From Ophelia neglecta (taxonomy: Eukaryota): a stretch of 64,000 nucleotides of DNA. Shown piece by piece: positions 1 through 64,000 of this stretch; within the stretch, counting starts at the first letter, position 1; every line of letters starts with the position of its first letter. Location of the stretch: assembly GCA_965285935.1 (NCBI GenBank), contig OZ260666.1, positions 37,200,001 through 37,264,000 on the forward strand. Reading direction: 5' to 3'. Position numbers and translations under genes: made by a program. Below the pieces are notes generated by a model, which searched no databases, was not told the DNA's origin, and saw only the letters and a program-made list of their open reading frames with translations.

Positions 1-51
1 AACCTGGTGCCATAATCAGATTATTATATTCACATTTGGTATTTCATTTAG

Positions 52-336
52 AGCAAACTGATGTTCCAATCCTGACTAAACTAGCAGACATCGAAATCAT
101 GGAAAATGAAGATGCTGTATTTGAAACATTGGCATCAGGAAAACCCTTGCCTATTATAGAATGGTTTAAGGGCATGGTGAAATTGAAGCCTTCACGTAGA
201 ATATTAATAGAGTGTACTAACAATGAACATAAATTAGTGATAAGGGAGTGCCAAGTGGAAGATACCGGACATGTGACCGTGAAAGCCTCCAATGTCGCTG
301 GTGCACATTCTGAACGCGCCGATCTTTTAGTGAAAG
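52..336 (+). CDS. Exon: Ig I-set domain (type A)
   Basis: tttcatttag|AG ... AAAG|gtcaat; 285 nt, phase 1-1; EQTDVPILTKLAD...WFKG...ASNVAG. Confidence 0.9.
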
Positions 337-424
337 GTCAATATCCGAGTTTTCTGTATTAATCTTCCAATTTTGAAAACAAAAGTACAGAAATAACATA
401 CTAACAATTTTTTATTTGTAATAG

Positions 425-709
425 AAATAGTAGAGGCACCCAAACTAACTAGGCCAGCTGATGTAGAAGTAACCGAAACAGAGGACGCCCTCTTTGAAAC
501 GGAAGTAGAAGGAATTCCAAAGCCTGAAGTTGATTGGCTCTTTGGAGATGACATAGTTACACCTTCCAGTAAGGTGCTGATTGAGCAGCAGGGGAGTATT
601 CACCGATTGAAGATGCGCTTTTGTGAGTTAGAGCAGTCAGGAATCATCATAGTAAAGGCATCAAATAAAGTGGGTGTAGCCACAGTTGATGCTAAACTGG
701 AAGTGAAAG
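425..709 (+). CDS. Exon: Ig I-set domain (type A)
   Basis: ttgtaatag|AA ... AAAG|gtatgg; 285 nt; EIVEAPKLTRPAD...GIPKPEVDW...ASNKVG. Confidence 0.9.
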
Positions 710-1740
710 GTATGGAAACTGCCTTGACAATGTCCTTGTCAAGTGTATATACCGAATGAAGCTATTACTAGCGGAGATTTAAATTATAGTGCATCACAAA
801 ACATTCATTGTATGCTCACTCTGGCAGGGAGTAGTACAATAGTTTTGTTCTGCATACATTAACAGAAAATTGTACAAATTAAGTAAAAAAAATGCTTACC
901 TGCTGATTTGCCGTTTGCTCTCCTGTATTATATTTCATCCGGCAGTGCAAGCTAATTTAAAGCTGGAGCCTTCTCTCCCACCATGTATATTGTTTTCCCT
1001 GATATCATTTTTCTCAATGCTTGATGACCGATCGGTGAAAGTTTTCCATTACATTTTTTCTCAATATACAAAGGAACATTTAATTTGAGTGTCAACGGAT
1101 AGACCACCAAAGCCTGATATATACTTCCTACATATTTGTGACACGTATTATCGGCATTAAGGTGGCACTAGTAGATAATGGTAAACTCTAGATAAGCTTT
1201 TGCTTCAAAATCATATGTATGATAAGGAGCCAGGACCTGATAATTTATATCTTGTATGCTTGCTCTACAAACTAGCTAAGGACAAGACTTTTCTTTGTGG
1301 AGGAAGGGCATAGTGGGTTTTTCTGTATATAATTCTCTTTTAGGGACTTCTCTGAAGAGTGCAGGCTTTTTGTATATTTCGTGTTAAGCATTGTCTTATC
1401 AGTGACTTTGATTATTTTTAACGAACAGGCGTTATGGACTCATTTCATTAGCTGCTATCATTTGAAAACCATTACTATACAACTTAACTGAAAGCTACCT
1501 TTTCACCTCTATTAATGCATCATATGATGGCATCAACTGCTCTCTTTTCAGGCTTCTATTTCTTCTTCTGTTCAGAAGAAAATCTAATTCTATTTCACAA
1601 ATACAACAGCTAAATCGAATTTACCGCAACTGACACCTAACAAGTACCAATGTATATGAATAGCATGGCATAATAACACGGACTTGATAACAACACTACC
1701 AACGTGTTACTTGAATTGAGAAAGAAGCCACTTATTACAG

Positions 1741-1967
1741 AAAAGCCAAAAACTCCAGAGCTTGAGCCAAAGCCAGTGCCCGAGCCGGTGGTTGAAAAGC
1801 AGGCCCGAGAGCCTGAACCAGTAACCGAGGCGGAAGTTGAGGAGCTGGCACCAGAGGCCAAACCAGAACCTGAGCCAGTAGTGGAAGAACAGGCCCCAGA
1901 GCCTGAACTAAAACCCATAAAGCCTGACACAGAACCACCTATGTTTACAGAAGTCTACCAAGACACT
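1741..1967 (+). CDS. Exon: PEVK-like linker plus start of Ig (module 1)
   Basis: ttattacag|AA ... ACT|gttagt; EKPKTPELEPKPVPEPVVE...PPMFTEVYQDT. Confidence 0.9.
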
Positions 1968-2122
1968 GTTAGTAGAAAAACTGTATGATTATACATGAAT
2001 AATTTCAGTTACTTTTGATTTACAGACTGCTTTCTTATGTTACCTGTCTTATTGTACATCAAATTAAATCAAAAAGGAAACCTCTAATGTTCTACATGTA
2101 TTGACTGGTATAACAATTTCAG

Positions 2123-2666
2123 ACTACTGAGATAAGGAAAAAAATTATTCTGACTGCCAAAGTGACAGGGAAACCCGAGCCAACTGTTATGTGGTTTGTG
2201 GATGGACAACAGATAAAGAAAACATTCAAAATCATGATGAAGAAAGAGAATGAAGTATGCACACTGACCATCTCAGGGGTCACCTTGAAGATGACAGGAG
2301 TGTACAAATGCGTTGCCACCAACGAGGCTGGAGAAGCTGTTCACGAAGCTAAGATAACAGTCTGCGAGAAGATGGAGCCTCCAGTCTTCACACAGAAACC
2401 AGCAAAGAAGGATGTTGTTGAGGGCAGCCCAGCTAAATTTGAGGCCAAGGTCAAAGGCGTTCCGGTTCCTGAGGTAATCTGGTACCGAGGCGTGGAAGAG
2501 GTTGTGCCTACTGAGCGAGTCACAGTGACCACCAAGGAGGTGAAGGGTAATGTCAGCACCACACTCACATTTGACAAGTGTGTTGTGGAGGACATATGTG
2601 ACCTCAAATGTGTTGCCAAGAATCAAGCTGGAGAAGCCCTCTGCAAGACTACCCTTAATGTCAAAA
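2123..2666 (+). CDS. Exon: two Ig domains (module 1)
   Basis: aatttcag|ACT ... AAAA|gtatgt; 544 nt, phase 0-1. Confidence 0.92.
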
Positions 2667-3558
2667 GTATGTTTGAATTTCTCGCAAAAGCATGTGCAAA
2701 TTAACTGCAGTTTCTTGAACAATGCGGCTATGAACTTTAACAGCTTATCGTGGATTCCTACGCCATGTAACTGACCTGAAGCAGGAATACTTTAACCAAG
2801 GAATTCACTGACACATGCTGGATCAAATTTCACCAAAATGGCCTTCTCCCTAGCTATTTTATCTTTCTACTTTCCTCATTATTCAGTCTCACATTTTTCT
2901 TCGTGATCAAAAACTTTGTTTATACATAACCTTAAAATATCACATTGCTCATTGATCATTGATGCTCAAAAAATACGTAACACAATTATGGCATGCATGA
3001 TGGAATGTGTGAGTTTTCCCATTGTTGTACCATGAACATTCTATCAAATGTTGTTTACCACAGAAATCAGTCATCACTCTTTTTTATTTAATGTTATGTA
3101 TCGAAAACATAGTGGGACACAAACCGTTCTTTTTCTCTGCTGGACTGATTAACATTTGTTTAACCGTAATCATCTGAATCCTAGACATAAGAAAAAGGAA
3201 ATATACATTCAAATATAGTATGTGCCAGTTAGGGCGAACTCGTTTTCCAAAAAAACATTAATACAGTTCTATGCAACTTACCTGCAACACGGATCATAAA
3301 CAAAGCCTTAAACAAAGCTATCCTTTTACCTCTATTAATACATCATATGATGGCATCAACTACTCTGCTTTAAGGTTTTCTTCTGTTTAAAAAACAGAAA
3401 TCTAATTCTGCTTTACAAATACAAGCTTCATCGTTTTTACTGCAACTGACACTTAAAAAGGACCAATAATATGTGAATGGGCATGGCATAATAACATGGA
3501 TGTGATAACAACACTACCAATGTATAACTTGAATTAAGAAAGAAGCTACTTATTACAG

Positions 3559-3785
3559 AAAAGCCAAAAACTCCAGAGCTTGAGCAAAAGCCAGTGCCCG
3601 AGCCAGTGGTTGAAAAGCAGGTCCAAAAGCCTGAATCAATTCCCGATGCCGTAGTTGAGGAGCTGGCACCAGAGGCCAAACCAGAACCTGAGCCAGTAGT
3701 GGAAGAACAGGCCCCAGGGCCTGAACTAAAACCCATAAAGCCTGACACAGAACCACCTATATTTACAGGAGTCTACCAAGACACT
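3559..3785 (+). CDS. Exon: PEVK-like linker (module 2, duplicate of module 1)
   Basis: ttattacag|AA ... ACT|gttagt; 227 nt. Confidence 0.9.
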
Positions 3786-3939
3786 GTTAGTAGAAAAATT
3801 GTATGATTATACATGAATAATTTCAGTTACTTTTGATTTACAGACTGCTTTGCACATTGTATTATCTTATTGTACATCATATTAATCAATAAGGTAACCT
3901 CTAATATTCTACATGTATTGACTGGTATAACAATTTCAG

Positions 3940-4483
3940 ACTGTTGAAGTAAGGAAAAACCTTATACTGACCATCAAAGTCACAGGGAAACCTGAACCTA
4001 CTGTCAAGTGGTTTGTGGATGGAAAACAAATAAATAAAACATTCAAAATCATGATGAAGAAAGAGAATGAAGTATGCACACTGACCATCTCAGGGGTCAC
4101 CTTGAAGATGACAGGAGTGTACAAATGCGTTGCCACCAACGAGGCTGGAGAAGCAGTTCACGAGGCTAAGATAACAGTCTGCGAGAAGATGGAGCCTCCA
4201 GTCTTCACACAGAAACCAGCAAAGAAGGATGTTGTTGAGGGCAGCCCAGCTAAATTTGAGGCCAAGGTCAAAGGCGTTCCGGTTCCTGAGGTGATCTGGT
4301 ACCGAGGTGAGGAAGAGGTTGTGCCTACTGAGCGAGTCACAGTGACCACCAAGGAGGTGAAGGGTATTGTCAGCACCACACTCACATTTGACAAGTGTGT
4401 TGTGGAGGACATATGTGACATCAAATGTGTTGCCAAGAATCAAGCTGGAGAAGCCCTCTGCAAGACTACCCTTAATGTCAAAA
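3940..4483 (+). CDS. Exon: two Ig domains (module 2)
   Basis: aatttcag|ACT ... AAAA|gtatgt; 544 nt. Confidence 0.92.
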
Positions 4484-5024
4484 GTATGTTTGAATTTCTC
4501 GCAAAAGCATGTGCAAATTACAAATCAATCTAACTCCAGTTTCTACGACATTGCGGCTATGAACTTTAACAGCTTATCGTGGATTCCTACGCCATTTAAC
4601 TGACCTGAAGCAGGAATACTTTAACCAAGGAATTCACTGACACATGCTGGATCAAATTTCACCGAAATGACCTTCTGCCTAGCTTCTTTATCTTTCTACT
4701 TTGTTCATTATTCAGTCTCACATTTTTCTTCGTGAACAAAAACCTTTTCATACATAACCTTTTAATCTCACATTGCTCGCCGATAATTGATTCTCAACAA
4801 ATACATGAATATTAGTTGTGTGAATAATGAAATGTGTGTGTTTTTCCGTTGTACCATGAATATACTGTCAAAAAATACTTACCAATAAAATCAAGCATGA
4901 CTTCTTTTATTGGTTGTTATGTATAGTCTTTTTCTCTGCATGCCTAAGTTACATATAAATGTACGGAGCATGGCATGCTTGAAGATAATTAACCAGTTAA
5001 TGCATCATTTGATGATGCTTGCAG

Positions 5025-5164
5025 AAAAACCAAAAACACCAGAGCCTGAACCAGAACCTGAGCCTGAACCTGTGCAAGAGGTTGTCGAGGAGGCACCTGT
5101 ACCTAAACCAGAGCGCAAGCCTAGCATGGAACCTCCAGTCTTCAGTGAAGCCTACCAGGAAACT
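5025..5164 (+). CDS. Exon: PEVK-like linker (module 3)
   Basis: gcttgcag|AA ... ACT|gttagt; EKPKTPEPEPEPEPEP...ERKPSMEPPVF. Confidence 0.9.
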
Positions 5165-5294
5165 GTTAGTACTGAATTGTTGGCATTTGCATGAACCATC
5201 AACATACACAGGCATGCCAAAACCTGCAAATTTATGCATGAAGCATATAATACACCAAATTGACCTAAAACACTATTTTTAATGACACTTTCAG

Positions 5295-5838
5295 ACCATA
5301 GAAGAGAAGAATAATTTAACTTTAACGATCAATGTGACTGGAAAGCCTGAGCCAACTGTCAAATGGTTCAGAGATGGAGTTGAAATCAAGCCAACCTTCA
5401 AAATTGTTATGAAGAAGACCAAAGAAGTGTGTACCCTTACTCTCACTGGTGTCACCACCAAGATGACAGGCGTCTACAAATGTGTGGCCACCAACAAAGC
5501 TGGAGAAGCTGTTCACGAGGCTAAGATCACAGTCTGCGAGAAGATGCAGCCACCAGTCTTTACCTTAAAACCAACCAACAAAGACCTCTATGAAGGCTTG
5601 CCTTCTAAATTTGAAGCCAAAGCCAAGGGTATACCAATACCTGATGTTACCTGGTTCAAAAACGAGGAAGAAATACAAAGCACTGAACTCATCAAAGTAG
5701 ATACAAAGGAAGTCAAGGGCGTAAAGGTCACGTCCGTTACATTTGATGAATGTAAAGTGGACGATACATCTGACATCCACTGTGTGGCCAAAAATCCTGC
5801 AGGGGAGGCCAAATGTTCAGCCAAATTGGTTGTTAAGA
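5295..5838 (+). CDS. Exon: two Ig domains (module 3)
   Basis: ctttcag|ACC ... AAGA|gtaagc; 544 nt. Confidence 0.92.
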
Positions 5839-6177
5839 GTAAGCTATTAGGATCATCTGCATGAAAATCATTCTCTTGTTTGGTAGCCTGATAAGACAAT
5901 AAGCTTTTTCTTTTGTACATACATTTCCTGAGGTATAATGGACATGTATATAGTTGGCAACAAAAAACCTTAAATATTGCAGGATACCTGTTACTAAGTT
6001 CTACCGCATTATGTTTTGATATGAAATAGCAGCCACATTTATTGTTTTTAATACCATGGTTTACATAGTGTAGAGTTTGCAATATATTATGATCAATTTA
6101 AATGTTGTAAATTACTCAAAATAAAATGAGCAAAGAAATAATGTCAAGACTAATATATTTACATTGTGCATTTACAG

Positions 6178-6465
6178 TGAAGAAAGAAAAAGCTAAATTC
6201 ATTAAAAAGCCAGAAGACCAGGAAATAATAGAACAAGAGGATGCTGTATTTGAGACTGAAGTCAGTGGCAAACCCGAACCTGACGTGGAATGGTTCCGTG
6301 GAGACACAAGACTAGAACCATCAGATAAATTTGTCCATGAGAAAGATGGAAAGAAGCACAAACTCGTGATCAAGACTGCTCAGTTGGATGAGGCTGGACC
6401 ATACAGTGTTAAAATCACCAATGAAGTGGGGTCATTTAGTGCAATGGCCAAACTTAAAGTCAATG
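6178..6465 (+). CDS. Exon: Ig domain (type A)
   Basis: tttacag|TG ... AATG|gtaaaa; 288 nt. Confidence 0.92.
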
Positions 6466-6825
6466 GTAAAATGTTCATTATGTTGCCATGAAATGCACCA
6501 ACATGTCATGGATATATGTATAGATGTAAATACAGAGTAGTTACAATATAATTTATAACTTTATTTCGTGTAGTAAGTAATATTTTTCTAAAAACAATAT
6601 TTGTCTCCTTGGAAAAAATAGCGAGGCATGTGTAATTATTCTTACCATCTATTGAGTTTTAAAATATACTTAATTTATTCTATTGAACCATGGACTTCCC
6701 TGGACGAGTTATATTCATCAAATAATTGCTTCTTTGATAAACCTACATGTAGACATCATGTTCACAACCTAACCATGGAGAGTGTTTTATCTTATGACAA
6801 TGGAGCAATTTACTTATCCCTGTAG

Positions 6826-6935
6826 CACTTCCAAAAGAACCTGAGCCCATTGTAGAGGAGAAAGCCCCTGAGCGTAAGGCAGAACGTAAACCTAGCCTGG
6901 AGCCTCCTGCCTTCACAGAGGTCTATGAAGAAACC
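6826..6935 (+). CDS. Exon: short PEVK-like linker (module 4; not in ORF track)
   Basis: ccctgtag|CA ... ACC|gtaagt; ALPKEPEPIVEEKAPERKAERKPSLEPPAFTEVYEET. Confidence 0.9.
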
Positions 6936-7219
6936 GTAAGTGCTATATCAAGAAAAAATGTACCCAAGTGTTCACAATAAATTAAAGATGCAAAATTTAA
7001 TGTTGATTATAAAAAATGTATTGTGCATGAACTTGCAAAATATTTTGACTTTTGAGGTCTTTCAAGTTACATTTCGCCTTGATTACAATATTTCAATGTT
7101 CTCAAATTGTAGTTCTGTTTGAAAGTGAAAAGTACAGTCATTTAAAGTTGTTTTAGGCTCTAACAAGATATTCAAAAAATACTCCTCTTATTATTGTGTG
7201 ATGGCATATTAACTTGCAG

Positions 7220-7763
7220 ACAATTGAGGAGAAAAAGAGTTTAACCTTGACTGCCAAAGTTACAGGCAAACCAGAGCCAAGCATCAAATGGTTCAGAGAT
7301 GGTGAAGAGATCAAAGGCACTTTTAAAATAAAAATGAGCAAAACAGAGGAAGTTTGTACCCTGACCATATCAGGAGTGCTTAAAAATATGACAGGAATGT
7401 ACAAATGTGTAGCTACCAATACAGCTGGAGAAGCTGTCCATGAAGCAAAGGTCACAGTCTGTGAGAAAATGGAGCCACCAGTCTTTACACAGAAGCCAGC
7501 AAAGAAAGATATCTTTGAGGGTGTAACAGCCAAATTTGATGCTAAGGTGAAGGGTGTTCCGGTTCCTGAGGTGAAATGGGTTCGAGATGAGGAGGAGATT
7601 GTGTCCACCGAGCGTGTCACAGTGACCTCCAAGGAGGTGAAGGGCATTGTCAACACCACACTCACATTTGACAAGTGTGTTGTGGAAGACACCTGTGATC
7701 TTGAATGCGTTGCCAAGAACCCAGCTGGAGAAGCCACGTACACCACTTCACTTAATGTCAAAA
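7220..7763 (+). CDS. Exon: two Ig domains (module 4)
   Basis: cttgcag|ACA ... AAAA|gtaagt; 544 nt. Confidence 0.92.
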
Positions 7764-7899
7764 GTAAGTTATCCGTTTTGCATAATATATATGCATACAG
7801 CATTTACCCTAATATATGTCCAAATTTCCACTCAGAACATATTACATTTCAAAAATCTTATTATGTTGCTGCAACTCAACTATACCATTACTCTTGCAG

Positions 7900-8184
7900 T
7901 TAAAAAGGTCAAGCCTACCGTATCCAAAATAAAAGATGTAGAGATCATGGAACAGGAGGATGCTGTCTTTGAGACAGAGATTACAGGGAAACCAGAACCC
8001 ACGGTTGAGTGGTTCTCTGGGTCCGTCAAACTGGAGCCTTCTGATAAGATTATCATTGAAAAAGAAGAAACAAAGTGCAGACTGACCCTGAAGACATGTG
8101 AAGTCAATCAGACTGGGCCCATCTCAGTGACAGCCACCAATGATGCTGGCACCATTACTGGCAAAGCTAAGCTTAAAGTTAAAG
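7900..8184 (+). CDS. Exon: Ig domain (type A)
   Basis: ctcttgcag|TT ... AAAG|gtaatg; 285 nt. Confidence 0.92.
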
Positions 8185-8431
8185 GTAATGCCATAATTTA
8201 AGCCCTTTTGCTATGCTTCATCTAATCACCTTTAGCTGATTGTACAATTTGTACATATTTTGCTTTACATAGTCAAGATCTGCAATTAAATGCTTTCTCT
8301 CCTGGCTATAGAGGTGGTGTTTGGTTCTTAATTTCTTTTGTATATAACAACAAATGTCATATGCTCTCTGGTGGCTTAGGTTAAAAGAGTTCTAGATTCT
8401 ATGTCTGTTATTTGCACACCTGACATTGTAG

Positions 8432-8806
8432 CACTGCCCAAGCCCAAGGAACCAGAGCCGGAACCTGAGCCAGAGCCTGCTGTAGAGCCTGAAAAGGCTC
8501 CAGAGGCAGAGAAACCAGCCCAGGAACCTCCCAAATTCATTGAGGTATATGAAGACATGACTGTGGAAGAGACATCTACCATGGAATTAAGAGTCAAAGT
8601 CACAGGACTTCCTGAGCCAGAGGTCAAATGGTACCGTGATGGGAAGGTCATGGCTGCTACTCTCAAAGTGAAAATTACCAAGGAGGGAGAGGGAGTTCAC
8701 AAACTGACCATCAATAACATTACTGATAAACAGGCTGGAGTTTACAAGTGTGTAGCTACCAACAAGGCTGGTAAAGCCAACCATCAAGCTAAGATCAACA
8801 CTACAG
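8432..8806 (+). CDS. Exon: PEVK-like linker plus Ig (module 5)
   Basis: cattgtag|CA ... ACAG|gtaggc; 375 nt. Confidence 0.92.
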
Positions 8807-9540
8807 GTAGGCCTAAAATAACATGGTGTTTGTTAGAGAACACATGCTTTCGGGCTCATTAATAACATATATAGCTCCTTGTCTTCCCCATATACTACAG
8901 TGTTTGAGAATAGATTTCAGAAGGTGCACATAACCCTTCATCCTCCCATGCCTCACAAACTACAGTGGGTGAAGAGGTCATGATATGATGTACAAATCAA
9001 CCTCCAGGATGTATCAAACAACTTTATTGTTCTCTCTTTTCTCTATCCTTCATTTTTGAATTTTCTCTTTAATTACATTCACTTCTATTCACTCCAAGAC
9101 ACGATAAAGTGGGAATGACATTCGTCAATATTTCTTTTACTTCTGTCCATTATTCATATAATAGTATGCTGTGCACATATCATTCATTTCTTATTTCTTT
9201 ATCTATTTGAACACAATATGTCTCTCATAAACAATCTAATCATTCTACAAACGGACAGGAAATTCCTATTCATATACACTGAAACTTTTTCTCCCTGGTG
9301 CCATTCATCTAATGTTTATTGTAAAGCATATTTTGTAATTAGCCCTGAATACGATCTCTCGGAATCAACTCCTAGAGCTTCCTGAAGTTTGGAAGATGCT
9401 AGGGCCTATACACGACACAGCCTTGTGAAAAATAATTTAGACCTCTTTTCTTCTACATGTACATATGTATATAGTACTAATATCTGTCATTATTTAAGGT
9501 TGTTTACAACTAGCTTATCATACCTATTCATTGGCAAATA

Positions 9541-9717
9541 CAGTGAAACCTGCCTGTAAGACCACCTCTATATTCAGACCACCTGCCAATTCAGACTACT
9601 AGTATGAAGAGCATACTAAACACTTTCAAAATAAATTAACCTGGCTAAACAGACCACCTCTATAATCAGACCAGTATTTTCCATCCCTTGGGTGGTCTCA
9701 ATTCACAGGTTTCACTG
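9541..9717. mobile_element. Non-autonomous MITE, Tc1/mariner-pogo(Tigger)-like, 177 bp, intronic
   Basis: Perfect 12-bp TIR CAGTGAAACCTG (9541-9552) / CAGGTTTCACTG (9706-9717); subterminal AGACCACC/GGTGGTCT; internal AGACCACC repeats; TA on the left flank, TG on the right. Confidence 0.8.
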
Positions 9718-9863
9718 TGATCTTTAATTCCATCTATTACTGTATCACTATACCACAAACTTTATCATGCATTTCTCAAAGATGCTGCTCAACCTTTTTT
9801 CCTTTCTGGTACATGTCTCGTACATGTACATGATGCTACAGCTCTTCTTTTCCCTTTACCTAG

Positions 9864-9899
9864 CCCCTACGGATGTTAAGCCTAAGGCTAAGCCAGGTG
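9864..9899 (+). CDS. 36-nt candidate microexon (APTDVKPKAKPG)
   Basis: ctcttcttttccctttacctag|CC ... GGTG|gtaagt; phase 1-1, in frame with flanking exons. Confidence 0.8.
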
Positions 9900-11091
9900 G
9901 TAAGTGATTCACATAGTCCACACCATATCATCATTCATTCAGCATCTATGAATTCATACATCTATGTCTTTATGCATTCTTTACAAGTAGAAGACATGAT
10001 ATTTTGGATCCTTTCTTTGGGAAGCAGCTGTCTACTTCAAGAAAGAATCTATCATTTTGCTATTCATACACTAAATGCTTTCGACATTTATGTTGTTTGC
10101 CTTGCTACCTTTCCTGACAGTTTGCTGGCTCATTCATCAAATCATTTGATTGTTCATGTATTTATGAGTGTCATGTTGTTGGTCGATACTTTTTCTGCTG
10201 CCTTTGGAAAATAAACAAGAGCTTCCTCAGTCTGTTCTGTTCATAATATCATTTTCTTCCTCATAAAAGCATGTTTATTTTTGTAGATACATGTTTTTTT
10301 TGTCGTCCTACTTTTTCTCATTTGTTTATTTTCAGTTTTCTTAAATCATGAGTCTGATTTCCAAGCCATTTCATTTAGATTTATTATAGAATATAAAGCA
10401 AGTCTTTTGTTCTTCACTGTGGCCTAACTTCTTATTAAGATACTTTTCACATTCGTCATAAACTACTAATCAAGGAGACTCATGCTGCAATATGTCAGGA
10501 GATATTAGGGTGCACTCTATTTAATTATGGTCAAGATAGGGATTACAGCTACAAGATATTGTAACTTGATATATTTTCCAAATTCACCCCAAGCTAGTTA
10601 TAAATATGGTGAAACAGTGTTATGGGGAGATCAAACTATTTTGTCTAAGCAGAAGCAGAAATGATTTTCTCTTGATCATCACCTTCATACAAACCTTGCA
10701 ATAGATCTAAACCATCATTTCATATTTGACTGAAACTTCATTGTACCTAATTATTCACTGATATGCCTTATTAAAACTTCATGTCAGTAGTATGTTTGTG
10801 TTGATCACTTCGTCAGTTTCAGTTATTCTTGTACCTCGTATTTTCAAGTTAATGGACAGATTAGTATCATAGTAAAGTCAAGATGTTTATAAATTGGTAA
10901 CATGTACATATGTAACATCTTATTGAAAGATTGACGTAATGTTATACTTCCCATATCCTCTAAAAAGTTTAATGAAGGAACTTGCTTTCCAACAGTACTT
11001 TTCAAATGATCCAGTCTGCATTAGTGCTACAGTTGCATTATCATTATACTTGTACATTGGGTAAAACAGCTTTGTACATTAATGTTTACAG

Positions 11092-11248
11092 AAAAACTAG
11101 AAGCCCCAGTTTTCATTAGAGAGCTAAGTAACAAAGAACACAGAGAGGGCCAACGTGTTCAGTTTGATGCCACAGTTAAGGGCAAACCTAAACCTGAGAT
11201 CACTTGGTACCACAATGGTGTCCTTCTGGAACAAACAGAGAGAATCAA
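11092..11248 (+). CDS. Exon: Ig domain, N-half
   Basis: tttacag|AA ... ATCAA|gtaagt; EKLEAPVFIRELSNK...GKPKPEITWY. Confidence 0.9.
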
Positions 11249-11385
11249 GTAAGTCTAAGTGTCTAACTTCCAGGGATGGGGAGCTCTTGTGTTCTTGTTT
11301 AATATTCAATGTTCACTCAAATCGAATTATACATAATTATGTAGCTTTTAACAAAACCTATATTTTTACATATATACTATTGCAG

Positions 11386-11528
11386 ATGGGAAGTATCAGA
11401 AATTCGCAAGGAATTCACCTTGAGACTCACCATTGATGACCTAGTGTTGGAGGACGGTGGGGAGCTCAAGTGTGTGGCTAAGAATGAGGCTGGAGAAGCA
11501 TCATGCACTGCCACACTTGATATCCAAA
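11386..11528 (+). CDS. Exon: Ig domain, C-half
   Basis: ttgcag|A ... CAAA|gtaggc; ...LTIDDLVLEDGGELKCVAKNEAG. Confidence 0.9.
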
Positions 11529-12271
11529 GTAGGCTTTTATATGACATTCCGAGTTTCAATTTAATAGGATAAACCTGGCTTCAGGCCTTAATTTTGAGGT
11601 TGATTTAAGAGTAAAATACCTTTTAGAATTTGAGTGATTAACTAATTTCATTATAAAGGATGGTCTAAATATTACATTTACCGGTACCTAGTATGTCATC
11701 AGTATCACCATAAAGTTTGTCATGCCATAAGCCAATAGCATGTCACTAGCTAATGATAACTATAGTATAAACAAGGCCTAGAGATGTGTTACATCAGTTT
11801 AGTGACTTTGGAGATTATCTACTCATGGCTCTAGTTGATAGCTTTGTAGGCTAATTTGCAATATTGTTTTGGCAAATTTGTAAGTTTGAAAAGTATGGCT
11901 GGCACAACTAAACCGATTATGTGGAAATATTTGAGACCAGTCAAAATCCAGGGTATACCAAAGTATCATATGCAAGAAACCTACAAGTGAACTTCAATTA
12001 GAATTTTGTCTAGGTCAAAGTGAGGATTGTGAGAATTTCACTTTCTTTTCATGAGTATTACATTGCATAGTTCATTATTTTTTAATGTATTGCTCACTTA
12101 TATGAGCAGGCACGCAAGATTATACAGATTTAATTGCTTGACCTTAGCCTCTTTGAATGCTGAGCACCATATCGATGGTAATCCTTTGTTACCATAGCAT
12201 TAATTGATGGAACTTCTTAATTGTCTTAATTGTCTAGTTTATCTATTACCCCAATTTTATTGTTTCTGCAG

Positions 12272-12559
12272 TTAAGAAAGAAATGCCCAAAATCCTGACG
12301 AAGCCCGACCCACTTGAGGTAATGGAACACGATGAAGCGGTGTTCATTGCGCAAGTTAGTGGCAAGCCTGTCCCAAATGTGGAATGGTGGCGAGGAGACA
12401 AAAAACTGGAACCAGGCGACAAACATGTGTATGAAACAGATCACCAGACCTACACACTAACCATTAAAGACACCTTGAAGGATGAAGCAGGCATGATCAC
12501 CATCAAGGCCACAAATGATACAGGCACCATGAGCGCCTCTGCCAGGCTCAAAGTTACCC
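12272..12559 (+). CDS. Exon: Ig domain (type A)
   Basis: ttctgcag|TT ... ACCC|gtgagt; 288 nt. Confidence 0.92.
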
Positions 12560-12714
12560 GTGAGTAAAGCCATATACATTCCTTTTCTTTCGGATATTAT
12601 GATGACTATTTATACTTTTATTTACACTTTGATTATAAGTGTATGTTTTTATTCTTTTTTCATATAATGTATAACCCTTTCGAGCTATACTTAATAATAA
12701 GCATTTATTTGCAG

Positions 12715-13342
12715 CTGTAAAACCGCCAAAAATAGTGACACCTCTAAAGGACACAGTTGCCCCAGAAAATGGCCCTGGTAAATTGTCAGCCAAGATAACC
12801 GGGTTCCCTGCACCAACCGTCACCTGGTACCTGAATGGAGAAGAGATGGTGGAGAGTGAGAATGTCGTGTTTGAGTATGTGCAGAAGGACAGTACATATC
12901 ACATGACACTGCTCAATGACCTCTCCGGAAAAACTGGCACTGTCAAGATTGTAGCCAAAAACAATGGCGGAGAGGTATCATGTGACTGTCAACTGACCAT
13001 ACGTGGCCGTGCGCCCACATTCATTGAAAAACCACTGAAGTGTACCATCCTGGAAGGGGCCACCTGCATTTTTAGGACCATCATTGATGGAGACCCCGAG
13101 CCGAAAGTGACTTGGAGCAAGGGAAAATGGACAAAACTAACCAATGACGCAAACACACGTATATATTATGACGAAGCGACCAAACAACATGTGGTTGAGA
13201 AGGATAACATCAAGCCCAAAGATGCTGGCACTTACACAGTGACCATTGAGAATGAGTTTGGTAGTGACAGCACTCCAGCCACTCTCATTGTCACTAAGGA
13301 TGCCTCTGAAGCAGAAGACTGGGCGTCTGCACTCAAGAAAAC
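12715..13342 (+). CDS. Exon: two Ig domains plus DWASALKKT tail
   Basis: tttgcag|CT ... AAAAC|gtaaga. Confidence 0.92.
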
Positions 13343-13455
13343 GTAAGATAGTATTGCTATTTTATTCCCAAAAACAAGTAAATCATGCAATTTTATTTAA
13401 AACAGTAGACTTATTGTTAATAGCAAGACCATTTCAAATCAACCGCTTTCTTTAG

Positions 13456-13624
13456 GACAACTAAGGAACGTGGAGAAACAGAAGAGGACCTAGAATGGGG
13501 TAAACTGAAAAAAGGCAAGGCTAAGGCTGAAGTTGAGGCAGAGCCTGCTTTTGATATCAAACTGAAGAAGGTTGAACGACCTGAGGATGAGGTTGAAGCG
13601 AAAGAGAGGGAAATAATTGAAACT
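13456..13624 (+). CDS. Exon: charged E/K-rich linker (not in + ORF track)
   Basis: ttctttag|G ... ACT|gtaagt; TTKERGETEEDLEWGKLKKGKAKAEVEAEPAFDIKLKKVERPEDE. Confidence 0.88.
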
Positions 13625-14092
13625 GTAAGTTATACCTTCCTTGTCATGATAATGCCTATTTTCAGGTGGAATATTGCCCCCTAGATACAAGTCCTAAACA
13701 TTCTGAAGCAAAATTGTAGATCAACAATGAGCAATTATCCATACTTAGTATGAATACCCATTAAACGTTTCTCAGGTGTTGTTAAGATGATTGCATTTAC
13801 ATTTATAAAATGTCTACGGTAAATCATAATGGTGGATATACCTACCAGGAGATTAACAAGTACCCAATTGATTCACACAGACATATATAATTGAAATTCA
13901 AATAAAGAGTAGCCAATTACACGCTTGCCCTGTAGAATTAAGGAAATAAATATTAACATATTCAAAATGTCAAGATCATCACCCAGGTATTTTCTGGGAC
14001 ATAGATATATGTCAACCCCTGCAACCGTAGGTCTTGTATTTTTGAGGAAAAAGTAGAAAGAACTACATAGAATCATTTGATATGTAATGTAG

Positions 14093-14287
14093 AAAGAACG
14101 TGAGAAAACTGAATTCAAGAAAGTTGAGCGCGAGGAGGTAGAAATTGAGCAGGCTGAGCCTAAACCTAAACAAGTGGCAGAAGAAGAAATAACTCCTGAG
14201 CCTGAAAAGGATAAATACAAGAGAGCTCCCAAGAAGGAACCTGAGAAACCAGAGGAACCTGAGAAACTCAAGACAGGCAAAGCTGAA
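14093..14287 (+). CDS. Exon: PEVK-like E/K/P-rich linker
   Basis: aatgtag|AAA ... GAA|gtaaat; phase 0-0; KEREKTEFKKVEREE...KKEPEKPEEPEK. Confidence 0.85.
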
Positions 14288-15129
14288 GTAAATGACTCCT
14301 TTGCGAATCGATGTCATTGTCGTGACACCCTTCATAACAAATACCTGGATGTTGTGTGCCAAGTCCTCCATACTAACACTCTGAAGTTTTGCTGTTTGTG
14401 AAGTAATTAACTGCCTTCTACAATCTCTGATGCAGCACTTTTCTTTCCAAGAACACTGGATAAACATTTGCACAATTCCTTTCCAACCAAATGATATTTT
14501 CCCATTGGAGAGCATGATTACATAACAGAATATTTGTTCACCCCCCGCGCCCATCCCACACCTATTTGTTATATTAGTTGAGTAGTATATGAATGGGTAG
14601 GTGATAGTAGTAGGTAATGTCAGGATGATTCATAAACTATTTTAGTCACAATTGTTCACAGTAAATTCTAGACATAGCAAGCCATAAAAAACAGCTAGGA
14701 AACAATTTATGGGCTTGTACATTTCTATAATTTATAGAGAACAGAAATGATACTGATTTAGTTATATGGGTTTACATATATTAATACTTTGGTACAATAA
14801 TTGTGTGTCATATGTTTGGATACACCTGTAGTATTCTTAAAGACTGTTGCGTGTAAATTAGCAGACTAATAAATAGAGGTTTACATCTTCAACACTAAAT
14901 TTGTAGCACCAAAAGTAAACTTGACAGCACATTTAACCAAAGACTATTTAAATGCCGCTTAAATCCACATTTCTTGGACAATTGGAATAACTTAGGCCAA
15001 TCTACAATTCAGTCTTAAAAGAATTGAGCATTCATTCTTATTCCATAGTATGATGTTCAGAGATAGTTTTTTGTGTGAATTGAGTGTTTATATATTATGC
15101 CTATTCTACCCTAAGCTTTCCCTCTACAG

Positions 15130-15270
15130 TTTACGTTCACTAAGGAGCTAGAAGACCAGACTGTGACTGAAACTCACACTGCAGTGTTTACCTGTGAGGT
15201 TAACAAAAAGAACATCCCAGTGCAGTGGTTTGTCAACAAAAAGGAGGTTGTCCCAGGACCCAAATATCAG
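15130..15270 (+). CDS. Exon: Ig domain, N-half
   Basis: ctctacag|TTT ... CAG|gtaaaa; FTFTKELEDQTV...FTCEVNK...VQWF. Confidence 0.9.
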
Positions 15271-15490
15271 GTAAAAAGCTGAAAAGAAAATGGCTAGAGT
15301 AAAAACAAATGCTGGCTGGCTATGATATTTGAATATTTATGACAGTTTTGGAATTGTTTGAACAAAATTTCAGCCTATTTGTATATCAGTTCAGGAAAAA
15401 TAAATGTCATGCTGTTAGTTCACAAACATATAGATGCACACACAACACCAGGACAGAGGCTTATGTTCACTCATTTATTTTGTCTTAAAG

Positions 15491-15608
15491 GTTCTGGTTG
15501 AAGACCTCGTACACAAGTTGTCCATAACTATCTGCAAACCTGTGGATGAAGGGGAGGTTACGGCAGTCTTCAAAAAAGCTACCACCACTGCAAAACTAAC
15601 AGTTGAAC
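15491..15608 (+). CDS. Exon: Ig domain, C-half
   Basis: cttaaag|GTT ... GAAC|gtgagt. Confidence 0.88.
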
Positions 15609-16448
15609 GTGAGTAACATTTGAAACTTTTTATGTGTAAGGGCAGCCCCTACATCATCCCCTTCACTCTCAAAGTCATCATTTCATCATCGGAACCATCA
15701 CTGTCATTTAGGTCTTTTTCTGAGCACTACACGCTACCTGTAGTCTGTGCGGTGCTGTGGAGTTGCGATATCAGCCTTAATATGCTCTAAAGATAGGCCT
15801 CCCCTTAGTCCATGTTGTAAGTGGCACTCTATGTGCACCAGAGCTACAGCGCAGCTTCACAGCGTAGTGCCCAATAGAAACACCCCAAATTGTTAATGTT
15901 ATATTATGTCACATGGAGAAAACTGAATGGACTGCAGACTCTGCTCTATATCTGGCTTCAGGTACTGTAGGTCTAACTTTTGGCATGGTTTTCTGTGTTA
16001 CATTTTGTTGTTACTAGCCACTAGCCATGCTCAGTTGCTCACTTATAATAAAAAAAATAAGAGTACAAATCAGCCATGAAGTATGACTGACAATTCTTTG
16101 ATAGTCAGACATACAGTATGACTAAAATTACATATGAAAACTCTTTATCCCATTGCATGCTCAAAGACCTGATCCTTTAATTTAACGGATATGTCACAAG
16201 TCAGCTGATATTTGTAATAGATGTTTAACCTTATTATAAAACAACTTTCTTCTGAACATTGAAAGTATACACCCTTTCTTCCTGCTTTTACAAATGTGTG
16301 TTATCCTGACCAAGATTTTTATTACTAAGATGTGTTTTCGTGTCTGATAGCTTTTAACCAAATGAAGTTGATTTTAATATTAACAGATATGACACGTTTA
16401 CAGACAAATTGGCTTAAATAACCATGTGTTTTATTGTTTCGCATGCAG

Positions 16449-16721
16449 CCGTGTCAGAACCTGCATATTTCACCCGTATGTTGGAAGATGCCACTGTGGC
16501 CGAGGGCACAGTCGCTGAGTTTGTGTGCGAAGTTCACCCCCATGATGCCGAGGTCACATGGTACATAGATGGCATTGAGGTCCATCAAAGTAACAAATAC
16601 AAATTAAGCAAAGCCCATGCTGAACGCCAGTTGGAGATACTAAATGTAATACGCAAGGATGATGGCAAAGTTTCAGTAGCAACTTCAGATGTGGAGTGTT
16701 ATGCTACTCTTACTGTGGAAG
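16449..16721 (+). CDS. Exon: Ig domain
   Basis: catgcag|CC ... GAAG|gtaggt; 273 nt, phase 1-1. Confidence 0.88.
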
Positions 16722-18070
16722 GTAGGTTGGAAGTGGGAAACATTGCTGGCTTATTTATAGAACTTACAGGCCGAATGGATACTTATCATGAAAAAAAAAT
16801 TACATTTTAAATGCAAAAAAAGATGACCAGTAGCTTTTAACACACTCAAATAGCTTACTCAAATTATACTGTAGTCAAATACAATACATAATGTTTTGTT
16901 ACATTTTATAAAGATTAATAATACTAAAATACACCTACATATTCCTCATAAAAGAAAATCAATATTCCATAGACATATATAAGCCAAATAGCTTCGAAGA
17001 TATTGGTGAGTGTGTTTAACTGACTGAAGGAATGTTTATGTATGACTGAACGAAAACTTTAAATATGGATGAAATAACATATTTGGTTCACTAACGAATG
17101 TTCAACATTGGCTGGACACCTGCAAAGTACAAAGCATGATGAATTAGACTTAAAAAGGTGCAAAACAAAGTTCTAGTAGATGTCCATTCCAGGCATTTAA
17201 ACATGCCGTTTCCAATATAATTAATTCAACCTGTTCCGATATATAGTAGTCCTATTTCCTTTAGACCCAGTACATTTAAGACATTTTTTGAAAATAAAAG
17301 AGCTTTCCTAAAAGTATAATCAATTTGAATGCTCAGTGTAGATCCCTCTTTTATTGGAGTTCAAACAAAGGAAGTTTTATGTATGTCTTTATGAATGCTC
17401 CAAAAGGATTGACCAAGGCAACTGACAGAGATTAGAACTTAGTGATTAAACTAGTTTTTCAATTACATTTAAAACTATCTTACTATTTATTTTTTGCACA
17501 TACCACCATTTATTAACTTTAACATAGACTTGTTTGCAATGCCTTATTTGTAGATACTGAATTTAGATGCCCCTCCCCCATGGTCTAAACCCCAGGTCAT
17601 GAAGGAGGTGTTCTTGTAGAAACCTAAAAACTAGGCATTTAGATGTAGAACTATGCCCATTGTCTAATGCATGCATTTGTATCTATATTATTGTGGTGTT
17701 TCAATTGAGAAAAATAGAGACCCATCCTTCAATATTCTGAAATGTAACATGCATGTATTCTTTAATTAATGATTATCACCTACATTTTATTCTAGTATGA
17801 TTTATTCACCATAGCAATTAAGACGTTCTTACCGTTGTTATCATTTCTTGATTAAACATGATTGTTAGAAGTTTATTTTCATTAGATAGTTTCAGTTGTA
17901 GCATTTTTATTTCAAGTGTTTTTTTTCTGTATATTTACACTCGCTTTGAGAATTCCAAAGGTAGACCGTGAATTGTGAGTTATACGTGGCCACTGTTTAT
18001 ATTATTCTTGGATTAATGATATAGATTGATCAAAATGTTATTGGTTACATTAATGGGACTTATAGGGGAT

Positions 18071-18085
18071 GGGGGGGGGGGGGGG
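18071..18085 (+). repeat. G15 homopolymer, intronic
   Basis: ggggat followed by 15 G. Confidence 0.9.
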
Positions 18086-18207
18086 TTATTTCAATCTATG
18101 AATATGCCTTTGGAATTCTCAGGGCCATCCATCACATTTATTCTGTACCTCTATCATTTTCCCTAACACCCCTGCGTTGCAATAATGAGTGCCTTTCCAC
18201 TAACTAG

Positions 18208-18480
18208 TGTCAGACACAGAGGTGGTTGAAACTCGGCTGTTCTATGAGGCCTATGAGGAAGAGTTTGTGCACACAGCGGCTGAGTTCTTGTGTGCTCGGG
18301 GTGGGGTGGACACGATGGAGATCCACTCGACTTCTGATTCACAGGGCAAGGTCACCAAGGCTGTAGAGGGTGCTCAGCAGAGACGCTGGGTGGTCAAGAA
18401 AGTGTTTCTAGACAATCGTAGTCGCACAAGAGTAGAGCGTTGGTCTGTCAAATCCTATGTAGACTATGTATGCACTGCTG
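18208..18480 (+). CDS. Exon: 91-aa non-canonical (non-Ig or degenerate Ig) domain
   Basis: ctttccactaactag|TG ... GCTG|gtgagt; 273 nt, open, phase 1-1, GC-rich relative to flanking introns. Confidence 0.75.
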
Positions 18481-18674
18481 GTGAGTCACTAACACATTGC
18501 CGTTACAGCTAACACTCATTTGTTGTCTAATAATAGTATTCTTTTATGTAACTTTTATTTGTAGTTTAGTTGTTTTTTTCGAGTTGTTTTTACTAAAACT
18601 TGATGATAATTATTTCACATCATTTTTTCACTAGTTTCTCATGCACTTAACAAAACCCAAATTTTCTCTATCAG

Positions 18675-18962
18675 AGGCCTTGGCTGAAGTAGCTTTGGGT
18701 TTTATGGAAGATGCAGTTTTCTCTAAGCAAACTGTAGAATTTATCTGCCAGCTTAATTCACCTTGTGAAGATGTGAAGTGGCTTAAAGATGGGAAAGTGC
18801 TGGCAGCAGGGAAAATATTCAAAAAGTATGAAATGAGCAATCAGTTTGGAACAAATCATACCCTCACGGTCCATGATGTCACATTGTTTGACCAGGGAAT
18901 ATACACATTCAAAGTGGTGGAACTAGGAGCAAGGTTGAAAACTGATACAACAGTTACCAGAG
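18675..18962 (+). CDS. Exon: divergent Ig domain (may read through to a stop at 19135)
   Basis: ttctctatcag|AG ... AGAG|gtgtgt; 288 nt; VEFICQL...VKWLKDG...HTLTV...DQGIYTF. Confidence 0.8.
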
Positions 18963-20181
18963 GTGTGTTAAGTGACCATTCTGACAGTGATTATAGTGTA
19001 ACTAGCCCTATCCCCAAATCGCCTGATTTCCTTTCTTTACCAGTATATGAATTTAGTCCAATATCTACTAGCGAATGCGTAAATGATAGTCAGGAAAACG
19101 ATGACTATTTGTATAAATTCCAAAGTTTGAGTTAAAATTTAGTTCCAGACTTTCATAAAGAGAAATTTGAGGTAAATTTCCCATAGATGAACTTAACTGG
19201 TAGTCAATTGTCATTATAAATAAACTTAAAATAATATTTACCGTTTACTCATAAGTTAAAAAGAATGTTAAAGCATTCACAAATTGTCTAATACAATCTG
19301 AAAAAAACTAATCTTGTACAGAATCATGAAAATCATCATTACTATTTAATATAAGTGTAAGAAATTAATTGCGAGTGACCAACAATTACTGCTTGATTTA
19401 CCTTAAGGTCCCCAACTCAAACAATAATAATTTGCTATATTACTGTAAAAATTTCTTTCATTATTAGACATGATGACTGTATATATTGGCACAGTGAAGG
19501 TTTAAAAATATGTTCTGTAAATCTAATTCTATAATATGATTATTGCGTGCATGTATCAAAACCGATTAAATATTTATATATGGTATTTTATGTCATTCTT
19601 GTGTACATACTTTTTTGTTTTGTATTACCTTTTACTATAATTTGTGATAAAATGTCTATATCTAACCTGGGACTAGTTTCAATATACTAGTCCCAGATCT
19701 AACCATTAGGATGCTAATATAATTTCTATGTTTGGGCATATGTTAGTTGCGTGTGTCTGTAAAAGCTTTGCATCATGTTGATAATGCATGCAACTTTTTT
19801 ATCGCTTATGTTGTTAGTGCATGTATTTTATGCGATATCTCAGAAGGAATATATGTTCTCAACATTGCAAAACTTTGCAACAAGTACATCAATCTAAATA
19901 ATATATTATCTTCACATAACAAACACATGCTTAAATAATTTGCTGTTGACTAGCTTCTTCACATTCACACTCCTGTACATGTACATGCCTGCAATTCAAT
20001 TTCAAGCCAGATACTCTAACTGTATAATAGCATATTTGCTGGTACCTATGCACAACTCTTTCTTGGTGAACTGCTTCCACAGCTTAGGGAGCAAACATAC
20101 AGAGCAGTATGATTTGCTTAAAAACCAGCCCAACATTCTTAGCAACAATGATGGATGAAATGTGTTTGTTTTTGTTAATAG

Positions 20182-23100
20182 AGAATGCAGCTCAAAGACG
20201 ACATTCCGAGTGGGTGGGAAGTTCATTGCATGATGTTAGTAAATCGCCTCTCCGTGCCAGACTCGCTGCTGAGCTTAAGAGAAGGTCTGTATCCAGCTTG
20301 ACCTTTGAACCAGGGCTGCGTGCTGTTGACTTTGATACAAGTGGAGGTGGTCTAGATGAAAGCTTGGCCAGTCTGGACTCGGGGGAATACCAAGATGCAT
20401 CCCGCCTAGTGAGACGTAAAAGCCAGTTTGTTGAAGAAACCATAGATTCATTTGAGTCGAGAGCTAGTATTGCAGAGTTGACTAAATCACTCCCTGTCAT
20501 CAATGCTCCTTTGACTACTGAGGATAATGATGACGATGACCAGGTTTTTATTAATGAAACAGATGTTGCCATGTCCCCTCCCAGCAACACACATCAAAGC
20601 AAGACGTCCTCACCAGCAAGGAGCTTCAGAATGGAGAGAGAGGAGATGGAAAGCATGGTTAACAGGCTTTCCACCTCAGTTGCAATGGGTCAAGACCCCA
20701 GGCGCAAATCAGACTTACTTTACTTTTCCTACACAGAAGGTAAATCTCCTGATTTAGTCGTACATCCACAAGATGAACCGAGACTGTCCCAGCGCTTGTC
20801 AGTTGCTTCACCTCTGCAGCTTCCAAATTGGGGTTCATCTATGGAGGAGCAGGATTCATTATCCTACTCTCTCCCATCAGATCTAGATGATCAGACTGCA
20901 GGTAGGGATACAGTCGAGACAAAACCTGATCATGATTCTTGTAAATCACAACCAATTACAAATGATGAAATCGATTGTGTTAGGGACTCCTCTGTAAAAG
21001 CACACAAGAAGGCCTTCATTTCGTCAGATGTGTCTATGTGTGCCACGTCTGATATTTTAAAAGTTTGTGTTCCTCAACCCAGTGAATTCGAAGCTCGCTC
21101 CTCACCCCACCTATCTCCCTCATTAATTAACACAGCATCTACCATCGATTCTATTCCTGACGTTTCTCAAATTTCCGAATCTCAATTTGAGAACAAATCA
21201 GTTGTTGCCCGAGGGTTTGACTTTGATACTCCTCAGCCATCACTGCGATCACCTAGTCATTCTCCAAAGATGGGAAGACGCTCACTGAGCAACCTGCCGA
21301 ATGTTTCCTCAAAGACCTCTGACAATACAGGGAATCTTCCATCTCCTAGAATGGGTTTAAAAGCAGTAAGTGTACATGTGACTTCCAGTAGTTCACAAAA
21401 GAAACCGGACAGTGATAATCAGAAAACTTCTCAAATTCAAGAAAGAAAGACCAGTAGTCCATTACAAACCTCGTCTACGTTTAGTAGGTCAGACAATGGT
21501 ATCAGCTGCAGAGAAGACGTTCCTAGTGGATTAAGCGAGTCTGATTTCGACGAATACACGCATAGAATCAGAGATTCAGTTGGGAAGAAAAGGCAAGGAC
21601 GAAGGGCATGGGGTGATACAAGTAAAGACTCCAGCGACACTGACAATCCTAGATCAAACGCATCCAGTCTAATGGGCACCGACTCTTGCATAGTCTCATC
21701 TGACGATTCCGACTCTGACACCCCAAGTGAGGAAGAATACGATCTCACGTCAACAATTACCACGTCTACTGTCACTGAGGAAGATGATTGGTCGTTTTAT
21801 GTTTCAAATGCAGGGGAAGACAATGAAACTGCACAGTATGTTGACCAGCCACATATTATTTATATTGAGGAAGACATCAGTGATCTAGATTTGAGAGAAC
21901 AAATCAGGCAAGTCAAACTCAGAACCCAAGAGACCATCCCCGAACTAACGGAAGAGTCGGCGTCAGAATTGGAGACAACATCTGAATTACAGGCCATATC
22001 AGAATCTGACTCTAGCTCTGTTCATTCAGGTTACTGTGATGAAGCTGTTGGGAGTTCATACTCAGATACCGATTCCGATGGGCAATCAGACAAATCTGCC
22101 AACTCTGTACTAGTGGAATATCCAACCTCTTCTCAGCATTCATCAATAGTGGAGTCGATAGTGTGCGAACTGTCAGAGAGTGAGTCTGAGAAATGTAAAA
22201 CCCCTTGGAATCAACAGGACAATAGCGACCACAGTCCAATAGATGTCATAGATTTTCCGGACCAGAATCTTAGAGTTAGTATTGCAATGGAGAATGTTGA
22301 TCTTGAAATGGAAGAGAATGATACAAACGAGGATCCTTTTTCAGAGGAAGAATTGTTTGAACCAAGTGGTGTGCAGATTACTGAAACATATACTCATATT
22401 ATTTCATCGGAAAATACCCAAACATGTCTATCAACAGACGATCAAGTAGTCGATGCCAAAAACGAACAACCAATGTCATCTAGGAAAGGTCGACGAAAGT
22501 CTGCACCTGACGCTGGCGAATGGACATCATCAGCCAGACCAAGATCAAAATCTGCAGATGAAACTAAGCAGGCTGCTATCTTGTACAATGTAGATACACA
22601 CATTGAAATTAAATCACCAAAGAGAAAATGGAGAAGGTTTAAATCAATGGCTTACAAGTACTTCTCCCCCGAAAGAAAAGCAACCTTGAAAAGGAGTCAG
22701 TCAGAAAAGGCTTTGAACGTCGAGGAAGACGACGAAGGAACTGACTCAGATTGCAGAATACATAGAAGCTTGTCCACATACTCCCTTGGTGGAGAGACTG
22801 ATACAGATACGAATCCATCCTTGTCAAGACCCATTTCTTTTGAAAGACTTGATGTAATTCAGTATGGCTCTGGACATTCTTTGGATCAAAATATGTCGGA
22901 TGAGGAAGAAAATCAAAACTGGTCTGACGAGTTTGACAGAATACACAACCAGTCAATTGATCAGATGTCTCAGGAAATTTTAGGGATGAACTCTGAAATC
23001 CAGCACGTTGATGACGCTGGTTGTGTAAACAGGAGAGACAGAGTATGGTCTTCGTCTGTAACTGTCTTCAACATCAACCAAGACGATCCATCCACCATTC

Positions 23101-26100
23101 ATCAAGAAGGAAATGCAGAGGTATACCCGTCCGAAGCCAATGGCAGAAACACACCACACGCTTCAGAACAGAAAGAGGAATATGTAGCAAATATTGTGTC
23201 AGATCAAATATTTGATGACGAAAAAGGACTGTTTGTCAATCCAGACAAACAATTGGAAATCGTTGAAAAGATTTGGAAGGATAATTTGACTTTTCAGGAA
23301 GCCGAAAAAAACACATTATTGCCTATGAATGATACAGAAAACAATGGGAGTGCAGAACTTAAACAAACTTCTTCTGCGGACTATTTCGCCAGTAAAGTCA
23401 TTCAGGACATCATGGCTTCTTTTGCTGGAAATTCTTATGATTATCAGGACGAAAACCAGGAAGAATATCAGACTGATACCGAAGATGAGGGCATTGATGT
23501 AAGCAATTCATACGTGCCTGTCCAGGATACAGAAACTAGTTTTGACTTAAATGTGTCTACATTTGCAGATGACACCATGAAAAATATTGTTCTCGGGGCT
23601 TTGTCAGATATCTTGGACCGCATCAACCCAAGTGGAATAAAGACGGATCCTTTTTCACATGCAAGACAAGAATATCAAAGCAACCAGACAGAAACTGATT
23701 TTCATCTTAACGCCCAAATTGTAGACAAGAGTACCTCAGATTCTCAAATTCCGGTACCAGTTGACGAAAACAGTGTCACAAGTGCTCCTGTATCAATGGA
23801 ACCGATGCAATCAAAAGGAAAAGCCAATGAGGATTCTGAATATACAGACAAGTCTGGTTCTATCATTGCGGGATCACTGGATGAAGGAAATTGCACCTGC
23901 TCCATAGCATCCACTGAACCTAGGCAATCCGATGCATTTGCAAATCCTTTTATGCAAAGCTCAGCCAGTGACCGGTTTGACGCAAAATATTCTGAAAGCG
24001 ATGAAGAGGCAGATACGTGGGCAGGAAATATCCAAAATGTATGCAAAACAGATTCAATATGGTCCCAACAAACTACTGATGGGTTGAAACTGACTACACT
24101 GGGCAATTTTGATACCAATTCCGGCAAAATCATATCAGAGAACGTTCAAGATCAACAGTCAAATACTTTGGAAATACCAGGTGCTAGTGAAATACAACCA
24201 GGAAAAGACGATTTTATATGCGAAAAAGAAGATTGGAACCAGCAGATGTGTGTTGAAAATCCTGATATGCTGGAAAATACAAAAAAAGAAGATACCTTTT
24301 CTGAAAGCGATACTGCTAAAGGCTCTGGAACAAATAATATGTCTGAGCTGTCTGAGTTTGTTTCGGATGCTACAGCAAACATTTTTTATGGAGCTATTTT
24401 TGCCGTTCAACATCACTTGAGCGAACAAAAAGACAGTGAGGAAATGCATACTGGGCCATCAAACCTCTGCCTGGAAAAGGTCCGTTCAGAACCTCGTGAA
24501 TCCGAAGATGACTGTCATCTTTCCCAATCGGAACATTTTAAGATAGAGTCCAACCAAGGAAATTCTGAAAATGACCAGACGGGCCTATCAGCCCAGACAG
24601 GGGCTTCATTTCTGCATATTGCTGATGGCAAGGCTTTCGAAACAGTATCCGGAGCTCAATACAATCAAATGGAAAGGCTTGGAACATTCACAATTGAAAC
24701 ATCGAAAGCACCATTTGTACAAATTACACAATCAAACATCGAGCATTATGATATTGAAGCGGCTCTAGATAACCAGGAAATGGTTGGCAAGGAGTCCCGA
24801 GAAGTTGAGCATGTAAAGGAATCAGAGAGTAGTTTACAATTAAACACCACAATACAACATAGTGATACAGAAATGATGGTTGACACAAGGGAAGACTTAG
24901 AAATGCCACCCAATGGAGACCAGATTTCCATTCTCCCATCAGAATGTATTGCAACTGGCCTTTATGGAGATACCAAAAATGTGCATATTGAGGATCAAAA
25001 TCTACCTATGCATTCTGGGAAGGAGCTGGCCAGATATGCGAATTTTTCTAACTCATTTATACAAGATATAATGGCTTCCGCAATAAAAGCAGTGCTAAAA
25101 ATTAGTACATCCGAACAAAAAACAACATTAATGGAAGAATCGTGTTTATCTCCAAAAAGCCATGAGTATACATACAGTGAGAGAGGTGTTGTTGAAGGAG
25201 ATGGATCTGTTCTGGATGAGTCATGTGCCAAACTGTCCACCTGCTCACATTATGTCCCTGAAAAAATCGAAGCAGGACAAATAGATATGGCATTTGTTTC
25301 TCCAGAAAAGCCATCTGATGTAGAAAACGCGACATTCAAATCATGCAGTAATGATGAAAGTTCAGTCACACCTTTTCATATTATACCTACGGAAACTTTC
25401 TCTACTAACTCTAGTGGTAATGACGACTCTGAAAGTAGACCAACTGTTGAATTCCAGATGAAATCAGACTCGTCGACAGTTACAAACAACAAATTGAATT
25501 TAGTCAGTAATTCTGGGTCCACAGTACCATGCTCACGGCTTGATAACACAATAGAAACAACAAATTATCCAAATGGAGATGCCGAAATTCCAATAAATCA
25601 ATCTTGTGTTGCCAAAACCTCAACAACCGCATTCGGCAATATAAGACCTACAGAAGTTCCACTGGGTATAAGTGACACCGTTATAAGTTCTAGAAGTGAT
25701 ACAGATTCTACAGCGAAGCAATCTGATGATATGACATCTAAGACTGCTTTTATAGGGGATGATCGGTCGTTTTCGTTCCAAACTGCGAGAGAAGAAACAC
25801 CGGTGCAAAGTTCTGACGTATATATGAATACAGGAACAACTTCTATGTCAGAGGAATACAAACGAAATGTGGTCCTCACAAATACCAACTCATTAGAAAA
25901 TGTTGTTAGTGACCAGACTCTTGGTGTTGGAAATAATGAGCATATTGTAAATATGACAGATCCATATTCCAAAGTTGCTTTCCATGAAAGTGCAAGCAAG
26001 AAGCATTCACGTCTTTCTCACGCCAAACGTAATGCCGTTTCTAAAGGCAATTCCTTACCAACGAAGTCTAAGGGCAGTCTGTTCGAGCAGAGTGTTTTTC

Positions 26101-27845
26101 TGATACCAAATGATGAACCTCTAGGTCAGATGGAAGCTTCAGTGTCAGAAGTAACCCATTCTGAACATTTAAAAACATCAAAAGCTAAAATGTTTTCTGC
26201 CTTTATTATGGACGGTAAAGGAATTTTCGAAATTGATGACAACTCAGAAGGAATGCCGCTGACTGACCCAAATAGCCCATTCAGGCATGACAGCATAGAT
26301 GACAACTCTGAAAGTATTTTCAAACAAACACACGACAACCATTCTACGACACACAGTATAAGGGAGAAGGATGTTCATGCCCAACCATTTTCTCCAAACC
26401 TGACTGAAGCAATTGATGGAGGAGGCACACAAGTTGCCCCTGAAAATGAGGCTGATAACTTGCCTGGGGAAAGATTCGGGAGTGACAAATCAGATATTTT
26501 AACGCCAAGAAGTCAACCATCATTAGACAGTAGCTTGAAGGAATCGTCTATTTCTTCAGATCACCAAAAAGAAAACTCAGGCAATTTCTCTCCACCATTG
26601 TCCAGACCGCGGAGCATGTCTTTACCAAAGGAGTCACTTGCCCAAAATGAAGTAGATAACAGAGGTACTGGGAATACCGACACGTTAATGGAAACAAGTG
26701 ATTCAAACTTTACGACACTTTCAATGAATGAGTTTAGCAAAGAACGGCCTAGAAGTATTTCTTTAAACAAAGATTACAAGGACGAGTATAGTAGCATGTT
26801 GAACACATACTACGATGATTTAAAATCTGTAAGTGACACCGAGTCCCACCAGCGAGCATTTCGGTCAATCAATGAATCTCGAAGGGAGCCGACTTTCTCT
26901 CCCGGAGAAACAAGAGAATACATTGCTCCTTCTCATGAGGATATATCCAGGTTACCGGGAGATAGTGTTACAGAACACATTGAGAGGTTTTTTCGATCAG
27001 TAGATTTAGATGCTAGAACATGTGCAGAAATCAGCCCCAAGAACGATAAAAATCAACAGCAAAGTGAATACCATGACAAACCAATGGCCACTTTAAACAT
27101 AAAAAGAGATTCGACCCTTACAACTTCTTCCTCAAGAGATACAAAAGATGGTGAACGGCTTTTTCAGAAAGTAGTCACCGAAGGGCCAATTATCAAACCA
27201 GTGAAGCTTTTATCAGGCGGCACGCAGTTATATGGCCAATCTCCTGGTGTTCCTCATTTGGTAGAGACAAGTTCTGAAAAATTGAAACGTACAACGATGA
27301 ACAAAGAATATGACAGTTTGTCTGAAGTGAGCTCACTGACAACTACGTCTACTGGCACAGAGTGGAGCACTGGGGCATCTACTAGTGGTTCTATTCCTGT
27401 AACATATGATTCCGAGCAAACAACGGGTAAAATGCCTCCTGTTTTTATAGGTTTAGAACCACCATCTACCGGTATTATGATAAATCAAGAAAGACAATCT
27501 GTTTATTCTGCTGTCGGAAGTACATTTTTACCTCGAACCCCAAATAGACGATCTGCATCTGATGAAAACCTTTATCCGACCTTTATGTCATTCGATGAAC
27601 CCAGGACTACTCCGAAGTCTAGGTCAACATCCCGTTCAAGCTCCAGGTCCCAATCTCCTGTTGCCTCAGGCAAGGTCAAGATCAGGCGAAGAACACAGAG
27701 GATGGCATGTCAGCGGCCATCACGGCCGCTTAGTCAGCAATATGAACAGGCATCTCCAGAAGCCGAAGTTAGGCAAAGATCTAGCTCATTTGGGGCCACT
27801 GATCGCGCAGAGCTTCTTAAGGAAGGCGATTCTGAGGAATCCTGA
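20182..27845 (+). CDS. Giant alternative terminal exon, ~2554 aa, Ser/Asp/Glu/Thr-rich and largely disordered, ending in TGA
   Basis: 7.7 kb uninterrupted ORF; phase-1 acceptor tgtttgtttttgttaatag|AG matches the upstream phase-1 donors; no Ig/Fn3 motifs; stop at 27843-27845 followed by AT-rich non-coding sequence with poly(A) signals. Confidence 0.85.
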
Positions 27846-29283
27846 ACGGTTGCCTCAATACGTAGATGTACATATTCTAGTCACAATCCGTAGCACAGCT
27901 GATTTGTTCTCATTTTCCATATCCTTCCGACAATGTTAGGCGAATTAGTGATTACACCAGTTCTAAAGGTGTAAATTCACAGAAATGCCATTGAGATTAA
28001 AGACACATTTAGCAGCGTAGTTTTATTAGAGTATTAGTATTAAACTAGTTTGTTAAATTCATACCGCTGTTAGTAACAAATTTTGCCTGCCAAGGTTATT
28101 TCTGATTTGACACTAACAAGTTGCCTTTTTTTTCCATTACAGATGATCTGTAGGTTTAGGTAGCAATGATATAATAAGACCGCAATGTTCACGTGGATCA
28201 CATGTTTGGTAGTATTTTATAGGAAGCTTTTTAACCAACAATATTGTATATATATATTCGCATATAGATTATATCTTCCTTTAATCCCATGAGGGTCAAA
28301 ATGGTCATTCTTTCTAGCTTATGGCTCGCCGATTTCTCTACGACAATCACAATGGTGGGGTGTAGGTACGACGCTTTGATTTGACACTGGCCCGATACAT
28401 CGACAGTTATTATGTAATGCTGCAATCAAACACCAATCATCGTTTCCGAAAACAAAAAAAAACACAACATGATCAAATAGTGTGATTTTTTTGATAATTG
28501 TGCTTGTACCTTGATTACAGAATTGACGTGATAAATTCATGTAGATTTAGTATCCCAACCTGCTTGTTTGCTCTATTTCAGGCATGATTTCTCCTTGCAT
28601 GGGCAATATAAAGACAAATTAATGTTTGTATGTTTAATATGACCTTGTTATTGTATTAGTATTAACTAAGTGACTGTTTTAATGCAAATGAACCAATTCG
28701 TAATCTGTAATCTTTATTTTATTTTTTTCTATTTTACCATAACTTAAATCGGTATTTTGAGCCAAATATATGTGGTTTTAGCTAACAGCAATTGTTTTTG
28801 CTATTCTGAATTGCATGTATAAAATAGATAATCTTGACAGTACATATTTATTGTGTATATTTTCCTACCTTGTAATGATACTCTTAATTGAAAGTAAATT
28901 AATGGATGAGGATGTACGGTAAACGTTTGGCACCATGTTTGCCAACTGCTGGCAAACAAATGAAACCACCTTGCATGGATGGGTGTTGTCCATATATGAC
29001 TTGCTATCAGAAAAAGTTGAATCCAGAAACTCACATATTACTTACTATTGTTTTTACATATAATTAACCAAGAAATTGTATATCAAGGCAGACCTAGCCA
29101 TTGTATATAGTTTTATTATTAAAATTACCCATAAAAGTACCTGTATTTAAGAAGGCAAGCTCTTAAATCGGCCATCGGTGCTATAGTATTGGTAATTTGA
29201 TAGTAGTTCATTTTGTAATGCTTAGTATTGACACTAACCAAAATGAAACATACAAAATCCTTTTTCTGTTGCATGTTTGTTTT

Positions 29284-29293
29284 ATTAAATAAA
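29284..29293 (+). promoter_or_regulatory. Candidate polyadenylation signal (overlapping ATTAAA/AATAAA) for the giant-exon isoform
   Basis: tttATTAAATAAAg with upstream TGTA elements and downstream tccgtttgta; further AATAAA at 29499, 29520, 30059 and 30075. Confidence 0.45.
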
Positions 29294-31967
29294 GTAATAG
29301 TCCGTTTGTATAATTAAACTTAACAAACCTTACAAATGGGTTATATTCCATAGGCTGCATAGATAAAGCATGATATAATCATGGATACACCGAATGTTAA
29401 CAATTAAGTTTAATGTATAATGTTTAACAAGGGCAACTAATGTAGTGGATTGTTCTGTATGAAAAAAATCATTTGTAATTAGACATCGCAATTTTCTAAA
29501 TAAACATATCATATATGTCAATAAAATCAACCAATGTCTTAATACAACTCATAATGTTTACATTTACCAAGTTTCTTTTTAGATTATTCGATTGAAACTG
29601 TACAGGTTTTAAACATAAACTAATATTACCTTCTAGTATGCCATAAAAACCTCCAAACCTAACAATGTAGTCGGATTCATAAGCTACAAACATAGTCCTG
29701 TCATTTATTTGTCCCAATTAATCGGTCTATTTTACCTCGTATCACTTCATGGCATGTATTTATTGTTCATTTATAATCCGGGACGATGGAGCTGGTAAAA
29801 CCGTCAATTATGCATTAACCTTGGTAAAATTTATGAAATTGGCATATACTGCGTTATATCTAAAGATTCAGAGCACACGGCTTGATAAAAGTTCATGTCA
29901 TACACTTGTAGCTAAAATAAGTACTAGTAGTTAATCGTTATAAACTTTTTATCTGTAACGTTGTAACTACTATTTTTTCTGGCAAATATACTCAAATTGC
30001 TCTATACTTGCCCAGTGAATATGTTCTGCTTTACTATTGTGCTACCCCGGCTTAAACCAATAAATCAATTATTAAAATAAATATCTAAATGAAAGCTGTT
30101 AGATTATCTTGTTAATATAGTTATATAAATATTTTATGAAAGGAGTCTAGGCATGCACAACTACTACACTAGGAGCGAGAAAATAATATCCAAATAAACC
30201 AAAAACAAGATATTAAAAAAGTGAGTCCCTTAAATGAAATATCACCCAGACTAAACGCAAAGGATAATATAACTATGTGGACATAGTGCACCAGTGTTTC
30301 ATTACACGGGGAAATTATATGCCTTAAGGAGTTGAAGAAACTGATTAATATACTAGCATATCTAAATCGGAGATCTTAGACCTAAGCTTATATTAATGTT
30401 TGAAAACCAGCGAAATCTTGGATGAGGGTTAGAAAAAAGCGGTTGGCAGCTTTTCAGGCCACACAGTCTCTTTCATATAAAAGTGGCTTTTTAAATATCG
30501 TGAATTGATACTGGGACACAATGCAAAATCAATAAAGAAGTAGTATTCATTAAATCTGTCCGAATTCACCAGGAACCGTCCATCAATTGCAAGCATACTA
30601 ACACCAATCACTAGTTCCCAACGTACAAATAAGCTTTTAACAAAATTTATAATTTATAAAAGAAAATTTATTTAAATATAGGCAGTCTATACAATATGAC
30701 ACATTTTATGTAGCGGGTTGTATTTAAGACTTAACCTGAAATAAATACAGGTTAACGTACCATGCCTTTGTAACAGGCAAAGCATTCCAAAAATATTTAA
30801 CGCGATTCCAACCACGGTATTTCCAAGGTGCTGTCACAAACAATAAGAATACAGTAAATTATACATTTTGGGTAGGAATTTATTTCTAATGTCGCGATTT
30901 TCTTCTATTTAGCAAAATTCAAGTCCGGCGGAATATGGAAAAGCATTCCAGATCCTCTCGTAATAGCAGAAATGGTTTGTCATTGCGACTTAGATCTATT
31001 CTACATTCCGACTTTAATACCCACGAAAATACTTTTTACACTTTAGCGGAATAAGCATCCAGCAAGCACTGTTGACTTAAGAATAGTAGCACGGCCCATA
31101 TTTGATACAATTTGTCGATTATACAGGAAGAAAGAAACATTGTCCACTCTCTTAAAAAATGACCACTAAAGTTGTTTTTTCCAAAATCGCAATGTTTATC
31201 AACCAAATGAAATATCACTTATACATTAATGCAATTTTCAAGATGTACATGAGGAAAAACAAACAATAACAATAAAACATATTAACCATTTGCAAATAAT
31301 TTGTTAAAATCTTGAAATTCAAACTTAGACAAGGTCATATAAACTGGACTGAGTGAACACATTGGCATATTGTTCGGCATACAGTTTGATATTTTCTACA
31401 TCGGAAAATGCACATGGTGAGTAGAGATGGTTCAAAGTATGATCCGGATATGCCAATTATATGCGCATGTATCTGAAGGACCCTGCTATTGCCTTGCATG
31501 TTGCATGTTATTGTAATGTAATATTGAATGTGATATCTGTAAAATGAAAGCTGAACCATGGATATATCATATCACTGTCTCAACAGTAAGTCTCAGAACT
31601 CTGTGTAAGTATTTTTTTATTTTGGGGTAGGCCTACATACTGTTATTGGTTTAAAGGAATTATCCTTTTTTTTTGTCCAGCCATTTTCATCATCATTTGC
31701 ATAATAGCTATATCTATGAATCTCGCATGAACATCTGACGAATACAGTATACGTTCTTACATTCTATCCACTTTTATCTGAACTCTTTATCAACAACTTA
31801 TGGCAGAGATACATTAACACCATTAAACAGCTAGAAAAGATCCCTATAATACAAAAGAAACATATTCAGTATACTTCATTATTCTTGCAATCGGTATTTA
31901 AAGTTCAGCTACAAGCGACTGTCAATGACCATTCACCTTATGTTGATAACATTGCTCCTACTTCCAG

Positions 31968-32234
31968 AACTTCCAGCTAAGTTTGTCGTTCCACTAAAAG
32001 AAACAGAATCTGTGGAAGGTACTACTGTCACGCTTGAATGCCAACTTAGTGAGCCAGACCAGGTAGTGGTCTGGCTAAAGGATGGAAAGGAAGTCAAACC
32101 GACTGAAGGCGTGGAACTGGTGGCCGATGGTTTATGGCACAGACTCATTTTGAAGGACGTGCCCCTTGATGCCGAGGCTGAATATACAGTCCGAGCTGGA
32201 GAGGAGGAATCCAAAGCTATGCTGTGGGTGGAAG
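31968..32234 (+). CDS. Exon: Ig domain
   Basis: cttccag|AA ... GAAG|gtaggt; 267 nt. Confidence 0.92.
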
Positions 32235-32553
32235 GTAGGTTTGCGTGCTTTGCTTGATACCGTGTGTCTAGATGTGCCTGTGTTTCTTTTAAATTTTGGG
32301 ATGTAGTCATGATTGAAACGCTTTTTTAATTGGTCGATGGTTAGATACTTCAGCAAGTGACTATAATTTTCACCGTATTTCATTGGTCAACACAAGCCAG
32401 GGGGTTTCACTCCATCCTTCGGCTGGTTTGTAGTCATTTGTAAATATTATTTAAGGTCTTGAATAATTGAGGAATAGGTTGCTATTGACAATTGCACAAT
32501 AGGACTATATGGCAGTGTGCTGTGAATCCTCTCCCCATTTACCCTGTTTGCAG

Positions 32554-32829
32554 AGCACCCTGTGCATATCACTAAACCTCTTACGGATCAAGCCATTGCT
32601 GTAGCAGGCGAGACGGTCACACTCGAGTGTGAGGTGTCCAAGCCTGATACGGAGGGCACATGGTTCAAAGATGAAATAGAAATTCTCCCCGATGTTGATG
32701 ACAAATATGATGTTGCAGTGAAAGATTATAAGCATGAACTAACCATTCACGAGGTTGTTCCTCAAGATGAGGGAGAGTACACTGTACAGGTGGGAAAGGA
32801 AACATCTTCAACAGCATTAACGGTGGAAG
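32554..32829 (+). CDS. Exon: Ig domain
   Basis: tttgcag|AG ... GAAG|gtaggt; 276 nt. Confidence 0.92.
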
Positions 32830-32979
32830 GTAGGTTATGAAAGCTGAGCTGGTATTTTTAAATTAGTATCGTCAATGTGGGTATTGATTATTGATGTTCA
32901 TTTGAGCTCCCCGTGCCACGCTTATGTGCTCCACCCGTTTCAAGTCCGTACTAAATGTCCCCTACTGCATTTCTTCCAG

Positions 32980-33246
32980 CTACGCACTTAGAGTTCACCC
33001 TTCCCTTACAAGACAAGACAGCTATCATTGGCGAAACAATAACTTTCCAATGCGAAACTAACCAACCTGCTGATCAATATCAATGGTTTAAAGGTTCCCA
33101 ATGCTTGCAATCTGATGAACGCCGCCTCATAACTTCTGACCAGATGCTGCATCTACTTATTATTGAGAATATAGAAGCAGGTGATATGGCAGGGTATTCA
33201 TTCAAAGCAGCACAATTAGTGACGTCAGCAAAACTCACTGTCCAAG
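32980..33246 (+). CDS. Exon: Ig domain
   Basis: ttcttccag|CT ... CAAG|gtttgt; 267 nt. Confidence 0.88.
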
Positions 33247-34452
33247 GTTTGTACTTAGCCCTGCTTCATATAACTAATATTTCACCTCCCTTTTGTGCAA
33301 AATCGCACATAATTTCAAAGAGTGGTTAATTCATTGGCAAAGAGTACTAGATTTGTTTTCGAAACGATTTCTTATAATATATGGTTAACAATACCAGGCT
33401 AATGCTGTTCATCATTGTTGGGTCTATGCCGTCATAGCACAGTCGTCACTGCAAAGTGTTTGAGGTAAAAGAATAAAACGTCAAAATTGGAATGAAAAAA
33501 GTCTCCAGAGATCCCATAGTCATGGATAGAATGGAAGCGAAACAGCTTCGCAAATAATTGACGCTATCAATCGTGAATTTTTGCGATACAAACGAATGGT
33601 TTCGGCCGTCTGCATAAATCTTCTGTGCGTTTATGTCATAACTACAATATATATTTTACGGTGTATCATCATCTTCCGGCTAATCATTGACGTTTTTCAA
33701 TTCACCACTCTCATTTCTTCATTTATTCATCAGGATTCCCATTGTATGTGTTTGCTTTCATCTTATTAAATCATGTAGATAAAACGAACATTTGGTCAAT
33801 GATAACATAAACAATAGACATGATTGACCTAGTCATGCGTATAATTGAAATGTATGCCCGATGCCATCTCGAATAGTCGAATTGTATATTTTCCCACTCT
33901 TATTTTCACCCAGCTATTGTGAACGCTTATTTCATAAGGGAGTAATCTTCAATGTCTTCAGGATATAGGCGCACACATAAAGAAAAGTTTATATTGCGTT
34001 ACCCTTTATAGATACAGAAATCATGAAGACTTTCATTGGAAATAATTTATTTGAAATGAGCCATTAACTCAAAAGGGCGATACTAATGGATAAATACCCC
34101 AAATTAGGTAGTTAGGCCTCAGTCCAATCATTTTCATAATTTACATGAGGCTGTAATATGATGAACCAATTAAATAACTTTGAATTATGCTTCCCTAAAT
34201 AAGGCCAAAACAATATAATGTTCTTAATTAATGCCACTATATCTGGAAAGAATTGGAGGCTACTCCATTACGCTGCTTATATCATATCCACACGCCTTGC
34301 TTTTAACAATTAGCACACAGTATTAAAGCACAAAGAATGTACGTAGATGCCCCTTAATCTCTTGAAATGGCTATGTTAACCCTTTTCTCTATTGATGCGG
34401 GTGATCCTCAAACCTTCTTTCCCCTGATTGTTTCGTCTGTTCACTTTTGTAG

Positions 34453-36473
34453 AGCTACCTCTTCCTGGTCCTGGTGATGCTTCCCCTGTGTGCTCTCCTG
34501 ATTTAACGTACAGTCCCCCTCCCACCCATCCTATTCTCTCTGACCTCTTAATACCAGTACGCCAAAAGGCATCGGATGAAAAATACGTCGTGACTGTGAC
34601 CAACAGCTAGCAGTAATAGATGACCGCACAGAATTTGATATTTCTGAGCACATGGTCTTGGCTCCTAACACAGTTCGATCAGCAAAGATTATTGATCAAT
34701 CTGGAATGAGCGAAAATGGCCTTGTCGATAATGAGGAACTTTTACATATAGACACGCAACCATCATCTATGATGTCATTGTTACCCACGGATCAACGGAA
34801 GGCGGATTTTGTAAAACCCAAAGCAATTCGTGAATTTTGTGACGATGAATTAATGAGATACAACAATTGTATACTCTTTGGCCCTGAACCAGTAGAGTCG
34901 GCAAATGAACTGATTACACCAGATGAAATATTTATCCCAGATGATAAGGTTCATACTGTTGTGAATTTTGAAATATCAGAGAAGCGAGACACTGCCATTT
35001 CACAAGGGCAAAAAGCACAAAACCTGGCAATGGCCAAGCTTACGGATTTTCCCGTTCTCGTCAAATTCATGAAAGAAAATGAAGAAAACAGAGGAGAACA
35101 ACCCGAACCCATCGAGGATATACTAGAAAGGTTCTTCGACTCCATTTTGTCGGACACCAACCAAATGGAATCTACTCATGAACTAGCTATGCCGGAAGAA
35201 ATGTGCATGCGTTATGAAGATGTTCATATTGTTCAAAACTTTGAGGTTACAGAACCACAACAGAACTTAGCTGACATAACTAAACAAGAGGCAGAACAGC
35301 TTGCTGTAGCAGAAATGTTGGAATTGCCAGCTTTTATCAGATTTGTCGAAGAAACGGAAAAGTTGTCTGATGGAACGCCTGCTCCAATCGAAGATATCCT
35401 TAGGAAATTCTTCGATTCGATTATTAATGAAACAGAAAGTATAGAAACCACCACAGATTTAGAAATACCTGAATCGACGTATATAACAAACAATGAAGTT
35501 CATACTGTCGAGATTTTTCAAGTTCACAAAGATATGAAACGTGACCAATTCAAAGAACAAGAAGCAGGACAATTGGCGTTGGCAGACATGTTAGCTTTGC
35601 CCGCTTTCGTAACATTCTTAAAAAACAGAGACGATAAAGGCAGCAATGCAATAACTCTAACTGAAAATGTTCTATCGGAATTTTTTGATTCGATTCTGTT
35701 TGAAACAGAGCTACTTGAATTAACAATAGATATAAAACCGGTGGATGAGTGTTTGTTATGCGCTGAAGATCACATTACTTGTCAGCCAGAGACACTAAGC
35801 AGTAGGGGTTTAGTTGACGTTGTTATAGAGAGAGAACTAGTCAACTTACCAGAGGTAGAAAGTTCAAGTTTTCCAAGTAAAGAGTTCAAAGAAATTGAAC
35901 ATGTAGCTGCGAAACCAACGGACAATGATGTAGAAACGTCTGTCAAACGATTTTCTAACTTAGCCCTTTATGAAAGTGTGCTATATGAAACAACTGACCC
36001 AATGCATAGCCCAAAAGGATGTGAAGTAGAAAGCATTAGGACAGTCTCTAGGTTTGAAATAGCAGATATATATGAAACAGAATCACGGAAGAGACAAGAT
36101 TTTGATGTGGATCTTGATGAAGATTTCTACATTAAAATTCCAATTTTTGCTGATGATGAGCATCATCACAAACACCTGCAAAGATTCGAAACGAAACGAC
36201 GAAAACGATATCAAAGACTTGAATCTATTGAAGAAGAGCTAGTTCCTGAAATTGAGAGGCCAGTCATTACAGAAATAAAGTTATGCAAAGATGAGGCAAT
36301 TTCTCCCAAAGAGGAGGATATAATGGAGACAAGACCTGATGCTCAGAGCCAATCAGATATTGACAAGTTAACTGGAATGCCTCCCGCAGACTCGCTAGTA
36401 GGTGTCAGTTATGATGAAAGAAGGGAGTCAGACAGTACCATTCAGGAGGCGGATTCTGCCGTGGATGAATCAG
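34453..36473 (+). CDS. Large acidic non-Ig exon (~670 aa) with three ~91-aa repeats; apparent 1-nt frameshift at ~34579-34583
   Basis: Acceptor cacttttgtag|AG and donor TCAG|gtatcc are both phase 1; long ORF 34580-36586; 5' boundary uncertain. Confidence 0.7.
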
Positions 36474-37389
36474 GTATCCTGGCATTATCGTTGTGCACGA
36501 ACGACTCAAAACTAATAAAAAGAATCTTGCAGGTTATTCAATTCATTTCTGGACAATGTAATCAATATGTGCAACTCTTTGGGTAGGTTATGTGTCTTAC
36601 CAATATTTATACTAATCTTAAATCTATCTGAACAAATTATATCTATGTCTGTGTAGATGTTTTAGCTATCTATATACCTTAGCGAGCTTATGGTTGCATC
36701 GTAGGATACATGATGAAGTGGTTGAAACAGTTTATCATGGTCAGGTTACATATACAGCTATATGTAGACAACAAATGTGCATAAAAGCATCTATGGATCA
36801 AGTCTGACTTAACATGCTTTCCTTTTCTTACTTTCATTTCTCTTCTCTTTTATATGCTTCACTTTGTGTTTTTCTCGTATCATATATGTATTCATTTATA
36901 CCTGCTGCTCATCTTGTCTACACAGTAAGTCTGTAGAAGGAGTTCCATGTTATGGATTGTGTGTATGACCAGCTGGTATAGACAAAATGCAAATCCATTG
37001 ATTTTTCACCACGTTTTGGGGGTTAAGATCACATTCTTTGAACTTTGGTTCGAAAAAAACTGTATGAGCATTCTATCCATTGGCCTTTCTTTGTTAGAAA
37101 TATGCCATTCGTTACTTTATCATCACTGAGTCAGCATAGAATTCTCACCATTCATTTCATTTCTCAATAGAAACATATTTGAGGTGTGTTACTTTTCAGC
37201 ATGTATATAATAGGTGTCAGTTCTTTGTGGATAGTCAAAGTCCTCTAACATTCCTTCTTGGGTCATTTTTCATAAGAATGTGACTTTTGGTGTTTTGTCA
37301 ATGTTGTAAAAACTCAGAAATGAAGGCAGCTACGCAGATAAAACAGTTGGCCGTTTCCCAATTGATTCATACTTGATTTGATAATGCAG

Positions 37390-37518
37390 AGAAAATAACC
37401 CCTCCAGAGGACACACCTGCGGTGGAATTCATCCTCCCATCTACAGAGGAAGTTGTAGAGATGGACATGACTCTTCCTTTAGAGTCTGGACTAGGCACAT
37501 CAGCTGACGCTGAACAAG
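37390..37518 (+). CDS. Exon: 43-aa acidic linker (not in + ORF track)
   Basis: aatgcag|AG ... CAAG|gtacat; 129 nt, phase 1-1; EKITPPEDTPAVEFILPSTEEVVEMDMTLP. Confidence 0.75.
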
Positions 37519-38024
37519 GTACATTAACAGAGGCTGCGTAGAGTAGTAGAAATATGTTGTATCCGGAACCTGTAGACATAGGAGTCATTAAACCGTACCC
37601 AATGCCGTGAATCATGGAGTTACACAGAATGTCAGAGAATAGACCTATAAACAAGTTTGATCTGCTGTTGCGTGCCTACAAAAAGCCTCTAGTGTCTTTA
37701 TTAACTTGGTGTTGTATCCATCCTTCCATGTTGAAAGCCTGTAATTAGATTCAATAGATCTTTGCTTTACCCAACGCGTTTAGCTTTTGATATATGTGCT
37801 AGTTGCTTTCTCACTTAAGTTCCGATGCTGATATATCTTGTGCTACTTTTTCACATTTCACATTTGAAATCATTCGCCATTAATGTAAGAGATTTATGAG
37901 AAGGATCCATGTTTTCATATTTTGGCCCAAATTGGAGTCGTATCCCATTTCCTCGATTGTTTTTCATTTTTAAGAAGAAAATTCCTTTTATTTTGAAAAC
38001 TCATAAACACCTCTGCTCATGCAG

Positions 38025-38135
38025 AACCCGTTGAAACCACTGCTGAAATGGACTTCATTATTCCACCTCAAGAGGAGGAAGTTCAATTTGATTTTGCCTT
38101 ATCTCCTCAACCTGAATTATCTGATCTTCAAGCAG
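38025..38135 (+). CDS. Exon: 37-aa acidic linker (not in ORF track)
   Basis: ctcatgcag|AA ... GCAG|gtatta; 111 nt, phase 1-1; EPVETTAEMDFIIPPQEEEVQFDFALSP. Confidence 0.75.
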
Positions 38136-38456
38136 GTATTAAAACCTAGACTGCAGTATTAAGCAATAGTTAATTCTATAAAACTGATAAGAATATGAAG
38201 AAAATACGGCCCAATGCAAATATGCCTCACAAGAAGGATGACTTTGGCCCAAATTTTGCAGAGTTAACCTTGGTTCTGCTTTTTTTTATTCACAACCTTA
38301 ACTTCTTATGTTTATTTTTCTCATTCTGTCCCCAATGTGAAAATTTGGGCTTTATCAAATTGATGATGAACCTGATGATATTTGACCGATTTAATGCACA
38401 ATTCCTGACTAACAATTTAGTGTTGGCTGCCGGTATCCATTCCATTTTTAACGTAG

Positions 38457-38462
38457 ATTCTG
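38457..38462 (+). CDS. Candidate 6-nt microexon ATTCTG (or 42-nt form starting at 38421)
   Basis: gactaac branch point ... tccattccatttttaacgtag|ATTCTG|gtaagc; phase 1-1. Confidence 0.35.
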
Positions 38463-38554
38463 GTAAGCGTAACTGTTGACAATATAGTTAACGTTCAAGA
38501 TAATCGCTTCATTCAGGCAGTAATGGAATTCCCTTTTCCCTCCCTTTTTCTCAG

Positions 38555-38815
38555 ACATTCCTACCTTTACCATGCCCCTGAAGGAAATGTCTATAGTACC
38601 ACATGCAACGACATCATTTGAATGTGAAACTTCTCATGAAGAACCAGTCACATGGCTGAAAAATGGCACAGAGATACAACCAAGTAATAGGGTTAAACTA
38701 TCATCTAGACAGAATCGTCATTGTCTCACCATATTGGATACAATACCAGAAGATGAAGGAGAATATACAGCACAAATTGGAAATAATCTTACCTCCGCCA
38801 TTTTACATGTGGAAG
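38555..38815 (+). CDS. Exon: Ig domain
   Basis: tttttctcag|AC ... GAAG|gtacaa; 261 nt. Confidence 0.9.
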
Positions 38816-39013
38816 GTACAAGATAATAATCCACTTGTGTATTTTACATCTTAAATTTTGTGACATATCCGCGCAAAACGTTTAATTGTGGTTAATTTGT
38901 TGTGTACCGTGTACTTAAACCTTGTGCATATCCCGCTTACCTTTGAATATGTGAATTACATGTTTTGATCACCCCACCGTTAACCTTTGACTGTACATTT
39001 CCTGTTTTCCCAG

Positions 39014-39286
39014 ACCAACCTGTGTGTTTCACCCTTCCTCTTGAAGACACCTTTACCCAAACGGCTGAAACCACCACCCTTGTTTGTGAACTGTCCAAGG
39101 CTGACCAGAAAGTTAACTGGCTAAAAGATGGAAAAGTCATCAAGCCTAGTAAAAGGCTTCAAATGGCATCTGAAGGAACAAGACATTTGTTAACAATCAA
39201 TAAAACTAACCCAAAAGATGCCGCTCAGTACTCAGTCAAAGTTGACGACCAGTGGTCAACAGCCTCCCTGGTAGTTGCAGACAAAG
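39014..39286 (+). CDS. Exon: Ig domain
   Basis: ttttcccag|AC ... AAAG|gtatgt; 273 nt. Confidence 0.9.
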
Positions 39287-39533
39287 GTATGTGGATTGAA
39301 AATTTATCTCTGCATGGTTGTGTTGATTTACAATTCTTTCACCAGGTGGAATTTACTCTCCCATGTTCTTCTTTTCAGCTGCTGAACAGCAACTCTTTTG
39401 CCCATTTGCACAATACTTTCTTCCAGGAGATGTTCGCACAAGGAAAATTGAAGCTTATTATATCCAACAATGTATCAGATTCAGTTGACAGAATTTAATC
39501 TAATCACAATTTTTTAATTTTTGTACCATTCAG

Positions 39534-39800
39534 AGTTGCCTGCCAAAATCATCAAGCCTTTAGAAGACAAAACTATTGTGGAGAATGATAGTGCTACACT
39601 GGAGTGTGAAGTGTCCAAACCGGATGCAGAGGCCTTGTGGCTAAAAGACAAGGAGCCGTTTGTGCCTGAAGAGAACGTTGAAATAAGTGTGCAAGGCACT
39701 TTCCACCAGCTGGCTGTTAATGATGCTTCGCTGGATGATGAGGCCGAGTATACCATCAAAGTAGGAGAGGACGCATCGTCCGCTACACTCTGGGTTGAAG
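39534..39800 (+). CDS. Exon: Ig domain
   Basis: cattcag|AG ... GAAG|gtttgt; 267 nt. Confidence 0.9.
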
Positions 39801-40635
39801 GTTTGTACAAAAATATGCTCCCTTCCCGACATGAATGTAGTCTGCCTAACATAAGCTGCTTCTTATGATTAGATCATTAAAACATCATAATACATACAGC
39901 TTATAGTTAATGAAATTTTACACATATAATCCCTTCATTTATTAAGTGGTTTATGATTTTATCCCTCACTCCTTGATAATTAGTCAAAGCAGATGATAGC
40001 TTTGACTGGTCCATGATATTTGTCGAATGCTCCGCATTTCTAGCCATATAAATCCATTTAAATCCAATTTTGCATAGTCAAACAAATATATATCTGTTGT
40101 GCGTTAATAACTGTATGTATCTCCCTATATTCAAAATGATCTATGACAAGTAATATATAATATAACAATTATAGGTTAAACTTTATTAGATATCTGCAGA
40201 TATTGCTCAATATTAACACATTTATACTGTCGTGAAATATAACACGTCCAATGATTCAATTAAAAATAAGCTTCTTTACTTTTCCACAAGTTGTTAAGCT
40301 ATGATTGACCATACTAGAAAAGTATAATATCACATTTAATGAATTGTTTCGACTGGTGCAACACCTAATGAATTCAATACACAAATACTTTTACTATTTA
40401 AACCTTTTCAAGGAATCTTCCTTGAAATAATTACAAAGTGTTTTATGACTTTGGTCATTTACATTGACAATTGTAAATGATAAATAATTAAGGCGTAAAT
40501 TTTTTTTTTTTTCGGTGTCGTAACTTGATGAAAACTACCCTATTAAGCATATTTACATTATCCACTTTTGGAAAATCATCTTCGCATGTGCAACATAACT
40601 TTGCTGGTTTTAACTGAGTCATTCCGTTGATACAG

Positions 40636-40733
40636 AACTCCCTGTGACCTTCACTGTACCCCTGAAGGAGACCACTGTCAATGAACTGGACACTGCCACC
40701 CTTGAGTGTGAAGTATCCAAACCTGGCAAAAAG
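40636..40733 (+). CDS. Exon: Ig N-part
   Basis: gatacag|AA ... AAG|gtaagg; ELPVTFTVPLKETTV...LECEVSKPGKK. Confidence 0.9.
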
Positions 40734-40841
40734 GTAAGGCATATCCTTATAAATAAACCAGTAGTTTATCAAAGCTGAGTCTGATACCAAGTTTTGTACT
40801 TAATATATACGTTTTCTTATATGAATTTCATATTTTGCTAG

Positions 40842-41010
40842 GTGACCTGGTTCAAAGATGGTGTAGAAATAGTACCAGATGAGCACTTCGAGATTGTTGT
40901 TGATGGCACACATCACAAACTTGTGATTAAGGATGCCCAACTCGACCTTGATGCCGAATACTCGGCCAAGGTTGACGAAGAGAGCACCAGTGCCATGCTT
41001 CATGTACAGG
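40842..41010 (+). CDS. Exon: Ig C-part
   Basis: ttgctag|GTG ... CAGG|gtaaag. Confidence 0.9.
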
Positions 41011-41335
41011 GTAAAGCATTAACGCTGTTGACCATTATACTCTTAACTGATCTCAAGTCAGTTATTAACTAGTACATATATATGAATACTAGCATTAGAA
41101 ACAACTCTTAGCCGAAGTCTTAGCAAATGTATTGTCTATAGCCTATTTGCAATTTTCTTCATGTATTTTTGCTTACCTATTTATATAGACTAATGTCAGA
41201 TGCTGAATGCTAAATCCTCTACAATAGTTTCTCACTTGACACCCTTGACAAACAATGCATATATTTGGCTTATACGGTGATAAATCAATACTGTAAATCA
41301 TTTTTTAATGCAGTAGCTATAATTTTCATTGGTAG

Positions 41336-41475
41336 AAATCGACATTGAGTTTGTTATACCGCCCAAGGATGTCACATCCATGGAAAAGACTGAAGTCACC
41401 TTCACCGCTGTACTTAACAAGAAGAATGTTGATACAGTATGGCTGAAGAATGGAACAGAAGTCAAAAACATGCCG
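41336..41475 (+). CDS. Exon: Ig N-half
   Basis: ttggtag|AA ... CCG|gtaagt; EIDIEFVIPPKD...VWLKNG. Confidence 0.88.
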
Positions 41476-41594
41476 GTAAGTGTCTGAATTCTTCTTTAAA
41501 TTTCATGATATATTATTACTAGATAATAGTTACGTTTATGTTCCTTCGCTTAATATTTGCCTTGATGTCCAATTTTATTTATTTCACAACTTAG

Positions 41595-41727
41595 GAATAT
41601 GAAACTCGTAAGGATGGTACAAACCACTATTTCACAATCCTGAGTGCTACCATAGATGATTCAACCGAATATACAATTAAGGTGGTCAAGAATAACAAAG
41701 AGGCCAAAGCCAAACTGACCGTCGATG
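41595..41727 (+). CDS. Exon: Ig C-half
   Basis: aacttag|GAA ... GATG|gtcagt. Confidence 0.88.
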
Positions 41728-41882
41728 GTCAGTGCTCATTCAATCCATTTCCATGACATTATATGTCAACATACATACTCGATAACATAAATTTGATTTT
41801 TTGAAATACTTTTTATTAAACAAATTATGTATTTACTGAACATTTTCTCTGACTTACAAGTGTTATATTTATGCTGTTACAG

Positions 41883-41980
41883 AACAGCCTCCTGAGTTCA
41901 GATCCCGTCTACGGGACCAGAAGGTCATGGAGAAAGACACGGTCACCTTCCAAATCCAGCTCAACAAACCAAATATCCAG
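41883..41980 (+). CDS. Exon: Ig N-part
   Basis: gttacag|AA ... CAG|gtctgt; EQPPEFRSRLRDQKV. Confidence 0.88.
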
Positions 41981-42095
41981 GTCTGTACCATATTTCTTAA
42001 TCTACTAGACACGCTTGTTGTTATAAGCCAATGGAGAAATAATTCAAATTACTAGTGCTTTCAAAATTCCTTTCTAATTTATTTATAATCCGCAG

Positions 42096-42267
42096 GTGAA
42101 GTGGAACAAAAATGGCACAGAACTGAAGGAGGACAACAGAATCAAGTTTGAATCAGAAGGTACTATGTATAAACTTGTGGTGAAGAATGCCCAACTTGAC
42201 GATGCTGACCAGTATATTATGACCCTGCCCACTGGAGAAAAGAGCAAGGCTATGCTTACAATCGAAG
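42096..42267 (+). CDS. Exon: Ig C-part
   Basis: tccgcag|GTG ... GAAG|gtatgt. Confidence 0.9.
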
Positions 42268-42581
42268 GTATGTACAACTTATGTAAAACATCTCGCTGTT
42301 GGTATAAAAATACGGCCCAAACATTCAACAATTATTTCTGCACTAATGTAATCAGCTATTGATATTTATGAAGAAAAAACTGAATTGATTTCTTATTTAT
42401 TTCATACAAATCATACCATTTACATATATTTCAATTACTACAAACATTATAAGTAGATCCCTTCTCCTTTTTTTCAAGTTCCAACAAGTTGGTTGCCGAT
42501 ACACAAACGAAATGTTTATTAACCTTTGATATTTTACCCAATATTCTCGAATGACAGTATGAGTGACTATTGTTATCACAG

Positions 42582-42848
42582 AGTTGCCTATAGAGATCCA
42601 GAAAGAGCTGACCAGCTATGAAGTTGAGGAGAAGGAGACAGCCACCTTTGTGTGTGAACTCTCCAAGCCTGACCAGCCAGTCACCTGGTACTTGAAAGGA
42701 AAAGAAGTCAAGCCCAGCGACAAGTTTATCATTGAGACCCATGGACATGAATATAAACTTACAATCAAAGATTGTAAGTTGGAGGATACTGCTGGTGTCA
42801 GTATAGTCTGCAAGGATTGCAAGTCGCAGGCGGAACTCACTGTTACAG
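42582..42848 (+). CDS. Exon: Ig domain
   Basis: atcacag|AG ... ACAG|gtaaac; 267 nt. Confidence 0.92.
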
Positions 42849-43138
42849 GTAAACATAAATATACATATGAATTAGTTGAGACTTTATGGTCGAATAAAAA
42901 AAGGGAAATACAGTAGTTGTATTTTTATATTTAAAAAATGCAGTGTAAAACATTTAAAAAAAATTACTGATCTGCCTTTTTTTCGTAGGAGAGTAGGATT
43001 TTATTGAATATCACATGCATTCATGTTATGAGTTTTGTGACTGATTGCTAAAATCCTTTCATTTTAATATATACAATTTAAATATTAATTGTTTTATCTA
43101 AATCCGAATATATTTTCTTTCCTTCTTTCCATAAACAG

Positions 43139-43411
43139 AAGCACCACACGTGTTTACATCTGAGCTGAAGGATGCAGAGATCTGGGAGAAGGAGACCACA
43201 GAGTTAGTATGTGAGACTTCCAAGCCTGATGTCAAAGTCAAGTGGTTCAAGAATGGTGAAGAGTTGACTGACACCAAACACATCAAAATCACCAATGACG
43301 GTGCGGTCCAGAAACTGACCATCACGGAGGCCAAAAAGGGCCACTCTGGCGACTACTCCTGTATGGTTGTCAGCAGCAGAGCCGTTACCAAGTGTAAAGT
43401 GGTCGTCAAAG
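43139..43411 (+). CDS. Exon: Ig domain
   Basis: aaacag|AA ... AAAG|gtaagt; 273 nt. Confidence 0.92.
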
Positions 43412-43661
43412 GTAAGTCTTCCATAGATCCCATAGATGTACATGTACATCATATAAATAAAATTGTTTATTTAACTTAATTTACCAAACGTTTTGAAAAT
43501 GAAATATTAACAATTGGGACATAACAAATTTGTTTACATACATTGTATAATAATTTCTAAACCAGTCTGTCTTAAAAAATATATATGTAGACAGAATTTC
43601 TGTGTATACATGCTTTTTCATTGCGTTTTGTTTAGTGACTTAATAATCTTTATCTTGACAG

Positions 43662-43931
43662 AATTGCCTGTAGAGTTTATCTCCCCCTTAACTGACCAAT
43701 CAGTTGTGGAGACTAAGAAAACAACCCTGCAGTGCACTCTGTCCAAGCCTAACAAGCCTGTGGTTTGGCTAAAGAATGGTAAGCCAATCCCCACAGAATC
43801 CAGCCATTATAACATTCAGTGTGATGACTACAACTACAGTCTAGTCATAGATGACGCTAACATGGATGATGGGGCCGAGTATTCTATTCAGTGCGAGGAT
43901 GTGGAATCTACATGTGTGCTCACAGTAGAAG
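43662..43931 (+). CDS. Exon: Ig domain
   Basis: ttgacag|AA ... GAAG|gtcagt; 270 nt. Confidence 0.92.
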
Positions 43932-44110
43932 GTCAGTATCATGGTATTACCAGGATAATCTTAGTAAGAACCGACACATTGTACATGCGTTGATAGCCAG
44001 GGTTAGCATGCATACATCAGATATTTGTCATCATAAATATATTAGAGGTTGTGAAACATACCCATAAGGTGGCAAAAATTAATATTGTATGATTTGATCT
44101 TTACATACAG

Positions 44111-44395
44111 AGGCCCCGTGTGAGATCAAGGTCCCTCTGAAGGATGATGAGACCATGGAGGGAGAGTCAGTCACACTTGTAATTGAGATCACTAAGCCCA
44201 GGAATGTGACCTGGCAGAAGGCTGGTAAGGCTGTCGATGTGTCAGACAGGTTTGTGATCGAGGTTAGCGAGGATGGCCTGAAGCACACCCTCACTATCAA
44301 GGACTGTACTCTGGAGGAGACGACTGAATTCACGGCTGTTATCCAGGACAACCAATATGGCGAGATATCTACCTCCGCAAATCTCACAGTCAAAG
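44111..44395 (+). CDS. Exon: Ig domain
   Basis: catacag|AG ... AAAG|gtcaga; 285 nt. Confidence 0.92.
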
Positions 44396-44543
44396 GTCAG
44401 ATACGCATAATGATTAGTCAAAAATGATCAAGTTAAGCATAAGCGATGTTTAAAGTTTGTTATGTATGAATGTATATGTATTCATATAAAAGATTAAAAG
44501 TGCCTTTTCAAATACGCTACAAGATGATATATCCATTTTACAG

Positions 44544-44813
44544 AAGCACCTGTTGAAATCATTGTGCCTGTGAAGGACATTGATGGTCTTGAAAAGGATA
44601 CGGTCAAATTTACCTGCACACTGTCCAAATCCGACCGCAAGGACGGCAAATGGTACAAAGATGACAATGAGATAACTGTCTCTGAGCATTTTATCATAAG
44701 TACCGATGGGCCTAACCAGACTCTTGAAGTTGCTGAACTCACCATTGAGGACAGAGGAGTGTACAGATACTCCATTGAAAATGTATCAACATCAGCAACC
44801 CTTCACATAGGTG
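44544..44813 (+). CDS. Exon: Ig domain
   Basis: tttacag|AA ... GGTG|gtatgt; 270 nt. Confidence 0.92.
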
Positions 44814-44926
44814 GTATGTACCAGGTCCATTGCTTAATCTAAATCTTCTGCTACAAATCTTAATGATGTATACCTGACCCAATGTGTGCTAGGTGTATTA
44901 ACAATATGCCCCCCTTTGTATTACAG

Positions 44927-45190
44927 AGCTGCCAGTAGAGATCACAGCTCCCCTTGGCGATTACAAGGTCATGGAGAAGGAGACTATTACCCTAACCTGT
45001 GAGGTATCCAAACCAGACCATGTTGCCACATGGCTTAAAGATGGCCAGCCAATCCCCAAAGATAGATTTGAGCCACATGTAGAAGGCACGAAACACACTC
45101 TGACAATTACTAATGCTCACTTAGATGATGAGGATAAATACACTATTAAGGTGGAAAGTGCTGAGTCTACGGGAAAGCTTGTCGTTGAGG
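44927..45190 (+). CDS. Exon: Ig domain
   Basis: attacag|AG ... GAGG|gtgagt; 264 nt. Confidence 0.92.
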
Positions 45191-45422
45191 GTGAGTTACC
45201 AGTTTGTCATTATGCTACTTTTTTCCATTACAAGTTTATTTAATGTCAGGGATATGGGGTTGATGTATGTGGGCTGTGGCCGATTGATTAATAAATTTGT
45301 TTCGTCTGCCGGTCACCCACTCTTCTTTTTTCTATATAAGTGCTTGAAAAATATATCTGTTCATCAACGAAATACATGTTAATTTTTTGACATTCACTAT
45401 ATTATGCAATATAACATTACAG

Positions 45423-45692
45423 AAGCACCAGCTGAATTCCTGAAGCCACTGAAGGACATAAAGGTAAAAGAGTTGGACACTGCTATGTTCAAGTGTTCCA
45501 TCTCTAAGGCCAACCTGAAAGTGAAATGGCTGAAAGATGGCAAGGAGATCACCATGGATGAGAGGGTCAGTGCTGTATGTGTAGACAACGACTACGAACT
45601 GTTGATCCTTAAATGTGAACTGGAAGACCAGTCAAAATATACCATTGTTGCTGAAGAAGGCGTTGAGTCGGTTGCTAAACTTACTGTTGAGG
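45423..45692 (+). CDS. Exon: Ig domain
   Basis: attacag|AA ... GAGG|gtaaat; 270 nt. Confidence 0.92.
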
Positions 45693-45804
45693 GTAAATAT
45701 TTTATACCATTATGTTATTGAAAATATAAAGAAATGTGTAAATATAGTAATTATAGATTCAGTATCACATGATTTTTTTTCAATTCTGTATGATTCTCTT
45801 GCAG

Positions 45805-46083
45805 AACTTCCAATTGAGTTTACTAAAGTCTTGTCCAACCTTGAGATCTATGAAAAGCAAACTGCTACATTCGAGACCGAAGTCTCCAAGCCTAACCAAC
45901 AGGCTAAATGGTTCCAGAACGGTGATGAGATCAAGCCTGGAACTCCTGATTGGGAACGCTTCCAGACCGTTGTTGATGGAAACATCCACAGACTTATCAT
46001 TACTGATGCCCACTTGGATGACACCAGGAAATACTCCATCAAAATCAAGGACAAGAAGTCATCTGCCAAGTTGACTGTTCTTG
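45805..46083 (+). CDS. Exon: Ig domain
   Basis: cttgcag|AA ... CTTG|gttagt; 279 nt. Confidence 0.92.
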
Positions 46084-46225
46084 GTTAGTACTGTTTGTTT
46101 TCGAAATACCAGGACACCATAAAAAACATAAATATACTTTGGACACAATACATGTGAAATCGTATTCAAACACACAGGTAACCTGTATATTCATTTACAT
46201 GTACCTTGTTCTTGTTACCCTACAG

Positions 46226-46370
46226 AGGAACCGTTGGATATCCTGAAGCCCCCAAGTGATGTGGAGATTATGGAGACTGAGACTGCCACCCTTGAGTGTG
46301 AGGTCTCCAAAGCCAACCAGACCTCGAAATGGCTGAAAGAAGGAAGCAAGGAAATCAAAGATGGTGGCAG
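46226..46370 (+). CDS. Exon: Ig N-half
   Basis: cctacag|AG ... GCAG|gtcagc. Confidence 0.9.
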
Positions 46371-46580
46371 GTCAGCACAACCTATCTAATTTCATAAGAA
46401 CATCTTTGATTACTAAACAATATCACTAGTATTGTTATTTGTTTGCATCAGTAATTATAAAAATTATGTGCATGGGATAATATTTTAACATTTTAAGTTG
46501 GAGCTACAAAATTGCCTAACATATATTGTTGGTTATTTTTGTTAGTGAGAATGTATGTAACATTCCCGTTATTATAATAG

Positions 46581-46705
46581 ATTTGAGATCAGGGTTGACG
46601 GAACGAAACACACACTGGTAATCAAGGACGCAGAGCTCGGTGACCAGGCTGAATACACTGTGGTTATTGCAGACAAGTCTGCTACTGCCAAAATTTTCGT
46701 AGGAG
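46581..46705 (+). CDS. Exon: Ig C-half
   Basis: ataatag|A ... GGAG|gtaagc. Confidence 0.9.
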
Positions 46706-46820
46706 GTAAGCACAGGACCATAAAATACTCTTGTGTCTTGAAGCATTTACTAAATTCTTTTAGTAAGATACTGACTCTGTCAGGTTTAACAATTTCATTC
46801 ATATTGCTTACAATCCACAG

Positions 46821-46921
46821 AGGAGCCAGTTGAATTTATCCGTCACTTAGAGAACGTGACAATCACCGAGATCCCTGGCAAAGTCACATTTGAATGTGAG
46901 CTTTCCAAGGCCAACATCAAG
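46821..46921 (+). CDS. Exon: Ig N-part (super-repeat 1, Ig1)
   Basis: tccacag|AG ... AAG|gtatac. Confidence 0.9.
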
Positions 46922-47154
46922 GTATACTTATATCATTTTCACTTTTGGTGCTTCATTCCTCTAGAATAATTTTATCCTATATTACCATATCCAATAGCTT
47001 CATGGACCATTTTCATGTATATTTTAAACTGTTACTAAAATTACTATATTGAAATATTAAGTATTGCTGACAAGAGTTACATTCGATTAATTAATCTTTG
47101 AAGTATCTATGATGTGTTCTGGGGTTTCATCTCTCACTCATTTACCTCCTATAG

Positions 47155-47323
47155 GTACAATGGATGAAGGGAGACACTCCTATAGTCCAAAGTAGTAAAT
47201 ATAAAATCAGTATGGAGGGCAAGGTGCACCGGCTGACCATCACTGAAGTGGATGGTACAGATGTCTCTGAGTACACCGCTATGGCCAGGGGTAAAACGTC
47301 CAAGGCAGCATTATCTGTAGAAG
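47155..47323 (+). CDS. Exon: Ig C-part (SR1 Ig1)
   Basis: cctatag|GTA ... GAAG|gtgaac. Confidence 0.9.
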
Positions 47324-47451
47324 GTGAACACTCTTTTTACTTCCCCCCAAACAACTCTTTGTATTTAGTTAATGTTTATTTTATGAGTTCGTTGTGTATA
47401 TGATCAATTCCAGATTGACAGATAAAGTTTTCCAATATTGTTGTGTTTCAG

Positions 47452-47730
47452 CTGCACCTAAATTTGGTGAGTTTAATGACCAGATGATTATGAAATCTGG
47501 AAGTTCTTCATCGGTGGACATACCATTTGTTGCTCACCCCCAGCCCACAGTCTCTGTGCAGTTTAAGGGAGGAGAGGTGAGAGACGCAAACAGGATCCTC
47601 ACTAAACTGACAGAGAACCAATCCAGCTTCTCTGTTAACAAGTCAGAGAGGCCAGATACAGGCGAATACACAATAACACTGGAAAACCAGTTCGGCAAGT
47701 CCACTGGTACCATCAAGGTTCAAGTATTAG
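47452..47730 (+). CDS. Exon: Ig (SR1 Ig2)
   Basis: gtttcag|CT ... TTAG|gtgagt; 279 nt. Confidence 0.92.
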
Positions 47731-47961
47731 GTGAGTACTCAAATGAGATTAAGAATTCAAATTATATGAATCACTACACTAATATGTAAAGCATGAATTA
47801 TCCAGAAAAAACGGGCATCTATAGCCAGCAGACAGAGCAATATCCATTATCAAGATTCTATTAAGTCGGCCCAGAACCAACAGGACCTGTCAGACGAACA
47901 GGATACAGCATCAGTTTTATATATGACTAGTACACAGACAAAATGTGCTGTTTTATTTTAG

Positions 47962-48066
47962 ATAAACCAGGTCCACCATGTGACCTGGCAGTACCTGAAA
48001 TAACAGCAGAATCTGCCAACCTCACCTGGGTAGAACCAGAGGATGATGGAGGCAGTACCATTACAG
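47962..48066 (+). CDS. Exon: Fn3 N-part (SR1 Fn1)
   Basis: attttag|AT ... ACAG|gtatcc; DKPGPPCDL...W.EPEDDGGSTIT. Confidence 0.9.
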
Positions 48067-48251
48067 GTATCCACCCATTTACTCTTAGCAGCGGCATCAA
48101 TCTATGAACAAGACCCTTTGGTCTTGTGCTTACAGTAAAACTCCAACATTTGATACTATTTTTAATGATCAGACACTGAAGTTGATGTATATCTATATTC
48201 ATTATAAAGAACTTTTGGGTTTATAAAAGTATGCCTTTCTCTTGCTTGTAG

Positions 48252-48443
48252 AATATATCATTGAGAAACGTGATGTAAACCGCAAGACATGGACTGAAGT
48301 AGGCAAATGCCCTGACAAAGCCTTCACAGCAACTAAACTCCAGGAAGGTAATCAGTACCTCTTTAGAGTGGCAGCTGAGAACCAGTATGGACAGGGTCCA
48401 TTTGTGGAGTTAACCGAACCAATCACAGCGAAGAACCCATACA
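48252..48443 (+). CDS. Exon: Fn3 C-part (SR1 Fn1)
   Basis: cttgtag|AA ... TACA|gtgagt. Confidence 0.9.
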
Positions 48444-48736
48444 GTGAGTTGGGATAACATTTGTGTTATAGAAGCACCGTTTATCTGATTGAATTATGAG
48501 ATTGAACTATAAGCATGTGTGAGTTCAGAATAAACTCTAGCCTGTAAGCAATCTTTGTATATAGGCCAACATGTTGAATTTATAGAACCATATTAAAATA
48601 CCAAAATACTTGGTGTAATATAGACAATATATGAACGTTTCTATGTACGGACTTCTTCTATTGATATAAAATTTAATCTGATTTGACACGAGGTAAACAT
48701 TTGTAAAGTGTCAATAAATATGAATTTGCTACATAG

Positions 48737-49339
48737 ATAAACCAGGCCCACCTGAAGCCCCAGAAGTGTCTGAGATATTTAAAGACAACTGTCTTGTTAC
48801 GTGGAAGCCCCCAGCAGATGATGGTGGTTCACCAGTCACCGGTTACCACCTGGAACGTCGTGCCACCACAAGCAAACATTGGGTGCCGGTCAACAAGGAA
48901 CCCCTGACAGAGCTTACTTTAAAGGTGACGGAGCTCATTGAGTCCAATGACTATGTATTCCGCGTGGCTGCTGAGAACAAAGCAGGCATTGGGGAGCACA
49001 GTCCACCGTCCAAGACATTCACTGCCAAGGATCCATGGGAGAAGCCAGGAAAACCTGGACGCCCAGCTGTCAGTGACATCACTGGCGAGACCATGCATCT
49101 GACCTGGACTGCGCCAGAGAGTGATGGGGGAGCTGAGATCTTCACCTACCACATAGAGTATCGTGTGAAGGGCACCAGTAAATGGGTGGCATATGATACC
49201 AAGGAACACGTCCCTGGGGTCGAGTACACTGTGGCAGGTCTGACAGAAGACACCATGTATGAGTACAGAGAAGCTGCTGAAAACAAGGCTGGCCAAGGGC
49301 CCTGGTCTGACCCCAGTGAACCCGCCAAAACTCTCATCG
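48737..49339 (+). CDS. Exon: two Fn3 (SR1 Fn2-3)
   Basis: tacatag|AT ... ATCG|gtcagc; 603 nt. Confidence 0.92.
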
Positions 49340-49479
49340 GTCAGCTTCTTTCTCATTGACTACAAGCTTATCTGGTTTTCATGCATGCTACTGATTCTAT
49401 TCCGTATAGGTCCTTAATGGCTTTCTGTGAGTTTTTACTAAACTTTAAAATTCATTTCTCTATTAATGTGCCATTTCAG

Positions 49480-49767
49480 TTGGAGATGAGCCTGTGTTGT
49501 CAGATGGCTTAAAGGATTTGACCATTGTGTCACCCAACACAGCTACATTCAGCTGTACCATTAAACCCGGCCAGCCCAGAGCTGACATTCACTGGTTTTG
49601 TGCCAACAAGGAGATCCAGCCTGGGGACAAATACAAAATGACTTGGGAGGGAGACAAAGCAAGTCTGGACATCCAGAACAGTGTACCAGCTGACACCTCA
49701 GAGTACAGAGTGGAGGCCACCAACAAGGTGGGCAGTGTCAAGTCTGCTGCCAAACTAACTGTACACA
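49480..49767 (+). CDS. Exon: Ig (SR1 Ig3)
   Basis: atttcag|TT ... CACA|gtaagt; 288 nt. Confidence 0.92.
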
Positions 49768-50016
49768 GTAAGTATCATACTCTTGATCTCAGTCACAACT
49801 TTAGTAGGGGTAGTCAAGAAGTGTCTTATTCCCCAGAAATGCATTCACCACAACCAATGTCATTAGGTTCATTGGTGAATAATAATAACATGTTCGTTTT
49901 ATTGAATAGATAATTAATGTACCAGTAATAGGATAGGTAACTTGCTATGATCACCCAGTACACTGATATGCCTTGTCTCCCTACAGTGTTGGGTAATAAG
50001 ACCTTTCTAATTTCAG

Positions 50017-50304
50017 CTCTCCCGACCATTGAGTATGACAGCTCCCTAAAGGAGACTGTTCAGATGAAGGGAGGACAGAAGCTCTTAATTGACTGCTCTA
50101 TCTCAGCCATTCCTGATGCCTCGAGCAACTGGACCTTCAATGGCCAACCCTTGACTGCTGGTGACAATGTAGCCATCGAGACTACTGCTAAATACAACAG
50201 GCTTACCATCACTAATGTAATGGCATCCAGCTCTGGAAAGTATGAAATCAAGGCAGAGAACGTGGTTGGTGCCACAACAGCTTCATTTGATGTTGTTGTC
50301 AAAG
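50017..50304 (+). CDS. Exon: Ig (SR1 Ig4)
   Basis: atttcag|CT ... AAAG|gtagac; 288 nt. Confidence 0.92.
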
Positions 50305-50643
50305 GTAGACAATACTTTTCCAGATACATACACGAGATACCCTTGTATAAATATTGAGCTGTTCACAATCCTACTAAGACATGGTACTGAAAGAAGTGTC
50401 TGCTGCACGAAATGGCTCCAAGACCATTTTGCTATTCGGGTTGCAGGGACTTAACTCAGCGAACTTGAACAATTAAATTGTTTTAAATGCATTTATGTCA
50501 TTTAGTACATTTTGCTCATGAATCCGACTAAAGCTCAAGTTTATGATGACCAACCTAATAAAACGTTGCACAGACCAATAAAAATTTGCATGTAGAGTTT
50601 TCTATCCAAGCAAGGTAAGCACATGGATTGTTTCTACTTGCAG

Positions 50644-50795
50644 ACCGCCCGTCTCCTCCACGTAACCTGCATGCCACAGAGACCTATAAGGACTTCATTG
50701 TGGTGGCATGGGAAGTGCCTGAGTCTGATGGCGGAGATGCCATCACTCACTACTTAGTGGAGAGACGCAATGCTAACAAGGCTACGTGGATCAAG
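50644..50795 (+). CDS. Exon: Fn3 N-half (SR1 Fn4)
   Basis: cttgcag|AC ... AAG|gtatgt. Confidence 0.9.
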
Positions 50796-50921
50796 GTATG
50801 TCTCTCTTATAATAGAAAACTGCCATTGTTTTCGAATCCAATGCTTAAGGGATGAACATATCTTGATAATTTGATATCTATCTCTTAAAAGTAATTATAT
50901 CCACACGCTTCTGACATCTAG

Positions 50922-51072
50922 GTTGGCCAGACTGATGTTAACACCCTGACCATCAAGGCGACCAAACTGACAGAGAATAACCAGTATTACTTTAGAGTGG
51001 TGGCTGAGAACAGCGTGGGTGTCAGCGATCCATGTGAAACTGCTGAGCCCATTACTGCCAAACTGCCATTTG
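50922..51072 (+). CDS. Exon: Fn3 C-half (SR1 Fn4)
   Basis: catctag|GTT ... TTTG|gtaagt. Confidence 0.9.
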
Positions 51073-51203
51073 GTAAGTACTTACATCACCGAACACCTCT
51101 CTAGTTGACCCAGGGCCAACAGTCAGTTTTAGAAGTGAATTTATTTTTTAGTCATGCCTTAGTGTTGCATGCTGATTTGTATGTTTTGATGATTTCGTTT
51201 TAG

Positions 51204-51503
51204 ACAAACCAGGCCCACCCATCAATCTGCAGGCCAATGACACTACCAAGACGTCTACAGTTCTGAGTTGGGAGCCCCCAGAGAATGATGGAGGAGCCCC
51301 CATCAAGGGTTACTATGTGGAAAGAATGGCTTCATACAGTTCTCGCTGGTCAAAGGTCTCGAAGGAACTAGTTACCGAATTGACTTTGTCAATCAATGAC
51401 CTCGAAGAGAAAAATGATTATAAGTTCAGAGTGTGTGCAGTGAATGATGCCGGTGTAGGTCCACCCTGTGAGCCAATCAGCATCATCGCCAAAGATCCAT
51501 TTG
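51204..51503 (+). CDS. Exon: Fn3 (SR1 Fn5)
   Basis: gttttag|AC ... TTTG|gtaagc; 300 nt. Confidence 0.92.
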
Positions 51504-51795
51504 GTAAGCCAATGATATATCTCCTGAAAGGAACACAATAAATCTAATATTTCGTCGCTGATACAACATAGTTATTACAATTAATTTATACAATTTCACC
51601 ATATTTGAGAGATATTTTTAAAGCTGAATGTAATGAAGTGCTCCATACAAATTTTTCGTAACTTTTCTTATGGCAACTTTTATGTACATATATATGTAAA
51701 GTGAATATTTTTTATATATTTACTTTTTTTCCTAACTGCATTATTGACACAGACCTATCAATATCTCTTCAAACATGACCATTGTGTTTATACAG

Positions 51796-51922
51796 ATGTC
51801 CCAGAGGCTCCCAGCAAGCCACAAGTGACAGATATTACTGGAGACTCTGCAACATTCACATGGTCCCCTCCAGAGGACGATGGAGGAGCTCCTATCACCA
51901 ATTATGTCACTGAGTTCCGCAA
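51796..51922 (+). CDS. Exon: Fn3 N-part (SR1 Fn6)
   Basis: tatacag|AT ... CGCAA|gtaagt. Confidence 0.9.
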
Positions 51923-52044
51923 GTAAGTGTTAGCCAAAGATAAACCCTAACAGGTCTTTAATTTCAGCATGAGAGTAAAGAATAAAGGAATAATACCCAT
52001 ACCTGAGTGTAAATGTACACTAGAGTGATTGTTTTATGTTACAG

Positions 52045-52211
52045 AGTGGGAGAGACCAAATGGAAGGCTGGAAGTAAGGGCCAGACCGTGTCTGAACTCC
52101 TATTCACCGTGAAAGGCCTCACTCCTGAGGAGGACTATGAATTCCGCGTGGCTGCTGAGAATAAGGCTGGCACCGGACCCTTCTCACCTCCATCTGCTCC
52201 TAAGAAATATG
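52045..52211 (+). CDS. Exon: Fn3 C-part (SR1 Fn6)
   Basis: gttacag|A ... TATG|gtaaga. Confidence 0.9.
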
Positions 52212-52414
52212 GTAAGACACCAACATAAAACAGTTAGAAACAACGAAGAAGTTGATGCCCATTACTTTAATACGATAAGAAATTAACAATTTACATTAGT
52301 GCAAAAGAGAAAATGTGAAACTGCACCTAATAAAAACAAAATATATTGCCCAATAATAGTTGCTTACAGCTTAATAGGATGTGGTGTGTTAGACAAGACT
52401 TTGTTTGCTTACAG

Positions 52415-52565
52415 TTGAACCAATCAACTTTGTAACTCCACTTGAGGACCAGACTGTCGATGTCATTCCGGGAACCGCCAAGTTTGAGTGTGTGATCACC
52501 AAACTTGGTGCAACGGCTGAATGGCAGAAGAATGGCAAGCCAATCTCCAGCGATAAGAAACACAA
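52415..52565 (+). CDS. Exon: Ig N-half (SR2 Ig1)
   Basis: cttacag|TT ... CACAA|gtaagc. Confidence 0.9.
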
Positions 52566-52729
52566 GTAAGCCGCAGCTGTTAAGATACATAGCAAACGGT
52601 CTTATGGTTGCAGTTATAGTGGTTGATTGGGATGGCTCTGCGAAAAAGACATTTATGTGTTAATTTTATTAGCTTCTACAGATGTATAAATGTGAAGCTC
52701 TAGGATATAAATTTACTTGTTTATTGCAG

Positions 52730-52851
52730 GATATCTGTTGAGGGAGGCACTCACACATTGACTGTCAATGATGTCATTGCTGAGGATGAATGTGAATACA
52801 CAGTAGTGTTCACACCAGAAGTCAAGACATCAGGCAAATTATTTGTTAAAG
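52730..52851 (+). CDS. Exon: Ig C-half (SR2 Ig1)
   Basis: attgcag|G ... AAAG|gtaacg. Confidence 0.9.
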
Positions 52852-53039
52852 GTAACGTCGTTAAATAATGGTTTTATATTCTTTTATTTTTTAGCATTGT
52901 TTGTCTGTTTTCTAAAAGCAATTCATTGTAAAGCACACATCTATTACTTTCTGATTATGCCTGCCTTGGGGCAACGTTTAACTTGACATGTGTATTTGAG
53001 ACTCCTCTGAAAATAATGTTTTGTTTTCTTGTGTCCCAG

Positions 53040-53143
53040 TGCCACCCAAGTTTACCATTGATGAGTACACAGAGACTGTAGTCATCAAACAGGGAGAATC
53101 CAAGGTGTTTGAAATCCCATTCATGGCCAACCCACAGCCAAAG
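53040..53143 (+). CDS. Exon: Ig N-part (SR2 Ig2)
   Basis: gtcccag|TG ... AAG|gtaaat. Confidence 0.9.
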
Positions 53144-53305
53144 GTAAATAGATTTATCTTCATCAAAGTAAAGCATAACGAACTCTCAACCTATTGCAAA
53201 CCATGAACCATGTACAATGTTCGTGAAATCTTTAGATTAAACATCATAAATAGAACTAATTACAGCATATATGCAAATATTCTCATCGCTATCATTGAAT
53301 TATAG

Positions 53306-53483
53306 GTGACATGGACATTTAATGGTGAGAAAATCAAGAGGAAGAACATCCAAGAGGAGACCATTAACAACCTGACTTGCATCAGGCTGGCCAAGGGCAA
53401 ACGAGAAGACAGTGGAGATTTTGTGTGCTCCCTTGAAAGTGATCTGGGATCCGCTACATTCAAAATCAAGCTCGTTGTCATTG
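53306..53483 (+). CDS. Exon: Ig C-part (SR2 Ig2)
   Basis: attatag|GTG ... ATTG|gtgagt. Confidence 0.9.
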
Positions 53484-53614
53484 GTGAGTAAAAGGACATT
53501 TTACCTCTCCTTGATTACATTAACACCCATCCAGTATAACAGGAAATTTATTAATTTGTGATAGTATTTTGGCAGTCTATTTCTTTATCACTATTGTATT
53601 TCTTTCTTTATCAG

Positions 53615-53911
53615 ACAAGCCAGGCCCACCACAAGATTTCCAGGTGACCTCCTATGATGAGACCACATGTTCAGTCAAGTGGACAGAACCCGAAGACAAT
53701 GGAGGAACCGAAATAACTGGTTATATTCTGGAGAAACGTGAGACAACTAGGAGCACATGGTCCAACTCTATGAAGACCAAAGACAAAGACTATGTAGTGA
53801 AGAATTTGACTACTGGAAAGTCTTACCACATCCGTGTAGCTGCTAAGAATGAAGTAGGCCAGGGCCCTTGGGTTGAACTGCCAGAGCCAGTAACAGCCAA
53901 AAACATGAATG
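53615..53911 (+). CDS. Exon: Fn3 (SR2 Fn1)
   Basis: ttatcag|AC ... AATG|gtgaga; 297 nt. Confidence 0.92.
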
Positions 53912-54060
53912 GTGAGAATGTGCACATAATTACACTTTAAACCAGATAATTGTTTTTACTCAACGTTTTATATTGATGTATGGTAAAATAGTCTTAAATA
54001 GAAGGGATTAGAGAAAGTATATTTTTACTCTTCATCATGTTCATTTCAAACACATTGCAG

Positions 54061-54666
54061 ATCCGCCTGGTCCACCCGAGCAGCCGCAGGTGACGGATGT
54101 CCTAAAGGAATCCTGCACACTGACTTGGCAGCCACCAGCGTCAGATGGTGGCTCCCCTGTGATTGGATATCATGTGGAGCGCCGCCTCACTTCTAGCAAG
54201 AGGTGGCTCAAGATTACCAAGACCACCATTTCAGAGCTGACATACGCTGTCAAGGACCTGACGGAAGGAGATGAGTATGAGTTCCGCATCTGTGCCGAGA
54301 ACAAGGTGGGAGTTGGACCTCCTAGCTCACCATCTGTACCTGTGTTAGCCAAGGACCCATGGGCCCTGCCTGGCAAGCCAGGTGCCCCTCAGTTCAGTGA
54401 CATCAAGGGCACATCTATGATCCTACACTGGAGTCCGCCAGAAGATGATGGCGGAGCAGAAATCACTAACTTCCATATTGAGTATAGGTTGGAAGGCAAG
54501 GTGAAGTGGTCCCGCTATGCCTCGGACACCATCCCAAAACCAACATCAAAAGTAAAAGGTCTGATTGAGGAAACCATCTACGAGTTCCGTGTGGCAGCTG
54601 AGAACAAGGCTGGAGTTGGACCGTGGTCTGATCCCAGCGCCCCTGTGCAGGCCAAGGAACCTGTCT
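54061..54666 (+). CDS. Exon: two Fn3 (SR2 Fn2-3)
   Basis: attgcag|AT ... GTCT|gtgagt; 606 nt. Confidence 0.92.
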
Positions 54667-54959
54667 GTGAGTATTTGTTGAAGTGCCACCCAAAGTGCAA
54701 AATTTATTATACATGAAACTGTTTCAGAATATGGATGATTAAGAGACTGAACTTACGGTGATGAATGTTAACAAGAACGTAATGAAATAAGGCTTAATGT
54801 CCCACCAAAACTCCTTCCTAGTTAGGGATTGAGAAAAACTGAATCTGCACCGCATTTTTAGATACGATCTTATGGCTAAAGTGCACTTTGGCCAATGAAA
54901 TTAGACTTGGCAGCCCCAAAGTACAGAATATCTTTATAATTTTGTTTATCACTTTACAG

Positions 54960-55247
54960 TTGGCTCACCTCCTGAGGTACTGGAGCCCCTCAAGGACCAG
55001 CTGGTGGTGTCCCCCACAACAGCAACTCTGAGCTGCACCATTAGTCGTGGCGATCCAGAGGCTGTCATCTCGTGGTTCAAGAATGGCCGTGAGCTAGCTC
55101 CAGACAAGCGTTTGGTTATGACAGCCGAGGAGGCTGATGTGACCCTCACTATAAATGACACTGAATCCAGTGATCAAGGCAACTACCGCGTAGAGGCCAG
55201 CAACAAACTGGGCCGTGTGGAGACAGCTTGTAATCTGGATGTCCATG
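54960..55247 (+). CDS. Exon: Ig (SR2 Ig3)
   Basis: tttacag|TT ... CATG|gttggt; 288 nt. Confidence 0.9.
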
Positions 55248-55409
55248 GTTGGTTCTTCCTCTCAAATAGTTTGCTATAGTCCAATTAATAACTGTATCAT
55301 GAAATTGTGATTGTAATGTCTGGCCGAATGCATGTCAACAATATTTATTTCTGTTTCTATTTGTTAATATATTAATTCTTTTTTAAAGTGAATCGTTGTT
55401 GTATTATAG

Positions 55410-55697
55410 TTTCCCCTGAGATTACATACGAAGACAAATACAAGGAGACACAGACACTGAAGGCTGAATCAATCCTTGTGTTGTTAGTGACTGTATCTGG
55501 AGAACCCACACCAACAGTCACTTGGAAGCATGGAGAGGAGGTTCTCACCAGTACCAACGGTGTTAAGATTGAGACTGAAAATGGTCAGTCAAGACTCTCA
55601 GTCAAAGGTCTGACAGCCAAGAATTCTGGAAAATACACAGTAACTGCTGAAAATGTTGTTGGCAGTGCTGATGCTGAATTTACTGTCACTGTCACAG
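55410..55697 (+). CDS. Exon: Ig (SR2 Ig4)
   Basis: attatag|TT ... ACAG|gtaagt; 288 nt. Confidence 0.92.
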
Positions 55698-55809
55698 GTA
55701 AGTTGGCTGAAATGTTATTGAAACTGTTTATCAAATGAGTAAATGATTGATTAATAAACATATTAACTGCGAGGAGGCAACATTATGAGATGAACATCTT
55801 TATTTTCAG

Positions 55810-56694
55810 ATCGCCCATCTCCACCAACTAATCTACGTGTGACTGAGGTATTCAAAGACTTCATTTCTGTCACCTGGGATATCCCTGAGAGTGATGGAGG
55901 TTCCCCTATAACTGGCTACTTGGTGGAAAGGAGAGATGCCAAAAAGAAGAATTGGTTGAAGGTGGGAGAGACTGATTCGGCCACCCTAACCATCAAAGCG
56001 ACTAAGCTTGTTGAAGGCAATGAGTATTTCTTTAGAGTATATGCAATTAATGCTATAGGCCAGAGTGAGCCTACAACAACCAAGGAACCTACCAAGGCCA
56101 AGCTTCCCTTTGATCCACCCGGCCCACCCATCAATCTGAGGCCTGAGGAGGTCACCAAGGGCAGTGCCACCATTCGCTGGGAACCACCGGAGCTAGATGG
56201 TGGTTCTCCTATAAAGGGATACTATGTAGAGAAGAAATCTGGTACCCGTTGGATCAAAGTAAATAAGAAACCAGTCAAAGACTGTGTGCTTAACATGGAT
56301 GATCTGAATGAAGGTGAGACCTATGAAATCCGTGTGATGGCTGAGAATGAAGCTGGCATTGGCAAGCCATGTGATTCTACCAAGTTTGTTGCTAAAGATC
56401 CATTTGAAAAGCCTGGTAAGCCTGGAAAGCCCGAGGCAAGTAACATGACTGCCGAATCTGCCGATCTGACATGGGAACCTCCTTCTAGTGATGGTGGAGC
56501 TCCAATCTCTCACTACATCATTGAAATGAAGAAGGTTGGAGACAAAAAGTGGACCAAAGTCAAGGATACAGCTCCAGAGACTAAATTCACTGTGAAAGGT
56601 CTGAAAGAAGAAACTGAATACCAGTTCAGAGTAATTGCTGTCAACAAGGCAGGAGAAGGACCGGCCTCAGAACCATCCGAGATTGCTAAATTTG
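55810..56694 (+). CDS. Exon: three Fn3 (SR2 Fn4-6)
   Basis: ttttcag|AT ... TTTG|gtaaga; 885 nt. Confidence 0.93.
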
Positions 56695-56850
56695 GTAAGA
56701 GGAAACAATAAACAGCAAAATACATAAACAAACACTGACTTGTAAATAATAGTGTTTTAAATTGCCCTGTCTGTATCTTGTTTAAATGAAAAGATCACAA
56801 GATTCCACAGGTTACATGCACTAAGTATAATAACTTTTTTTAAATTTAAG

Positions 56851-57123
56851 TTGAGGGAATCAACTTCTTGCGACCACTTGAAGACATCAATTTGAACGAT
56901 GTTGGTCTAACAGCCCAGTTTGAATGTGAGATCTCCAAGGAAGGTCTGAAGGGAGAATGGTTCAAGAAAGACAAAGCAATCAAAGCCAGTGACAAGTATG
57001 AGATTGTAGACAAAGGTACAATCCACCAGCTACTCATCAAGGATGCTAGTGATGAAGACCAATCACAGTACACAGTCGTCTTCAGGAAAACAGCCAAAAC
57101 CACAGCAAAACTCACTGTCAATG
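56851..57123 (+). CDS. Exon: Ig (SR3 Ig1)
   Basis: atttaag|TT ... AATG|gtgagc; 273 nt. Confidence 0.9.
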
Positions 57124-57375
57124 GTGAGCAGACTCTCTTGTTTCAAAGAAAACAGTTTCTTTAGGTTTCGAATTTAAATAATACAATGATGCTCTCTCCG
57201 CATTTAAGTTATTGCCGATGTATCATACAAAACTATACTTTTGCAAGTATAGCCACGGAAGCATCTCAATCAATACATGTAATCTTGGGTTATACAACCA
57301 CCAATATTTATGAACTATGTGCACTAAATATTTAGTTATTTACTATTTAGTCATAGCTAATGTTCACATTTGCAG

Positions 57376-57657
57376 CTGCTCCTAAGTTTTCTGGAGAGAT
57401 GAGTGAGGAGATCCGTATAAAGGTTGGCAAGGCCGTTGCCAAAGAGGTGCCTTTCAAAGGCTGCCCTCAGCCCCAGGTAGAATGGGCCTTCAATGGCGGG
57501 AAACTGCCTGATGCACGCAGGATCAAAACCCAAACCATTGTCAATATGACGAGTATTACAATGGCGAAGGTTGTACGCACTGACTCGGGCAACTATACTG
57601 CCAAACTGGCTAATGAGACTGGTGATGCCACATACACCCTCAAAGTTACAGTCATTG
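57376..57657 (+). CDS. Exon: Ig (SR3 Ig2)
   Basis: tttgcag|CT ... ATTG|gttagt; 282 nt. Confidence 0.92.
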
Positions 57658-57813
57658 GTTAGTCATTTCATTAATCAAGCTTCCTCACATTGTTGAAAAA
57701 TAGTTAAAAACTATTGTTTTATTGTTTTAAGTGAATTACTTGTCATTTTACCCGACTCTTTATAATTATCAAGTAATTAACATCTGTAACATATTTTTTG
57801 CAACTACCTCCAG

Positions 57814-58110
57814 ACAAACCAAGTGCTCCCACTAATCTGAAGGTGACAGGGTTTGATGAAACAACCGTCAGTCTGTCCTGGGAGGAGCCAGAGGATGATG
57901 GAGGATGTGAGATAATTAAGTATCACATTGAAAAGCGTGAAGCTAAAAAACGTACATGGTCCAAAGTTGACAAAACCGAAGACGAAGACTTTACAGTGCA
58001 GAACCTGATCACAGGAGAGCAGTATGTCTTCAGAGTGGCTGCTGAAAATGAGTGTGGTGTGGGTGAGTTTGCTGAACTCTCGCAGGCAGTGACAGCCAAG
58101 AGCCAACATG
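57814..58110 (+). CDS. Exon: Fn3 (SR3 Fn1)
   Basis: cctccag|AC ... CATG|gtaggc; 297 nt. Confidence 0.92.
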
Positions 58111-58250
58111 GTAGGCATCTTGATTTATCCCTTTTATGTAGATAAACTTTCACAATTCTTGCACCACTAAATGTTATAATATGTCTATTGCACATTATAT
58201 ACCTGCTTTGGAGTATATGTTGTCAGTAATTTCGTCTGTATTTTCTTCAG

Positions 58251-58392
58251 ACCCACCAGGTCCTCCCAGAGATGTAAAAGTTACTGAGGTGTTTAAGGAC
58301 AACTGCACTTTGACATGGCAAACTCCAGAAACTGATGGAGGTTCACCTATTATATGCTATGTGGTAGAGCGCCGACTGACGACGAGCAAAAT
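58251..58392 (+). CDS. Exon: Fn3 N-half (SR3 Fn2)
   Basis: tcttcag|AC ... AAAAT|gtgagc. Confidence 0.9.
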
Positions 58393-58612
58393 GTGAGCCT
58401 TTAATCTCCAACTTAAAGATATACTAATTGTCTGATTATTGTTTAATGAAAAGAACATTTGAGAACATTTTCATTGCATGATAATAACATTGAAGTTTTG
58501 ATCATCTACAAATAACCAGGTGCTGCCAAAACTTAAACAAATGTACAAGATTTATGTTTGTTCATTCCCAAAGATTTCAATTTCTTTATCAATTCCAAAT
58601 GTCTTTATATAG

Positions 58613-58773
58613 GTGGCTTAAGGTGAACAAAACAACTGTAACAGAGCTGACCTTCAAGGATAGTGAGATCATTGAGGGCAATGAATATGAGTATAGAGTA
58701 TGTGCTGAGAACAAGGTGGGTGTGGGACCTCCCAGCTCACCAACCAAGCCAATCCTAGCCAAAGACCCCTGGG
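58613..58773 (+). CDS. Exon: Fn3 C-half (SR3 Fn2)
   Basis: tatatag|G ... TGGG|gtgagt. Confidence 0.9.
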
Positions 58774-58899
58774 GTGAGTGTAACCATCATATTGCATTTT
58801 GAGGCTTTGTTTTAGATGCATGCTATAGAACTGCCCAGTGAGTAACAACAACCCATTACCATGTTACATGTATATCATGAAGTTATTTGTCTTATACAG

Positions 58900-59202
58900 A
58901 ACTGCCGGGTAAACCGGGTGTACCAGAGTTCGTATCAATCAAGGATGGCAAGATAGACCTAAAATGGGCTGCTCCTGAAGAAGACGGGGGCGCTCCTATC
59001 ACTAACTACATTCTGGAATACCGTGAAGAGGGACAGCTCAAGTGGATCAGGGCCAACAAGAAAACAAACCCAGACTGCAAGTTCCTTGTCAAAGGACTGA
59101 AGACTGATGGAATCTATGAGTTCCGTGTTGCTGCTGAGAACAAGGTCGGAGTAGGACCTTACTCCGAAAGTACCACCCCAGTAAAGGCAGAAGAACCAAT
59201 TG
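58900..59202 (+). CDS. Exon: Fn3 (SR3 Fn3)
   Basis: tatacag|AA ... ATTG|gttagc; 303 nt. Confidence 0.92.
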
Positions 59203-59338
59203 GTTAGCAAGATTAGTATCATTGTGATAAAATGGAACACAATTAAATTCCCATATATTTTGTACATAGAATATTCACTAGACTCGATGAATGTGCATTT
59301 TGTTGTATCACTGTTTTAACATTATTTTCCATTTTCAG

Positions 59339-59453
59339 TTGGTGATGCTCCACAGATAGTTGGTACAATGGAGAACTTGGTTGTGGTGGCTCCCAATGAG
59401 GCTAGACTCAGCTGCAAGATTACTGATGTCACTCCTACTCCTACTATCACATG
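59339..59453 (+). CDS. Exon: Ig N-part (SR3 Ig3)
   Basis: ttttcag|TT ... ACATG|gtaaat; VGDAPQIVGTMENLVVVAP. Confidence 0.9.
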
Positions 59454-59731
59454 GTAAATATATTCTGTTAAAATCCATCCATACTGAATCATTCCACAGA
59501 AATGTCACCAGTTTATGCATGTTAATAATAAAATCATTAGACAATTTAACAATTTTTATGCTTAATGTACTCATTGGACAATAAGAGTTTATCAAATGCT
59601 TTATGGAGTAATTAACTTATTTGAATCGTTAAGCATAAATATGTATTGTATGGCCAAACGGGTATGCAACTGTCTATTTTTAACTTTACATGTCCAGACT
59701 TATGATCATTTTCTAATTATGATGTTCACAG

Positions 59732-59904
59732 GTACAAGGATGGTCGTGAGTTGGCATCTAGCAAGAGATACAGAAGTGAGCTGGTCAATCTGGAGGCCAC
59801 ATTTACCATCCCTCAGACTGAGGCCGGTGATGATGGCCAGTACATGTGTAAGGTGGAGAACAAACTGGGATCTGTCAGTGCAGAGGCCAGCCTTACTGTA
59901 CATG
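59732..59904 (+). CDS. Exon: Ig C-part (SR3 Ig3)
   Basis: ttcacag|G ... CATG|gtagga; WYKDGREL...DDGQYMCKVENKLG. Confidence 0.9.
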
Positions 59905-60083
59905 GTAGGATTATTACTCATGCATAAGGCTTTGTCGTATAATTTGTTATACATTTGTATATAATGGATTAAAATATTAAGATCTTTATCATTTGAAGTG
60001 GTTTCGTTGGGAAGCATCATGGCATGTTTTGTACTTCATTAATTGGGACTACTTTATGAGACACTGGTATTTCATTATTTCAG

Positions 60084-60310
60084 TGCCTCCAAAGATAGAA
60101 TGTGATGAGAGCCAGGTGGCCAAGACTTTGAAGGGCGGTGCTACACTCTCCATTAATGTAACCATCACTGGCATTCCCAAACCCAAAGTAGAGTGGTTCT
60201 ATGGTGAAGACACCATTGTAGAAAATAATGAAACTACCATTGAAAGCAAAGACACGTTCAGTACTCTCACAATCAAGAAATCAACAGCCAAACAGTCAGG
60301 AACCTACAAG
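60084..60310 (+). CDS. Exon: Ig N-part (SR3 Ig4), ending at a GC donor
   Basis: atttcag|TG ... TACAAG|gcaagt. Confidence 0.88.
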
Positions 60311-60415
60311 GCAAGTCTCATAAATATATTAAGAATATGCTAAGCTTACCTGTATACCATGTGTTTATATGCCCTCCTATTGTCGGAAATAAAGAATAAC
60401 ACTTTTATGAAATAG

Positions 60416-61228
60416 GTGAAAGCTACCAATGATGTAGGCAGTGCTGAGGCAGAGTTCACAGCCATTGTGAAGGACAAACCTAGCCCCCCACGCAACCTAC
60501 GTGTGACAGAAGTGTACAAGGACTACGTTGTAGTGGCCTGGGACCTTCCAGAGAATGATGGAGGATGTCCAATCACAGGCTACACCATCCAGAAACGTGA
60601 TGCCAGGAAGACATCATTTATCAAGGTTGACAGCGTCGATGGCAACACCTTGTCCCTGAAGTGCACTAAACTTGTTGAGGGAAATGAATATTTCTTCCAG
60701 GTGTGCGCTGAAAATGAGATTGGAGAGTCTGACTGGACTGTCACGGACCAACCTGTCAAAGCCAAGCTTCCATTTGACCCACCAGGCCCACCAATCAATG
60801 CCCTTGTGAACGACATCACAAAGTCGTCCTGCACATTGACATGGGAGCCTCCCGAGTTTGATGGCGGCTCTCCTGTGACTGGTTATCTTGTAGAGAGGTG
60901 CAACGGCTACAGCAGTCGCTGGTCGAAGATCAACAAATCACCTGTTACTGAGAGACAAATGGAATTTGATGACCTCATGGAAGGAGAGGAGTATGAATTC
61001 CGTGTATCAGCTGTCAATGATGCAGGCGTGGGAAAACCCAGTGCCAGCACAGGCAGATTCAAAGCCAAAGATCCATTTGATCCACCTGGAAAACCAGGAA
61101 CCCCCGAGGTGACTGGCCTGACTGCTGACTCAGCCACCATAGTATGGGAGGCTCCAGATAGTGATGGAGGGGCTGAAATCACCAACTATGTAGTAGAAAT
61201 GAGAGTCCAAGGAGATGTCAGGTGGAAG
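60416..61228 (+). CDS. Exon: Ig C-end + Fn3 + Fn3 + Fn3 N-half (SR3)
   Basis: aaatag|GTG ... AAG|gtaagt; 813 nt. Confidence 0.92.
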
Positions 61229-61711
61229 GTAAGTGACTGCCTATACACACTGAGAGCGAAGTAACAGAGAAATCGTCTGCAATGTTACATGTTCTTCTTC
61301 AAACCTCGTTTGTCCTTATTGCACACATTTAAAACAATGTGTTTTCAATCAATCTATCCATTTTTTTTTTCTCTCAAAGGATTTGATGGTTAAATGAGAA
61401 TTGGGACCAGAAAAGCCTATGGCTTATCGAGCTGGCCCCAAGTATAAAAACAAACATTTATAAAAGGAAACAAACATTATTAAACAAATCACCTATCATT
61501 AATTTAAATACACACACAGAAGGCTAAGACACACAACTTCACTAATAAACATGCATTAACACCCTAATATACCAGTACTTGGTATATCTAACACAACTTC
61601 TGGCTATTGTCTTCCGAGTGATAAGAATGTATTTGCCTTAAACAAAGATGCCACCTTCATAATGTTGTGCCAGAATGTTCTAGCAATAACCAGGCAAATC
61701 TCCCCTCTTAG

Positions 61712-61856
61712 GTTGTCAACAAAACTGAGAAGGTGCCAGATCTGACCTTCACCATTAAGAACCTGATTGAGGAGACAATGTATGAATTCCGTGTAACTGC
61801 TGAGAATAAGGCGGGCACTGGCCCTCCTTCAGACCCATCTAAACCAACCAAATATG
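61712..61856 (+). CDS. Exon: Fn3 C-half (SR3 Fn6)
   Basis: ctcttag|GTT ... TATG|gtcagt; [17 protein letters not shown]. Confidence 0.9.
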
Positions 61857-62092
61857 GTCAGTATTTCACATTATTCTAGACATTTTCTTACCATTGTAAT
61901 CATACCTTTAATCAGATCTGGAGCTAGATTTCCATGTCATAATAATAACTTAATGTGTATTAAGACGAGTAAGCCGGTTTAGATTGTGTGGACAACCTTA
62001 CCCATAACATGCATGTATCCATGATTTTTCAATGATAAAAAGAAATGTATTTTTCTGTTCTGGCCTTAAACCTACTACCTTTCCTATAACAG

Positions 62093-62368
62093 TTGAGGCA
62101 ATTAACTGGCTGAAGGCTCTAGAGGACATCACACTTGAGGATGTTGGCCTACAGGCCACCTTTGAGTGTGTGATATCTAAGAGTGGCCTCAAACCTCTGT
62201 GGTTCAAAGGAGACAAAGCCATCAAAAGAAGTGATAAGTACGACATGACTTCCAGCAATGGAAAGCACTATCTCACCATCAATGACTGTATCAATGAGGA
62301 TGTCAGCAAATACACCATCAAATTTGAAAAAGAAGACATCAAATCAACAGCAAAGCTGGAAATTCATG
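62093..62368 (+). CDS. Exon: Ig (SR4 Ig1)
   Basis: ataacag|TT ... CATG|gtaggc; 276 nt. Confidence 0.92.
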
Positions 62369-62520
62369 GTAGGCAAAAGTCTCAAAAGTTTGCTGGTTGT
62401 ATACCTAAATTTCCACCTCAGTATCTAACTGGTTTACATGGAATGTAGTAATACTATCTACATTCACCCAAAGAGTTGTTGCATCGAATTAGTGGTTGGT
62501 AAATGTGTTGTCTATTACAG

Positions 62521-62802
62521 CCCCACCCAGATTCCTCAAGGAGTCTGAGGAGAGCATCACACTGAAAGCTGGATCAGGCCATGCAGCTGAAGTACCATTC
62601 AGTGCTTATCCCATGCCAAAGGCCATCTGGACCTATAACAATGGCAAGTTCAATGACCCAAAACGTTTCAAGGCAGAAACCATCATTGGCATGACCTCCC
62701 TGCTGCTCACCAAAGTACAGAGGAAGGACACTGGAAAGTACAGTGTTAAACTGGCCAATGAATACGGTACCTGCGAGTACACTCTCCATGTCACAGTGCT
62801 TG
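62521..62802 (+). CDS. Exon: Ig (SR4 Ig2)
   Basis: attacag|CC ... CTTG|gtaagt; 282 nt. Confidence 0.92.
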
Positions 62803-63024
62803 GTAAGTAAAGAAAAACAAGTCCAAATCAATAAACTGCAAGCTAGCCAGATGAAGTATCTGATATAAAGCATGAGAATTATGCAATGTACCAACTTGAA
62901 AGCTCCAAAAGAATATGTTTTAGTCCATATAATGCACATAATTTAGATTTCTTTTCTCATACGCAAACATTTAATAATATTGACTTTGTAATATATGAAA
63001 AGAATGTCATATTCTATTTACCAG

Positions 63025-63225
63025 ATAAGCCGAGTGTACCACTGGAATTCAAAACCACTGAGATCACAGAGAACTCGGTCTCATTGGACTGGGATGAACC
63101 TGAGGATGATGGAGGATCTGAGATCACTCAGTATGTCCTCGAGAAACGGGAGGCCGGCAAACGTGGATGGGCCTCTGCTGGCAACACTGAGGACCTGTCA
63201 TTTGATGCCGAAGGCCTGACAGAAG
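63025..63225 (+). CDS. Exon: Fn3 N-part (SR4 Fn1)
   Basis: ttaccag|AT ... GAAG|gtatgt. Confidence 0.9.
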
Positions 63226-63519
63226 GTATGTGAATTCAATTTACATCCTGCAGTGTATGTCTGCGACTGAATTAGGTGCACTCTTTTGAGTGCAGTAATA
63301 TTAAATTAATAATATTTACCTTAAAGAATTTTTATGCAGCATTTGCATATAGGCTATAATACCAAGACCTCGGAGCCACACAGAAGTACACAAAGTATTT
63401 AAACATAAGTCAAAAAGTTGTGTACTAGACGAAAAGATAAGTTGGCATACCATTTTATGTGCCTGTAGCCCACTGAAGTGTTAATTTCTAGTATTACATG
63501 TATGTTCATTTGTTTGCAG

Positions 63520-63615
63520 GCACACCATACAACTTCCGCGTGGCAGCTGAGAATCAAGTTGGACGAGGAGAATTTACAGAACTTCCCAAGGCTGTCACTC
63601 CAAAGAGTCAATTTG
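63520..63615 (+). CDS. Exon: Fn3 C-part (SR4 Fn1)
   Basis: tttgcag|GC ... TTTG|gtgggt; TPYNFRVAAENQVGRG. Confidence 0.88.
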
Positions 63616-64000
63616 GTGGGTACAACATATATGTTCTTCATTTATAGTTCACATGCTGAGAGTGCACAACAACTTATTTAGATGGGAAATAATTTTTCGA
63701 GGATATATTAAACGTGTTCTGAAGGGTGTTTTGAACCACATGGAAATAATAATCTATATTGGATGTTTTCCAAATATCTTGGTATTTTTGAAGAGCAAAT
63801 GTCTCGACAAAGTTTGATAACCCTCAGAATTTGGCAGTTACCAATATTTTTTTTGCATTTTCCTTTTTGGAGTAGTATATTCAAACAAATGCCAGGAACA
63901 GTGTTTGCTGTAACCTGCATGTTTGTATGAAATATTCAAATAACACATTAACTGGTGCTGCCAGATGTAGGTCATCATGACATAAAAACATATATAACGA

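Follow-up and report, generated by a model that had tools for sequence, protein, structure and literature searches.

An exon at positions 20182–27845 of the window (64 000 nt of Ophelia neglecta contig OZ260666.1, positions 37,200,001 to 37,264,000, forward strand) is a conserved coding exon, with its acceptor phase, stop and synteny conserved as well. What is new is that this giant exon has orthologues in three other genomes. We put at about even the chances that it is a conserved 3′-terminal exon of an annelid titin-like gene, spliced in to give a shortened titin.

The giant exon and its predicted product

A first-pass annotation had described here a large open frame entered through a phase-1 acceptor and ending in TGA, and this description stands. 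The open frame covers 20088–27842 of the plus strand (2585 codons), with the TGA at 27843–27845; a frame of this length would arise with a probability of ~1e-77 at the stop frequency of the window (0.0665 per codon). The exon is single copy in the genome. In its phase-1 acceptor one codon base is supplied by the preceding exon, and the phase is indeed compatible with the exons upstream, as had been claimed; Ig exons resume, also as described, at 31968.

16449–16721, + strand: upstream Ig (I-set) exon, 273 nt, phase 1-1, donor AAG/GTAGGT, Pfam I-set E 8e-12
18214–18480, + strand: upstream non-Ig exon, 267 nt, phase 1-1, donor CTG/GTGAGT
18675–18962, + strand: Ig exon nearest the giant exon on its 5′ side, 288 nt, phase 1-1, Pfam I-set E 1.6e-7
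20160–20181, + strand: giant-exon acceptor, pyrimidine tract and AG (20180–20181), phase 1
20182–27845, + strand: giant stop-containing exon, 7664 nt, 2553 full codons and TGA
31968–32234, + strand: first downstream Ig exon, 267 nt, phase 1-1, acceptor TTCCAG/AA, donor AAG/GTAGGT, Pfam I-set E 1.4e-10

The three upstream exons and the first downstream one have lengths divisible by three and phase-1 donors; the phases at 18962 and 31968 are compatible (both phase 1). The exon at 16449–16721 has an orthologous exon in the polychaete Paralvinella palmiformis (locus L004). The exon at 18214–18480 has no Pfam match even at E ≤ 1; its protein sequence is conserved in Paralvinella at L004:8057–8359.

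The product of the giant exon has a computed mass of 282.5 kDa and a pI of 4.59, and a charge-hydropathy analysis classes 40 of its 50 sliding windows as disordered, in agreement with the disordered product of ~280 kDa predicted earlier. The absence of Ig and Fn3 domains was also confirmed: no Pfam domain was found at E ≤ 0.01, the adjacent exons matching I-set, and no PDB sequence matched at E ≤ 0.1. Of the description of the product as acidic, Ser-rich and of low complexity, the first two parts hold (Ser 15.0%, Asp+Glu 17.1%, Lys+Arg 9.5%), but low complexity in the sense of repeats does not, self-comparison revealing no internal repeats. For residues 760–1160 an AF2 model had a mean pLDDT of 39, with isolated helices only. 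Density of variants was 2.3 per kb in the giant exon versus 6.5 per kb in the flanking intron.

After the giant-exon stop GC content falls to 0.30–0.33, and the AT-rich region carries poly(A) signals, as had been noticed. No open frame of at least 60 codons lies wholly inside 27846–29293 on the plus strand.

27846–29293, + strand: presumed 3′ UTR, with ATTAAA at 27996, 28039, 29118 and 29284 and AATAAA at 29288
28128–28216, + strand: conserved non-coding block, 74% identical to L002:6988–7081

The block, conserved with the locus L002 over ~90 nt and situated ~280 nt 3′ of the giant stop, contains a 23-nt core identical in both loci and a palindrome holding two overlapping CAGATG E-boxes.

Orthologues and conserved elements of the giant exon

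The orthologues (P0001, P0002 and P0003) have 31–48% identity, with conserved islands. A syntenic giant exon, which the first-pass annotation proposed to seek in relatives, does exist, on the same strand and between Ig exons of a titin-like locus wherever context is visible. In what follows L004 is the Paralvinella locus, while L002 and L003 are the other giant-exon loci; L003 and L004 constitute the Paralvinella clade. A phmmer search with residues 1–1200 against 1.84 billion cluster representatives produced three matches only, one from an annelid (Paralvinella) and two from ENA contigs with matching flanking exons; residues 1201–2553 were compared by length-limited word search only. Phase-1 Ig exons flank the giant exon on the same strand in the window, in L004 (both sides) and in L002 (downstream side). 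These flanking exons are orthologous and syntenic as far as the contigs reach; the one at 31968–32234 corresponds to L002:12567–12857 and L004:21101–21376.

The two orthologous exons whose 5′ end is on the contig start at L003 position 1351 and L004 position 10155, and both have a phase-1 acceptor and begin with AG, as in the window. A matching intron phase is a 1-in-3 coincidence, and conservation of phase among orthologues is expected under any model. Between L003 and L004 protein conservation begins at the first residue of the exon and is absent upstream of the acceptor. In Paralvinella there is an in-frame stop 20 codons 5′ of the giant exon, and the first ATG appears at about residue 110 (about codon 131 of the open frame); therefore the giant exon there cannot be a self-contained ORF. 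Given the conserved phase-1 acceptor with its AG start, the conservation from the first residue and the lack of an early ATG in Paralvinella, the giant exon appears to be entered by splicing.

The orthologous proteins end 4, 11 and 34 residues past the last aligned position, so the stop position is kept in all three, and no good phase-1 donor is seen near the end of the giant ORF. The common C-terminus, the lack of a late donor and the conserved block after the stop argue that the exon is terminal. Within the exon the following elements were delineated.

21753–21953, + strand: conserved island A, residues 524–590, from the four-species alignment
22572–22874, + strand: conserved island B, residues 797–897, basic KRKWRRFKSMAYKYF stretch and, after it, three conserved RxxS motifs
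23379–23426, + strand: amphipathic helix 1, FASKVIQDIMASF, conserved in L002, match to the paired-hydrophobic motif
23562–23624, + strand: amphipathic helix 2, FADDTMKNIVLGALSDILDRI
25038–25106, + strand: amphipathic helix 4, FSNSFIQDIMASAIKAV, matched by a counterpart in each of the four orthologues
27177–27353, + strand: conserved island D, residues 2332–2390, KLLSGGTQLYGQSPGVPHLVETS..., from the alignment of orthologues
27492–27845, + strand: C-terminal Ser/Arg-rich end and stop codon

Alignment A3 has 48 invariant columns, mostly within island B. The paired-hydrophobic motif with four-residue spacing has three matches in the product; shuffling predicts 0.16, and 2 of 500 shuffled sequences had three or more. 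Two of the matching helices are modelled by AF2 as isolated helices, helix 1 with pLDDT ~55. The matches resemble the helices of AKAP type that bind the RII subunit of PKA, a resemblance only, as the motif is generic for amphipathic helices and the product has no Pfam AKAP match; a predicted complex with two copies of the RII docking domain of this genome (L010:1495–1629) had a score of 0.24, short of the 0.34 needed for a decision. The conserved RxxS motifs and the amphipathic helices are compatible with a tail that may act as a signalling scaffold.

A second terminator and the limits of the gene

The last Ig exon before the giant exon (acceptor 18673–18674) has a weak donor, GAG/GTGTGT, at 18963. 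The Gly codon that gives the GT of this donor is GGT in all five sequences, with nearby synonymous sites saturated, and by this conservation the donor looks functional. Read through this donor, the frame runs into a second, earlier terminator.

18963–19135, + strand: read-through tail, candidate kettin-like alternative C-terminus, 57 in-frame codons past the donor, TAA at 19133–19135
19219–19224, + strand: AATAAA 84 nt after the read-through-tail stop, consensus match only

The chance of 57 open codons here is 0.02. The window tail can be aligned with those of L005 and L006; all three have motifs in common, a C-terminal one of YLY[KR] type included, and in the first nine tail codons L003 and L004 have four synonymous and no non-synonymous differences; the DNA 3′ of the tail stop is not alignable. 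Judged from these comparisons, the tail is under protein-coding constraint. This terminator, ~1 kb upstream of the giant exon, had escaped the first-pass annotation; with it, any switch would be at least three-way.

Downstream, ~170 kb of the same strand is occupied by Fn3/Ig exons, then a kinase and finally further Ig exons, the Pkinase exons lying ~70–80 kb beyond the end of the window (C9:37,334,158–37,343,619). The order of Ig/Fn3 repeats and kinase makes the locus colinear with chordate titin, and the features of the titin/connectin family are present: I-set and fn3 arrays, phase-1 symmetric exons, one strand and an MLCK-type kinase near the 3′ end. A second gene with Fn3/Ig repeats and kinase, likely the twitchin orthologue, is located 24 Mb away. 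With the Fn3/Ig, kinase and Ig exons on one strand and a twitchin-like gene elsewhere, a single titin-like gene is plausible.

In such a gene the weak phase-1 donor of the Ig exon 18675–18962, or that of an earlier phase-1 exon, would be joined to the acceptor at 20182, translation would pass through 2553 codons to the TGA, and one of the A(A/T)TAAA signals in 27996–29293 would set the mRNA 3′ end. The shortened titin would retain the Z/I-band Ig and PEVK-like part, while a 282-kDa acidic, mostly unfolded tail, in which a basic stretch, the three RxxS sites and several amphipathic helices are the few short motifs conserved, would replace the tandem-Ig, Ig/Fn3 and kinase part. The same Ig exon could have two other fates: read-through into the 57-codon tail with its own AATAAA, and splicing to 31968 with both terminators skipped, the product then being the full-length protein with the kinase. 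The three sequencing runs holding the giant exon are genomic DNA, their contigs continuing straight through introns with no joints; protein fragments spanning the junctions were either not found or were ORFs derived from DNA, none being transcript-derived. We infer the splice junctions, the use of poly(A) signals and the function of the tail from the features described above. Judged in this way, the locus probably yields a shortened titin with an acidic, floppy tail of ~280 kDa, and the interpretation offered by the first-pass annotation is, overall, partly supported.

It is unlikely, in our estimate, that the locus holds two genes in tandem, an I-connectin/Sallimus-like one with the giant exon and the read-through tail as its 3′ ends (alternative or constitutive), and a separate one that comprises the tandem-Ig, Ig/Fn3 and kinase part beyond 31.9 kb and has its own promoter at 29.3–31.9 kb, so that the giant exon would be terminal yet never skipped. 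Two consecutive conserved terminators at the boundary would be natural under this arrangement; I-band-type and A-band-type proteins are encoded by separate genes in arthropods and nematodes (PMC12198301). The Paralvinella annotation divides the locus into three genes (721, 1666 and 12714 aa), the 12714-aa gene starting 1.2 kb past the giant-ORF stop, and the block with the palindromic double E-box, placed before the next exon, could be a promoter or enhancer element. However, the Ig exon at 31968 opens with a phase-1 acceptor, upstream of which the L002 and L004 frames contain no in-frame ATG, and the 31-nt ATG exon of the Paralvinella model is unmatched in L003. Also, the GGT/GT donor of 18675–18962 is conserved, therefore this exon should be spliced to something downstream; and with a twitchin-like gene present elsewhere, the kinase-bearing half would have to be a third giant gene.

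A nested independent gene, with its own promoter at 19.2–20.2 kb and a start either in a short 5′ exon or at in-frame ATG 20109, we consider improbable. In-frame ATGs are present just 5′ of the acceptor in the window (20109 and 20148) and in L003 (1323), the giant ORF is annotated in Paralvinella as a separate gene (KAK2170148.1), and its product in the window has no titin domain. Moreover, the conserved tail with its own stop and AATAAA 1 kb before the giant exon means that the upstream unit can end there, which leaves room for a separate transcription unit. Still, the upstream ATG lacks conservation: in Paralvinella that frame contains a stop, no ATG precedes the conserved coding sequence, and the deposited model of the giant ORF requires an ATG exon of 7 nt without a conserved equivalent in L003. 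Comparison of L003 and L004 revealed no conserved candidate for a 5′ exon or promoter between the read-through tail and the acceptor, and worms that are deeply diverged (ORF identity 31–48%) have retained the exon in this position and on this strand, with its phase-1 acceptor.

Finally, we give very little credence to an internal cassette exon, in which a donor inside the ORF would be used (phase-1 GT sites with fair consensus scores at 20740, 20902, 21727 and 22180, of which AAG/GTAAAT at 20740 or CAG/GTAGGG at 20902 would give symmetric exons of 558 or 720 nt), with only the first part entering long mRNAs and the stop normally unreached: a handful of such sites is expected by chance in 7.7 kb, and other genomes conserve the frame over all 2553 codons, including the distal islands and the C-terminus, therefore translation should reach the stop in at least one major isoform.

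Comparison with known titin-like genes

Vertebrate titin has a Novex-3 exon (TTN exon 48) that encodes six Ig domains separated by insertion sequences (PMC13649281). Like the annelid exon, it is a very large single exon (>2000 residues in vertebrates versus 2553 here) inside a titin gene, on the coding strand, with its own stop codon and poly(A) signal (PMC13649281). Both are situated between Ig exons of I-band type and the rest of the gene; inclusion of Novex-3 leads to a short titin confined to the Z/I-band (PMC13649281), an outcome predicted here. In contrast to the six Ig domains of exon 48, the annelid exon has neither Ig nor any other Pfam domain, and its orthologues match no Pfam family at E ≤ 0.001. 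In the phmmer search, residues 1–1200 had no similarity to vertebrate proteins. Furthermore, the annelid exon sits after PEVK-like segments, whereas Novex-3 is located before PEVK. An origin independent of Novex-3, as suggested earlier, fits these sequence comparisons, among them the restriction of phmmer matches to three related genomes. An alternative terminal exon in a titin gene is already known as a kind from Novex-3, and the annelid exon, if spliced as proposed, would be a variant of it.

In Drosophila the titin-like gene sallimus gives rise to kettin, a short isoform that is confined to the Z/I-band and stops before the thick filament (PMC11081514, PMC13649281). The annelid locus differs from sallimus in having a kinase-bearing A-band half in the same locus. 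To our knowledge, no sallimus counterpart of the giant Ig-free exon has been described. Burkart et al. reportedly found in 2007 that the kettin 3′ end is made by extension of an exon into the following intron, where a stop and a poly(A) site lie; the annelid tail at 18963–19135, which stays in frame past the donor and has AATAAA at 19219, matches this type. With Caenorhabditis elegans TTN-1 and chordate titin, each a single gene that unites an I-band part, an Fn3/Ig part and a kinase, the locus shares, in this order, Ig arrays with PEVK-like repeats, tandem Ig, Ig/Fn3, a kinase and Ig domains with unique insertions, all on one strand; it differs from them in its two conserved terminators at the boundary of the I-band-like and A-band-like parts.

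It is possible, if rather doubtful, that we deal here with a single chordate-style titin gene in a protostome, its I-band part, Ig/Fn3 part and kinase forming one transcription unit, with a three-way 3′-end switch at the I-band/A-band boundary, in which the giant exon is an independent analogue of Novex-3 with phospho-regulated and amphipathic-helix docking motifs. If so, the switch would choose between a kettin-like read-through tail, an unfolded 282-kDa docking tail specific to the lineage and extension as far as the kinase, and the ‘one gene split in two’ scenario of titin evolution would have a living intermediate in this locus.

The giant exon and its product

An uninterrupted reading frame stands in this titin-like locus between exons with compatible borders:

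16449-16721, forward strand: Ig exon, length a multiple of three, phase-1 borders
18214-18480, forward strand: non-Ig exon, length a multiple of three, phase-1 borders
18675-18962, forward strand: Ig exon, length a multiple of three, phase-1 borders
20088-27842, forward strand: uninterrupted open frame, followed by TGA
31968-32234, forward strand: next downstream Ig exon, length a multiple of three, phase-1 borders

At the stop frequency of the window (0.0665 per codon) a run of 2585 open codons has a probability of ~1e-77. The giant exon starts at 20182, behind a pyrimidine tract and an AG ending at 20181, with two bases completing a codon (phase 1). Since the flanking exons have phase-1 borders and lengths that are multiples of three, each could be joined to 20182 or to one another. 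Past the stop the GC content is ~0.30-0.33, and ATTAAA/AATAAA signals are found between 27996 and 29293.

The product has 2553 residues (282.5 kDa, pI 4.59, 15% Ser, 17% Asp+Glu). We found no Pfam family and no PDB sequence match for it; Rfam and repeat searches were negative for known families and repeats, and self-comparison detected no internal repeats. By charge-hydropathy, 40 of 50 windows fell on the disordered side, as the disorder prediction proposed in the first-pass annotation would have it. That annotation had correctly described the ORF with its phase-1 acceptor, TGA stop and AT-rich tail with poly(A) signals, as well as an acidic, Ser-rich product free of Ig and Fn3 domains; its term 'low-complexity' holds for compositional bias and not for repetitiveness.

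Orthologues and a possible docking function

Searches were run exon by exon rather than with a joined protein model. Residues 1-1200, used as a phmmer query against 1.84 billion cluster representatives, produced only three matches:

P0001: ENA contig, locus L002
P0002: ENA contig, locus L003
P0003: KAK2170148.1, 'hypothetical protein' of the polychaete Paralvinella palmiformis, locus L004

A protein search with the whole ORF was blank (candidates of 1400-4470 aa only), look-up of the ATG-started ORF gave no exact record, and neither of two ORF parts found a usable match in the ESM Atlas. Identity of the orthologues is 31-48% and is concentrated in islands:

aa 524-590: conserved island
aa 797-897: conserved island B, with a basic stretch and three RxxS motifs
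aa 2256-2270: conserved island
aa 2332-2436: conserved island
several positions in the giant exon: conserved amphipathic helices

Of the amphipathic helices, helix 4 (aa 1619-1641) is kept across the four species. In sequencing runs X1-X3 the initial 2.2 kb of the exon had 2.3 variants per kb and the 3.8 kb before it had 6.5 per kb; four of the five exon variants were non-synonymous, a pattern that fits a constrained but fast-evolving unfolded protein.

An AF2 prediction for aa 760-1160, made with a shallow four-row alignment, had a mean pLDDT of 39 and three isolated helices; the low pLDDT is weakly consistent with disorder. A paired-hydrophobic motif like that of A-kinase anchoring proteins was counted three times, where 0.16 were expected, and one of the helices bearing it is common to all four orthologues. 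For two RII docking domains from this genome paired with ORF aa 1056-1090, complex prediction gave scores of 0.24 and 0.23 (mark 0.34), which speak neither for nor against binding. The basic stretch and RxxS sites of island B suggest kinase-regulated docking, and in our working model the product would serve as a Z/I-band-anchored, phospho-regulated docking tail.

Among the PKA RII-type loci of the same genome, one on chromosome C8 at ~43.909 Mb (L013:1465-2574) holds a single 370-codon frame with an RII-type docking domain and an RRHSVS inhibitor-like site, and seems to hold two cyclic-nucleotide-binding domains as well. It looks like an intronless PKA-RII-like gene beside the multi-exon RII gene L010.

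Probable splicing of the exon and a second terminator

The orthologues stop 4, 11 and 34 residues past the last aligned position. Given this conserved C-terminus and no good phase-1 donor near the ORF end, the stop is taken as a genuine conserved protein end rather than an intron boundary, and the giant exon is very probably terminal, coding and conserved.

At the other end, the exon begins with AG, in phase 1, in L003, L004 and the window. The frame in L003 and L004 opens just 13-20 codons upstream, inside the pyrimidine tract, and protein similarity between the two starts at the first exon residue. Paralvinella has an in-frame stop just upstream, and its first ATG comes near exon residue 110, at codon ~131 of the frame; the deposited model borrows a 7-nt exon, ATGCAAG, which is not conserved in L003. 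The syntenic giant exon that was to be sought in relatives is present in L002, L003 and L004, and the flanks are syntenic as far as the contigs extend. On the upstream side L004 carries orthologues of the window exons at 15.1, 16.4, 18.2 and 18.7 kb; on the downstream side it carries those of 31968, 32554 and 32980, which L002 shares. The L003 contig reaches just the end of the upstream Ig exon. Conserved stop and acceptor, missing ATG and synteny together make a self-contained single-exon gene unlikely. We favour, from these sequence comparisons, a giant exon joined by splicing to some upstream part of the titin-like locus; splicing to the upstream titin exons in particular is probable.

Two tandem genes, one for each part of the locus, are unlikely, as no conserved first exon was found for the downstream part. 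The deposited Paralvinella annotation (JAODUP010000004.1, 1440899-1466046) does speak for tandem genes or a separate unit, cutting the locus into three genes of 721, 1666 and 12714 aa; its 7-nt and 31-nt ATG exons look like ab initio devices, and the locus was probably mis-split. A nested gene with transcripts from its own promoter is quite unlikely: the search for a conserved first exon was negative here too, and Paralvinella lacks a usable ATG. An internal exon with a donor near the ORF end was rejected on the conserved C-terminus and the donor search, and an internal cassette is highly improbable, even with the phase-1 GT sites of fair donor score inside the exon at 20740, 20902, 21727 and 22180, of which the first two would yield symmetric cassette exons of 558 and 720 nt.

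The three sequencing runs containing the exon are genomic DNA (contigs compared over 16350-22349); their contigs of 3.9-10 kb cross the introns at 16.8-18.2 and 19.1-20.2 kb, with zero joints. No protein fragment in alignment A1 spanned the 5′ junction. Alignment A2, made for fragments of the last upstream Ig exon, retrieved five matches, none of them spliced; all were DNA-contig ORFs with a read-through tail, which in the window has the following elements:

18963-19135, forward strand: read-through tail, 57 codons in frame past the donor GAG/GTGTGT to TAA at 19133-19135
19219, forward strand: AATAAA, after the tail stop

A profile search with Ig exon 18675-18962 retrieved ORFs from four other sources (L003, L004, L005 and L006), all carrying the tail. 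In the window's own clade, the tails of the window, L005 and L006 have common internal motifs and the same YLY[KR]-type terminal motif, and the DNA past the tail stop is not alignable. The Paralvinella clade keeps the tail GTSFERFLI...DDDVF; between L003 and L004 four of the first nine tail codons differ, all synonymously. Such conservation at the protein level argues that the tail is translated, and a kettin-like short isoform probably ends there. The Gly codon supplying the donor GT reads GGT in each of the five sequences, which suggests that the donor is kept as well. For kettin from sallimus, a weak donor competes with read-through and polyadenylation.

The single terminator of the first-pass annotation stands as far as the giant exon is concerned; the second one upstream, the conserved tail, had been missed. 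The boundary thus appears to carry two consecutive conserved terminators, and with two in a row any switch would have at least three outcomes; we give the full three-way model an even chance.

The two halves of the locus

Samples downstream of the window showed Fn3/Ig exons on the forward strand to about 37.33 Mb of the same chromosome (C9), protein-kinase exons at 37,334,158-37,343,619 (Pfam E 3e-16), and Ig exons with Ser-rich unique ORFs to at least 37.374 Mb. By this order the locus is colinear with the titin of chordates and the TTN-1 of C. elegans. Another kinase, at C9:61.7 Mb and with an Fn3-rich upstream region, is at motif level the likelier twitchin/projectin orthologue. Since a separate twitchin-like gene is found there, the 37.1-37.37 Mb stretch is somewhat more economically read as one titin gene than as an I-connectin-like gene with a third giant kinase gene beside it. 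The two halves, one I-band-like and the other A-band-like, are neighbours on one strand, compatible in phase and separated by the two terminators.

Four kinase exons elsewhere on C9 (40.70, 45.22, 54.29 and 61.75 Mb; L030-L033), among them the twitchin-like one at 61.75 Mb, are 36-47% identical to the kinase of the titin locus, in line with the reported placement of connectin-family genes on one chromosome (PMC12198301).

Several further elements were seen around the boundary. A non-coding block of 90 nt (28128-28216, forward strand), ~280 nt past the giant-exon stop, is 74% identical to L002:6988-7081, while the ORF proteins of these two species are just 40-48% identical; its core of 23 identical nt contains a palindrome with two overlapping CAGATG E-boxes, and the block could be a 3′-UTR element, an enhancer or an internal promoter element. 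Exon 18214-18480 (89 codons, phase 1-1) has no Pfam match even at E<=1 and is kept in Paralvinella (L004:8057-8359), with the common motifs EFLC.RGG and KSY.DY.CT.G; it may be a small domain that has escaped recognition, or else an Ig that has diverged strongly. A second large domain-free frame (34580-36583, 668 codons) lies among the Ig exons further downstream and contains roughly three repeats of 90 residues, every one with an amphipathic motif of the EDIL-x-x-FFDSI type; as no counterpart was found in L002 or L004, this frame may be lineage-specific. Before the orthologue of 31968, L002:9660-11634 and L004:18339-20309 carry an extra Ig exon and a ~450-codon Ig/unique exon that are absent in the window, and turnover of unique exons in the boundary region is rapid. 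In-frame ATGs in 31925-31967 precede the 31968 acceptor by 14 and 9 codons; they would allow an intron-started transcript to be translated into the downstream half, in the manner of vertebrate Cronos, and neither L002 nor L004 conserves them.

Short Z-disc-only titin isoforms made via an internal terminal exon occur in vertebrates (Novex-3) and flies (kettin). Novex-3 is the closest known counterpart: in both cases a giant exon inside the gene brings its own stop and poly(A) signal, and the annelid one would likewise yield a short titin. In content they differ, as Novex-3 (Nx3) carries six Ig domains and the annelid exon carries none, and no homology was detectable over residues 1-1200. We assign the exon, putatively, to the class 'alternative terminal exon of a titin gene', all compared features agreeing except Nx3-specific content. 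Why such large exons are kept has been called 'a mystery' (PMC6098106).

If annelids keep a giant terminal exon at the equivalent place, free of Ig domains and without detectable sequence similarity to Novex-3, this would suggest that the same solution evolved repeatedly. The giant exon also sits exactly where the I-band-like half of a protostome titin locus meets the A-band-like half. Between a split of one ancestral gene in protostomes and a fusion of two genes in chordates, a 2025 study did not decide (PMC12198301), and this boundary is a place where the question could be tested.

Follow-up and report, generated by a model that had tools for sequence, protein, structure and literature searches.

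The question raised by this locus is whether a titin-family protein can itself anchor protein kinase A (PKA). The tuning of muscle depends centrally on the control of its proteins by PKA, and vertebrate titin is itself a PKA substrate. In the window (the whole stretch of DNA analysed, 64,000 nucleotides in length), a giant titin-family exon on the forward strand (positions 20182 to 27845) encodes a mostly disordered chain rich in Ser, Asp and Glu, and the initial annotation had proposed that four amphipathic helices embedded in it resemble those of A-kinase anchoring proteins (AKAPs). The exon is considered a plausible candidate for a new multivalent AKAP, with a probability put at roughly 0.45. 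The helices exist, recur beyond chance and fit the published rule for type I anchors, and two to three of them are conserved.

The open frame containing the exon runs uninterrupted for 2578 codons (20109 to 27845) in surrounding DNA of ~40% G+C. A polypyrimidine tract and AG at 20169–20181 mark the 5′ edge of the exon, which ends in a TGA stop codon (27843–27845) followed by poly(A)-signal hexamers at 27996 and 28039. The giant exon is flanked by exons of titin-family type, which encode I-set Ig domains upstream, on the same strand, and Ig and Fn3 domains downstream. A stop-containing giant exon lies inside a titin-family gene that continues downstream, and this layout is shared with Novex-3 titin, a truncated vertebrate isoform in which such an exon also sits among Ig exons. 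The function of Novex-3 is still called unknown, and the only mentions of AKAPs in the same article are of centrosomal AKAP9 and a cited AKAP6 study (PMC11178842). No similarity to vertebrate proteins, and so none to Novex-3, was found for the central part of the exon product (residues 1041–1740) among 1.84 billion representative proteins or by word-based searches, in which full-length titins would be hidden by the length limits. A Pfam scan of the whole exon at E values up to 1, which included the Titin Z-repeat models, returned no family, and no paralogue of the exon was found elsewhere in the same genome. Three sequencing runs, all from one sample, were found to hold the stretch, and these behave as DNA because their contigs read through the intron at 19136–20181 without a joint. 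No RNA run was found among the runs holding the stretch, and expression of the truncated isoform is presumed.

Translation showed that the four islands do share one spacing, as had been reported. The 14-residue motifs begin at 23385, 23562, 24357 and 25044 (frame residues 1093, 1152, 1417 and 1646). In 20000 composition-preserving shuffles of the exon, the pattern that defines them, which was set after the sequence had been read, was expected 0.009 times and reached a maximum of 2, against the 4 seen. A much looser pattern, in which only positions 8–10 and 13–14 are fixed, found exactly the same four motifs, and these are the 2nd, 5th, 7th and 9th most hydrophobic 14-residue windows of the exon. 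The peptide IQDIMAS was likewise confirmed in both the first and the fourth motif, and it is specified by different synonymous codons at six of the seven positions. The likeness of these motifs is therefore kept at the protein level and is not the product of recent DNA duplication, and the codon differences suggest that selection acted on the peptide. When the helices were made into a profile and searched against the whole 762-Mb genome, matches were found in this exon only.

All of the helices are encoded on the forward strand. Helix 1 (23385 to 23438) has Phe-Ala at positions 1–2 and hydrophobic residues at positions 5, 6, 9, 10, 13 and 14, and was modelled by AlphaFold2 as a helix at residues 1089–1105/1106. 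In an orthologous exon (L006), 8 of its 14 residues are identical (L006 coordinates 2574–2615), with all hydrophobic positions retained. Helix 2 (23562 to 23621), which also opens with Phe-Ala and has a hydrophobic stripe reaching positions 17–18, is the best conserved, with 11 of 14 residues identical to L006 2754–2795, or 14 of 20 when the longer helix is counted. Among the windows of residues 941–2235 it ranks second for conservation, and it falls in the top local pLDDT blocks of the model (46–50), and the one polymorphism seen within it, at 23600, is synonymous. Helix 3 (24357 to 24410), with Phe-Val at positions 1–2, Thr at 6 and Gly at 12, is the weakest fit; AlphaFold2 placed a helix at residues 1411–1446, and no counterpart was found in the orthologue by alignment or with a matrix built from the four motifs. 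Helix 4 (25017 to 25103, with its motif at 25044) is the longest predicted helix as delimited on the DNA, carries Phe-Ser at positions 1–2 and Val-Leu at 17–18, and corresponds to an AlphaFold2 helix at residues 1637–1665. A further, related amphipathic island, helix 0 (23181 to 23237), was absent from the initial annotation. It has Val-Ala at positions 1–2, replaced by Tyr-Ala in the orthologue, and shares 8 of 14 residues with L006 2373–2414. It scored 28.9 bits in the genome-wide profile search and was modelled as a helix at residues 1027–1034; its orthologue copy scored 9.5 with the matrix from the four original motifs only, which is within the range of shuffled sequences. The sequence surroundings are acidic for four of the five helices.

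The AlphaFold2 models present the five islands as isolated helices of 8 to 36 residues, with pLDDT below 50 almost throughout and no confident fold around the helices (pTM 0.16–0.20). There was no sign of helix-helix packing, at a confidence too low to exclude it.

Anchoring helices are described as spanning 14–18 residues with a hydrophobic face at positions 2, 5, 6, 9, 10, 13, 14 and 17, and those of type I (RI) anchors start with F/Y (position 1) and a near-invariant Ala (position 2) and favour hydrophobic residues at 17–18 (PMC12083921). This source agrees with the initial annotation that RI-preferring AKAPs open with an aromatic-Ala pair, and alignment against its register bore out the AKAP-helix periodicity that had been claimed. 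In an ungapped alignment of ten copies, all have helical hydrophobic spacing, with Ile, Leu or Met at position 9 and a hydrophobic residue or Thr at positions 5 and 10; Ala or Phe occupies position 13 in nine. On the hydrophobic face, four copies depart at position 6, with Ser or Thr there, and two at position 2, with Ser. Seven of the ten copies have F/Y at position 1, and seven have Ala at position 2. Both species show the FA motif in helices 1 and 2, and the orthologue also has it in its version of helix 0. Other pairs occupy positions 1–2 of helix 3 (Phe-Val) and helix 4 (Phe-Ser), of helix 0 in the exon itself (Val-Ala) and of the helix-4-like copy in the orthologue (Met-Ala). Of the four original motifs, the first two have the aromatic-Ala start, and the other two lack Ala at position 2. 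The RI preference at positions 17–18 is seen in Ile-Leu of helix 2 and Val-Leu of helix 4, with Val-Gln in helix 3 and Ser-Tyr in helix 1. Overall, two helices fit the RI rule fully and the others in part; in helices 2 and 3, position 12 is Gly and one of the core positions is Thr. Patterns for anchoring helices are degenerate and may be called easily. The Pfam scan suggested as a check went against the AKAP assignment, as the AKAP families (RII_binding_1, AKAP_110 and others) did not match 40-residue pieces around the four original helices at E values up to 10, and the AKAP_110 model had no match in the whole genome. The latter result says little because the control genomes were also silent.

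The orthologue L006 was the only one found by word-based protein searches, the length limits of which would hide full-length titins. Its exon is collinear with the one studied here; the neighbouring Ig exons are 53–74% identical, collinear Ig exons follow the giant exon, and conservation covers both the stop position and the C-terminal 330 residues. Within residues 1000–1200, identity is 62.5% inside helices 0 to 2 versus 22% outside (Fisher p 6.5e-7). With the matrix from the four original motifs alone, three sites in the orthologue score above all 500 shuffles, and one of these is the helix-4-like copy (L006 3753–3794) in the otherwise unalignable middle of the exon. In the orthologue three copies of the motif family are retained, amid sequence that has for the most part diverged. 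Conservation restricted to these islands had been set as a check, and motifs 1 and 2 do stand far above their flanks, but motif 3 has no counterpart and islands of a different, non-helix type (around residues 820–855, 977–990, 1991–2004 and 2031–2044) are equally conserved. No further orthologue was found with HMMER using residues 1041–1740 against the 1.84 billion representative proteins, or in metagenome scans using the conserved blocks. As a single orthologue was found, the conservation rests on one species pair.

The genome has a single RI docking exon, a single RII docking exon (L001, coordinates 1498–1629, minus strand) and an intronless RII-like gene. Of its RIIa-fold exons, at least one (L002) belongs to neither the RI nor the RII type. 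Complex prediction was performed for a 35-residue piece containing helix 4 (25014 to 25118) and two copies of the genome's own RI docking exon (L003, coordinates 1444–1602). The ipSAE was 0.60 in three of three runs versus 0.15 for the best of three controls, in a test that is uncalibrated for peptides and with controls that were unrelated proteins rather than other amphipathic helices. Partner pLDDT was 74–75 and contact agreement at least 92%. The tool returned a verdict of 'weak support', and in its calibration the passes at 0.60 or lower comprised only 5 of 78 solved complexes and all 4 of the mismatched pairs that passed. The modelled pairing with the species' own RI docking domain therefore stood above its controls, but weakly. 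RI-AKAP complexes have already been solved, and so the result may only mirror likeness to them.

If the exon product is an AKAP, it would make up the C-terminal tail, long and disordered, of a truncated titin-like muscle isoform, and in this tail each of the four or five amphipathic helices would dock the dimerisation/docking (RIIa-fold) four-helix domain of a regulatory-subunit dimer, most likely that of type I PKA. The Ig part would anchor the protein in the sarcomere, and the tail would gather several PKA holoenzymes beside muscle substrates, among them basophilic Ser sites that are conserved in this same tail. Candidate substrate sites had been placed on either side of the helices, and RRx[ST] sites are indeed enriched in the exon (5 seen versus 1.2 expected, p 0.0075), all of them outside the helix-bearing segment (residues 1000–1880); these may be phosphorylated. 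A more specific proposal is doubtful as a whole. In it, a titin-family protein from outside the vertebrates would act as a multivalent, RI-selective anchor in its own right and would concentrate several type I PKA holoenzymes in the sarcomere through four to five helices of Phe-Ala type in its Novex-3-like tail.

It is also possible, but on balance rather unlikely, that these are conserved recognition helices of only generic amphipathic appearance, which dock another sarcomeric partner or one another. The equally conserved islands of other type, which make the tail appear as a string of many short interaction motifs, are consistent with this, as is the weakness of the support from the RI complex. 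No similarity to any known AKAP emerged from Pfam, from a PDB sequence search with helix 4 and the ten-copy profile, where matches were at chance level only, or from an ESM Atlas feature search with helices 0 to 2, where the best score (0.77) is noise. However, a different partner leaves unexplained both the aromatic residue at position 1 with Ala at position 2 in most copies and the register of the 2-5-6-9-10-13-14-17 stripe, and the lack of helix packing in the AlphaFold2 models argues, at low confidence, against self-association.

By analogy with the binding of titin Z-repeat 7 (Zr-7) to EF-hands 3-4 of alpha-actinin, the helices might instead bind an EF-hand pair and so connect the tail with the Z-disc or with a protein of light-chain type, which is improbable. 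The host is a titin-family protein in both cases, and Zr-7 is also a short amphipathic helix that docks a small helical domain (PMC4259493). A 1-4-5-8 hydrophobic motif occurs in Zr-7 and in the alpha-actinin neck, and Zr-7 binds a calmodulin-like domain (PMC4259493). In every helix of the exon, positions 2-5-6-9 and 6-9-10-13 have the 1-4-5-8 spacing. However, Zr-7 has a shorter hydrophobic core and lacks an aromatic-Ala start, and the conserved length of 14–19 residues (four to five turns) exceeds what a 1-4-5-8 core needs. Calmodulin-type ligands are usually basic, and the acidic surroundings of four of the five helices do not suit such a partner, nor does the lack of a Pfam Titin Z-repeat match in the exon.

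There is a slender chance that the same interface is used to dock RIIa-fold proteins other than PKA (ropporin, SPA17 or CABYR-like). Such proteins use the AKAP-docking-domain interface (PMC12083921), and the L002 exon shows that a candidate of this kind is present in the genome. However, those proteins are known from cilia and flagella rather than muscle (PMC12083921), and a Phe-Ala start is regarded as an RI determinant. Finally, it is very unlikely that the four islands are a chance pattern or functionless, neutral remnants of an old internal duplication since, although the pattern was defined post hoc and helix 3 is lost to detection in the orthologue, there are four matches where 0.009 were expected, helices 0 to 2 are conserved about as well as folded Ig domains amid flanks of 22% identity, and synonymous sites of helices 1 and 4 differ almost everywhere while the peptide is retained.

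Other candidates were rejected. Nuclear export signal classes failed, by eye, to fit all four helices, a basic calmodulin-binding helix did not suit the acidic sequence around four of the five, and a folded helical bundle had no AlphaFold2 support.

For the candidate multivalent AKAP, several known systems offer comparisons. SKIP (SPHKAP) and AKAP220 (AKAP11) are, like the exon product, long and largely unstructured with tandem anchoring helices; Phe/Tyr-Ala opens their RI-selective helices, and sequestration of several PKA holoenzymes has been ascribed to them (PMC12083921). However, they have two helices rather than four or five and share no sequence homology with the exon, and the host here is a titin-family muscle protein. 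The helix of smAKAP likewise opens with an aromatic residue and Ala and carries two hydrophobic residues at positions 17–18, the latter as in helices 2 and 4. However, smAKAP has only one helix, is a small acylated membrane protein and shows no sequence relationship to the exon. Myospryn (CMYA5), which is listed as a titin partner, synemin, troponin T and ZASP/Cypher anchor PKA at the myofibril, as is proposed here (PMC3874566). The listed sarcomeric AKAPs are RII anchors or have a single helix, whereas here the helices lie within the titin-like protein itself, and titin-family proteins are absent from that list (PMC3874566).

RI binding would mean that the scaffold brings its own kinase with it, as several copies, beside conserved phosphorylation-type sites. 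RI-selective anchors have been placed at the base of the vertebrates (PMC12083921); the source genome appears non-vertebrate from its single RI docking exon, from a titin gene layout that differs from the vertebrate one and from the near lack of relatives in databases, and RI binding by these helices would, contrary to that account, push RI-selective anchoring back before the vertebrates. It would also provide a first molecular function for the Novex-3-like type of truncated titin isoform, and a testable partner would be useful for truncated titin isoforms with a giant disordered tail.

The window was found to lie within a titin-family gene on the forward strand, in which open frames encoding I-set Ig domains (2162–19135) are followed by further Ig exons from ~31.9 kb and Fn3 domains from ~48.8 kb, all in the same orientation. 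Between the two Ig blocks is an unbroken frame of 2578 codons (20109–27845), in DNA of ~40% G+C. A polypyrimidine tract and AG at 20169–20181 set the start of this giant exon at 20182, the frame stops at a TGA (27843–27845), and poly(A)-signal hexamers are found after the stop at 27996 and 28039. The product is 15% Ser with abundant Asp, Glu and Thr, and a Pfam search with it identified no families. No RNA run containing the stretch was found, and the three sequencing runs that do contain it come from one sample and behave as DNA; from the open frame and the conserved stop and tail, we infer that the exon is probably expressed, joined to the upstream Ig exons and used as a terminal exon. Between the downstream Ig exons there is also an open frame of 644 codons (34652–36586) that Pfam does not match, with a call of 412 residues in a similar position in the orthologue.

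The initial annotation listed four hydrophobic islands of common spacing in the giant exon. Translation gave the same sequences at the same positions, starting at frame residues 1093, 1152, 1417 and 1646 (23385, 23562, 24357 and 25044; helices 1 to 4, respectively), and a far looser pattern matched exactly these four islands in the exon, all of which rank within its top nine 14-residue windows by hydrophobicity. This observation was extended by an orthologue and by a fifth related amphipathic island, helix 0 (23181–23237), which was absent from the original list. AlphaFold2 modelled every island, including helix 0, as a helix, with low confidence throughout (mean pLDDT 33, pTM 0.16–0.20), and these low-confidence models gave no indication of the helices packing into a domain. 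In the stretch common to helices 1 and 4, synonymous codons differ at 6 of 7 positions, and the likeness is therefore maintained at the protein level. In whole-genome searches, which covered 762 Mb in 223 contigs, a profile from all copies matched only these five places, and no paralogue of the helix region was found in this genome.

Relatives were almost absent from very large protein collections, and the only one found was P0001, a protein of 1802 residues encoded at locus L006 of an ENA assembly. This scarcity, the presence of one RI exon only and the layout of the gene suggest that the genome is non-vertebrate. The giant exon at L006 is collinear with that in the window and stops at the same place, and the final 330 tail residues (26814–27842 in the window) are about 48–51% identical between the two and include, near the end, a conserved Arg-x-Arg-Ser-Ser-Ser site, which argues for a real protein C-terminus. 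As the downstream Ig exons also match in order (53–74% identity), P0001 is, by these sequence comparisons, orthologous to the giant-exon product.

The middle of the tail is unalignable between the species (19% identity). Within residues 1000–1200, identity was 62.5% in helices 0 to 2 versus 22% outside (Fisher p = 6.5e-7, for one species pair). All hydrophobic positions of helices 1 and 2 are preserved in the orthologue, and helix 0, which starts Tyr-Val-Ala-Asn here versus Tyr-Tyr-Ala-Asn there, retains 8 of 14 residues. When a matrix was made from the four listed motifs alone, three sites in the orthologue outscored all 500 shuffles, two of them corresponding to helices 1 and 2 and the third being a helix-4-like site in the unalignable middle (L006:3753–3794). 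A counterpart of helix 3 was absent from the orthologue. A clean amphipathic helix of another type is located at L006:4086–4139, directly after a shared Ala-Phe-Glu-Thr anchor, and in the window region corresponding to it by a weak local match (~24627–24700) the hydrophobic pattern is lost, which suggests that helices have been gained and lost within the tail.

The expectation that only the helices would be conserved was borne out only in part, as several other islands, basic or non-helical, are equally conserved. Islands at 26079–26120 (residues 1991–2004) and 26199–26240 (residues 2031–2044) retain 10–12 of 14 residues between divergent flanks. Among the best conserved is a strongly basic island of Lys/Arg and aromatic residues (22566–22664), near-identical in the orthologue, which is unlike the helices in type and may act in nuclear targeting, in lipid binding or as a calmodulin-type site. 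The orthologous giant exon includes a single reading-frame change (L006:1083–1203) that is as likely to be an assembly error as a true frameshift, the contig name suggesting ~fourfold coverage.

In a 2025 study, anchoring helices were described as 14–18 residues long with a hydrophobic face at positions 2, 5, 6, 9, 10, 13, 14 and 17, and type I-preferring anchors as opening with Phe or Tyr (position 1), followed by an almost invariant Ala (position 2), and frequently carrying a hydrophobic pair at positions 17–18 (PMC12083921). Removal of the position 1–2 pair abolished RI binding, and such pairs introduced at both helix ends caused a shift towards RI (PMC12083921). The statement in the initial annotation that RI-preferring AKAPs begin with an aromatic-Ala pair agrees with this study. 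With the Phe of the listed pattern taken as position 1, the ten copies from both species align gap-free on the published register. Helices 1 and 2 fit the type I rule fully in both species, position 2 is Val or Ser in helices 3 and 4, and helix 0 carries Val-Ala at positions 1–2 in this genome, as against Tyr-Ala in the orthologous copy; overall, the fit is good, if imperfect. Profile and sequence searches, including Pfam, found no link from the exon to any known anchor. Similarity is not expected for helices this short that evolved independently, and only binding can therefore show membership. According to the 2025 study, anchors arose independently on many occasions, the RI-selective ones are placed at the vertebrate base, and anchors with several helices include SKIP and AKAP220 (PMC12083921).

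The genome was found to carry one RI docking exon (L003:1444–1602, with a GT donor after it), one RII docking exon (at L001, ending at a GT donor) and one other RIIa-fold exon (at L002). The RI exon encodes Val in place of the first inter-chain disulphide cysteine of mammalian RI-alpha, and the docking dimer may therefore lack a disulphide link. An intronless gene (L004; G000:C8:43907777–43910869, open frame 1465–2574) encodes a complete RII-like regulatory subunit with a docking domain, an inhibitor-type site and two cyclic-nucleotide-binding domains, and may be a retrogene beside the separate RII docking exon.

The complex of helix 4 (25014–25118) with two copies of the RI exon was predicted with a score of 0.60 in all three runs versus 0.15, 0.02 and 0.01 for three controls, with a partner pLDDT of 74–75 and contact agreement between runs of at least 92%. 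The tool, uncalibrated for peptides, grades this as weak support; among its calibration pairs, just 5 of 78 solved complexes passed at 0.60 or below, as did all 4 of the mismatched pairs that passed. A pass could stem from the model's memory of RI-anchor complexes already solved, and the score is taken here to show likeness to these rather than binding.

The probability that the helices are binding sites for RIIa-fold docking domains is put at roughly 0.45. The earlier proposal of a multivalent sarcomeric AKAP is partly supported: it gains from the recurrent helices, their good type I fit, the orthologue and the weakly supported complex, but position 2 of helices 3 and 4 and the absence of anchor homology count against it. 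Given the sequence logic, one species comparison and the weak structure-based score, the exon makes a credible candidate for a new, multivalent AKAP of RI type within a titin-like protein. The chief alternative is that the helices are recognised by a different muscle partner, for example an EF-hand pair, much as the 1-4-5-8 motif of titin Z-repeat 7 mediates its binding to alpha-actinin (PMC4259493). The helices permit this spacing; however, their conservation covers four to five turns, an aromatic-Ala pair opens most copies, and the sequence around four of the five is acidic. Non-PKA proteins with the RIIa fold are also possible partners. Chance is a very unlikely source of the pattern, for which 0.009 matches were expected in giant-exon shuffles and four were observed.

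Substrate sites flanking the anchors had also been proposed. Five RRx[ST] sites are present in the exon versus 1.2 expected (p = 0.0075), all outside the acidic, helix-bearing segment (residues 1000–1880), and several basophilic Ser sites that flank it on either side are conserved in the orthologue. These sites agree with the proposal, but any basophilic kinase fits equally.

In the one sample, fourteen single-base differences were found across 20109–24399; eight are amino-acid-changing and lie outside the helices, numbers too few for a test. One synonymous difference lies inside helix 2, and an in-frame six-base insertion polymorphism is present at 23780.
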